A DNA stretch of 64,000 nt from Eledone cirrhosa (Eukaryota), in assembly GCA_964016885.1 (NCBI GenBank), contig OZ024741.1, forward strand, positions 181,846,001-181,910,000. The letters are read 5' to 3'. The position numbers were made by a program, and so were the translations under genes. Numbering within the stretch: position 1 is the first letter of the stretch; the number at the start of each line of letters is the position of its first letter. Shown here in pieces: positions 1 through 64,000 of this stretch. The notes under the pieces were generated by a model. It was not told the DNA's origin and did not search any database. It saw only the letters and a program-made list of their open reading frames with translations.

Positions 1-47
<47 letters not shown>

Positions 48-201
48 CATATATATATATATAAATATGCATGCATATGTGTGTATATATATAAATATGT
101 GGGGGGTTGGGGGCGTGTGTGTGTGCTTGTATGTATGTATATATGTGTGTGCGTGCGTGTGTATATATATAGTTTGGATTTGTCTTTGCGCATTTAAACT
201 C

Positions 202-273
202 GCATATCTGATGAGATGTCGAGGAAGAGTCGGGTCCCTGTGCTGATCGATATTGAAAAAACTGTAAATATGC
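202..273 (+). ncRNA. Degenerate type I hammerhead-ribozyme-like motif, probable Penelope-like pLTR remnant
   Basis: GCATAT-CTGATGA-GATGTCGA...TCGATATT-GAAA-aaactgta-a-ATATGC. Stem I (GCATAT/ATATGC), the CUGAUGA core, stem II and GAAA are present; stem III is poor. Confidence 0.55.
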
Positions 274-603
274 AAATAAAGTTTATATATATGCTCCGAC
301 AGTGACTTCGATCCCACTTTCATTTCTCTCTGCACACTACAGACGCCTTAACTTTGAAATACAACCCAATATGAGACGGGTTTCCTAACAGTATCGAGTG
401 CTCCGAAAGGCGCACCACCTGTAACTATAATTACACACTTAACTATTCCCGCCCACACACACATACAGGCCCATTCATACTGGTCTTCTTTCTCCACGCC
501 ATCGATGTTGTCCAAGGGAAAAGCAAAGGCTGATGCAGCCCCGTACCAATGACGTCATAACTCACGAGGTGAGCCAGGCGGAGCCGAAGGAAGGTGGTGA
601 TGT

Positions 604-652
<49 letters not shown>

Positions 653-999
653 AAAGCAATAGGATTCCGCTTCAAGCATAGCTTTATACAATACTAGCAG
701 TAAAGCCCGGCGTTGCTCGGGGTCGCTCAGTAGCTGTGTTAAAGTTACAATGTTAAGTTTCCTTTTTGGCTTAAAAACTGTAGTGTCTACTGTGCAGACT
801 TGCATGTGGTGTTTTTGATTAATATTCCCTCAACCAACAATATGCCTGATGAAGTTAAGAAAACATAACGATAACCCGAATGTTATAACAAAAGAGGATG
901 CTGGGGATAAAAACTGCACTGGTTATTTATTAACAAAGATCGAAAATGTAAACACTGCAACGCAGAGAAAAACATTAGCGTAACCAAATTATCAGTTAT

Positions 1000-1232
1000 G
1001 TCTGTCTGCACGCCTATATCACCTCTCTGCACGACTATCTGTCTGCACGCCTATATCACCTCTCTGCACGACTGTCTGTCTGCACGCCTATATCAACTCT
1101 CTGCACGACTGTCTGTCTGCACGCCTATATCACCTCTCTGCACAACTGTCTGTCTGCACGCCTATATCACCTATCTGCACGACTGTCTGTCTGCACGACT
1201 GTCTGTCTGCACGACTGTCTGTCTGCACGCCT
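1000..1232. repeat. Minisatellite (37-bp unit with 16-bp subunits) inside the Helitron
   Basis: Tandem tgtctgtctgcacgcctatatcacctctctgcacgac and tgtctgtctgcacgac units. Confidence 0.85.
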
Positions 1233-1403
1233 AACGACGAAATATTTGCTTGTTTTACGTAGTCTTTAAATAGACTTGTTTTCAAGTAAAAATATTGTTT
1301 TAAAAGGCTTTTAAATGGAAATGAAGCAAAACGGTAGCTTAGTGTTCGAACTGATGAATTTTGCAGGTCAAAATTTTGCTGGCTCGACAACTGTTCGTGT
1401 AAA

Positions 1404-1678
1404 GCCAGCGTAATTTTTTTAATTTTTGCCAGCGTAATTTTTTTAATTTTTGCACGCAGAAAATGTAAACAGAACGTAAGACGCTACGCTGAATGTAAAC
1501 AGAACAAAGGGAAATAATTTTTTTAATTTTTGCACGCAGAAAATCTAAAGAGAACGTAAGACGCTACGCTGAATGTAAACAGAACAAAGGGAAATCATTT
1601 TTTAAATTTTTGCACGCAGAAAATGTAAAGAGAACGTAAGACGCTACGCTGAATGTAAACAGAACAAAGGGAAATAAC
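1404..1678. repeat. Internal tandem repeats (~80-85 bp unit, about 3 copies) in the Helitron
   Basis: Repeated ttttgcacgcagaaaatgtaaa..agaacgtaagacgctacgctgaatgtaaacagaacaaagggaaat. Confidence 0.8.
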
Positions 1679-2794
1679 TGATCACTTACGCTCAAAAATC
1701 GATACATTATATTCGATTTCGTCAGATAGGGCGGGTCAATTTGAAATATTTTTTTTCCGATGTCTTCGCTAGGGCTCAATGTACAAGTATAGCAATTTCG
1801 GTGCAATTCCGTGAGAGATTCTAAGAGGAGATGTGTGCCAAAAATCGATAGACAGACAGACAACCTCAGTTTTATATATATAGATGTATAAATATTTCGT
1901 ATCTCCAAAGAAATACGGCTTTAGGAAGTCGTAGCTATGCAAACACCGGGGTGCTAACGCCCTATTGTGATGTCCAGCAGAAGCAAGGGGGATAACCGTC
2001 TATGCGTTTCAGGCTTAACTGGCCTTCGTCAGGACGGTCCCTCCCACCGCTTGCGATTGCTGGATATCACCAGAGGGCGTTAGCCCCCCGGTGTTTGCAT
2101 AGCTACGACTTCCTAAAACCGTATTTCTTTGGAGATACGAAATATTTAAACATATTGTATAAAGCTATGCTTGAAGCGAAATCCTATTTCTTTTTTACTA
2201 TAAGTTGAGCCAACCTATGCAGCTTCATATGCAAATGAGATTAATCACCTCATGTGCATACTAGGAAAATACCTCGAAATTAACATAACCCTGCAAAACT
2301 TCGTAAATAGCCAGAACATTGCATAATAAGAAAATACTCTGAATAAAACAAGTTTGGCGTAAATCGCACATGGACAATATTTTCAATTTTCCAAAAATCG
2401 CAAGAAATTCATCTAAATTCAATTTATCTTATTTTATAATGAATATCGAAAGGAATAATCCATTTGTTTTTTGGTTGTCCATTCTGTAGGTAAGAGAGAC
2501 AGAGAGGGGGAGAAAGAGAAAGAGAGGGGTGAGAGAGAGAAAGAGAGAGTGAGGGTGAGAGAGATACAGAGAGAGAGAGTGAGGGGATGAGAGAGAGAGA
2601 GAGAGAGAGAGGAGATGACAGATAGGGAAAGAGACAGCGTCCTTAACTTTTATTTATTTTAACTCTCCCCTCTATCCATAACGTTATTTCTTTTTCTCGC
2701 TTTCACAGTTATACTGCCACCGTGTGTATCTGTATATGTATGTGTGCCAGTGTGTGTGTGTGTATGTGTGTGTAACAGTACTTAAGTTAGAGAC

Positions 2795-2882
<88 letters not shown>

Positions 2883-3592
2883 GATATCTTCGTAAATAGC
2901 CAAAATGGTGCATAATGGAAAAATATCCCTGTAAGTGATATAACTCTGAAATGGGGATAAAACAGATTTGACGTAAATCGACATAAAAATATTTCTCGAA
3001 TGATGAAAATAGTTTAATAATTATTAAAAAAAGATTTTTCAGTGATTTCTCAGTGAATATGATTTCAAAACTACAAGTTGTTTGTACTTCAAGTATCTAT
3101 ATTTCAGCTTTCTTTAAACAGAGGATATTTGAATTATCAGAATAGCATTAAGTGAATAACACTGAAAAATACCAGTTGGTGTTAAACAGTAGGTGTTTAT
3201 ATTTTTGCTTTTGTTAAAAAGAATATTTCAATTATTTAGAAATATTTTAAAGTGAATTTGATTTTACAAATAGCTTTATTTACATAGACAATATCTTCAA
3301 GTGAATACGATGGAAAATATATTTCTTGGCATATTTAAAAAATATTCTTAAGTGAAAATGACTTAAAAAATACAAATTATTTGTACACTGAGTATATATA
3401 TTTCAGCTTTCTTTAAACAGAATATTTTAATTATTAAGTATTTTTTAAGTGAATATGATTTGAAAAATACGAGTTGTTTAAACACAATATTTTCATTATT
3501 TAGAAATATTTCTAAATGATGATTTAAAAAAAATATTTGTTGAGGTAATAGGAATTTTTTCTAAGGTGAATACGATTTTCGATTCTTAAATA

Positions 3593-6500
3593 ATGCCTCA
3601 ACGAGGAAGAAAGAAAACATCTGGTTGGTCTATCGATAGTGAAAAGAAAGCACGGCGAAGGAGAGCCGAAGAAGGTGAGCAAGATAGTGGTTAACGCAAA
3701 CAAGATCGGGACAGGCATGCGAATAGAAGGATCGATGAGACTGATAAAGCAAGGACTTCGCGTCTGACGGAACAGACGTAAAGAGAAAGAAGCAGGAGAG
3801 ATCATGAATCGGATGGTCGGAGAGCTGAGCGTCTGGCGGAACAGAGGGAAAGAGACAGAAGCTGGAGAGATCATGAATCGGTTGGTCTGAGAGCTGAGCG
3901 TCAGGCGGAACAGAGGGAAAGAGACAGAAGAAGGAGATATGACGAATCGGACGCTCCGAGAACTGAACGTCTTTGCCAACAAACCATTAGAGATATAGCA
4001 AGGACAGTTCAACGATGTGACCTCTCTGCTGATGTTGGACAGATGAATAAGATCTGTGTCTGTTGTCATGCAATGCTTGTTCATGGTGAAACTGCTAACT
4101 TTTGCTGTATGAATGGAAAAGTCAGGTTGGGGAATCTGCAGCCTTTACCCCAGGAACTTCACAGTTTATTTAGTACTGATCAATCTAGGGCAAACGAGTT
4201 CAGGAAGAACCTCAGACAATACAACTGCCTGTTCCAAATGACATCTTTTGGGGCCGATGAAGTTCGTTATTCATGGTCAAATCCACCATTTGATCGGTTC
4301 CTTAACCCCTAATCCCAACGAACAACCCCAATTTCTTCAAATTTACTTCTTGGATCCTCAGGATAGTGTTGATTTGAGGATCAGGATACTCCATAACGAT
4401 GGCATTCAGCGCGACATAGTTGAATTATTGGAAATAATACTCAGACAATATAACCCTTACGTTGCTTCATTTCGAATGGCAAAAGAACAAATTAAAATAT
4501 TCCCGAAGCTTCGATTATTATTGAACCTGATAGGAGACCAGCAATGGAATATGAGAGAAGATTCAATGCACAAACTGCAAACGAAGTTGCCGTTATTATA
4601 CAAAACAGCACCGAAGTTCAAGCAAAAGCACGGCACATTGTGTTGAAAGAAAAAAGCGGACAATTGCAAATAATCTCAGAGTCCCATCGGTTCTATGACA
4701 GTTTGCAGTATGTTCTATTTTTTTCCATTTGGCGATGACGGATCGCATCATGAGCTGTTAATGAGCAACAACAAGAAGTTGACGCCAATGCGCTACTATG
4801 CCTATCGAATAGTGAATCATGAGAATGAATTCAACCAACTTCTCAGAGGCGGTCGTTTATTTTAGCAATATTTGGTTGACATGGCTGTGAAGATTGAAGA
4901 AGATAGACTGCAATACATCCGAATGAATCAAATATCATTGTGATCTACAACATACAAGGGCCTTACTGATGCATTGAATGATGGTGACGATTTTCGCATA
5001 TATTGGCAGGCGAATCATACTCTCTTCCACATTCGTCGGTGGACCGAGATATATGATGGAGAGATGCCAGGATGCCATGATGTACATACGGAAGTACGGC
5101 AATCCATCACAATCGTTCTTCATCACAATGACATGCAATCCAAACTGGCCTGAAATTCAGCAAAACCTATTCCTGAATCAGAAGCCAAATGACAGGCCAG
5201 ATTTAATTGCCAGAGTATTTGACTTGAAGCGGAAACTGTTAAGCAAGTATCTTACTGGAGTAGATGGCCTATTTGGCAAATGCATAGATTACGTCGAATA
5301 TCAAAAGCGAGGTCTTCCTCGTGTGCACTGTTTGCTATGGCTCAATGAAGCCTCCAAGCCCAGACCGCAGGAATATGATAAATTTGTTCAAGCCGAAATA
5401 CCAGATCCAACCAAAGATCCAGAGGGTCATGATTTGGTGCTGAAGCACACGATCCACGGTCCGAATTGTTCTAACGATTCGCCGTGTTGGAAAGATGGAA
5501 CGTGCAGTAAGCGGTACCCTAAGCCCTTCAATGAATATACATTGTGTGGAGAGGACTCTTATCCTGTGTACAGAAGACGGTCTCCAGGAATGGGAGGATT
5601 TGAGGGGCACCAAGAAGGAAGGGGAAGACGAAATATAACTTCGGAATGGGTGGTTCCCTACAATATGAAACTATTAAAACTGTTCAACTGCCACCTAAAC
5701 GTAGAGATGTGCTCTTCCGTGAAATCGATAAAACATGTTATCAAATATACCATGAAGGGCAGTGATCAGGCAATGTTTGGAGTGAACAGGGAAGTTGAGA
5801 TACTACAGTATTTAACAGGAAGATATATCGGTCCTTCAGAAGTTGTTGCCTTGGTACTTGGATTTCCAATTCATGAGAGAGAACCGGCCGTAGTTCGCCT
5901 TCAATTTCATCTACCTGAGGAAAATCAAATCTTCTTTCGGGTCAATGCTGCTGTTAAAGTAAACAATAACATGGCTAAGACGACTCTGACTGAGTTCATG
6001 GATCTTTGCGATCGCGATTCGTTTGCAAAAACATTGTATTATGCCGATGTGCCAAAGTTTTACACTTGGAGTAATAAGAGATGGGAAAGGAGAAAGGTGG
6101 GGAAAACAGTTGAGCAGTATCCAGGGATTTTTGAGTCGAACGTTGTGGGACGAGTATACAATGTTTCTCCACGAAGTGGTGACCTGTATTATTTAAGACT
6201 CCTTCTGCATCACGTCAAAGGGCCAGTATCCTTCAACTCTTTGAAAATGTGTGATGGAGAACTCCTGCCATTATTCAAAGACGTCTGCAGAGAGAAAGGT
6301 TTGCTTCAATCGGATGATCATTGGCAGCAGACTCTGGAAGATGCTGAGCGAACAACGCTTCCCAAAGCCATGAGAGATCTATTCATCGGGCTCCTCACAA
6401 ATGCGGAAATTGGCCATTCCAGTGCTTTATGGGCTCGATTTAAGCATTCGCTGTCTGGGGATTACCTTCAAATAGAAAAAAGGGCCACCAGAAACTCTAA

Positions 6501-8030
6501 CCTTTTTATTAGCGAGAGACATTATGATCAATGTCTTCTGTATTTTGAAGACAAACTTAACGACCTAGGCAAAGGTCTTAGCGACTTTAACTTGCCAAGG
6601 CCAAATAATATTGTTGCTAATCAGGATATTGGCAATTTGGTGTTATTGCATGAATTGCAATACACCAGAGAAGAGCAGCGTCGATTTGTAGAAGAGACGG
6701 AGTCTCTATTGAATAGTGAACAAAAACACGTGTATGACTTGCGTTTGTAACAGTTTAGAGACGAACACATCTGCATTGAGTTTCATTGACGCTCCAGGTG
6801 GAACAGGAAAGACATTCCTGATTAACTTAATTCTTTCAAAGGTCAGGGGAAACGGTGACGTGGCTATTGCTGTTGCGACATCTGGCATTGCCGCAACACT
6901 GATGCCTGGTGGAAGAACAGCGCATTCTAGGTTCAAAATACAGATAGTAGTGAAAGAAAATGGTCTGTGCAACATTGATAAAAACTCAAAGACGGCAAAC
7001 CTCTTCCAGCATACAAGGCTGATTATTTGGAATGAGTGTCCTATGATTCGGAGGGAAAGCTTCGAAGCTGTTGACCTCACTCTGCGTGACATATGCGACA
7101 ACCATGAGGCATTCGGTGGAATTTTGACAATCTGCTGTGGCGATTTCCGTCAGCTTCTTCCGGTAGTGAAAAGGGGAATGAAGCGGACGTGGAAAACGCC
7201 TGCATTAAAAAATCCTACTTATGGCGAAGCTTCAAAAGATTTCAGTTGAAGACAAACATGCGATTGGGTGGGGGAGCAGGAGACTATTCACAGTTCCTAT
7301 TGGATATTGGAGAAGATAAGATAAAAAAACTGAAAATGAGGAAATTATTTTGCCAAAAGAAATGGTTCTCCAAGCAACAACTATGAAAGAATGTATTGAT
7401 TTCATCTACCCCTCATTCGACAATACAGCTGAAGTGTTTTCGAACAATTGCATCTTAGTACCTCTCAATGAAATGATGAGAAGCATCAATTCCACCTGTA
7501 TCAGACGCTTCCCTGGAACCATGAAAGAGTACCGATCCTATAATTCTGTGAGTGATGGTGCCAATGCCACTCATTTCCCGACTGAATTCCTTGATTCGGT
7601 TGAACTATCAGGACTGCCACCACATAACCTGGAATTGAAAAAAGGATCGCCAATAATTCTTATGAGAAACTTGAATCTTCCAAGGTTTTGTAATGGAACG
7701 CGCATGATCGTGGAAGAACTGCACGACAATCTCATAGTAGCAAGAATCAACACTGCTGCTTTCAGAAATGAGATCGTTATTATACCTAGAATACCTTTGC
7801 AGCGAAGCCAATTCCCAGTTCAATCGTGCTTCGCTATGACTATTCATAAAGCACAAGGACAAACTATGGAAAACGTCTTGGTTTATCTGGAACGACCTGT
7901 ATTCCAACACGGTCAACTGTATGTAGCCCTTAGCCGCGGAAAACGAAAAGAAAATGTCAGAGTGTTTCTGAAGGATACCCAGTCAACTAAGAATGTTGTC
8001 ATCAAAAGCCTTCTTTTGAACAAACTGTAA
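3593..8030 (+). pseudogene. Helitron Rep/helicase (RepHel) transposase gene, disrupted by frameshifts and stops
   Basis: N-terminal R/E-rich repeats; zinc-finger-like CVCCHA..FCCMNGKV; Rep motifs FFITMTCNPNWPEI, VEYQKRGLPRVH, CSKRYPK, YPVYRRR, WVVPYN; PIF1 helicase motifs DAPGGTGKT, GGRTAHSRFK, GDFRQLLPV, CNGTR, FAMTIHKAQGQT, HGQLYVALSR spread over ORFs 4043-8030. Confidence 0.93.
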
Positions 8031-8397
8031 CAGTATAAATATGAGAAAATGTTGATTCCGACGTCAGAAAATGAATGGAAAAGGAAAAACTAAGACAAGT
8101 AAGAATAATTTCTTTCAAAATTTTGTAAATAAAACCAGCTTTTCATTAACATTGCAACTTTTTAAGCAGAAAAATCTTTCACAACAAACAGTCAAGTATC
8201 CATAGAGATATAGAAAAAAGAATTTTGAAGTGGAGTGATTGGATAGCTATTAGTGAAAAATGATTTGATATTTTCTTTGTGAAAATACTTGTGAATAATA
8301 CAGTGAAAAGACAAGTTTCGCGTAAATCGGACCACGGGGCCCCGAGATACGCGGGTTTTTTCGGGTACCTTTATAAATAGCCAATCACTCTCTCTCC

Positions 8398-8430
<33 letters not shown>

Positions 8431-8514
8431 CTTTTTCTTTTTTTTTTCAATGTGGTTTACCGTTCGTGGTAGAGTCCGTACCGTTGTTAAATTAATATCT
8501 TATATATATTGAGA

Positions 8515-8549
<35 letters not shown>

Positions 8550-8588
8550 AGAGATAGGGAGAGAGGAAGTAAGTGAGGAAACATATAT

Positions 8589-8690
<102 letters not shown>

Positions 8691-9499
8691 ACTATCTATA
8701 AATAAATAGATATGTATGTATATTTCTATGTTTATGCGCGTGTGCGCATGCGTGGGCTACCAAGTCTACAAGCACGTGTCTGGCTATTTGAAGCATTTGG
8801 TAGTGGGGGCTTGTAATGTTCATTCACCACGTACATACACATATACATGTGACTGACAATACACCCTTCCGCTATAATAGTCTATCATAGATATTCAACA
8901 TTCTTATCTTTCTGAACTCAAATTAAAACAGTAATAGAAAATACAGAACACATTTAAATTGTTTGTCTCTATGTTGAAGAAACAAACAGAAGGTAGAGAA
9001 ACCATGAACACGTTAAGGCTAATAAGAAAAGAACACGAAAAGCTAATGAGATAATTTCTCAACAGACAAGTATTAATAGTGCTTTGTGTAGAAATGAATT
9101 AAAACGAAACTAATCGAAAGTGACGTCAGCCAAGCTTCTTCGATGAAGTTGCTGTGCATTCATGGCGGCAGTTGTAAATATGACGTCATCATGACGTAAC
9201 ACAATATGAAGTAATCATAATGTGTTTGTTTTACTTTTTATCATATATTGTACATTTTAGCTTCAATGCTGCTTTTACGATGTATCTAGATAGGTAAACA
9301 CGCATACATATATTTATAGTTGACATCTCAGATAATGTTTTTCATACAAATCGTTATCTATGAGTACTCAACTGCTGTTGCTTACGCACAAGATTAAAAG
9401 ATTTTTGTCTATTGTATATATGTATATATGTATATATGTATATATATATATCTATCTATGTACGAATATATATATGTATGTACTTATATACATATAAAT

Positions 9500-9575
<76 letters not shown>

Positions 9576-9808
9576 TTATATATATATAAATACATACATA
9601 TATATATATTCGTACATAGATTGATAGATATGTAGAGTGAGAGAGACAGAGAGATAGAGAGAGAGAGAGAAGTAGGAAAAGATAGGCACTCGATGGTAAC
9701 AAGTCCCAGTGTACATAAAGCGCTACTCATTGATACACACATGTCTATAAATATCTTTAGTCTATAAATGAGTATTTAGTATGTTACGCACCCACACAGG
9801 TCTATATA

Positions 9809-10165
9809 TACAGTGTAACCCAAGGCTTCACGGTCCTGGTTATTCGTGGAATTTTCCTTAGAACCTAATCAATAATTGTTTGTGGAAACCACCGCATATT
9901 CACGGAATCGTAAATATCTCCCGGGATGTTTTTAATGGCTTTTTCGTGGCAATATATATTCTTTTAACGCCAAATTATTAATAACAATGTACCGTATTGG
10001 ACGCCCCTTCGCCTTCGACGTTCCCTGGTTTTTTAAAATTATATTTTACGTTATATTTTGACGTTTATAGACATTTCTATGGACCACATCCAATATTCGC
10101 GGATTTTCACTCTTCGCGAGTGATCGAGGAGCGTAACCTCCGCGAATACCAGGGGACAACTCTCT
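9809..10165. mobile_element. Possible degenerate Tc1/mariner (Tigger/pogo-like) MITE
   Basis: Starts TA|CAGTG and ends cgcgaataccaggggacaac; only weak terminal complementarity. Confidence 0.3.
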
Positions 10166-11470
10166 ATATATTGAAACATGTATATATATATGTATGTATT
10201 CATGTATGTATGTATGAACTATAAGCAAACTTGAAGTGGAAACAAGAATGAAACGAGACACCATTGAATTATTTGTGGACGGGGTTTCACAGGGCTTCAA
10301 AGCCATTTCAGATCTCATGCCAGGAAGGAACAGACAAAGTGCAAGAAGTGGTCAAGCTTTGTAGGGATTAGATAACCCTCATGTATATATCATTTTTCAT
10401 GCATATATAATTTTTCAACTATATTTTTTTAATTCAAAATAGCTAGTCGGTTATGATCAAAAGGGTTTATGACAACGCCGGCTAGCGTATCTATTCTTAA
10501 CTTTTACTTTCAACAAGAGATTATGATTTGTGAGTACTTTGGCTACTGAAGCTAGCACATAAAATGACCGTATGAGCTCTCATATGGGATAGTGTATAAC
10601 TACAGAACAGACAGAACCGGCGCTATCATTAATGTCAACTAGTCGAGTGTCAAGGGCGCAGACTACAGAGAGGTGTATTACTGAATCTTAGAGTATCAGA
10701 GATGTAAATTAAATGTGTAGTAACAAATTGATGGTCAATATATCGCTAAAAATCTTTGCCGCATAACAATGTTGTGAAAATATCGTAAGCGGTGGTGAGG
10801 GTCATATGGAGTAATGACGTGTCACAAGGGAGAGTATGGACTGTGTAGGGGTCAGAGAACAAAATATCAAAATCTATGTTCGTTAATTTGCCAAATTAAG
10901 TTGAAATTATTATAATTTAGTGAGTGTGGCGTATAACTGCGAGAAGGGAGTGTACATTGTAGAGTTAGCCTATGGTGCTACATACATAGGCATTGGGGTT
11001 AGGATCAGATTAGCTTTCAGAAATCGATAAACGCAACAACTTCGAATCCTAGTAGAAGCTTCTCACTTCACTGTCATTGGCAGTGTTTATAATGTCCTTC
11101 TCTTTCTATCGCTTTTAAAGTATTAGGTGTGTTTGCATAGTTAATGAAAGAGACCAATATATGATAACAACAAACGAAAAGCGAAAACTAACGATAAGTA
11201 TCATGGCATGGCGTCATTTCTGTCACCGTGTTTGTGATTATTTTGAATTCTGAAGTCATCGAGTTGAGGGAGCATAAGATCTAAGTGGAAGCTTTTCTAT
11301 AATCAAATTCTGCACCTCGTTAGTCTCAATTGAATTACAAATAGGGCCAAATTTGTATTTCTATTCTCTGGAACATTAGTTCATTAGTTCATAAAAACTG
11401 AGTGTCAATGTTATCCTATTATTGGTTCAAAGAACACACACACGCACACACGCGCACACACACGCGCACG

Positions 11471-11502
<32 letters not shown>

Positions 11503-11510
11503 CACACGCG

Positions 11511-11587
<77 letters not shown>

Positions 11588-13306
11588 GCACACACACACA
11601 CACACAAACAAGCAACAACAAAAACAACAAAACACACACTTACATAGAAAAAAATACTAACAAAGAATTTGCCATATGTGTTGAGAAAGATTTGGTTTTG
11701 CAAAAACAGGGTTTTGGATTCAGTTTGGCTGAGTATCCTCTGCTATAGTCCCGGGTTCAATAATGTCTTATGAGTGAAAACTGGGGGAGAATACCGTCAT
11801 ATACACATACACCAACATTCCCACACACCCTCAAACACATAAGCACACACACATATATATATATATAAATATGAGTGTGTTGGTGCTTGATTTACTTTTA
11901 GTCGTTTGACAAAAATACCTCGATAATATAAGTTCTGGGATGGATATGGCCGATTAAATCCCTTGAAGGTGATGCTACAGAATGGCTGCAGTCCAGTGAT
12001 TGAAAATATTTAAAGAATAACGGAATTACAAAAATTAAATCAATAAAACATTTTTTAATGATAAAGAACTAAGATATAAATATAATTTACATATGTATTT
12101 GAGAACCTAATGAATGCGCCTCGAAATATCCTAGAAATCTCAGACAAAGCACCCTCCTTTTCTCTCCCAATTATTTTTGAAAAAGGGATTACATTAGAGA
12201 ATAAACGTGTAAGGATCAACGCTGGATTACAATTATTCATAAGATTACTGAAGGGGTGCGGAGCATGCGGTTTTCTAAAAGACAAAGTGCGACCTTGTGA
12301 AATAAGTTTAGTAATAAGTACTTTTGTTGTAATGGTAGCAGAAAGGCATTCAAGAGAGGTTCACAACAGTACAATTCATAAAGGTAGCAATTCGATGTTG
12401 GACTGATATGTTAGTAGTGATTACTACTTCAGGAAAACAGAGATGTAATAATGATGTTCACATTCCATGGTAGCGGAAAAGATCAGAAGGCATATTTCAA
12501 AACATAATAAAGATTTATTTTCTTCTTCATATTAATACAAATACAAGGCGAGTGAAGAGCTACAAACATATCGCATTATCAAGTTGAACGATAAATGTAA
12601 TTCTCCGACTTTAGAGGGCAAGATCAAGGAAATCTGGAAGCGAGTTACACGGTACTGCTCAGTAGAAGATTCCGAAAGTAACTGCGGAAAAATTGGTAAT
12701 TAGGCGCGAAATCAACTGCTGGGCGGAAGTCGTTCTTAGTATTACTACGCTACCAACCCTAAGGTTGGCGACTGACCAAGCACGACCAAATTACTCCGCC
12801 GCGATAAAGTAGCACTATTGCTTGCTACATAAGTAAGTTCGAATGCAAACCTTCATATTGAGGTATATTCTTGCTGATTTTATTTTATTTAAAGTTTACC
12901 TTTCGAACTAATTATGACCAGGAGAAAACACTCCACTTATATTTCTTTATTTACAGTTCTAATTGTATTTCGTAAAATTTCATATTTTAGTCAGAATATG
13001 ACCTCACTAGATGTCTGTTAATTTCTATGCCTCCCTCCAGCGTAAATATGTTCCCCACCCTCAGTCTACTTTATGAAACCGACCCAGGATTAAACAAAAA
13101 TAAATAATCCATCGTGCATTGGAGAGTTTAATCAGTGCATTTCCTGTGAGCTGTTTAGTGTCTGGTGTTTCGGACTTGATAGCTCGTCTGAAAAGAAGAA
13201 AATGAGAAGAAACAAATTGGTATTGTTGCTTTGGTTGGGAATAAGTGTCTCCAATAACTTCGATAATAATTTTATGGAATAACTTTTCTTGATTTATGGT
13301 CTAAAC

Positions 13307-13579
13307 CAGGCGAGGGCAACCTTTTTCGAGAAGCGGGTCGCATGAGATATGACTCATTATCAGACGGGCCGCAAGCTCTAATTTACATTCGTGCCCACAT
13401 AAAAAAGGGCGGTAACTCAGGTTGTTTTGATTTGTTTCTTCAGAATTCGTACACGTTGTTTTCATCGATCGTCAAAATGATAGAAAGATAAATTACGATT
13501 AAAAAATCAGAAAGATTTCACTAAGGTGACTTAGGCGAGCCATTTAGAAAGCTTCGCGGGCTGCAGATTGCTGTGACTG
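13307..13579. mobile_element. hAT (Charlie-like) MITE with 8-bp TSD
   Basis: CAG...CTG termini with imperfect TIR (CAGGCGAGGGCAAC / GATTGCTGTGACTG). Identical 8-bp flanks GTCTAAAC at 13299-13306 and 13580-13587 match the NTCTARAN target typical of Charlie elements. Confidence 0.8.
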
Positions 13580-14367
13580 GTCTAAACTTTAGTGGAATAA
13601 TGAGATTCTTTGTTATATTACTAAATCTCTCCAAATTCTTCATTATTTTTATAATTATTTGAAAATCATAGACAGTGCCTTTCATTAGAAATATGGAAAC
13701 AAAAATGGTTAATGGGTCATTATGACTTCAGTGAAGATGCGGCGTCTCAATGTAAAACGCTCTGAGCAAGACCTCACGTAAGAATATAATTCTTTCCATG
13801 GCCTGAAGTCGAGCGTTCGAGAATAGATCATTCAAATATGAAAATCGAAGCGTTTCAGAGATACTTTCAGGGTGCCCCCTACCAACATTAGCACATTACC
13901 CAAGATAAAATAGATCAGTTAGTTGATGTAGCCTCTTGGCTCTAATTTTGTCGCCTCTCATCTCGAGAAATAAACGGTAAAGTCAACACCGATGGAGTTT
14001 GAGCTCAGAATTGATAAGAACGAAATCACATACTAAAAGTCATTTAAACAAGTGTTCTATTATTTCTACCATATCAGTGTTCTAGCTCTTTAGAAAATAA
14101 CATTGAAAATTGTATCAGAATTAATGTATTAAGTCATATGTAGTTACATTTTAATGGGTTGAGGAAGCGATATCTAAATGACACTTCCATGGAAGCAGCA
14201 AAACACGAATAAATGAACACGAATCATCAGTACTTCGGTCATTTGCGACACTTTAGCTAGACTTGGCCAGCTGCGGTTCTAGAATAGTAGGTTTATGTTG
14301 CTGTAGTGTGTGGTCATTGTAATATATGGTTCTGTGTTGTGGATGTGTATTATAATATATTATTTAG

Positions 14368-14560
14368 GGCGGTGGATTGGCAGTATCGGTAGAGGGTCGG
14401 ACGCCATGCTTTGATGCATGGAGTTATGGCCCTTTCCATTCTGAGTTCAAATCTCACCGAGGTTAACTTTGCCTTTCATCTTTACGGGGTCGATAAAATA
14501 AAGTACCAGTAATGCACTGATTTAATTACTGGCCTTGTGCCAAAAGTAGAAACAATTATA
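14368..14560 (+). mobile_element. tRNA-derived SINE (cephalopod-type)
   Basis: A-box-like tggcagtatcggtag, B-box-like gagttcaaatc, and core gaggttaactttgcctttcatc...ggggtcgataaaataaagtaccag shared with other copies. Confidence 0.8.
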
Positions 14561-14709
14561 ATAGATTTTAATATACAACATAGTTGGTTACTGCAGGGGA
14601 AATGTAACCTCCACAAATCATGATTTGTTAGCCACTATAGTAATCCTTCTCCATGGCTTAGCTGTAGGCCAGTAACCACTGGTAGGGTGTAATTCTGATA
14701 TAGCAGACG

Positions 14710-14915
14710 AGAGCAGCGGATTGGCAGAATTGTAAGAGCGTCAGACAAAATGCTGTACAGTATTTATTTCAACACTTTACATGTTCAAATCCAGCCCTGG
14801 TCAACTTTATCTTTCATTCTTACAAGTTCTATAAATTAAGGTAGCAATCAAGTATTGTGATCAGAATAACTGACTGTTCCCCACACCCAATTGTAGCTAG
14901 ATTAGAAACCATAAC
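14710..14915 (+). mobile_element. Diverged tRNA-derived SINE copy
   Basis: gcggattggcagaattgtaagag...gttcaaatcc...gtcaactttatctttcat. Confidence 0.6.
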
Positions 14916-16279
14916 AATCGATGTCAGCCTCAATCCTATCCCGCAGTGAGTTTCCGCTGGGAATCTTTAGTTGCTGTATTCTACTTCAAATAGTGATACT
15001 GTGGCATAGAAAATACAGTTAGAGAAAGTACGTCAAGAGGGTAAGTTATCACCAACTCTACTAAAAGTAACCAACAGTCTGGTGACGGCATCAAACCGAA
15101 CGTTGTGTTAAATTTACCACACAAGAAAATATAAAACAAACGAAAACATTGCTTTTTTCAATTCCTAATGATAACTGCCTATTGTATAACATTTGAGAAA
15201 GGCATGAATGCTATATATAATGTTCTACACTTGCCACTTTAACATTCTCTAATTTGAAACCTCTAACAATTCTAATTTATATGATCCTTTCTTTCTTATA
15301 ACCCTTCCACCTGCTTGTGTATTGGTATGCAATAATTTACTATATACTTGAATGAGAAACTCGAGGCATTGATAAGAAGAGTGTTTAACATTCACAGAAC
15401 ATTTTATTGCAAATATGAAATTGAAATAGGGAAACAGTTTCAAGTTATACATATATTTATTGGCGAGTTCTGAAATAAGAACCTTCGTGAACAAATGCCA
15501 ACATCTGGCAGCTGGTAGTGAAATCTTGGTGAAATGTCATTTCACGTAAAAACAAAATTGATAGAAAGCAGTACAGTAAAGAAATGCGAAATGAAAACTA
15601 TATTGAAGTAGGAGGGGAAAATATGAAGGTAAGAGGTATGAGAAATATGATATACTTGATAATACAGGTAATACTGGTACGCTTATTTAGCTTAAAACCT
15701 CTTAAAATAAATAATTGCTAGTTTCTGATTGGCTACTCGTTTCTCTGTTTTCTTTGTTTAATGCAAGGGGAAGAATTACATCGAGTTTATAAGTATGTTC
15801 GTGGATATTTATTAAGAGAACTCATTTTCCACAAACCATAGAAAATCCATCACGGTAATCATATTGAGAGTTTATTTTAATTTTAAATGTTCAATTTTCA
15901 ATTCTGTATAGATAGACAAATTGTTTGTTACCAATTATCTATTTTCTCTCCATTATCACTCAACAGAAATATATAGAAGAGTTTGTCATGTGTCATGTGT
16001 GTGAAGGAGAGAAATAGCAACAGATAGACAGATCAAGAGAGAGGGAGAGAGCGAAAAAGAGAGAGAGTGTGTGTATTTGTGTGTGTTACAAGATTCGAGA
16101 GCATCGCGATCATCAAGGGCTCAATAGCCAAGTGCCCCTATTTCTCCATCCTTTCTATCTTACAGGTGTACGTTTTGAGTAGGTCTATTTAACCCGGTTA
16201 TTCTCATTATATTCACCTACCTTTGTCCAAATATACGGGAGAGTAGTACATATCTTCACTCGTAAACAAGTCAGTAAGA

Positions 16280-17070
16280 TCTTGGACCACAACACAACCT
16301 TTTTCACCATAGCCATTGAACAGAGGTAAAGTGAAACGGTTTCATTACTCTGCGCGCATCTCGGGAAGATCTGTCTGACAGCATTTCCATGCCTGTATAG
16401 TATCTCAAGCCGACATCGACCATCAACAGCGCTGATAAACCTGAGATTACCAAAACTTATCTTTAGTCCCGCGGTTGAAAACCTCCGGAACAGACTAATT
16501 AATTAATTCTGGTCGATGCCTCGAGTTTTACCAAGAACGTTGTCGCTCCTACTCCTTATTAATGCTCTATAGACTGCTATCATAGAATTTCCACCGATTC
16601 GAAATCTGGAGAAATAAAAACTGGGAAAATGTGTGGTGGCTAGACAGTTATATATAACAGGAATGGTGTACGCGTTCACCATTTCTGCCCGACCTTTCAA
16701 GGATAGCTGCCTTTCGGTCTATTTCTGAGTAAAGCTATTTACTCTGCTCGTTCCCTCGCTCCAGATGTTATCCATCTGAAAGCCTGTAGCAAACCAAAAC
16801 ACGAGCAACTTAAATGGTCCGTCCGTTCAGCGCCTCACGATACGAAGGGATGGCATGGACTTGCCTCTCCATGTGTCGAACTGCAATTCCACTGTTTTCC
16901 TTTTATTTTTCGATCTTGTCACCCTTTCGTATTCCTTTATTACGGTGACGTCGACAGTACGTACTAATGTAGCTCGTCTGCATCCCGGTTGGTGCGGGAT
17001 ACACTTCCACAGCTCTAGCTTCAGAAGTAATGACTCGAGAATCAGCCTCTACAGAAGGGAGATATATGTA
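16280..17070 (-). pseudogene. Degenerate L1/Tx1-like reverse transcriptase fragment
   Basis: Minus-strand RQLSLKGRAEMVNAYTIPVIY resembles the post-RT motif of Tx1/L1 ORF2; heavily decayed. Confidence 0.45.
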
Positions 17071-17129
17071 AAATCAGGTTCAGAGATGGTATCTCTGAAC
17101 CTGATTTTATATATATACTGGGAGAAAAC

Positions 17130-18255
17130 AATAAAACATCTTTTATTTATGGTCAACACTTCAAGAAGTTGTACGCTACAGATGATAGATACCAAGTAGC
17201 ACTGCTCCAGACATTTCACGAATTTACTAGATAAATTGATAAGATTTGGATTAGAGAAATGTGCTGAGGCAAACTTGAAAACAGGAAAATTAATTAAGAT
17301 CACTAATATTATGTTATATAGAAAAACAGAGATAAGAGAGGTAGTCCAAACGCAGACCTAAAAATACTTAAACATCAATGGAAAAGACAATGTACAGAAA
17401 TAGTTTGCCGACATCAAGAAAACCAACAAATAGAAAACTGATACGGAAGTGACAGACAACTGTCACGAGAAAGAACTGAAATGAAAAATAAATAAATAAA
17501 TATAATGCAAGTGAAAATGAGGCTATAGAATTGATGGTCAAAACACTCTTACGTGGTTAATCGATAGACAAACCGGGCAAGGTGTACAGAACTTGCGAAA
17601 AAAATAAAAGTTAAGTTAAACATAGTAAAATGTCCTCACACGGCAAAGACCTAAATCAAATGAATATGGTGGAAATAAACAGAGGAAAACTTCCAACAAC
17701 AACTGAGGAAAGCACTGGACTCAAAGCCAAACGTGAAGGATCTTGATGGCACCATAAAATTAAAACCGGTTACTCAGTCACAGCAAACAGTGACTGCATC
17801 TACAGTTTTGACAGTTTCCCGTGTTCCCATATACTGAATATTATGTCAGTATTATGAAATACTAATAGAAACGTGGTGATATAAACGTATACCAGAAAAA
17901 TTCCCAAAATATATGAATCTACGCAAACATGAAGATTAAAAATTAAATTGGCTGGATACTATTGTCAAGAACATACTACGAAAAGAAGTGTCTTATAATT
18001 GGAATATTATCTTCAATAGACGTTAATGTATCTTTCTAAGAAATAGAGAAACTACCCAAATATTCGGAAATATTAATCACCAGAATGTGTTGACTAACAA
18101 AAAGAACACTCTCTGTGTTATTAAGTATCTTGGTGATGACCATAAACCATACAAATATATAACTCAAACTTGAAGAAATATACATATACAGAACATACAG
18201 AAAATGGCTGTACTAGGCACTGGACATATTTTATGTAGAGTACTTTCAATGAAAA
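17130..18255 (+). pseudogene. Old degenerate RLE-type (R4-like) non-LTR fragment
   Basis: IKHLLFM..KLYA, FGLEKCA and C-terminal IQKMAVLGTGHILCRVLS remnants. Confidence 0.5.
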
Positions 18256-18399
18256 AGAATACTCTAATCCCCCATTCACCCCAAAATAAACACTATATAT
18301 ACCCACAGCACAAACAACTACCCTCAGTAGTGTAGTGAAAACACACAATAAGTGTACGACTAGTGACTACTACTTCTACTACCATGATGATTTCAAATA

Positions 18400-18790
18400 C
18401 AGGCACATTAAATTGACTCCAGTGTGTTACTGGTACTTTATTTTATCGAACCTGTAAGGATCAAAAGCAAAGTGAACTTTGGCGGGATATGAACTCATGC
18501 CGCAAAACATGTTGATCGATGCTTTACCGATACTGATCATCCAGCGCCTTTAACTCAGAGAGTAATAATAATTATTATTTCTATTATAGGCACAAGGCCA
18601 GCAATTTTGGGGGAGAGGAATGTCGATTAAATCGACCCCATTGCATTACTCGTGCTTTATTTTATCGATCCCGTAAAGATGAAAGGCAAAGCTAACCTCG
18701 GTGGGATTTGAACTCAGACCTTAAAGGGACGTAACTTCTATGCTGCATAGCATGTTGTCCGACGCTCTACCGATACTGCTGATCCTAATA
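18400..18790 (-). mobile_element. Two adjacent tRNA-derived SINE copies
   Basis: Reverse complement of the SINE at 14368 (gatgaaaggcaaagctaacctcggtgggatttgaactc...ctaccgatactgc). Confidence 0.7.
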
Positions 18791-20046
18791 ATAATAATAT
18801 AGTAGAAAAAAGATGTGAAAAATGAATCGAAACCAGATCATATATTACTCGCTGAAACTTGTAATTTTTTAATTTTTTGTGAAGATGCCGAAACGAGGTT
18901 ATGCATAATCTGCTCATTGGAAGTCTACCTCTTTTACTTTGGTGATTGTTACTATCGCGGAATATGGTTATGCATAATCTCATGGAGACCTTTTGTGACT
19001 GTTAAATACCGAAATTCTCTTATATTATTTTTTTATATTTTTAAGTGGTCAACATGGGAGAAAAGGTCATACACCATTTCAATTGAATTCTACTGCTATC
19101 ATTTGCAGATAATTTTTATCGGATGTAACCGAATACCCTTTCTAATTTTCTAGAAATGTCCAATAAATATTCCAATGGTGTCGTTTTAAAAGGGGAAAAA
19201 TTTTCAGATTCCATATAACAAATGCCTTCTCTTTCTTGCTCTTTTATTATAAAGCTCAACCGAATACCAATCCTTTGCAATTTATCGATTAGCAATATCT
19301 AATAACAATTCGTTGTATAGATATTAAAATAGCCACCAGAGAGAAAGAAAATTATTGATGCTGTGAAGATAAATTAATAGCTTTCAAAATTCTCTATTGT
19401 TGTTCACTTCTGTAGCCATATGTTACATGTACAATGTTGATTACGGTACTAGACAATGTGTGACCTTTCAAAAACGCACCAGATAAAAACGAACTGCTTT
19501 TTATTTTATAAGTCACATATGTTCGGAGGATGTTGTTGATATTGTTATTGTTTTATGTGTTGCTGTAAATAATTCTTGCACTAGTTGTAACACATGAAAT
19601 ACTGAGATTTAACAATTATGTAGCGTAGGATAAAACGTATAATGCAGTTTAGGGTGGTGTAGATGTGTCGTTGTGCAATTATAGTGAAAATTTGGATTCT
19701 ATTCTACCACTTGGAAATGTTCAGAATTCTTTAATATCTCAAGTGGATATTAAGTTGTCTTTCAGATTAGCAACGCATTGCAATAGTCCAATATTCCAAT
19801 ATACCAATATTTCAATATTTTCTGTCAACTGATGGGGTTTAAATATTTTCTTTGGTACCATACAAAGATAATAGGCAACATTGCTATATTAAATGCGAGA
19901 GTAGAAGAGCGTAAGTGAGAGAGAGACAGGGGACAGAAAAGAGATAGATGGATAAGAAAGAATGAGTGAGAGAGAGATGAGAAGGAGCGAAAGAGAGAGA
20001 GCTAGAGATAGATATATAGATAGATAGAAAGAGAGAGAGAGAAGAA

Positions 20047-20145
<99 letters not shown>

Positions 20146-21950
20146 AGAGTATCGGTGCTGAAGATCGTTTAGTGTTTCCTGGCAATATACACATAATTAC
20201 AAATTTCATTACTAGAGTAGATCTGGTTTTGAATAGCATCTGCCTCAATGTTTTTGAAATTCTTCCTTTAGTTCCGTTCTTCATAAACAACAGAGATGAA
20301 TAAGGTTAATTTAGCTTTGGAAGCAAATGCATACATTTCTGTTAACTAACTACTATCAATGTCAGTAAGATATCATTCCTGGTGCTGTATTATGTGGCTT
20401 TCCTGATTTTGCTATGTAATTTATGAGATTTACTGTTTACGGTTATTATCTCTACTGCAGTTTAATCGCTCTGTAGAAATCCCTGTATGGGCGTTCATGT
20501 TGTAATTAGCTCCGGGTGGCGGTCAAATAATCATACATAGATAACAGGACTTTTTTTAAAAATTCATAGGGTATAATTCAATTACCCACGATTCAGCTGT
20601 CATTGAAGAACATTTTGCTGACATATTTATTTATATTAGAGATATGAAAAATCGAAGATAAGGTTTTCCTGTTTTTTCTTCCATTTTCCAGACAAAACAA
20701 CAACAACATCAACAACATAATCCCCCAATTAAATCATGCCAATTGATTATTACCTTTCGAACAAAACCAATATTACTGGACACTATATATTGGAATTCTT
20801 AGAAATGGACAGATGTACAGATGCAATTTCGTTATAATACAGAAGTGCAACAATGCTCCAAGGCTTACCTCTCCACCTTTATTTTCGTGCTAATAGATGG
20901 CCACTACTTAATCTGTTCAATCTTAACTCTTTTCACAATTTATTAAAGATACTTATGTTGTCAATTCATAACAGTAAAATGTGAAATCTACATTAATATA
21001 AATCTTATTTTGGCAATGACATTTTGGAAATACCTTTATTCTGTACTTGTTTTGTTTATTTATTCATTTTTTTGGTTTTTCTCTTGAACATCAATTTTAA
21101 TATTTGAACAGCTAGTATGTTAAAGTAGAAGAGGTGTAGCAAAAGCAGTTATCAGATCGATGACGAAAGAATTAGACATTTCTCCTAATATATTGTAGTT
21201 GGTTATTCATTTATACAATGACTACCATGCCCCATAATATATGAGATTGGGAAATGAAATTTGGTGACATTTATAGCCTATCCTAAGGTAATAAGCAATT
21301 TAATTGAAGAAAAATGTCTTCAATTAAAGTAGTGTGGAGGCTCAGATCACTGGAGGATTGCCTCTTATTTTTGATACAGCATATATATGATACAGTATGC
21401 GGATTTATTATTTATCAATAAACGGCTTGTTCAGTACTGAGTATATCGAAATAATTCGAAAACAGTTTTTCCCTCGTCGATATTCTGTCACCTAGAAGTT
21501 AGGATATAGCAATCTTCATATAAAGCCTCAGCTTTTACGATTACACAACTCTGCTATATTTACTTCACTGAAGTAAGTTTGTAATCAACTTGAGAAATAA
21601 AAGAAATAGATTTACATACACTCAGCATACACAGTATTTTCTATTGCCACAGCAATGTTTAGCAAACAATTGATTAACTATGCACTGATGTAATATTTCA
21701 GAAAACTAGAAAGCACTATAAATGCAAACGGAACAACATTAACATCACACGATGTCACTTTTATCTTTCCACTGAATATCAACATTGTGGACGTTCACCC
21801 TGCTGTCGTAAATAGGTAGGAAAGTATTTCTATATATCACTTAGGAAACTCAGAAAGGGAGTGTATATACATACATACATGTACACACATACATGTACAT
21901 ACATACATACATACATACATACATACATACATACATACATACATACATAC

Positions 21951-22564
21951 ATGGTGGTGGCTGCCAACTCGTTTTCGAGTACGGCCACTACTTTATATCC
22001 ATGTAGGAGAACCCCTACCAATGCGCTGAACGAGCGTGACTTTTTAGTCCAGCCAGCGACTTGAAAACTCTGGTACAAACACTACACCTGTGACAATTAT
22101 TGACACATAGTGCTGGGCCCATGGTACCATGTGACGACAAGTGCAGAGAGATCTCCAGATATAAAGCAATTCCTGTGCTGTGAAGCTTTTATAGTGAGCA
22201 AAGGCACTGCACAAAGCCAGTCCCACTCTCTTAACCAAGATGATATTTACCAAAAAGAAGAACAATTCAACATCATTGGATACCATCAGGGTTGCAGGTG
22301 TTATATCAGAGTTTTCCTTCTCCTAGAATTCTGCCTTGACAAAGGCTAAGGGGTCATCTCTCCCGGTGATTTTGGATGGCTATTGACTCTTAAGAGCCCC
22401 TTTGCCTTTTGACAGGTTTTGTTTTTAGTCCTGCAGGATGTCCAAAGCCACCCTCCTCACCAAGAAACCTTGGTGGGGTTGCCAGTTTAGTCGCCAACGA
22501 CCCGACCATGAGACAGGTTGTACTGGGATACATGTTACCAATAGCACCAACTGGTGACCTGACA
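21951..22564 (-). mobile_element. ~610-bp RTE-derived non-autonomous retroelement, copy 1
   Basis: Near-identical to the copies at 28256, 30147, 47263 and 47907; flanked on both sides by (CATA)n. Confidence 0.85.
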
Positions 22565-22618
22565 CATACATACATACATACATACATACATACATACATA
22601 CATACATACATACATACA

Positions 22619-23243
22619 TACATAATATAAAAGAGTACTGGTGGAATGTTCCAGTAAAAATCCCTATAAAATGCAAGCATAACAGACCAGATATTATGAT
22701 ATGGGATAGGGAGAAGAAAACATGCACAGTAGCGGAAATTAGCTGCCCAGCAGATGCTAATATAATATCAAAGTTAAGCGAAAAGGAGAATATTTATGCA
22801 GAACTGATGAGAAATCTGCAGATACTCCACCTTGATTATACCTTCAGATTAATGCCTGTGATTATTGGGGCACTGGGATATGTTAGTAACTGCCTCAATA
22901 CAAATCTTGAGAAGCCGGGCTTCACAGGAAAAGAAAGAACACAACTAGTTAGGAAATTACAAGTACAATCCATTAATGGAACAGTAAAAACATGTAAAAC
23001 ATTCCAAAAAGTTTGCATCTAATAACTGCATATACACATATAGAGATACTAAGCATATATACACATGCACACATACAACTCAAAACATCCATATCTACAC
23101 ATGATGTATGCAGACCTGCATACATATCTACCTAGTTGATGTTGTAGAGACTCTTGTGTCTATGTTAGAGACTCTTGTGTCTATGTTAGAAACCGACTCT
23201 CTCTCTATTGGCAAAAATTTGTGAAATTATAAAACCAGAAGAA
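22619..23243 (+). mobile_element. 5'-truncated RLE (R4/Dong-like) non-LTR copy
   Basis: RPDIMIWD...VAEISCP endonuclease motif; matches 26752-27368; ends CCAGAAGAA|CATAC. Confidence 0.85.
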
Positions 23244-23312
23244 CATACATACATATAAACATACACACACACATACATATATACATATACACATACACAT
23301 ACATACATGCAT

Positions 23313-26300
23313 AGACAGCCAACGCGATCAGTCGCATATTTTGGCGTGGGAGACTATTTATTAAATTTAAGATGAATACTATCTCCGACAGTAATGCCAT
23401 AACTACAGTTAGGTTGAATAACTGGTTATTCTTCTAACTATATCTTCTGAAGACACATTTTATTCGAATTCGTAGAGATATCCGACTAAATACATAATTC
23501 ATTTTACAAGGATTTGCTACAAACAGCATGGCTGAACACAACATCAACAACAAAATTAAGGCAGTATCGAAGACAAATAACAAGGAAAGTAAACAAACTT
23601 TATTCAGTTGTTGCTACAGAAGAAACCGAAATTATAAATCGCATTTCTCTTGGAGTTGCGAACTTAATAATGATTTATTTAATTGTTATAAAATGGCAAA
23701 GGACAACCTCTCCATTGGCTATATGAACAGAATGAAGCTACACTGGGACGAAATGCACCCAGAGCTAAATTATTTCACAGCGAAACAATTACGTCAACAA
23801 GCGACGTTTGTTGAACGTAAAAATAAGATAAATATTATGAATTGTAAGTCCCCCACAACAAACATGTTATCAACAACACGTGCTACATGTCGCCATGCTA
23901 CTAGACTTCCCAGCAGCCAGGTCGAACAGCGCCTTGAAACAACTATGCCTGTAAGAAACTTGACACCACCTGTACCATCTAAGTCTACCTCGAATGCTGG
24001 GGAAAACACTATCGATAATAATAATAATCGAAGAAATACTAATAATAATCGAAGAAACTTGACACCACGTGTACCATCCGAGTCTACCTCGACTGTTGTG
24101 GAAAATACTATCGATAATGAAAATAATCAAAAAGTATAAACAATTGAAAATTTCCCTCAACGAAATCTTCCAGAGAGAAATTAATCCATGTATTAATGAA
24201 CATATTAAAACGACAATGTTTAATAAAAAAAAACAAATAATCAAATATTACGTGTTATTGACGAAATAGGGGATAAATATTTACGACAGATAAAAACCCC
24301 AACATTTTGGCAAATCAACGCCTGTTTATATGCCCTAGTAACGACAGTGAAACATTATCTTGGTGGTAGCAGAGATATTAACAAGAACAGAACACCACCA
24401 AAACTACCATCATATATAACTAAAATAGAAAAAAAGATTGCTGACCTACGAAAAACCATAGGATGTGTGACAATGCTCCTTACATGCAAACACACTAAAA
24501 AAAACCTCACTCCTCACCAACAAAGAGTGAACAATAAAATAGAGACGATGTTTGGTAACAATAGAACCAGAACGCTTCAATATAAGTTGATCACCCTCAA
24601 ACAAGAATTGAGAGCTGTTAGCGAAAAACGCCGATACCTGAAGAAGGTAGATGAGAGAAAAGTGCTTAATAAAAGATTCAGGCGAAACCAAACATCAGTC
24701 TATAGAGGTATGAAGGGCAAAATAATAAGTGTCACTGAGGCCCCATCCCAGAAAGACATAGATTCCTTTTGGAGCAAAATATGGGGTGAAAAGAAGAATT
24801 TCAACCAAGATGCAGTGTGGCTTAGAGAAATCCGAAAGAACTATTGCTCCTACACTACAACAAACACATACAAAATAAGTGAGGGTACCCTTAACACTGT
24901 GATAGGAAAACTCCAAGATAAGAAAACACCAGGAAGAGACATGATTGTCGGCTACTGGTACAAAATACTGATATTCTATCGGAGGTATCTTACTGACCTC
25001 TACCAACAAGTTCTTAAGGGAGATACACTTATACCAGAATGGTTGACATTAGCACAAACATTACTGGTCCCCAAGAACAAAAACACCCACTTGGCAAAAA
25101 GCTACCGACCCATTGCATGCCAGAACTTGATGTATAAGATGTATACAGCCTGCCTGAACCTATTTCTCCAAGATCACAGATGAACAAGCAGCTGGAAAGA
25201 AAGGGGTTTAGGGATGTGCTGAACAACTCCTAATGAACAAAACTGCGATGTCGGAGGTGCGACAACTTAGGAGGAATATGGCTACAGTCTGGCTGGACTA
25301 CAGGAAAGCTTTCTATTCTGTTCCCCACTCTTGGATGATAGAGGCCCTCCAACTTGCTAAAGTCCCAGACATTATTGTCAGAGCCATAGAGAGGCTGTCT
25401 TCTTCTTGGGATACTATCCTAAGGTTAAAGACAGAGAAGGAGGACTCTATTTTCACTAATAAAATAAAATATTGCAGGGGTATATTTCAGGGGGACAGTC
25501 TCTCTGTGATATTATACATCTTGTCATTAAACCCCTTGTCCTTTCTGCTCAAGAAATGTGAGGGATATATCATTGGCTCACAGGAGGACATAAATACGAA
25601 CCTAACCCATCATTTCTTTGTGGATGATCTGAAACTCTATGCCAAGAACATGGATGGGATGAATAAACATCTTGACCTGGTTACAACATACTCAAAGGAT
25701 ATAGGAATGGAGTTTAGTCAAGATAAATGTTCATATATGACTGTAAAGCGGGGAAAAATAACAGCCCAATCTAGCAACATTGTCATCAATGGCCTAACTC
25801 TTTCACCGATATCTGATGAGGACTGCTACAGATACCTGGAGATAGAAGAGAACATATCCTATAATGGTGTCTGTAATAAGGAACGCGTAACCAGAGAATA
25901 CTACACCCGATTAAGAAAGATTTGGTCATCGGAACTCTCTGCGCAAAACGAAACAGTGTCTCACAATGTGTTTGCTGCGCCTGTCCTAACACCAACGTTT
26001 GGAATACTCAATTGGACGATAGACGAAATCCGAGGAGTTGATGTTGGAACTCGAAAAATACTAAACAACACCGGAAATTTCCACATCAACAGTGACATAG
26101 ACCGCCTTTACTTGAAACGTAAGCAGGGTGGTAGAGGCCTAACATCAGTCAAGGCATTTGAATGTCGCATCATATCTCTCCGACAACATCTACGAACCTC
26201 GAAGCGTAGGAGCCCGTTTCTCCAGCAAGTCTATCTGCATGAAACAGATAAGATCATGAGAGTTGGGAAGGAACTCCTCGAGAGATATTCCCTGTGTGAT

Positions 26301-27368
26301 AATCAAAAACTCACACCCAGGGATGTCGCTCAGCAGTATCGCAGTGAATCCATGGATGAAAAACTGCATGCTTATCAGCAAAACATCATGCATGGATATG
26401 TTGCCAGGAAGCTCCAGAGTGAGAGTAATATAAATAAGGAAGTAGTTTATCTTGGACCAACAACCGCTATATTGGCTCCCACTTTGAAGGATACGCTTTT
26501 GCAATCTAAAAACAGGAAATTAACACGAAATACCTGATTTACAAAAGAGATAGGATGCAGGCAAAACACCTAGATGTGATAACAAGTGCAGACTCTGCAG
26601 AAATAACATCGAAGATGTCACCCATGTCATCAGCAGCTGTCCAAAGATGAGGCATGATGTAGTGGCCAAAACATTGTTCGATGCAATCCGTAGAAAAGAT
26701 AGCCCCGATAATAAATACATTAAAAGCTACAGCAATGTGGAAGACATCCATGTACATAATATGAAAAAGTACTGGTGGAATGTTCCAGTAAAAACCCCAA
26801 TAAAATGCAGGCATAACAGACCAGATATTATGATATGGGAAATAGTAGCGGAAATTAGCTACCCAGCAGATGCCAATATAATATCAAAGATTAGTAAAAA
26901 TGAGAATATTTATGCAGAACTGATGAGAAATCTGCAGATACTCCACTCTGATTACACCTTCAGATTTATGCCTGTGATTATTGGGGCAATGGGGTATGTT
27001 AGTAACTGCCTCAATACAAATCTTGAGAAGCTAGACTTCACAGGAACAGAAAGAATACAACTAGTTAGGAAATTACAAGTACAATCCATTAACGGAACAG
27101 TAAAAATATGTAAAACATTCCAAAAGGTTTGCATCTAATAACTGCATATATACATGTACAGATACAAAGCATATACACATACCCACATACAACTCAAAAC
27201 ATACACATCCACACAGACAATAACATCCATATCTACACATGCATGCATACATACATATTTACCTAGTTGATGTTGTGTAAATTCCAATGAGAGAGTCTTG
27301 TATCTATGTTAGGAACCGACTCTCTCTCTCTATTGGTAAAACTTTGTGAAATTTTAAAACCAGAAGAA
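23313..27368 (+). mobile_element. Near full-length RLE-type (R4/Dong-like) non-LTR retrotransposon, frameshifted
   Basis: RT motifs YRPIAC, WLDYRKAFYSVPH, GIFQGDSLS, FFVDDLKLY; RLYLKRKQGGRGL; CCHC knuckle CRLC..HVISSC; RHD; RPDI..EIS REL endonuclease; flanked by CATA-rich repeats. Confidence 0.9.
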
Positions 27369-27502
27369 CATACATACATATAAACATACACACACACACA
27401 TATACATACATACATATATACATACACACACACATACATATATATACACATACACACACACATACGTACATACAAACATACGTACATACTTACATACATA
27501 CA

Positions 27503-28010
27503 TGAGGATTGAAGAGTTTCCACAGACGATTGCCGCCTCTTATAAATTCTTCATTGTCATCCCATCTGCGTCCATGACTTCGTAGATGACTTTGTAGACC
27601 AGCTGTAGATCTGCATGGTTTACGACACAGGTGACAGAAGAGAGTTGTGCTTTCCACAAACCGGTCGGGTCATCATGTGAGACACAACTTTTATGCACCA
27701 CCATGTGCTTTTTTAGCTCGGAACTAGTTCTACGAACTTTGTTGCATATAATGCACGTTCTTTCGCCAGGTCTTTGTTGAATGGTGTTGTGGGTGGTTAT
27801 CCTTTCATGTGACTTCAGGTGATTTACACAATCAGCTTTTGAGAGGAGTACACGCTGACAAAATATGCATGTCTTACAACTGATGCCTTCATCAAGAGCA
27901 CAACCCTTCCGTAACTGACGCTTTATATTCTAGACGACATTCATCAAAACTTTTACAACTGTCCTTTGTGCGCTTTCTCCACTCATCCCTATTTAGAGCT
28001 ACCTCCTCCT
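27503..28010 (-). mobile_element. 3' fragment of an RTE-like LINE with C2H2 zinc-finger remnants
   Basis: Minus-strand CIFCQRVLLSKADCVNHLKSH, CIICNKVRRTSSELKKHMVVH, CRKPCRSTAGLQSHLRSH followed by a (TATG)n tail. Confidence 0.55.
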
Positions 28011-28255
28011 ATACATAAATACATACATACATACATACATACATACATACATACATGATGGCTGCAAACTCTGCTAAGAGTATTGCAATCGCTGGTCAGA
28101 TTACTGAAAATAGTGCTACGGCCAGCCACACGAACCTGTAACAGATCCTGTACAAGCTTTGAAGGTTTTTTAAGTGGCAAAAGGCCTTGCGCTATACACA
28201 CATAATACATACTTGAAATATACACACATACACACACACATACATACATATATAC

Positions 28256-28859
28256 ATGGTGGCTGCCAACTCGTTTTCGAGTACGGCCACTACTTTATAT
28301 CCATGTAGGAGAACCCCTACCGATGCGCTGAATGAGTGTGACGTTTTAGTCCAGCCAGCGACTTGAAAACTCTGGTACAAACAATACACAATTATTGACA
28401 CATAGTGCTGGGCCCATGGTACCATGAGACGACAAGTGCAGAGAGATCTCCAGATATAAAGCAATGCCTGTGCCGTGAAGCTTTTATAGTGAGCAAAGGC
28501 ACTGCACAAAGCCAGTCCCACTCTCTTAACCAAGATGATATTTACCAAAAAGAAGAACAAGTCAACATCATTGGATACCATCAGAGTTGCAGGTGTTATA
28601 TCAGAGTTTTCCTTCTCCTAGAATTCTGCCTTGACAAAGGCTAAGGGGTCATCTCTCCCGGTGATTTTAGATGACCATTCACTCTTAAGAGCTCCTTTGC
28701 CCTTTGACAGGTTTTTTTTTTAGTCCTGCAGGGTGTCCAAAGTCACCCTCCTCACCAAGAAACCTTGGTGGGGTTGCCAGTTTAGACGCCAACGACCCGA
28801 CCATGAGAGAGGTTGTACTGGGATACATGTTACCAGTAACACCAACTGGTGATCTGACA
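28256..28859 (-). mobile_element. RTE-derived non-autonomous element, copy 2
   Basis: Same sequence as copy 1; CATA-repeat flanks. Confidence 0.85.
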
Positions 28860-28907
28860 TACATACATACATACATACATACATACATACATACATACAT
28901 ACATACA

Positions 28908-28938
<31 letters not shown>

Positions 28939-30146
28939 TAAAGTCTAGAGCATTATATATGACTACAATAATCTTTTTATTATGTTTTATTATTCTATTA
29001 ATGCTTTAAATTTTCAGTTGGTATTCTGCTATTTTTTGGTAATTTGGTATTTTGTGGTATTTTGGTATTTTTTGGTATTTTGGTATATTTTTAATGTTTT
29101 ATTTTATTTTTATTATTTCTTTTGTTTTTGCATGATTTAGTTAATGCTGAAAATGCAGCACCCATACAGCATTCCATACTGCCGGTAGGAGTGGAAGATG
29201 TTATCTCAGACAAGAGACTTAAAGATGAAACTGTTTTTTTAGCAGAATGATATTATGGGTGTTAAGTCTATTGTACTAGCCATGTAGATCAGTCATGTCA
29301 AGCCAGTACTCGATGCAAATGTAGTATCTCTCAATATGGCTACAAAGTAAAGCAAGCGAGGCAATGGAGCAGCACGTTTTTGCCTCTTAAAACCAGGCTA
29401 ACGTAGTCTACATATGTTTCCAACATCTTCGCTAAACAACCAGAAGAATTCTTAAAGGAATGAAGAGCAATGTCAAACTGTTATAAACATTTCTTTGCTA
29501 TCACAGGAGAGTATGTTACATCATGAATAAGAAAAATAAACGAAGCGACGAAGAAGACTCTATGTGGTCGTTCTATCAGCTAAAGATAGAAGTGGAATTG
29601 CCTCAATGACCTGCAAAGCTATATAAAAACTGGACAATTCATTAGTAGATGTATAAATGAACGGGTTGGTCATGACTGGAAAACATTTAATCAAAGGTTT
29701 GCTCAATCCCAGCTGATCTGTCACAAAGCAAGAAGAGTAGCAGTCGAGTCCAAGAAAACATGTACCTGGCCATTCGACCTGCTAGAAATAGTCACCAAGT
29801 CGCCTCTAAATCACACATATAAAAAAGACTAGACTATGTCCAAAAAGGAAACATGACATAACCAAGAGTGTAAATAATTTAAAGTAAGTAGAACTGCATA
29901 ACATACCATAAAATACATATGACTACAATAAAAGAGGCAGTAAAAAGAGCCAGCAATATTCTTGATGATGTGACTGTGAAAGTCCAGAAACGTTGTATGA
30001 ATTTTAGACTCTTGCTTCAAACGAATTATAGAAGCCTTACTAGAATATACGAAAATGTTCTAATAAAGATATTGAAACTTGAATATAGTTGTGTCGTTAA
30101 AAACACATGTATAAAAGGAAGGCTTTCCCCATACATACATATATAC

Positions 30147-30759
30147 ATGGTGGTGGCTGCCAACTCGTTTTCGAGTACGGCCACTACTTTATATCCATGT
30201 AGAGAACCCCTACCGATGCGCTGAACGAGTGTGACTTTTTAGTCCAGCCAGCGACTTGAAAACTCTGGTACAAACACTACACCTGTGATAATTATTGACA
30301 CATAATGCTGGGCCCATGGTACCATGTAACGACAAGTGTAGAAAGATCTCCAGATATAAAGCAATGCCTGTGCCGTGAAGCTTTTATAGTGAGCAAAGGC
30401 ACTGCACAAAGCCAGTCCCACTCTCTTAACCAAGATGATATTTACCAAAAAGAAGAACAAGTCAACATCATTGGATACCATCAGGGTTGCAGGTTTTATA
30501 TCAGAGTTTTCCTTCACCTAGAATTCTGCCTTGACAAAGGCTAAGTGGTCATCTCTCCCGGTGATTTTGGATGGCCATTGACTCTTAACAGCTCCTCTGC
30601 CCTTTGACAGGTTTTGTTTTTAGTCCTGCAGGATGTCCAAAGTCACCCTCCTCACCAAGAAACCTTGGTGGGGTTGCTAGTTTAGTCGCCAACGACCCGA
30701 CCACGAGACAGGTTGTATTGGGATACATGTTATCAGTAGCACCAACTGGTGACCTGACA
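30147..30759 (-). mobile_element. RTE-derived non-autonomous element, copy 3
   Basis: Same sequence as copy 1. Confidence 0.85.
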
Positions 30760-31116
30760 TATATATACATATACATACATACATACATACGCACACATTC
30801 TCTCTCTCACACACACACAAACACACATACGTACGCACACACACATATATATATATATATATGTGAATCTAGACACATCTGCGTAATCTATCTGGGATGC
30901 ACTTACTCTTTATGCACAACATAATGTACGTGTTTATATCCCTTGTATCACGAGTGAGTTTGCGTGGCATTTAAATTGTGTGTGAGCATGTGTATATGTG
31001 TGTGCGTATGTGTATAAGTGTGTGTGTTTTTATGTATGTGCGTGTATTTCAGTACGGATTCAACATTGTGCGTGCATGTAGATTTACGTATAGTGTGTAC
31101 CCACTGTTATTATTAG

Positions 31117-31422
31117 TAAATCCCGCCGAGGTTAACTTTGCCTTTCATCCTTACGGGGTCGATAAAATAAAGTACCAGTAATGTACTGGGTATTATCTGG
31201 CCTTGTTCCTAAAGTAGAAACAGTTATTATTATGTGAATTGGCAGTATCGGTAGAGGGTTGGACGCCATGCTTTCTAACATAGTTACGTCCCTTTACGGT
31301 CTGAGTTCAAATCCCGTCGAGGTTAACTTTGCCTTTCAACCCTTATGGGGTCGATAAAATAAAGTATCAGTAATGTACTGGGTAATTGCTGGCCTTGTGC
31401 CAAAAGTAGAAACAATTATTAT
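31117..31422 (+). mobile_element. Tandem tRNA-derived SINE copies (one 5'-truncated)
   Basis: Two gaggttaactttgcctttca...ggccttgt.cc.aaagtagaaaca units. Confidence 0.8.
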
Positions 31423-31772
31423 TACAAACACTTTTGCAATAAACATTGTCTGTTTGCGTGCATATGTCTATAAAGGTATTTATTTCCACGCCATTCTATG
31501 AGTGTGTGTAATATTTGTGTGCGAGTATGCATGTGAATGTATGAAGGAAAGTATGCATGTGCATTTGTCCAAGTGTGCAAATGTCTCTACTAGTAGGTGT
31601 GTCGTTGAATGTGTATGGAATTGTGTTTGTATGCGTTTGTACACAGGCACGCACGCACGCACACACACACACACATATATATATGATATTTGCTCACATG
31701 CTCCTGCATACACACTCAAATATACACACATCTTTAAACACACATGCATATGCACACTCACACACACACATG

Positions 31773-31849
<77 letters not shown>

Positions 31850-31867
31850 ATATATATATATATAAAG

Positions 31868-31939
<72 letters not shown>

Positions 31940-32200
31940 TTATATTCACACACACACACACACATATAGATATATACACGCATATATATGATGTGTGTGG
32001 GTGTTTGTGCGCATGTGCGTATGTGCATACCAGTGTATGATTTTAGACAAGGAGAGCATTATCAAGTACAACATAACATATAAGAAATTGTGGTATTGGT
32101 CGGAAGCAGAGAAAATAGTGAAAGAGACGAGAGAGAAGGAGAGAGAGAGAGGGGGGAGCAGGACAGTTTAAAAGACAAACGAAAGAATGATGACAACGAC

Positions 32201-32500
32201 GAAGAAGAAGAAGAAGAAGAAGAAGAAGAAGAAGAAGAAGAAGAAGAAGAAGAAGAAGAAGAAGAAGAAGAAGAAGAAGAAGAAGGAGGAGGAGGAGGAG
32301 GAGAAGAAGAAGAAGAAAAAGAAAAAGAAGAAGAAGAAGGAGGAGGTGGAGGAGCCAGAAAGAGGAGTAGGAGAAGGAGGAGAAGGGGAGAAGGAGCAGA
32401 AGAAGGAGGAGATGGAGAATAAGGAAAAGAAGAGGGAGAAAGTGAAGAAGAAGAAGAAGGAGGGGGCGGAGGGGGGGAGGGGGGAGAGAAGGAGAAGAAT
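32201..32500. repeat. (GAA)n/(GGA)n purine-rich microsatellite
   Basis: Long GAA run followed by degenerate GGA/GAA. Confidence 0.95.
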
Positions 32501-32688
32501 AACAACAACTACAGCAACAGCTATACCAACAACCAACAAGTGCGAACAATTTGGAAGAGTCGTATATGTACAAGTTGTATACACACACACACACACACAC
32601 ACACATGTATATATATATATATATGCATACATATATTTCATCTCTCTCTCTCTCTCTCTCTATGTACATATATATGTACATGTTGCAT

Positions 32689-32763
<75 letters not shown>

Positions 32764-32804
32764 CTCATTTATACTCATTTATATACTCATTTATACACAT
32801 ATAT

Positions 32805-33008
<204 letters not shown>

Positions 33009-36000
33009 TTGGTTGTGTGTGAGTGTGTGTGTATATAATATATAATGTGAACGAAATATGTGTACAAGAAGAACGTACAACTTGTCTGAACTGATGACGT
33101 CAAGAAGCAAAATTTCTCTATGACGACTGTAACGCCTAGCAATGGAATTTATCCATTATCTATATTATGCTGCATTATACTTGACAGTGGAAGATATTAA
33201 AGAAAACCAGGCATATATATATATATATATATATATGTGCATGCATGTATGCATGCATGCATACGTGAATACATGCATACGTGAATGCATGCATACAAAT
33301 ATATATATATATATGTATGTATGCATGTATGTATACTAGCATACATACATGCATGCATACATACTACTTATATATAAATATACATACATATATATTTATG
33401 TGTGTATGGATGCATGCATATATGCATACATGCATACATATATTATCTATCTCTTATATCTATATGTATGTATGTCAGGTCACTGTTATGCACTACTGGT
33501 AACATGTAACTCAGTACAACCTGTCCCATGGTCGGGTCGTCTGCGACTAAACAGGCAACCCCACCGATCTTTCTTGGTAGGGAGGGGTGAGTTTGGTTAG
33601 CCTGCGGGAGGAAAAGCACAATCAGTCGAAAGGCGGAGGAACTCACAAGAGTCAACGCCATCCAGAATTTTACTAGTTCTATGTCAGCCGCGACTACTAT
33701 TATATAATTCCCTCACGGTAACGTCTTAGACCCTGAATGGATAGCAGACACCGTTTCTTTCAATTGAACTGCAGCGATTGGGAGAGCTGTGAAGTGTATA
33801 AGGTTAACAAACTGGCTGTGCGTAGGAACAAACACACATGTAGCCGATTTGGGATATTGATCGTTTTGTCTCCAAACACAGGAAATGGTATGATTCAGCA
33901 GTACCAAGTGACTATGGTGTCCTTTCCAGTGTTAGCACTGCTCACCTGCTGGCATGGAGAGACCTAGAAAAGGTGATCTAAAGCTTGCATATATCTACGC
34001 TCTAGCAACCAGTGGCTGGCTTCTGTCCACTTATGCGGGAGAGATGAAAATAAAATGACTAATGAAACAGGCATTGGTTAAAATACAACTTCAATTACAT
34101 CTTTGATAATTGCGTCCTGGAATGTGCGCATGTAATATGATTTACCAGGCTCAAATTATCCTGAATGTTGAACTGCTCTCATCTATAATGAGTTCCATCG
34201 GAATCAGCTGGATATTTTCGCTTTCTCTGATACACTGCTACCCGAAGATAGCCAGCTAGATGAATCAATCTCAGGATTCACCTTATTCTACAAAGATAGG
34301 TAAAAAAATGAGCGCCCTGAAACCGGAGTCGGTTTTGCTCTAAGAACCTACCTGGTAAAACATATGACAGAGTTTCCGCATGGTATCTCCAATCGGATTA
34401 TGACTCTTATGTTACCAATTATTTTAGGGCTTTGGTTAGTGTGTACGATCCTACCCTTGTAAGTCCAATACAAAAAGTAGATACATTTTACATGGATCTG
34501 CGAATGGACTTTAAAAATGTAAATAAGGATTACAAACCTGTAGTGTTGAGTGATTTAAATACTCATATTATAGTAGCAGAGGGTGTCATGGAATTGGAAA
34601 TCGCAATAGCAATGGATTTCTCCTGTGGCATATGTACCATCTTGTCATAGGAAACATGTGGTTCAGATAGAAGAATAAGTACAAGGGACCTGGATACACA
34701 CAGGTTGAAGTCATTGGCATATTATTGACTATGTGAATGTTGACTTACAGGATGTCAGATATATCCGTTGTATGAGAGAGACGGGGTGTTGGACGGACCG
34801 CAGTCTCGTAAGAGAAACTATCCGCTCTCGTGTTCGGAAGATGAAACACGGTGGTATCAAGGTGCAGAGATATATAAACGTCTGCCGAGAAAAATGAAAT
34901 ACTTTTCAAGACGCAGTATAGCAAATTGAAGTCACTAACAGTGATGATTCATGCTTCTCATTCAGCAGTTTATGAGGTCACGACTTTGGGTTGTACAGCG
35001 TAAAAACATCATGACTGGTTTACTGCAAAGGAACCACTAGTGGAAAATCTTCTAAGAGAAACGAAAATAAGTCTGAACAAGTTCCTGTCATGCTCGAAGG
35101 AAGGTGCAGAAAAATCACGGTCGGAGAAGGCGAACAAAGAATGTAAGGCACGAATGCAGCGCAAACTCCAACAGCAAAAGATTCATGGTGTCGCGATAAA
35201 ACGCATCACATACAAGCCTCATCAGAAAGACGAGATCTAGATTATTATATCACAAACTGCACACAGATTATGGGCCACCTACCACAGACTTTGCTCCCAC
35301 TGCGGTCAATGTTTCGAAAAGAAGTGTTGCGTATGACTGATGAAATGAAAGTAAGATGGTGCGAGCACTTTAACGATCTCCTAAGACACGCGTCTCTCAT
35401 TAATCTCAACGTAATTGAGGCTATGGAACAGGCTCCCGTTATTAACAAGCTTGATGATCCTCCTGCATTGGAAGAAGTTAAGTCTACAGGAAGACAAATA
35501 AACACTGGCAAAGCATTTGGGAAAGGTGGCATAGAGACTAAAATAGTGCAACAATGTGGTCCTAAAGTAAACGACCTGTTGCTTAACATATACCGCCAGG
35601 TGTGGTTGAAGGAGGCAGTTCCACAGGACTGGAAGGATGTCATTGTAGTATCCTTTTACAAGAAGGGATCCACAGATGTTTGTGACAACTACCATGGGAT
35701 CTCTTTACTATCAGTTGTTGGCAAAATATGTGCCAGGATTCTTCTTAATCTTCTTAATTAAATGCACGTTGCACCTAACAGCCTTCTGGAACATCAGTAT
35801 GGTTACCGTTCATATCGGTGCACTGCAGATATGATATTTACTACGCTGCAGGTGCAGTAGAAATGTAAGGAGCAAGAGCTTGATCTGTACAATTGCTTTA
35901 TTGATCTCACGATAGTCTTTGACACATTCAATAGGCAAGCTGAGTTGTCCTGAGAGATTTAAGGGGCTTATACGTTCATTGCATGGTAACATGAGACGCG

Positions 36001-36157
36001 TGGGCTTGCATCCATGGGTGGGGTGGGGGGGCTCCGAGCACCTTTCTCAATTGAGACAGGCGTTGAGCAGGGTGACCTATTCACCCCGACTTTGTTTGTC
36101 ATCTTTTTTACAGTCGTCTTGGAATCATTTACCTACGCCGATGTTGCTATATATATA

Positions 36158-36209
<52 letters not shown>

Positions 36210-36212
<3 letters not shown>

Positions 36213-38418
36213 TCATCATCATCATCATCATCATTTTACGTCCGCTTTTCCCTGCTTGCAAGGGTGGGACGGGTCTTATTCAGCACAGCATCTCTCCATT
36301 CGTCACGGTCCCTCGTCATCTCCACCGTGAGCTTCAATGATCTGAGGTCTGTTCTCACCACCTCTGCCCATGTTTTTCGTGGTCTACCTCTACCACGTCT
36401 TCCTTCAACTGGCATTTCCTGGCACTTCTTCACCCATCGGTCATCCTCCATGCGCATCACATGTCCATACCACCTCAGTCTCCTCTCCCGTACACTACAT
36501 TCTATCCCTCTCAGACAGTTTCTCTCTCAACACATTTATGCTGGGTCGTTCACGCACATTTACGCTGCACATCCAACGGAGCATGCTTGCCTCATTTCTC
36601 TCCAGCCGTCGCATATCCTCTGCAGTTGCGACCCATATCTCACTACCATGCAGCATCGCGCTCCTCACACAGGCATCATACAACCGGCCTTTCGTACGCA
36701 GGGAGAAACCCTTCTTCGTCAACAGAGGAAGCAGCTCCCTAAACTTCACCAACCCGTCCTTATTCTAGATACTATGGCCTCGGAACACCCTCCTCCCATG
36801 CTAATCTGATCTCCTAGGTACCGGAAGCTATCCACCACTTCTATAGCGCCCTCTTGCATTTGAAAAATGTGTCTATCAGTGCGACTTCTACTGTCTAATT
36901 TTCCTGTACATCTACTGCATACATATTTCTCCCTACCTGTTAGTTTGCCTGCTATCCCGCTACATCTCTTGTGTACCCAGGATCTGCATTGTGTGCATTT
37001 TATAGAATTTATGCCAGTTCCTTTTCTGCATATCGAACATGGCCATTTCCCTGACGGAATCAGGGTTTTGTCCTCTTTTCTACTCATCAACACTTTTGTC
37101 TTAGCTAGATTCACTCTCAGTCCTCTTGCTTCCAACTGCTGTTTCCATAGCCAGAATTTATTCTTTAGCTCCTCTACTGATTCTGCTATAAGAACCATAT
37201 CGTCAGCATAGAGAAGTTCCCATGGACAGCCAGTCTTAAACTCCTCTGTTATGGCTTGGAAGACTATAATGAACAAGAGCGGGCTGAGGACCGAACCCTG
37301 ATGTACTCCTACTTGTATCTGGAATTCCTCACTAAACTCCATTCCTACCCTGACTTTACTGAGAGTACCTCTGTACAAAGTTTGCACTGTCCTCACAAGC
37401 CATTCCTCAACACCTAGCTTCCTTAGGGACCACCAGATGACAGATCAGGGTACTCTATCAAAGGCTTTCTCTAGGTCAACAAAGGCTAAGTAGTGGCTTA
37501 TTCTTCTCTAAGAACCTCTCTTGCATTTGTCTCACCAAGAAGAGGGCATCTGTTGTACTCTTCCCAGGCACAAAACCAAACTGCATCTCATCTAGTTTGA
37601 CCCTTTCTCTAATTAGTTGTGCTAAAATCCTTTCTGCCACTTTCATAACCTGATCTATCAGTTTTATACCCCTATAATTGCTCCTCTCCAAAGCATCCCC
37701 TTTACCTTTGTAGCAATTTATGAGAATACTGCTGCACCAGTCTTTGGGTATGACACCACCATATATAGCCTGATTCATGATGCGTGCAACCAGTTTAGTG
37801 CCTACGTCCCCTGATGCCTTCAGCATCTCAGCAACTATTCCCGATGGTCCGGCCGCCTTACCATTTTTCATTTCCCTAATCGCCTCTTGGACCCTATCTT
37901 CGTCAATCTCAATAGCTGGTCCCTCTGTCGGATCTACCAAGGGTAATTTCTCTCTTTCCCATTCGTTCTCCACATTCATCAGTCTCTCATAATGACATTT
38001 CCAGGCCTCCTTTTTCTGATCATTCGTGACACTAAGTACACCGGCATCATCCCGGACACATTTATCTCCAACAACATCCTGATTTGCATTGACACACTGC
38101 CTTGCAATGTGGAACACCGCACGCCTCTGATCTTCCCGTCGCAGAACATTGGCAAACCTCCTACTCTCTGCCTCCCTGCGTGCTAAGTACACCTGACGTC
38201 TAGCTTCTCTCTTAGTGGCTGTATATTCTTCCCTACTCCCACCCTTTTTCCAAGCCTTCCATGCTAGTCTTTTGTCTCTAATAGCCTTATCTACTGTGCT
38301 GTTCCACCACCAGGTCACTCTCTGTCTGGTTGGAGCTCTGCTGCAGCCACAGGTTTCATCAGTAGCCTGCAGCAAGTTGTCACGTAAGAACTTCCAGTTA
38401 TTATCTATGTCATACGTC

Positions 38419-38421
<3 letters not shown>
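36210..38421 (-). mobile_element. 5'-truncated, relatively young RTE-clade LINE with PHD-like finger and (ATG)n tail
   Basis: KAAGPSG, NYRGIKL, QFGFVPGKSTTDA, GVHQGSVLSPLLF, LYADD, CSICRKG..CTQCRSWVHKRC..CSRC, GRGRPRKTW; (TCA)n at 36210; inserted in (TA)n. Confidence 0.9.
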
Positions 38422-38513
<92 letters not shown>

Positions 38514-38523
38514 AACAAGTATG

Positions 38524-38619
38524 ACCCCAACGGCAGAGATCAAGCCGTTTCGACGGCTATTTCTGGACTAAATAAGAACTTTTAGCCAAGTAAATAAATA
38601 GCCGAACTTCTCAGGGGGT
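38524..38619 (-). ncRNA. Type I hammerhead-like motif, non-canonical core
   Basis: ACCCC-CTGAGAA-G..CGGCTATTT...AAATAGCCG.C-GAAA-CGGC ttgatctct GCCG-TT-GGGGT. All three stems form; the core reads CUGAGAA rather than CUGANGA. Confidence 0.6.
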
Positions 38620-39388
38620 ATTTCCTTATATGGGAAGATAGTAATTGTCAAAAGGATTGGTCAAAAATTTGTTGTAAAGACAGATGAATCTATCATGGCA
38701 TTTGGTGGGCGGTAGGGGTGGCTGAACTTGCCGGTAGAACAAAGAGGGAGTGGGGGAAACCCAGTCAAGCGTTGAAAGTGAAATCTATACAGTAGATTCT
38801 AAGGATAGTGTATAGAAGGTCGAAAAAAGTGTACTGGAGAAGAAGAGGGCGGGGGAGGGGGGGGGGGGGGTGAACGAATAGGTAAATCGAAAGGGAGTAA
38901 AAAAAAACCATTATAAAAATAAGGAAATAAATATGTAAAAAACAATTTCTGGTTACTACTCCATTTCTACAATCACCAATTTCTCATTGGTATTGTTAAA
39001 CTATAGAAAAGTTTAATAGGTGGAGAGTAGGAAAAATACTAAATACGAGATTGTAGTGAATTAATTTTATAAAGCCGGTTTAGCAATACCAATGAGAAAT
39101 TTGGTGATTGTGGAAATGGAGTAGTAACCAGAAATTGTTTTTTACATATTTATTTCCCGCCTCCTCTTCTCCAGTACACTTTTTTCGACCTTTTATACAC
39201 TATCCTTAGAATCTACTGTATAGATTTCACATTCAATGCTTGACTGGGTTTCCCCCACTCCCTCTTTGTTCTACCGGCAAGTTCAGCCACCCCTACCGCC
39301 CACCAAATGCTATGATAGATTCATCTGTCTTTACAACAAATTTTTGACCAATCCTCTTGACAATTACTATCTTCCCATATAAGGAAAT

Positions 39389-39484
39389 ACCCCCTGAGAA
39401 GTTCGGCTATTTATTTACCAGGCTAAAAATTCTTATTTAGTCCAGAAATAGCCGTCGATACGGCTTGATCTCTGCCGTTGGGGT
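39389..39484 (+). ncRNA. Second-arm copy of the hammerhead-like motif (GAAA changed to GATA)
   Basis: Inverse copy of 38524-38619. Confidence 0.5.
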
Positions 39485-39575
39485 CATACTTGTTCCTATT
39501 ACCCACTCTACTACCCTAAGTATTGAGCACTTTGGTGCGTTATGGTCTATCTGGTTCCTTACCACAATTCCTTCG

Positions 39576-39609
<34 letters not shown>

Positions 39610-40927
39610 CACATATATTGCGCTTATACGTGATCTTCTTTTATGCAGACGACTAGGATCATGTTAGCCACACAGAAGACGTTCAACTTCTAATGGATTG
39701 CTTCTCGGCAACCAGTTATGAATTCGGGCCTACAAAGACAGTGTTGAACTGCCAGTATTCGGCCGGAAAGCCATATATTTCACCATCCATATCAGTCAAA
39801 GGGTAAACCTTGAATGTTGTGGATACGTTAGTCTACCTGGGTAGTACTCTCACCAGTAACGGCAGCCTTGATGAAGAGATAAGGTACCAGTTGTCAAAAG
39901 CTTCCGACGCTTTTGGTAAACTGGAGAAATGCCTGTGGTCACAGTCAGATATCAGTGTACTCAAGAAAGTTGAAATGTATCAAGCATGTGTGCTTCCAGC
40001 CTTGCAGTATGGAAGTGAGACAGGTAACATACTGTGGGCGTATCCCCTACCTAGAACATTTCCACCAATAATGCTTACGCTCTATCTTCAAGACTCATGA
40101 AGGTCTGATACACCAGGCACTGATGAGCTGCAGCGGGCCTGTGGGTCAAGCATCGAGACAATGATCATGAAACAGCCTCTTCGGTGGTCAGGTGATATAG
40201 TACGCCTAGAGGACAGCATACCACTAAACAAATATTGTATGGGGAACTGTTGCAAGGCAAACGCCTGCAGAGTAAACCACACAAATGCTATAAAGACTAC
40301 CTAAGAGATACCATGGGGGTCAACATCAACACCAAAACATGGGAATACCTTACAACAGACACAGAGCTCAGTGACGAAGTCTAATTGACATTCGAGATAA
40401 AGAATTTGAACAGAATATGAGGGCCTGTGCTGAAGTTATGTGTGGGATGTTAGTCCACTCCTCCCAAAATAAGGTTTGAAAGAAACACTTTCCTGTGAAG
40501 GATGCTGACGTGTATGTATGTCAAAGACTAGACTTCTAAGCCTTAACAGACGCCACACTCATAGAAATAATACTTTTCAGTACCCCATGCACCTTGAGTT
40601 TGCATGCTTCATCTGTACAAAAGTGTGTCACTCTGCAAGTGGGCTAATAATTGTTTCTACCTTTTGGCACAAGGCCAGCAATTACCCAGTGTATTACTGG
40701 TGGTACCACAAACTACACCATGCTAATGAAACTCAAGCAAGTCAGAAACTCACCTGCACACTGTGTATTGTGATATATAAGTAACGTATTGGCTTGATGA
40801 GTCATCGAAGGCAGAATCAATGACAGCAACACCAATAACAGGTTCTTGCCAATGCCTGTTAGTTATTCTTTTTTGTTCTAAGTGATCGAACTCGGAGACA
40901 AGTTGGCTTCCTCTATGTATGTATGTA

Positions 40928-41474
40928 TCTCTTTCTCTTAATTTTGAGTATATTTTTTTGACCGGCCACCTTTCTGGTGGCAAGGTTGTAAAAGAAAAGA
41001 AATTGTCATCCCTTGAATCGCAAGAATGTTTTGCAAATTTTGAAGGTGCCAGCTATCGCAGCCATATGTAGACTATGAATTAGGGAGCTGCGCTCTTTGT
41101 CCGCAAATCCAAGTTCAGTCATACTTTGGTCTAAGCGGGTTGGTATATAACCCGTATCTCCAATAATGATGGGTATGAAGCTAAAGGTGTATCTTGGATA
41201 CTGGATTTGTAAACTCCTCATCAATGGTCCGTAGATGTCCTCCTTCTCCTGTATTTTTCTGACAAGTTTTACATCAAGAGGACAGCTGATCCCCACAACA
41301 GAACACGTTTTCAATGTGTGGTCCCAAACAACAATATCAGGCCGGTTGTGCTTTAATTTTGGTGGCAGTTTTTATTTTCAGGTTCCACCAGTATTCCTTA
41401 GTGCCATCTGTCTCAATATATTCTTCCTCGTTTGTTGTTAATTTTGTTTTCCGAAGTGCGTTCCAGATGGTTCT
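40928..41474 (-). mobile_element. 3' fragment of a second RLE (R4-like) family
   Basis: EYWWN..RPDIVVWD..VGISCPLD..IPIIIG..KICKTFLRF; 3' end GAGAAAGAGA|TACATAC. Confidence 0.8.
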
Positions 41475-41555
41475 ATGTATGTATGTATGTATGTATGTAT
41501 GTATGTATGTATGTATGTATGTATGTATGTATGCATGTATGTATGTATGTATGTA

Positions 41556-41851
41556 TCTCTTTCTCTTAATTTCGAGTATATTTTTTTGACCGGCCACCTT
41601 CCTGGTGGCAAGGTTGTAAAAGAAAAGAAATTGTCATCCCTTGAATCGCAAGAATCTTTTGCAAATTTTGAAGGTGCCAGCTATCGCAGCCATTTGTAGA
41701 CTATGAATTAGGGAGCTGCGCTTTTTGTCCGCAAATCCAAATTCAGTCATACTTTGGTCCAAGCGGGTTGGTATATAACCCGTAGCTCCAATAATGATGG
41801 GTATGAAGCTAAAGGTGTATCTTGGATACTGGATTTGTAAACTCCTCATCA
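41556..41851 (-). mobile_element. Shorter 3' fragment of the second RLE family
   Basis: Near-duplicate of 40928-41223, flanked on both sides by (TATG)n. Confidence 0.8.
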
Positions 41852-41925
41852 GTATGTATGTATGTATGTATGTATGTATGTATGTATGTATGTATGTATG
41901 TATGTATGTATGTATGTATGAATGT

Positions 41926-42117
41926 GTCAGGTCACCAGTTGGTGCTATTGGTAACATGTAACCCAGTACAACCTGTCACATGGTCGGGTCGACGGCGACT
42001 AAACCGGCAACCCCACCAAGTTTACTTAGTGAGGAGGGTGACTTTGGACACGCTGCAGGACAAAAAACAAAACCTGACAAAGGGCGGAAGAACTCATAAG
42101 AGTCAACGGCCATCCCA
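41926..42117 (+). mobile_element. 5' portion of the RTE-derived element (variant)
   Basis: tgtcaggtcaccagttggtgc...aagagtcaacggccatcc. Confidence 0.75.
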
Positions 42118-42192
42118 AAGTGTGTAAATATGTATATACACATGTACATATGTATGTATATGTGTATATACATGGGTGCATGTGTATGTATA

Positions 42193-42520
42193 TGCGCGGG
42201 GACGTAGAAATATTCGGGCTGGACACTCGATCGCGCGGTTAAACCACTGGGAGTGAAGGACCACTAGCCTTTGTCAGAGCATTCTTTAGGAGAAGGCAAC
42301 TCAGGAAACTGGGATAACTCCGATATAAAACCTGCAGCTCAGTAGTTATCGATGATGTTGATATTTTCTTCTTTTCGGGTTATAGCTACTGTCGCTCAGA
42401 GAGTGGGATTGGCTCAGTGCACAATCTTTCCTCACTTGCACGATAGAATTAATTAATAATTATTAATAATGTTATATCGTGCAATGGCCATACTCGATAA
42501 CGAGAGGGGAAGCCATCATG
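42193..42520 (+). mobile_element. Related RTE-derived short element with a different 5' head
   Basis: Shares tagcctttgtca...aggagaagg..aact..gatataa.acctgca, gagagtggga.tggct and the 3' end tggcc.tactcga.aacgag...gcca.catg. Confidence 0.6.
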
Positions 42521-42528
42521 CATGTATG

Positions 42529-43264
<736 letters not shown>

Positions 43265-43326
43265 ATATATATATGCATGTATGTATGTATGTATGTATGT
43301 ATGTATGTATGTATGTATGTGTGTAT

Positions 43327-43733
43327 GAGATGACCCCTTAGCCTTTGTCAAGGCAGAATTCTAGGAGAGGGAAAACTCTGATATAACACCTGCAACCCTG
43401 ATGGCATCCAATGATGATGACTTGTTCTTCTTTTTGGTAAATATCATCTTGGTTAAGAGAGTGGGACTGGCTTTGTGCAGTGCCTTTGCTCACTATAAAA
43501 GCTTCACGGCACAGGCATTGCTTTATATCTGGAGATCTCTCTGCACTTGTCGTCACATGGTACCATGGGCCCAGCACTATGTGTCAATAATTGTCACAAC
43601 TGTAGTGTTTGTACCAGAGTTTTCAAGTCGCTAGCTAGACTAAAAAGTCACACTCGTTCAGCGCATCGGTAGGGGTTCTCCTACATGGATATAGAGTACT
43701 GGCCGTACTCGAAAACGAGTTGGCAGCCACCAT
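43327..43733 (+). mobile_element. 5'-truncated RTE-derived non-autonomous element
   Basis: Matches the 3' ~400 bp of copy 1; (TATG)n on both sides. Confidence 0.85.
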
Positions 43734-44029
43734 GTATGTATGTATGTATGTATGTATGTATGTATGTATGTATGTATGTATGTATGTGTGGGCCATGTAT
43801 GTGTGTATGTATGGGTGTATGTGTGTGTATGTATTTATGTATGTATGCATGTATGTATGCATGTATGTATGCATGTGTGTATGTATGATTTGCACCTTCT
43901 ATACTCACAATAAAATTATGTTTATATATCCATATTAAATATTTCCTCACCTCATTTCTTTACTTTGCCGGGTATTAATATATATTTTACCTGGGAATGG
44001 AGCTTAACAAGAATATTCTTCTAGTCACT

Positions 44030-46140
44030 ATGAAGACTGGGATTATCATTTCCGATTGCCATTGCTTTGTTGCCTTCCCTGACATGCAGTCCATCAGGTA
44101 GTGATAAGTTAGCCAAAGTATATTTCTCCGTTTAAGGCTTTTAACATCTCAGGCTGAATTTCATCCTCCCCAGAGGCATGTCTACATTTGAACGTTTCAA
44201 TTGCCCGGGTAACATCCGCATTCGAAGGTGACTTCAATTTATGAAATCATCGTTTTGTATGCCAGAGTACTTTATATACGGATTTAGAGATGGATTCCAG
44301 ATTAACCTCCAAATCCCTTCTATATATTAATCATGGATGGTTTGACTGTCTATGCTGAGACATGTTGAGTCTGCCTGTACCGCGAGTGCAAGCAGGGAGA
44401 TTTAATTCCAATCCAAGCTTTGGATGCCCCCTTCTTGGCTCAGATAGCATTTTTAACCTCGTGATTGAACCAGAGTCTCCTCTTGTTACCCGGTAACATG
44501 GAACCTCTCTCACCCACACCATTTAACAGGTGTATCGAAAATTGCCGAGATAAATAGTCTTTACTCCTATTTTACTTCCCCAGTTTGTTCAAGAAGGTTT
44601 CTGAATATGGATGCAGTAGTATCCGCATACCCAGTCCTGACCACCTCATCAGCCAGCATTAGCCAGATTTTGTGTGTTTTCTCAATTTCTTTGTAATTTC
44701 ATGTTGCAGATAACACGATGATGATCAACTAAGAGCTCACCATCCCCACCACCTTAACACAACCATGTAACAGAACCAAAGATATCAAAGTCAATACAAA
44801 ATCAATTACTGACCTTTGTTCTCGATATCCCTTACAGTATATTTATGGATGTTTTGTGTTAAAAAAAGATGCTCACAATATAGAAACAAGTCTAATAGAG
44901 CTACTTCGTTCGTATTTAGATCGGGATCGCTGTTGCTCCCAATGACTTCTTTCTATGTTTGGTGATTAGTGCCAACATGTGAATTGAAGTCTCCCATTAG
45001 GATATATGACTCACTTTCGACTTCATCTAACACTTCAGTGACGGAAAGATATGTTTTCAGACTAACTGTGTGGTACCTAAAATTGCACTATCCACAGGTT
45101 TCCTTCTTTCAGCCTAAGCTTCAAGGACCAAATCCTCCCTACGAATGGGATTCATTTCATAACACATTCCGACATTCGGGGACATATTAGTACCTCCACT
45201 CCCGCCTGTGCAGTTCTTTCTGGTACAATACCTGAATAATGGAGTTTCTACGGTATCAGAGTTAGTGAACTTGTTTGAGGAAACCCCGATGATATACCTA
45301 GCCGATAACATTTTACAGCCTCTGCTACTTCCTGATCCTGTAAGGGCTGTAACATTCCAATTGCCAATTTCTAACGTGAGATTAGGATTGCAACATATTT
45401 TTCAGACGGGATCTTAAGGATGAATGTCCTCTGTGTTACCACGCGTGAAGGACGGTGCAGTATGATTACTTTTATTGCATTTTATAATACTGCAGTTTTG
45501 GCGGACATATTCGCGCCTGTACTAATTTGGTAATTTTCTCATGGATATAGTTGAGTCCACGCTAGATGGCGAAAAGTGTGGTTTTCGCCCCGGACGTAAT
45601 AGTGCAGACCAAATATATAATTTGCGACAGATCTTCGAGAAATCGTTGGAGTAATGTCAAGATATTATGTGCTTGTTTCGTGGAGCTCTAAAATGCATAT
45701 GACTGCATTCCACGAGACTTATGGTGGATTGTTCTGCTGGGGCTTTGTGGCTTTCAAGTCTCTATACAATTACTGTAGTATTTGTGTTCGGATAAATAGT
45801 GCTAAGTCGAAACACTTCTACATGAGTATCGGACCCCTGTTCATAATTTTCATGACATGAGCAGCCGAGTTGAAAGTGGTATCAAAACCGGTAAATGTAG
45901 GATCAGTTGCCCGATATTTGAAGACGAGATGGTGTTACTAAACTCGTCGGAAGTTGATCTCTGACATGCACTGGATCGGTCTGCCGCGAAGCGCAGAACT
46001 GCATTAATGAAAATCAGTTCTGCAAAAACTGAGGCATTAATTATTTCAAAAAAGCCTACGCATATCATTGGAGCTACACTGAAGCAAGTGGAGAAGCTCA
46101 AGTATTTCGGGTTCGTTTTCACAAGTAATGGTTTGTTTGC
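44030..46140. mobile_element. Degenerate RTE LINE with inverted 5' part
   Basis: Minus strand 45420-44030 carries APE (IGNWNV, GDFNSHVG) through GEDEIQPEMLK and early RT. Plus strand from ~45480 carries CGFRPGRNSADQIYNLRQIFEKS, IFEDEMVLL, LKQVEKLKYFG. Confidence 0.65.
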
Positions 46141-46313
46141 GAAACGCAGTAAAAGTATGTGGGTGTATGCAACTATACATATCCTTAAATAGAGCCACCA
46201 TAAATAACCTTACACGAGGGTTGGAAACTAATGATAGCAACAATGCCGTGGTGAAGATAACTATACTACAATATTCTAGCTCTGTAGTTTCCATAGAGTT
46301 TCCACTGCCTTTA

Positions 46314-46350
<37 letters not shown>

Positions 46351-46352
<2 letters not shown>

Positions 46353-46505
46353 GGGTAAAATTCCCGAGATCCATGGACGAGTTCTCTCCAGCGGTCTCTG
46401 TCCCTCATTATCGCTGCCATGTCCTGTGTCTCCAACAGACCAGTGTCTGTCCTTAGGGCATCAACATACGTTAACCTTGGTCTTCCTCTTCCAGTGTGTT
46501 CATGT
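46351..46505 (-). mobile_element. Short RTE 3' fragment
   Basis: GRGRPRLTYVDALRTD..MRDRDRWR next to (TA)n. Confidence 0.6.
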
Positions 46506-46573
46506 AGGGGCTCCACAGGAGCACTAAGTGCAATGTCAACTCTGGACATGCTTTATACTCTCTCTCTCTCTCA

Positions 46574-46653
<80 letters not shown>

Positions 46654-46725
46654 GGAATAGAATGAAACGAAATTTCATTTCTCACTCTTAGTACGGCACT
46701 TACTTAAATGTAAGTATGTATGTAT

Positions 46726-47150
46726 GTATACGTACATACATATATGTATACAGACGTACAGTAGTATGTATATATATATATATATACATGCACACATATA
46801 TATATATATGCACGTATCGGTTTACTGAACATTTATTATAATGCTCGGTTTGTTTGTTTGTAAACAAACAAACAGCCCGAATTACGCCGTACAGTGTTTA
46901 GGCAACCACGTCACCTTTTTGTTCAATACTGACACAGGAACGATGTGTCAGTGTTTACAAACAAACAAATCGAGCATTATAATAAATGTTCGGTAAGCCG
47001 ATAGGTGCATATATATATATATATATATGTGTGCATGTATATAAACCGATACGTGCATATATATATGCGTGCATATATATATATGTGTGCATGTATGTAT
47101 ATATATACATACTACTGTACGTCTGTATACATATATATATGTACGTATAC
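46726..47150. repeat. Imperfect inverted repeat / MITE-like foldback with ~85-bp spacer
   Basis: 46726-46866 is the inverse of 46952-47150 (cagacgtacagtagtatg; ttattataatgctcg.tttgtttgtttgtaaaca). Confidence 0.7.
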
Positions 47151-47196
47151 ATATACATATATGTGTGTGTGTGGGTGTGTGTGCGAGAGTTATATG

Positions 47197-47230
<34 letters not shown>

Positions 47231-47262
47231 TGTATGTATGTATGTATGTATGTATGTATGTA

Positions 47263-47831
47263 TGTACAACCTGTCTCATGGTCGGGTCGTTGGCGACTAA
47301 ACTGGCAACCCCACCAAGGTTTCTTGGTGAGGAGGGTGACTTTGGACATCCTGCAGGACTAAAAACAAAACCTGTCAAAGGGCAAAGAAGCTCTTAAGAG
47401 TCAATGGCCATCAAAAATCACTGGGAGAGATGACCCCTTAGCCTTTGTCAAGGCAGAATTCTAGGAGAAGGAAAACTCTGATATAACACCTGCAACCCTG
47501 ATGGTATCCAATGATGTTGACTTGTTCTTCTTTTTGGTAAATATCATCTTGGTTAAGAGAGTGGGACTGGCTTTGTGCAGTGCCTTTGCTCACTATAAAA
47601 GCTTCACGGCACAGGCATTGCTTTGTATCTGGAGATCTCTCTGCACTTGTCGTCACATGGTACCATGGGCCCAGCACTATGTGTCAATAATTGTCACAAG
47701 TGTAGTGTTTGTACCAGAGTTTTCAAGTCGCTGGCTGGACTAAAGTTACATTCGTTCAGCGCATCGGTAGGAGTTCTCCTACATGGATATAAAGTAGTGG
47801 CCGTACTCGAAAACGAGTTGGCAGCCACCAT
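47263..47831 (+). mobile_element. RTE-derived non-autonomous element, slightly 5'-truncated
   Basis: Same family as copy 1. Confidence 0.85.
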
Positions 47832-47906
47832 GTATGTATGTATGTATGACGCTGGCGGCGTCAGGGCTGGTTGGAGAAGACGGCATGCGGTCGGCTGCCG
47901 CTTCTA

Positions 47907-48515
47907 TGTCAGGTCACCAGTTGGTGCTACTGGTAACATGTATCCCAGTAAACTTGTCTCATGGTCGGGTCGTTGGTGACTAAACTGGCAACCCCACCAA
48001 GGTTTCTTGGTGAGGAGGGTGACTTTGGACATCCTGAAGGACTAAAAACAAAACCTGTCAATGGGCAAAGGAGCTCTTAAGAGTCAATTGCCATCCAAAA
48101 TCACCGGGAGAGATGACCCCTTAGCCTTTGTAAAGGCAGAATTCTAGGAGAAGGAAAACTCTGATATAACACCTGCAACCCTGATGGTATCCAATGGTGT
48201 TGACCTGTTCTTCTTTTTGGTAAATATCATCTTGGTTAAGAGAGTGGGACTTGCTTTGTGCAGTGCCTTTGCTCACCATAAAAGCTTCACAGCACAGGCT
48301 TGCTTTATATCTGGAGATCTCTCTGCACTTGTCGTCACATGGTACCATGAGCCCAGCACTATGTGTCAATAATTGTCACAAGTGTAGTGTTTGTACCAGA
48401 GTTTTCAAGTCGCTGGCTAGACGAAAAAGTCACACTCGTTCAGCGCATCAGTAGTGGTTCTCCTACATGGATATAAAATAGTGGCCGTACTCGAAAACGA
48501 GTTGGCAGCCACCAT
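47907..48515 (+). mobile_element. RTE-derived non-autonomous element, full-length
   Basis: Same family as copy 1; (TATG)n tail. Confidence 0.85.
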
Positions 48516-48748
48516 GTATGCATGTATGTATGTATGTATGTATGTATGTATGTATGTATGTATGTATGTATGTATGTATGTATGTATGTATGTGTGTGTA
48601 TGTGTGTGTGTGCTTGTGTAAACCTGCTTAAAAGCTTCCAATTAATCTGTCCCTGTTGCAGCAGATTTAAGCCATAGGAATTGAAACATGTCCAAAAGGA
48701 TCGAACATAGTACTGAAATAGAATAATTCTGGTTTTACTACCACATAC

Positions 48749-48802
48749 TTTCAATTCATGCAATATTGGTGATATTTCAGAAGTAACTAATACATCAAGA
48801 TC
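48749..48802 (-). other. Possible isolated 54-nt coding exon (DLDVLVTSEISPILHELK)
   Basis: ttatttacAG| ... |GTATGT around an open, codon-like 18-aa stretch; no partner exons identified. Confidence 0.2.
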
Positions 48803-50734
48803 CTGTAAATAATGTTTTAAATATTTATATATTTAGTGTATATAATTAGCAAAATCAATTTCCAGAGTTGAAAGATGAATCGATGGCATGAAATTCATAA
48901 GCTATTCTGTTGACATTTTGAAGAAGAAAAAATGAGCATAAGCATTACCATATATTCAGTCTGGCGCTTTTTATTATTTGTCGCCATTTTTATCGACTTA
49001 CTATGACGTAATACTTTTATTTGCATAACAAATATTCATATCATGTTCCCCCAATAAACAGACAATAGACTTTTCTTACCCCTTTTTTTGATTTTAAATA
49101 TATATATTAAGGATTATAAATATAAATTCACAATTAATTGAAGAATGTATATAGAATGTAACGGAAAAGCTATTAATTCACTCAGAAATAACTACTTTTT
49201 AAAATCTTTCATTTGTTAAAAATGAGAACAATGCTTGATATAGTTATGTGAGTTAATTATTCTATTTGAAATTGTCGATATTTTTTCGCATAGTCATGAT
49301 AAAACAAACATTTAAAACAGGCTAAATTAACTTTTTTTCATGAATGAATGCCATATCTCTAAATATCCACCATTTTGTGAATGCGCACTGAACATTGTAC
49401 TCATGTAACCTATATAATTGAATATTTATTAGGAAATTTCCAGAAGAGTGAATTAGACTTAATTACGTCTCATTATTTTGTGAGTGCGAATTCACCAGGC
49501 TTTATTTTATAAATTTTTTTTTTTTGGCTTTACGTCTCTCTAGATTTGATAAAAACAAAAGTATTAGTAACATTCTGATAACAACAAAAACAACAACAAC
49601 AAAAACGGCTTTAGTATTGCAGTGTTATGAAACCAATCGACCAAAATACATTCCAACTTCTCTTAAATTACATTATATCGTCTGAAATAATGATTCTTCC
49701 GCAGGTTGCAACGATGAGCATTCAGTTATTTGATCAACTGAACGAACGACTCATTAAACCAAGGTGCAAGGAGCTGAGTAATCTACAGACACGTGGACAT
49801 TTGAATTACTGGTATAATCCATCCGACGGCCTTCTACACAGTTTCCATCTTTCTAATATCTCTCAAACAATCTTGTCTTGGGGCAAATACCTTCTACGGT
49901 AAAAATTACTTCCCCACAATGTCAGGCACGACTCAGCCATGGCTTCATCCCCTCTTTAACCGCTCCGCCATGAGGCAAGTTAGTATTGAACGTAGAACTT
50001 AAAAGATCGTGGTGATACACAATAAGGCAGTTTGTTCGAAATTCTGCAGATTCTGCAAATCCACTGCCCCCATTTTTTTTATTTAAATACTACAATCCTC
50101 TAAAGGAAACTTCTACATTGTAGCTCGACATTTCATGAAATAGAAGCCAAATTCCCTTATATCATAGAGTGCCGCTTTAAATGATATTTAAGGGTTATTT
50201 TGGGTAATATGATTTCAAATATAGACACGGGGTCTCGAATGTTGGGTAGAATTATATTTTAGTACCTAACTGGAACTTTATTTTATTAATCTCGGAAAGC
50301 CGAAACGAAAATTGACCTCGGTAGGGTTTGAACTCGTAATATGAAAGGCCATAACTAAACCCCACAAAACATTTTGTATGACGCTCTGGCGATTCTGAGA
50401 ATCCAACACACTATTAATTAATGAAATATTCGATACTTGATACTTGAAAACACAAGACCAAACTTTGAAAGTACCAAACTTTGAAAAAACATCAACGAAA
50501 ACAACTTTAAATATTTAGTCCTAGATTTTCCACAAGATTACAAAGTTTAGGGTTGGATGTAGTCAATTACATAGACTTGAGTGATACAACCTTCCTTGAT
50601 CCTTGAAGGATGAAATCTAAGTTAACCCCGTGTAGAATTTGGACATTAACATTTGAAGCATATTTTTTCCTCCGGCACTCAATGGGTTCTGTCATCCGTC
50701 GCTCCCTATATATGTACTTTAAATGCTGATTTCT

Positions 50735-50930
50735 AATTTAAGTACAAGATGAGCAAATTTGTGGAAGGGCAATCCCAGTACTTGTGTGATACTTTATTTC
50801 ATCGACCCTGGAAAGATGAAAATCAAAGATGACCTCGGCAGGATTTGAACTAAAAATGAAATAATAATATGCAAAGAGCCAGAACAAATACAGCAATGGC
50901 ATTTTAGCTAACACTCTACCAATTTTGTCA
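50735..50930 (-). mobile_element. Diverged tRNA-derived SINE (further old copies around 50230-51270)
   Basis: tcgaccctggaaagatgaaaatcaaagatgacctcggcaggatttgaact. Confidence 0.6.
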
Positions 50931-51280
50931 ACGTTCTTTAAATATTGGTGTATATCAAGTGACACAGGCACAGACACATATGGTGAGATGGCAGCAATTG
51001 ATGAAATCGTTACCTTTACTTAACTGATATATAATTTATAGAATTCCCCTCCTTCAGAAAGAAGAAAGGTAAAGTTGAGCCTAGCTGGATTTGAACTCAA
51101 GTTAGTTTAAGTATTGATTTCTAACATATGAACACAGCCAGAAATAGTGAGGGTGGCGTATAGTAGATCAAAATGACTATAGTACTAGATTAAATGCTTA
51201 TTTTAGCGATTTTGAAGCCTGAAAAACAAAGGTGATCATGAGGGCATTTGAAATCAGAACATAAAGGTATGTAACTAAAC

Positions 51281-51695
51281 ATCGCATGGCATTTAATTCA
51301 CTGTTCTACCACATGGCATTTAATCTACTCCTCTACCACATGGTGTTTAACCCATACCTCTACTCCATGTCATTTAATCCATAACTTTACCACGTAAGGT
51401 TTAAAACATAGCTCTACCACGTGAGGTGTAATCCACAGCATTACCACATGGCAAATAATCTCCTGTTCTATCACATGACATTCAATCCACTGCTCTACCA
51501 CGTGGTAATTAATCTACTGGTTAACCACATGGTGTCCAATCTACTTCTTTACGACAGGGCATTTAATCTACTGTTCTATCACATGGCGTTCATTTCACTG
51601 CTTTACCACGCGACATTTTTCCCACTGCCCTACAATACGAGCGTTAATCCATTTTCTACCAGATGGCCTTTAATCCAATTGTTTACAATATGGCT
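51281..51695. repeat. Diverged 27-bp minisatellite (~15 copies)
   Basis: Consensus ctaccacatggcatttaatctactgct with conserved period. Confidence 0.8.
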
Positions 51696-52050
51696 GTTTG
51701 CTTAAGCTATTCGTTTCATATCTACATGGTTTGGTAGGGGAGTGGTGATCACACGGCATGGCACTTTCACCAAAGACCTGTGAGTTAAATTTGAAGACGG
51801 AGACTCTGAGGAAGACCATCGAAGAATCCGTTCATGTGTCGCCCCGTTTAACATCATAAGCTGTGCACGGGTGCCTTTAGCGGATCCCATTCCATCGCAA
51901 GCATTTGAGCCAGGTTTCCGGTCATAGTATAAATTTCTCCTTTTCTTCAACAAGTCTCAAAAGTCCTAAAAATATCATGGTCACTTCCCTTCCTTCTCTG
52001 ACAAATCCATACAAATGAATCTGTTTCTTATGCATCATAAGATACGTTAA

Positions 52051-54176
52051 ATATTGTTATACTTTGGGAGGGTCATGTTGCCAATAAGAAACACACGCAC
52101 CAGTTGCTTTCACTTCAATTTATTATATATTTATAAATTTATAAATTTACAAATCTACAAACTTATAAATTTCTGGTTGGTTGGTTGGTTCTACAACCAG
52201 ATAGTTGTTTATATATAGTCATAGTCCTTTCGTCACACACTCTGTGACCTCTTCAGTGACTGGGGATTCCTTTCTTCGTTTCTGTGCCTTTCTTTTCTTC
52301 TATCCTACGCCATTTTGTTTCTGTGTGTGTGTTGTGTGCTCAGTTTGCGCATGCGCCACATCCGGGTGTCTGTGTGTGTTTGTGTTCATTTATCTATTTG
52401 TTTATTTATTTATTTATTTATTTATTTATTCTTGGTTGGTTGTTTGTTCTATGTGTGTGTGTGTTTTCATTTTGTCCTGTGTGTGTTTTCATTTTGTCCT
52501 TAATTGTAAGTTGTTTGTTCTATGTGTGTGTGTGTTTTCATTTTGTCCTTAATTGTAAGTTGTGATGTTGCTGTTCTACTCATATTTTCTATTTAATTTT
52601 GGTTTTAATTCTTTTATGCTTACTGCCTCTGTAATTTGCCTAAACATTGCGTCTTTTCTGTGTGTGGATTCTATTTTTATTTCTATGCTCTCTAATCTAC
52701 CCCTGTGTTCTATCTTAGCATGTTGGTAGAGCACAGATGATTCTTTATTATATTGGAGGTCTCGCCAGTGTTCATTTATTCCTTCCCCTATACTACGAGC
52801 TGTCTCACCTATGTACACTATATTTTTGTTTCTACATTGTCCTTCAGTACATCTTATGCTATACACTACATTTCTAGTTTTACAGTTAATATGGGGGCTT
52901 ATTTTACAGGTTATACATTTCTTATCTATACATGAGGGTCTTTGGAACGGGTATGTCTTGCTAATAAGTGTTTTTACGGAGGTACCAGGTCTTTCTACTA
53001 TCTTAATATTGAGATTATGTTTATTTAGGGCCCTTCTAATTTTGTAGGCTAGTTCGCCTCTAGGGGTTGTATTGATGAACATTACACTCTGGTATTTATT
53101 GCTATCATACCATGAGTTTATTCTATTGACCTTGTTCCTAGTTCTTTCTATTCTATTCCAAAATTTGCTCCTATACAAGGGGCAGGTCCCATTTATGTCA
53201 TTATTTACCATTTTTTCCCATTTGGTTCTGGCTCTTTTATACACTCTGATTCTATCTCTCTGATTGTAGCCAGAGAACTGCATACGGTGGATGAAGTGTT
53301 GTATGTGTCTCTCTAGTTCTTCGGGGTTGCACATGCGGGACACATTTCTCATCACCCGTACCAAATCCGCAATCAGTATGTTGATTTTGGTATGGTCCGA
53401 AATGGCCGAGTTTCGGTGGATCAGATGTTTGGAAGTCATGGGTTTGGCATAATGGGAATGGAGGATTTGTTTTTGGTTGTTAATGGTATCTAACCAGAGC
53501 TCTGTGTCTAGTACAGGTAATCGATGGTTGGGGTGTCTACTTGGGTAGTCTATAGTAACTCTAATGCTCTGGTGGATGGAGTTTGCTATTTGCTGGATGC
53601 TTTCCATTGTGTTTTTCTCTAGTTCCTGACTGTTCTTTAGTGGGGGTGTCTTAACTACGATGTTTATATCATCTACGTAGCGGGAGTACATTATCAGGGT
53701 TAAGCTGTCCTCTAATTGTTCATTAAGTTTTTGTTTAAGTCTACTGTCCCACCATACCATGAATAAGTTAGCTATGTCGCCTGCAATGCTAACACCAATG
53801 GCTGCTCCTTCCTCTTGGGCATATGTTTTACCATTAAATTTGAACATATGCTCCTGAAGGGTTAATTTTATGCTGGCCCCTACCGCATGTGCAATCATTT
53901 TCTTCAGTTCATCGTGGTTTTCGGGTGTCCGTATGGCTCTGGTCCACCCGTTCCATCTATCTGTGTGGGTTTTCTTGGCCATTGAGGTAATGGTCGGTGG
54001 TCTGCCTCTTGCTGGTCTTGTTGGGCACAGGTTGCTAAGGTCATAAGTGTCTAGGTAACTATTACTATGGGTAAGCTTAAGTAGAAGTCCCAGCTCACTG
54101 GTATCAATCCCACGGAACTCAACCTTGCTCTCGCTGATCATTTCTACGCATTTCTCCACAGCAAAATCCACGTCAA
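52051..54176 (-). mobile_element. Inverted, 5'-truncated copy of the Penelope-like element (RT C-terminal part, GIY-YIG, pLTR)
   Basis: Reverse complement of 56391-58516; open 531-aa frame 52576-54171. Confidence 0.93.
52217..52261 (-). ncRNA. Minimal type I hammerhead ribozyme in pLTR
   Basis: AGTCA-CTGAAGA-GGTCACAgagtgTGTGAC-GAAA-GgaC-TA-TGACT. Confidence 0.7.
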
Positions 54177-54203
54177 CTGGTGCGTGTGTTTCTTATTGGC
54201 AAC

Positions 54204-57200
54204 ATGACCCTCCCAAGTATAACAATATCGGTTTCAACACACGATTTCAGATAAAGAATCTTGCTAAACAAATTCAGAAACGAAATATCGTAAGCCTTAG
54301 CCAGGCTAACAAGATACTGAAAACCACCATGTTCTGTTGTCTACGAAAAACCATAACATCTCGACAACTACGCTTCATAAAACTGTGCACCACTTCTAGA
54401 ATCTACACCAACACCATCAATACCGACGTTAGAAGATTACAACTCACCAAAAAACAAGCAGATAGGCTAAAACGAACTTTAATTCTAAACATAAAAAAGA
54501 AGATCTATAGAGAATTAAGTCATCAAGAAAAACTAAAGCGTAACCTAATACAAGAAATAGCTAAAATCACCACACCAGCAGAAAAAATAATATTTATAAG
54601 CCTTATACGCCCCGAAGAACAGTACATTACTCAAGAATGTGATAAGCACTTTAACAGAAAACTAAAGTGGCTTAAACAGGCAAAGCTAAATCGGGATACT
54701 ATAGAGTATACCAATAGATATCCCGACAAAATTGACGGTATCAACATGGGCGACACCTCATTATCAGCAGAGTTCAACAACGAAAATACCAACATTTATG
54801 GAAACACGGAAATAGATAATAATGAAATGTCTGTGTTACGTCTGCCACCCAAATTTGCGACATTCAAGAAGGTAAATATGATTAGATGTCTGTCAGATAT
54901 AGAAAAATCATTTACAAAACTACGCTGGAGCATCAAAAACAAAAGCAACAATATACGCACACACATATACAACACACATCCCAACAACAACAGACACACA
55001 GACACAAACAACAATAACAACAACAACAACAACAACAATAGCAACATACCCAGATACAACAACAACAGACACGCAGACACAAACAACAATAACAACACAC
55101 ACAACAACGATAACACACACGGAGACAACAATAACAACAACACACACATCAACAACAACAACAATAGCAACATACCCAGATACAACAACAACAGACACGC
55201 AGACACAAACAACAATAACAACACACACAACAAGGATAACACACACACACACGGAGACAACAACAACACACATCAACAACAACACACATCAACAACAACA
55301 ACACACACGCATTCAATGCCTCTCACCACCACCACAATCTTAACAAACACACAGACACAGAAAACAAGTAATGACAGTAGCACAGAAATCAGAGAAATAA
55401 GAGAAAGTAATAGGATTAAAAGGAAAAGGAGATGGGAGACTAAGGACAAAGAGAATAACCAAGACGAACACACAGACACACAAAATAGGGTAGATAACAA
55501 CATTGAGCCAGTGGAAAGAGACAGGAGTAATTATGAGAGACATAGAAACAACCATGAGGCTGTTGGTGGAAATAGAAATAGAAACAACACAACTAACAAT
55601 AATAATAGCACTAGTACACATAAAGCAGCAGCCTGGAACTCTCCGTTTTATAACCCCTCCGATAAATCATTCGACCTACGACGAGTCCACGCCACGACTT
55701 TGCCATTTAACAAACGCACGCAGTTGCCGTCGCAGGTCGATGAACAAACAGAAGCACAATTTAGTATAGCTAAATCCGAACTTAGAAATATTATAGAACA
55801 GTATAGCAAGAAGCATAATAGAATAGAGGCCCAGCAACTGGGAGAAGAATCTGCAAATGGCTTGCGTAAGCTCATGCAGCGCTCGCGTAATGGAGAGATA
55901 GCATGTTTTCCAACAGACAAGTCTGGCAGAATGTCGGTTGACAGCCTGCCAAACTACATCCAGGCAATGCAACCCCACATCACTAACACAAGAGAGGTAA
56001 CACCACAGGAGCATGAGGATAGAGAAAAAGCCCTCAATGTCCATATGGTGATGTGGACGAATATAATGCAGCCCAACAAAAGGACTGCCAACAACTTCCA
56101 GGCCTGGAACAATGACGTGCCGGCGTTGTATGGGCTTCGAAAAGACCATAAAACGGGCTGGGACCCTGTCGCGGGACCACCAACACGGCCAGTCTGTGGG
56201 GCTAACATTGCTAGTAACTACAGGCTGTCCTACTTCCTCTCCCTGATCATACGCCCCATCATTGAGATGTCCCCAGATGTGTGTGACAGCACGGAGGACC
56301 TCCTCAGCAGAATCGGCGCGGGTAACCGATCTTGGGACCTAACAAACTGCATAATAGGCAGTATGGATGCTGTGTCCCTGTATCTATCTATTGACGTGGA
56401 TTTTGCTGTGGAGAAATGCGTAGAAATGATCAGCGAGAGCAAGGTTGAGTTCCGTGGGATTGATACCAGTGAGCTGGGACTTCTACTTAAGCTTACCCAT
56501 AGTAATAGTTACCTAGACACTTATGACCTTAGCAACCTGTGCCCTACATGACCAGCATGAGGCAGACCACCTACCATTACCTCAATGGCCAAGAAAACCC
56601 ACACAGATAGATGGAACGGGTGGACCAGAGCCATACGGACACCCGAAAACCACGATGAACTGAAGAAAATGATTGCACATGCGGTAGGGGCCAGCATAAA
56701 ATTAACCCTTAAGGAACATATGTTCAAATTTAATGGTAAAACATATGCCCAAGAGGAAGGAGCAGCCATTGGTGTTAGCATTGCAGGCGACATAACTAAC
56801 TTATTCATGGTATGGTGGGACAGTAGACTTAAACAAAAACTTAATGAACAATTAGAAGACAGCTTAACCCTGATAATGTACTCCCGCTACGTAGATGATA
56901 TAAACATCGTAGTTAAGACACCCCCACTAAAGAACAGTCAGGAACTAGAGAAAAACACAATGGAAAGCATCCAGCAAATAGCAAACTCCATCCACCAGAG
57001 CATTAGAGTTACTATAGACTACCCAAGTAGACACCCCAACCATCGATTACCTGTACTAGACACAGAGCTCTGGTTAGATACCATTAACAACCAAAAACAA
57101 ATCCTCCATTCCCATTATGCCAAACCCATGACTTCCAAACATCTGATCCACCGAAACTCGGCCATTTCGGACCATACCAAAATCAACATACTGATTGCGG

Positions 57201-58018
57201 ATTTGGTACGGGTGATGAGAAATGTGTCCCGCATGTGCAACCCCGAAGAACTAGAGAGACACATACAACACTTCATCCACCGTATGCAGTTCTCTGGCTA
57301 CAATCAGAGAGATAGAATCAGAGTGTATAAAAGAGCCAGAACCAAATGGGAAAAAATGGTAAATAATGACATAAATGGGACCTGCCCCTTGTATAGGAGC
57401 AAATTTTGGAATAGAATAGAAAGAACTAGGAACAAGGCCAATAGAATAAACTCATGGTATGATAGCAATAAATACCAGAGTGTAATGTTCATCAATACAA
57501 CCCCTAGAGGCGAACTAGCCTACAAAATTAGAAGGGCCCTAAATAAACATAATCTCAATATTAAGATAGTAGAAAGACCTGGTACCTCCGTAAAAACACT
57601 TATTAGCAAGACATACCCGTTCCAAAGACCCTCATGTATAGATAAGAAATGTATAACCTGTAAAATAAGCCCCCATATTAACTGTAAAACTAGAAATGTA
57701 GTGTATAGCATAAGATGTACTGAAGGACAATGTAGAAACAAAAATATAGTGTACATAGGTGAGACAGCTCGTAGTATAGGGGAAGGAATAAATGAACACT
57801 GGCGAGACCTCCAATATAATAAAGAATCATCTGTGCTCTACCAACATGCTAAGATAGAACACAGGGGTAGATTAGAGAGCATAGAAATAAAAATAGAATC
57901 CACACACAGAAAAGACGCAATGTTTAGGCAAATTACAGAGGCAGTAAGCATAAAAGAATTAAAACCAAAATTAAATAGAAAATATGAGTGGAACAGCAAC
58001 ATCACAACTTACAATTAA
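54204..58018 (+). pseudogene. PLE polyprotein: RT + Cys-rich linker + GIY-YIG endonuclease
   Basis: LPPKF, TDKSGR, LYGLRKDHK, TRPV, SMDAVSLY, GAAIG, RYVDDI, LPVLD, CIDKKCITC..C, VVYSIRC..YIGETAR..EH..EA..LN. A 1-bp deletion follows the ATG (cccaag vs cccaaag in the other copies), and two TGAs occur at 56549 and 56558. Confidence 0.9.
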
Positions 58019-58305
58019 GGACAAAATGAAAACACACACACACATAGAACAAACAACTTACAATTAAGGACAAAATGAAAACACACACAGGACAAAATGA
58101 AAACACACACACACATAGAATAAACAACCAACCAAGAATAAATAAATAAATAAATAAATAAATAAACAAATAGATAAATGAACACAAACACACACAGACA
58201 CCCGGATGTGGCGCATGCGCAAACTGAGCACACAACACACACACAGAAACAAAATGGCGTAGGATAGAAGAAAGGAAAGGCACAGAAACGAAGAAAGGAA
58301 TCCCC

Positions 58306-58350
58306 AGTCACTGAAGAGGTCACAGAGTGTGTGACGAAAGGACTATGACT
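58306..58350 (+). ncRNA. Minimal type I hammerhead ribozyme in pLTR
   Basis: Same fold as 52217-52261; predicted cleavage after 58345 (CUA). One bulged G in stem II; stem III has only a 2-nt loop. Confidence 0.7.
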
Positions 58351-59002
58351 ATATATAAACAACTATCTGGTTGTAGAACCAACCAACCAACCAGAAATTT
58401 ATAAGTTTGTAGATTTGTAAATTTATAAATTTATAAATATATAATAAATTGAAGTGAAAGCAACTGGTGCGTGTGTTTCTTATTGGCAACATGACCCTCC
58501 CAAAGTATAACAATATCGGTTTCAACACACGATTTCAGATACAGAATCTTGCTAAACAAATTCAGAAACGAAATACTTTAAATATTTATAGTTTAAGTAC
58601 AAATAAACAATTTTCGGGAGAAAAGACAGTCGATTATATTGACCCCAGTACATGACTGGCACTTTATATTGTCGACCCCATAAGGTTGAAGGGCAAAGAT
58701 GAACTCAGAAAATAAAGTTGCGGAAGAAATACCACAGTTATTTTGGTTTGACGTGCTAAAAATCCACCGCATATGAGAAAATTGAAATACGTGTTGATTT
58801 GATTTATGCGAAAGTGTTTGAATAATGTTTTCGGTGAGAGAAATTTAAACTCTGTAAATGTTGTTTATCTTATTCAATAAACAAATTTGAGAAAGCACTG
58901 CTAGTAGTAGTTTCTAGTGAATACCTACTTATTCTCAACTGCTTACTACTTAGTTACTATGTGATGTGGTAGCTATGTTTATCAAAACATTACATGTCCG
59001 TA

Positions 59003-59165
59003 AGGCGGTGAAATGGCATAGTCGTTAGAACGTCGGATAGAATACTTTGAAGTAACCATTCCGACTCTGTTCTCTGAGTTCAAATCCTGGCGAGGTCAAG
59101 TTTGCCTTTCATCGGTTCATGGTCGATAAAAAAAAGTACCAATCAAGTAATGGGGTCGATTCATC
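59003..59165 (+). mobile_element. tRNA-derived SINE
   Basis: aggcggtgaaatggcatagtcgttag...gagttcaaatcc..gaggtcaagtttgcctttcatc. Confidence 0.7.
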
Positions 59166-60133
59166 CTCTATTTCTCTTCTCACGTCCTTTCTCTCACCCT
59201 CTCTATCCTTCTTTGGAAGAACTCTACTGTATTCAGGCCTGGAGAGAAGTGGGATCCACCAGGTTTTAAAAAATTCCCTAGAAACGCTGTATGTCAATAT
59301 GGTGCCCCCTACGATTTCTCAGGAGTTCTGTGTCCATACCATACCATACATGTCCATACAGTGTGAATTATATATGAAATTGAATCAGGATACGCCCTAT
59401 ATTTCGAGTGAAATAGGATAAATGAAACCCCATAAATTCAAACATTTACACAGTATAACATTCAATCATCCTGTGTACGAAGACTTAATCCATATTTTGT
59501 TTGTATTCTATTGCTCGTATTACTGTGTCACTTTGATCTGTTTTTTGTGTAATTTCGTTTACATAGTTAAATATACCTGTTTCAACACCAGAGAAATTAC
59601 TTAATCATAGACTAAATTGCAGTGGAAAAGGAATATATATTTCATCAGCTATCTCTTAACAAAATTGGAGTTGACAATACAATGTATGATGCAAGTTGTC
59701 TGCGCATGTGTGCAGCTTTACTCAGAAATTAGAAAACGTGCATCCACAAAAGATATATTATAGATACATGCATATTAGATACTCACAGATGTGTGCGTGT
59801 ATGTGTTTGTGTGTATGTGCATTTATATTTACATACACATTCATACACATGTATACACATACATGCACATGCATTCACAATCACATGTATGCATGCACCT
59901 ATACATATATTATATATATACATATACACACGGGTGCGCGCATCCCTCCACACACACTCACACGCATATATATATATATATATAATAATAATGAGTTGAT
60001 GGACCCAGCATATTTATCAATGCCAGGACCGGTTGTATCTTAGCGTACTCAATAGGCAATGTAAGATACATTCCCAGAGTATACACATAGTTATTCCCTT
60101 CAATACAACACACGTAAAACGGGTGCCTATAAA

Positions 60134-60257
60134 GGTTCCCGGACTCGAGTTTCGGCCGCACTTAATGCATCAGTAAGCACTTAATGCACTGCACCATCCG
60201 TCTGCATATATTATGCAACAATGCACAATCGGCTTATGCGGCTTCATCAGCGGGTAT
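60134..60257 (-). ncRNA. Type I hammerhead ribozyme with palindromic stem III and long loop II
   Basis: CCCG-CTGATGA-AGCCGCA...TGCGGCC-GAAA-CTCGAG-TC-CGGG (GUC cleavage triplet). Confidence 0.8.
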
Positions 60258-60284
60258 CACCTAATCAGCAACCAATCGATCGAC

Positions 60285-60324
<40 letters not shown>

Positions 60325-60330
60325 GGAAAA

Positions 60331-60373
<43 letters not shown>

Positions 60374-60377
60374 ATAT

Positions 60378-60460
60378 AGAAATGGCTTCTACAGGACTAG
60401 ATTTCCGGACTGATGATTCCCTCCGAATGAAACAGTTCTAGTCCTGTAGAAAACATTTCT
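60378..60460 (+). ncRNA. Hammerhead-like motif in a long hairpin (PLE pLTR-like remnant)
   Basis: TTCTACAGGACTAGA..CTGATGA-TTCcctccGAA-T-GAAACAGT-TCTAGTCCTGTAGAA. Confidence 0.55.
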
Positions 60461-60536
60461 AATTTATATATTTATGCTCTGCTATGTATTGAGTACCTTA
60501 CTTACTGTGGTTACCCCCCCCCATTGAACCCCAGGT

Positions 60537-60600
<64 letters not shown>

Positions 60601-60605
60601 GTAAA

Positions 60606-60640
<35 letters not shown>

Positions 60641-60649
60641 AAAGTCTGT

Positions 60650-60850
60650 CTCGAGCTCGGAGGCTCATTAGGCCGGTACTAATCCTTTGAAAGGTTAAAC
60701 GGCCAGCTACTGGTGGTACTTATTTTTCAGTATACTGGAGCAACGTGAAATGAAGTGTTTTGTTCGAGAACACAACACACAACCAAGTCCAGGAATCGAA
60801 CCCAGAACATTATGATTGTAAGTCCAACACCCCTTACCACTAGGCCACAT
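60650..60850 (-). mobile_element. tRNA-derived SINE, second family
   Basis: Minus strand gtggcctagtggtaagg (A box)...gggttcgattcc (B box), then gtgttgtgttctcgaacaaaacacttca. Confidence 0.7.
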
Positions 60851-62079
60851 GCCCCAACTATATATTAAGGATCAGAACAGCCGACTCGTGAAAGAAATAT
60901 GAAATGGTTGAGTGAGTATTCCGCAGTCACATGTACATTTAATGTAGTTATCAAGGGGATTCAACGTGACACAAGGCGTGACAAAGTTGTCTCTTTGAAT
61001 TACAGGTGCAACTCACTGTTTAATACGTTCCCTCGTATTTTTAAACCCAAACGTACGGATACCTCCATTGTTTTGAAGAGCAGCTATGACTTAAATATCT
61101 TAATCTCCGTTACCATTGAAGAGAAATTGCTGTGTCATGATTTTATTCTAGTTTTGTTTGCTGACCGAAATATGTAATTAATATAGCGTTCTTTTTTTAC
61201 ACCCGGATTAATCAATTAATCCTTAGAACCGGCATTTATAGCTATTTTATGAAGTGTTAAGCTGATGAAGCACAAATCTGCATCAAATCTATGCCTAGAT
61301 ATCAGTATACGTGAAGATAATTATGATAGAATCCAATAATTGTATAGAATTAATCTAGAGCCCTATATTTAAATAATAAAATCTTCCATTCTATCTTTAA
61401 GTTAATATTTCAGAAGACCATGTAAACATGCGGACACCTAGTAAACTAGAAGTATTATATATTTATATAATAAGGAGTGTTTTTAGGTGAGGAAAATAAA
61501 AACTGAAGTGAAAATTGGTAATTATATAGAAAAAGTGTAATAAGTAAATGGAGCAAAGTGAATGAACATAATATATTACTTATAAGAATAGCAAAATAAA
61601 TTAATATTTTTAGGTTAGTTGAAGGGTAAGTATATAAAACATGAATTTCCCTTGAGAGTCGAAGATATATGTAGGAACAAGACTCTATTGAAAAGCAAAA
61701 TGTCTACGATACATTAAACATAAATTGCACAAAACTTTCCTGTATTACAGCCCCACGTTATACCCTAACGGATAGTACGATCTATACGTGGATATTTTAC
61801 GTCTCGATGTGGGACCAGCGAACGTTTCCACGAACCAAAGTATCATTTTCCTGTCTTCCTCCGGTTGCAACGTTTTTTGAAATATCCAGTTCTGCGTTTA
61901 CAGATTGACTTTGTTAGTTTCAGAAGATCCCGTTAAGGGTGAAAGCAGCGATTCTTTGCTTAAACTTTAATCTGTTATTTTAATAAATATTTGCTCTACG
62001 GTTCTTATATATTTGATATATATTTATCCTTATCGAGCCCTCTTTGGATTTTAGTCTTCAAATTTATTATTATTACTAC

Positions 62080-62131
<52 letters not shown>

Positions 62132-62134
<3 letters not shown>

Positions 62135-62693
62135 TTTCTGAATTTGTTTAGCAAGATTCTTTATCTGAAATCGTGTGTTGAAACCGATATTGTTATACTT
62201 TGGGAGGGTCATGTTGCCAATAAGAAACACACGCACCAGTTGCTTTCACTTCAATTTAATTTATTAAATATTTATAAATTTACAAATTTATAAATTTCTG
62301 GTTGGTTGGTTGGTTCCACAACCAGATAGTTGTTTATATATATATAGTCATAGTTCTTTCGTCACACACTCTGTGACCTCTTCAGTGACTGGGGATTTCG
62401 TTCTTCGTTTCTGTGTCTTTCCTTTCTTCTATCCTACGCCAGAAAATGGCGTAGGATAGAAGAAAGGAAAGACACAGAAACGAAGAACGAAATCCCCAGT
62501 CACTGAAGAGGTCACAGAGTGTGTGACGAAAGAACTATGACTATATATATATAAACAACTATCTGGTTGTGGAACCAACCAACCAACCAGAAATTTATAA
62601 ATTTGTAAATTTATAAATATTTAATAAATTAAATTGAAGTGAAAGCAACTGGTGCGTGTGTTTCTTATTGGCAACATGACCCTCCCAAAGTAT

Positions 62694-62701
<8 letters not shown>
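62132..62701. mobile_element. 570-bp palindromic non-autonomous derivative of the Penelope-like element (two inverted pLTRs)
   Basis: 62132-62441 (minus) and 62447-62701 (plus) both match pLTR 58255-58570; hammerheads at 62346-62390 (-) and 62498-62542 (+); (TA)n on both sides. Confidence 0.9.
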
Positions 62702-62779
<78 letters not shown>

Positions 62780-62894
62780 ATATACATATATAAAGACAAT
62801 GTACTAAATCGTATTTTGGGGTTTTAAGGGTCTTCATCCCATTTCATAAACTATTTTTATATCAGATCTGCGCTTGAACACATCATCCTTTATA

Positions 62895-62955
<61 letters not shown>

Positions 62956-63055
62956 AACATGAGAAGAAAGTGAATACTGCGTGGTTGCACATGGGTAACA
63001 TTTTATAAAATTAGTCCCTCGTCAGTGATTTGATGGTAAGCGGGGTGGGGTATGT

Positions 63056-63135
<80 letters not shown>

Positions 63136-63659
63136 AGTGCTCATGATCCTTTTCTGAGCAGCAAAGACTGGAGGAGAGAAGAGAAGATATTCTCAAATGC
63201 GAGACCTGGCCCCAAACATTGCAATAAACCAAACCCCACTAAAGTGCCAGGTGGTGGAGTTGAGCTACGTAACGGATTAAGCATACAACTTGAATGGGCT
63301 ACGACGCGATTCCAGAAAGAATTGGAACAAATACCAGGAATCATCCAGTCTGCTGCTCTGAAGATTCCGTCAGTTCACCTCACAGTAATGGTATTTTATT
63401 TTACCAAGGCCGGAATAATGAAAGAAGTATTGAGACACAGAAAATAAAGAAACTGAATACATATCACAAATATATTTCATCTGACGTTCTATCGCTTCTG
63501 GCAATTCGCTGCGTTGAGTGTATTGTATGGATCCGTCAGTGACTTGCGTATTTTAAACCTGGCAGAACCCATCTTCTTTAGGTCTGAGCACAACCAATTT
63601 CTTCATTAGAAGGAGAGAAAGTAAGTGAGAAAGAGATATAGAGGAATAATCATATTGCT

Positions 63660-63772
63660 CTGGTAATTTATTGATCTCGAAAGAGTGAAAGGCAACGTTG
63701 GCTTCGGTGGGATTTGAACTCAGAGCGAGGGCACCGAGAAAGAATACCACAAAGCATTCTATCCGACGTTTC
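63660..63772 (-). mobile_element. Diverged tRNA-derived SINE fragment
   Basis: gtgaaaggcaacgttggcttcggtgggatttgaactcagag. Confidence 0.55.
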
Positions 63773-64000
63773 ATCTAATTCCCTATGGTATATCAATAAT
63801 TATAGGTCAAATATCAAAAGTTTTACAAGCATATTGTGTTTGTTTATTTATTCATCTATTTATTTGTTCAAGCAACATTTCCAATAGGACACCATTTCAA
63901 CTAGTTCAAACAATTCTGAAATAATTTGATCAACATTGAATAGTCAGCAATTTCTTTTGTCTAGGAGCAAATTAACAATTTTTCTTCACCTGATAGCAAG

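What the first reader, a model, noticed from the sequence alone, without database searches (positions are those of the whole stretch)
52051..62701. Two tail-out palindromic Penelope insertions (6.5 kb and 570 bp) share the same asymmetric end-points
Seen: the 6.5-kb element (52051-58575) and the 570-bp element (62132-62701) each consist of two copies joined head-to-head with both 3' pLTR tails facing outward. In both, one arm stops at ...GTATAACAATAT and the other runs ~55-59 nt further to ...CAGAAACGA(AATA). They are in opposite overall orientation, have different internal junctions and carry diagnostic substitutions (e.g. GAAAGAACTA vs GAAAGGACTA), so they look like independent insertions. 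Established: Penelope elements with inverted pLTRs are known. Inference: both strands of the target may be primed at two fixed, offset sites in the pLTR, producing a reproducible palindromic product. The 570-bp form may be a MITE-like non-autonomous partner carrying two ribozymes.
Basis: partly seen in the sequence, partly recalled or inferred. Interest (0 to 1): 0.8.

Follow-up and report, generated by a model that had tools for sequence, protein, structure and literature searches.

The report
One RNA, two arms: Penelope palindromes
Both palindromes are insertions of a very abundant Penelope-type jumping gene whose back-to-back copies almost always have one long and one short end, a known layout, and three copies whose two arms share the same likely RNA-editing marks suggest that both arms are probably copied from one RNA molecule.

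Summary
Confirmed. Both elements belong to a Neptune-like Penelope family: 26,134 exact matches to a 27-mer, inserted in (TA)n. The long end lies 59-60 nt beyond the short end. One long plus one short end holds in 176 of 185 head-to-head copies (51 of 54 picked blind to ends). An inverted pLTR with a tail at one end is published, and so are two RT start sites bracketing the tail in vitro. The scan also met this layout in two other genomes. The 570-bp form is not a clonal MITE: its centre is a recurrent junction hot spot (287 vs 26 at a control site), scattered over haplotypes, in both isomers. A non-templated G there (237 vs 53 T) is likely the copied cap of a pLTR transcript. Not found in my searches: the arms share a template (775 concordant vs 13 discordant sites, 278 expected). 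Three copies carry the same A>G clusters in both arms, one pattern unique in the genome. Either arm can be the longer, and lone short-end arms occur. Best reading: both target strands are primed at two fixed sites on one RNA. The single-molecule step rests on three copies; no RNA or long reads were available.

The parts
52042..52055 (+). left copy of 14-bp target-site duplication (one mismatch to the right copy); last 5 nt overlap the short end
   Evidence: sequence
52051..54176 (-). large element, inverted arm ending at the short site; 3' part of ORF plus pLTR (equivalent to 56391-58516)
   Evidence: 99.4% over 2126 nt
52217..52261 (-). hammerhead-type motif in the inverted arm
   Evidence: mirror of 58306-58350
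54174..54176 (.). inversion junction, 3-nt microhomology CAA
   Evidence: sequence
54174..58575 (+). large element, forward arm ending at the long site; 5'-truncated below the inferred start site and the ribozyme
54204..58018 (+). RT plus C-terminal GIY-YIG ORF, broken by a frameshift just after the ATG and a stop at 56549-56551; Asn-rich insert about 54950-55330
   Evidence: (RVT_1 below Pfam's cut-off)
58251..58259 (+). inferred transcript 5' end (AAAATGGCG); junction hot spot of the family
   Evidence: start site inferred, no RNA data
58306..58350 (+). minimal type I hammerhead-type motif (CTGAAGA...GAAA, 2-nt self-complementary loop III)
   Evidence: read by eye; stem II recovered by folding; no Rfam hit
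58512..58516 (+). short end (AATAT), inferred RT start site 1
58517..58575 (+). 59-nt tail, a copy of the ORF start; long end is inferred RT start site 2
58573..58586 (+). right copy of the target-site duplication
62132..62441 (-). small element, inverted long arm (tail 62132-62190; hammerhead-type motif 62346-62390); left flank (TA)n
62442..62442 (+). non-templated G at the 5' end of the short arm (the family has C here); likely cap copy
62443..62701 (+). small element, forward short arm (hammerhead-type motif 62498-62542); right flank (TA)n

Best explanation
These are head-to-head insertions of a Neptune-like Penelope retroelement with one long and one short end, likely made when the element's protein nicks both strands of a (TA)n target and primes two cDNAs at two fixed sites about 59 nt apart on probably one and the same RNA molecule. 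Shown: the architecture, two fixed ends, the long+short rule, TSDs, shared haplotypes of the arms, a junction hot spot with a non-templated G, and shared A>G clusters in three copies. Inferred: staggered nicks 12-16 bp apart each give a primer. One cDNA starts at the short site and one at the long site, perhaps from the two halves of a dimer, the trailing one displacing the leading cDNA. Each stops at its own point or runs off the capped 5' end, and the two 3' ends are joined by microhomology or end-joining. The 570-bp form would arise when both run off a short transcript that starts at 58251. Odds: two primings at two fixed sites about 0.8; one RNA molecule, given that, about 0.7.
For: Long+short in 176 of 185 elements, and 51 of 54 in end-blind sets (P about 1e-12 against 50:50). 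All 11 further two-armed copies among 37 singles were also long+short, read by eye. Lone arms end at either site (10 long, 12 short, 4 unclear of those 37). Either arm reaches further 5' (long 23, short 17, within 20 nt 10, of 50). Complete G-started short arms have long-type partners of only 20-85 nt (L138, L145, L149). Both arms start with G in 10 of 79 hot-spot junctions. Arms agree at 775 of 788 common polymorphic site comparisons; 278 disagreements were expected. L130, L184 and L231 share 16, 6 and 7 A>G changes between arms. L130's short arm has 44 A>G of 52 changes against its nearest copy, and its pattern occurs only in its own two arms genome-wide with up to 2 mismatches. Arm lengths are correlated (rho 0.40 and 0.59). 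In vitro, an anole PLE cuts and extends both strands, starts RT at two sites bracketing the tail, and is modelled as a dimer (PMC11167929).
Against: The editing barcode rests on three elements. Outside them, shared private changes show no A>G excess (6 A>G vs 7 T>C of 41). Haplotype agreement alone also fits two RNAs from one source locus. L130 has 3 one-arm A>G sites, and one-arm A>G was 9 vs T>C 1 in the hot-spot set. L150 joins a short arm head-to-head to a different repeat family, which suggests two templates in one event (n=1). Nine of 185 elements break the rule (4 short+short, 1 long+long, 4 odd ends). ADAR's upstream-G depletion is borderline (8 of 63 vs 29 of 113, P=0.054). Lone arms could be remnants of two-armed copies. 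No RNA data for the start site or cap. In the in-vitro study, the start site did not differ between strands.
Confidence: 0.56

Rival explanations
1. Twin priming uses two RNA molecules from the same source locus, one per protein subunit, and an asymmetric complex forces one long and one short start.
For: Explains the rule, the TSDs and haplotype agreement equally well. One-arm A>G sites and the mixed-family element L150 fit two templates.
Against: Shared A>G clusters would have to be fixed in a source locus, yet L130's pattern has no third copy, and the three edited elements each have their own pattern, shared by both arms. No element had arms from clearly different subfamilies among 166.
Confidence: 0.22
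2. One cDNA starts at the long site, folds back and copies itself; the endonuclease or repair trims the second arm at the short site, and later central deletions make the spacer. This is close to the self-priming and EN-resolution ideas in PMC3846280 and PMC8557442.
For: Gives identical arms including edits, correlated arm lengths and near-perfect centres (10 of 50 within 20 nt against 2.8 expected).
Against: The short arm is longer in 17 of 50. Short arms keep their terminal G while the long partner is 20-85 nt, which needs one-sided deletions sparing the last base. Lone short-end arms are as common as lone long-end arms. Longer ATAT tracts at 58351 and 58437 are not used as ends.
Confidence: 0.13
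3. The arms come from independent templates and are made alike afterwards by gene conversion between the inverted repeats.
For: Long inverted repeats can convert (general knowledge); 49 private changes are shared by both arms.
Against: 138 private changes stay in one arm. All three edited elements are edited in both arms; none is edited in one arm only.
Confidence: 0.05
4. The 570-bp palindrome is a MITE-like unit amplified from one or a few palindromic masters.
For: At least 11 dispersed copies share the exact junction; all 40 scored candidates span the junction query.
Against: Both isomers occur (7 vs 5); 45 oriented loop types among 79; no loop-haplotype association (32 of 146 pairs, null 30.8, P=0.40). 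Identical junctions also recur at a control site with a near-palindrome. In edited copies the short arm shows sense A>G rather than T>C, which argues against single-pass copying of a hairpin transcript.
Confidence: 0.03
5. The palindromes are fold-back artefacts of sequencing or assembly.
For: Long inverted repeats are prone to such artefacts; no long reads could be laid on these two loci.
Against: The flanks are not mirrored, there is a TSD, the arms differ at 12 sites, and opposite-strand joints appear in raw reads of two other DNA runs.
Confidence: 0.01

Closest known systems
Canonical EN+ PLE insertion unit with inverted 5'-truncated copy and one-sided 30-40 bp tail (PMC3846280, PMC8557442; passages read)
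   Same: Head-to-head inverted copies, tail at one end that copies the ORF start, TSDs, microsatellite targets, Asn-rich insert, thousands of copies.
   Different: The tail here is 59-60 nt. The papers call the tail optional or often one-sided; here the rule is counted (176 of 185). They propose self-priming or EN resolution; my data favour two primings.
PAc (Poseidon, Anolis carolinensis) in vitro, PMC11167929 (abstract, main text and part of methods read; figures not seen)
   Same: Two internal RT start sites bracketing the tail, AT-rich target, both strands cut and extended, hammerhead in the pLTR.
   Different: Different clade; starts 111-118 nt into the ORF there, about 26 and 85 nt here. 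The text I read does not address pairing of the two starts in one insertion or the number of RNA molecules.
Neptune clade PLEs (as defined in PMC8557442 passages)
   Same: [quoted passage not shown]
   Different: No tree with named Neptune and Nematis references was built; homologues at 24-44% identity carry no PLE names.
L1 twin priming (recalled; only a search listing seen)
   Same: Second target strand primes a second cDNA on the same RNA, giving an inversion joined by microhomology.
   Different: In L1 the second primer anneals at variable internal sites and the pieces do not overlap. Here both starts are fixed near the 3' end, so the same sequence is copied twice.
MITEs; non-autonomous PLEs such as MRC1 (PMC8557442) and non-LTR retrozymes (PMC7229834; passages)
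   Same: Short, non-coding, many copies, terminal inverted repeats or a hammerhead.
   Different: Not clonal; unequal ends; no tandem ribozyme repeats; centre rebuilt at each insertion.

Membership tests
EN+ Penelope-like element | single ORF with RT and C-terminal GIY-YIG endonuclease | tested here: met
   YVDD, DKSG, YSI...YIG core with conserved R/H/E/N; homologue P0007 carries PF01541; this copy is broken
EN+ Penelope-like element | pLTR that overlaps the ORF start; direct or inverted arrangement | tested here: met
   54174-54287 equals 58461-58575
EN+ Penelope-like element | tail at one end, 30-40 bp | tested here: met
   one-sided tail present, but 59-60 nt long
EN+ Penelope-like element | hammerhead motif in the pLTR | tested here: inconclusive
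   core, stems I and II and self-complementary loop III seen by eye and match the min-HHR description in PMC4209133; no Rfam hit; cleavage untested
EN+ Penelope-like element | variable target-site duplication | tested here: met
   12-16 bp in L063, L145, L186, L268 and the window; not definable inside pure (TA)n
Neptune clade | CX2-5CxxC linker plus CCHH in a C-terminal EN | tested here: met
   CIDKKCITC; C-TEGQ-C within the core and two downstream His
Neptune clade | RT phylogeny with named Neptune references | not tested
   no named references among the hits
MITE | clonal amplification of one fixed unit | tested here: not met
   both isomers, 45 oriented loop types in 79, no link to haplotype
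MITE | symmetric terminal inverted repeats from a DNA transposon | tested here: not met
   ends differ by 59 nt and derive from a retroelement pLTR

The most novel reading that the evidence does not exclude
Penelope-like elements integrate by an obligate double-priming step in which a protein dimer reads one RNA molecule twice from two fixed starts about 59 nt apart, so the tail is the spacing of the two active sites. ADAR edits frozen in both arms act as single-molecule barcodes, and copied caps map the promoter, making thousands of genomic copies a read-out of the reaction.
Probability: 0.45. Interest if true: 0.75.

Novelty: new member of a known kind. Interest (0 to 1): 0.55.

Why it matters
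How PLEs make their inverted repeats and one-sided tail is stated as open in PMC8557442 and PMC11167929. The layout itself is ordinary. This family adds counts and natural barcodes that separate the candidate mechanisms and give direct predictions for the existing in-vitro system: same-RNA arms, one start of each kind per target, and a G opposite the cap. It also means that most insertions are ready-made hairpins and so likely ADAR substrates; lizard Penelope RNA is heavily edited (PMC5625713, passage).

Tried and rejected
Rfam at gathering threshold found nothing in the window. Pfam gave only sub-threshold RVT_1. A first arm comparison mis-split the arms and was replaced. The first 30 loci are biased to long ends and were kept out of the end-blind count. 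Four of six regions fetched as possible long+long pairs or partners gave no long+long. A general A>G excess among shared variants (31 of 50) was driven by the edited elements and vanished without them. Folding around the two ends gave only a weak signal (z -1.9) and no explanation of the sites. No usable RNA run and no long reads were offered. The depth step near 58252 in RAD reads was not used, because divergent subfamilies could cause it. Paper searches for twin priming, edited barcodes or a cap G in PLEs found nothing relevant. The library lacks most subscription papers, and the 2005-2006 PLE reviews were not read. The word octopus was a guess; the host was not determined. The text supplements of PMC11167929 held none of my terms; its supplementary figures on genomic ends were not visible and may bear on the pairing claim.
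Full report
Observation. Self-comparison shows 52051-54176 as the reverse complement of 58516-56391 at 99.4% and a forward copy at 54174-58575 (sequence). The arms meet at a 3-nt microhomology. The small element is an inverted arm 62132-62441, a G, and a forward arm 62443-62701; its arms are identical over 251 nt. Both have one arm ending at the 58516 equivalent (short, S) and one 59-60 nt further (long, L). The large element has a 14-bp TSD with one mismatch; the small one lies in (TA)n.

What it is. [quoted passage not shown] These are the features that PMC8557442 gives for Neptune and Nematis PLEs (passages); no tree was built. The copy is broken by a frameshift and a stop and lacks the upstream promoter region. 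The pLTR holds a minimal hammerhead-type motif like those in PMC4209133 (passages); Rfam did not detect it. The tail is a copy of the ORF start.

Scale and rule. A 27-mer just before S has 26,134 exact matches in the 3.0-Gb genome; 11,327 continue past S with CG. Among 185 distinct head-to-head elements fetched, 176 are L+S, 4 S+S, 1 L+L and 4 have an odd end. Of 370 ends, 345 sit exactly at S or L, and 338 run into (AT)n. That set includes groups chosen by a long-end query (18, three of them probably segmental duplicates) or by junction. The two sets chosen blind to ends give 51 of 54 (P about 1e-12). Of 37 further matches with no matched partner, I read 11 as two-armed (all L+S), 10 as lone L, 12 as lone S and 4 as unclear. 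TSDs of 12-16 bp are visible where the target is not pure (TA)n. Raw reads of two other DNA runs show opposite-strand joints in the pLTR; most start at one restriction site, so they confirm presence only.

What is already known. A tail at one end of inverted pLTRs is described in PMC3846280 and in the Fig. 2 legend of PMC8557442 (passages). PMC11167929 (parts 1-2 of 4 read) shows an anole PLE cutting and extending both strands and starting RT at two internal sites that bracket the tail. D. virilis Penelope has an internal promoter in the pLTR (PMC2377424, passages). Two earlier scan notes report the same layout in fish genomes. The layout is therefore ordinary.

The 570-bp form. Junctions within 14 nt of 58251-58255 number 287, against 26 at a control site further 3'. 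Arms starting G-A4-6-TGGCG number 237, against 53 with T and 3,736 with the templated AC. In 70 fetched G loci only 3 continue into the element's own upstream sequence; the others sit at a junction, whatever the partner. I read this G as a copied cap and 58251 as the transcript start. Cap copying by retroelement RTs is recalled and was not found in my searches. Among 79 hot-spot elements the G is on the L arm only in 23, the S arm only in 19, both in 10 and neither in 27. The window's exact loop occurs in both isomers (7 vs 5) and on five haplotypes, with no loop-haplotype association (P=0.40). So it is a recurrent run-off product, not a clonal MITE.

One template for both arms. Arms agree at 775 of 788 common-site comparisons in 166 elements, with 278 disagreements expected by chance. 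Whole haplotypes match in 65 of 79 against 16 at random. Three elements carry sense-strand A>G clusters in both arms: L130 (16 shared, 3 one-arm in scored columns), L184 (6, 0) and L231 (7, 0). L130's S arm differs from its nearest copy by 44 A>G and 8 other changes. Its pattern has exactly two matches in the genome, its own arms. A pattern for the edited ribozyme core found 5 matches, all in these three elements. Such clusters are the signature of ADAR editing (PMC5625713, passages); the upstream-G depletion is borderline (P=0.054). In L130 the S arm reaches further 5' while only the L arm has the tail, so neither arm contains the other.

Results against this reading. Only three elements carry the barcode, and outside them there is no A>G excess (6 vs 7 T>C of 41). 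One-arm A>G changes exist. L150 joins an S arm head-to-head to another repeat family.

Two primings rather than fold-back. The L arm is longer in 23, the S arm in 17, and they are within 20 nt in 10 of 50 end-blind elements; lengths correlate. Full G-started S arms pair with L arms of 20-85 nt, and lone S arms are as common as lone L arms. Longer ATAT tracts upstream are not used as ends. In L063 the target's own letters replace the last bases at L, and 27 of 168 L ends read ATATA where all 4 internal read-through copies of this sequence read AAATAT. The starts therefore look fixed by position, with only short, optional pairing to the target. Fold-back followed by central deletion (recalled from palindrome repair work) is not excluded.

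Verdict. Real, and a new member of a known kind. The single-RNA double priming, the editing barcodes and the cap-marked hot spot were not found in my searches and are directly testable. Interest 0.55.

Noticed in passing
L113:316-800, L149:1945-2395, L106:1950-2430, L258:85-510: A second, apparently non-coding repeat ends in (TA)n and also has two 3' ends, one about 36 nt beyond the other. It may be a non-autonomous PLE of another family; no hammerhead core was found in L113.
   Followed up: partly
L150:1130-1760: A G-started short arm of this family is joined head-to-head to an inverted arm of that second repeat, with (TA)n on both outer sides: a possible two-template insertion.
   Followed up: partly
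L151:1200-1830: About 300 nt of unrelated sequence is captured between the two arms of a hot-spot palindrome; L157 has about 150 nt of ATC-rich filler before a G-started short arm.
   Followed up: no
window 54950-55330: Asparagine-rich (AAC)n insert with a tandem repeat in the ORF's N-terminal part; similar inserts are described in Adineta PLEs (PMC3846280).
   Followed up: no
window 58251-58259: The inferred start site reads AAAATGGCG, resembling a YY1-type motif (recalled); the A run after the G varies from 4 to 6.
   Followed up: no
window 21869-22624, 28200-28938, 30130-30859, 43327-43841, 47126-47848, 47905-48620: Another repeat family of about 700 bp, 90-97% alike, in both orientations.
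   Followed up: no
window 38509-39499 and 40914-41851: A 345-bp inverted pair (96.8%) bounding about 1 kb, and a 310-bp direct pair (97.4%).
   Followed up: no
L130, L184, L231: Edited stretches lie between about 250 and 40-150 nt upstream of the short end; the last 40-90 nt before it stay unedited, perhaps because protein covers them or edits there block use.
   Followed up: partly
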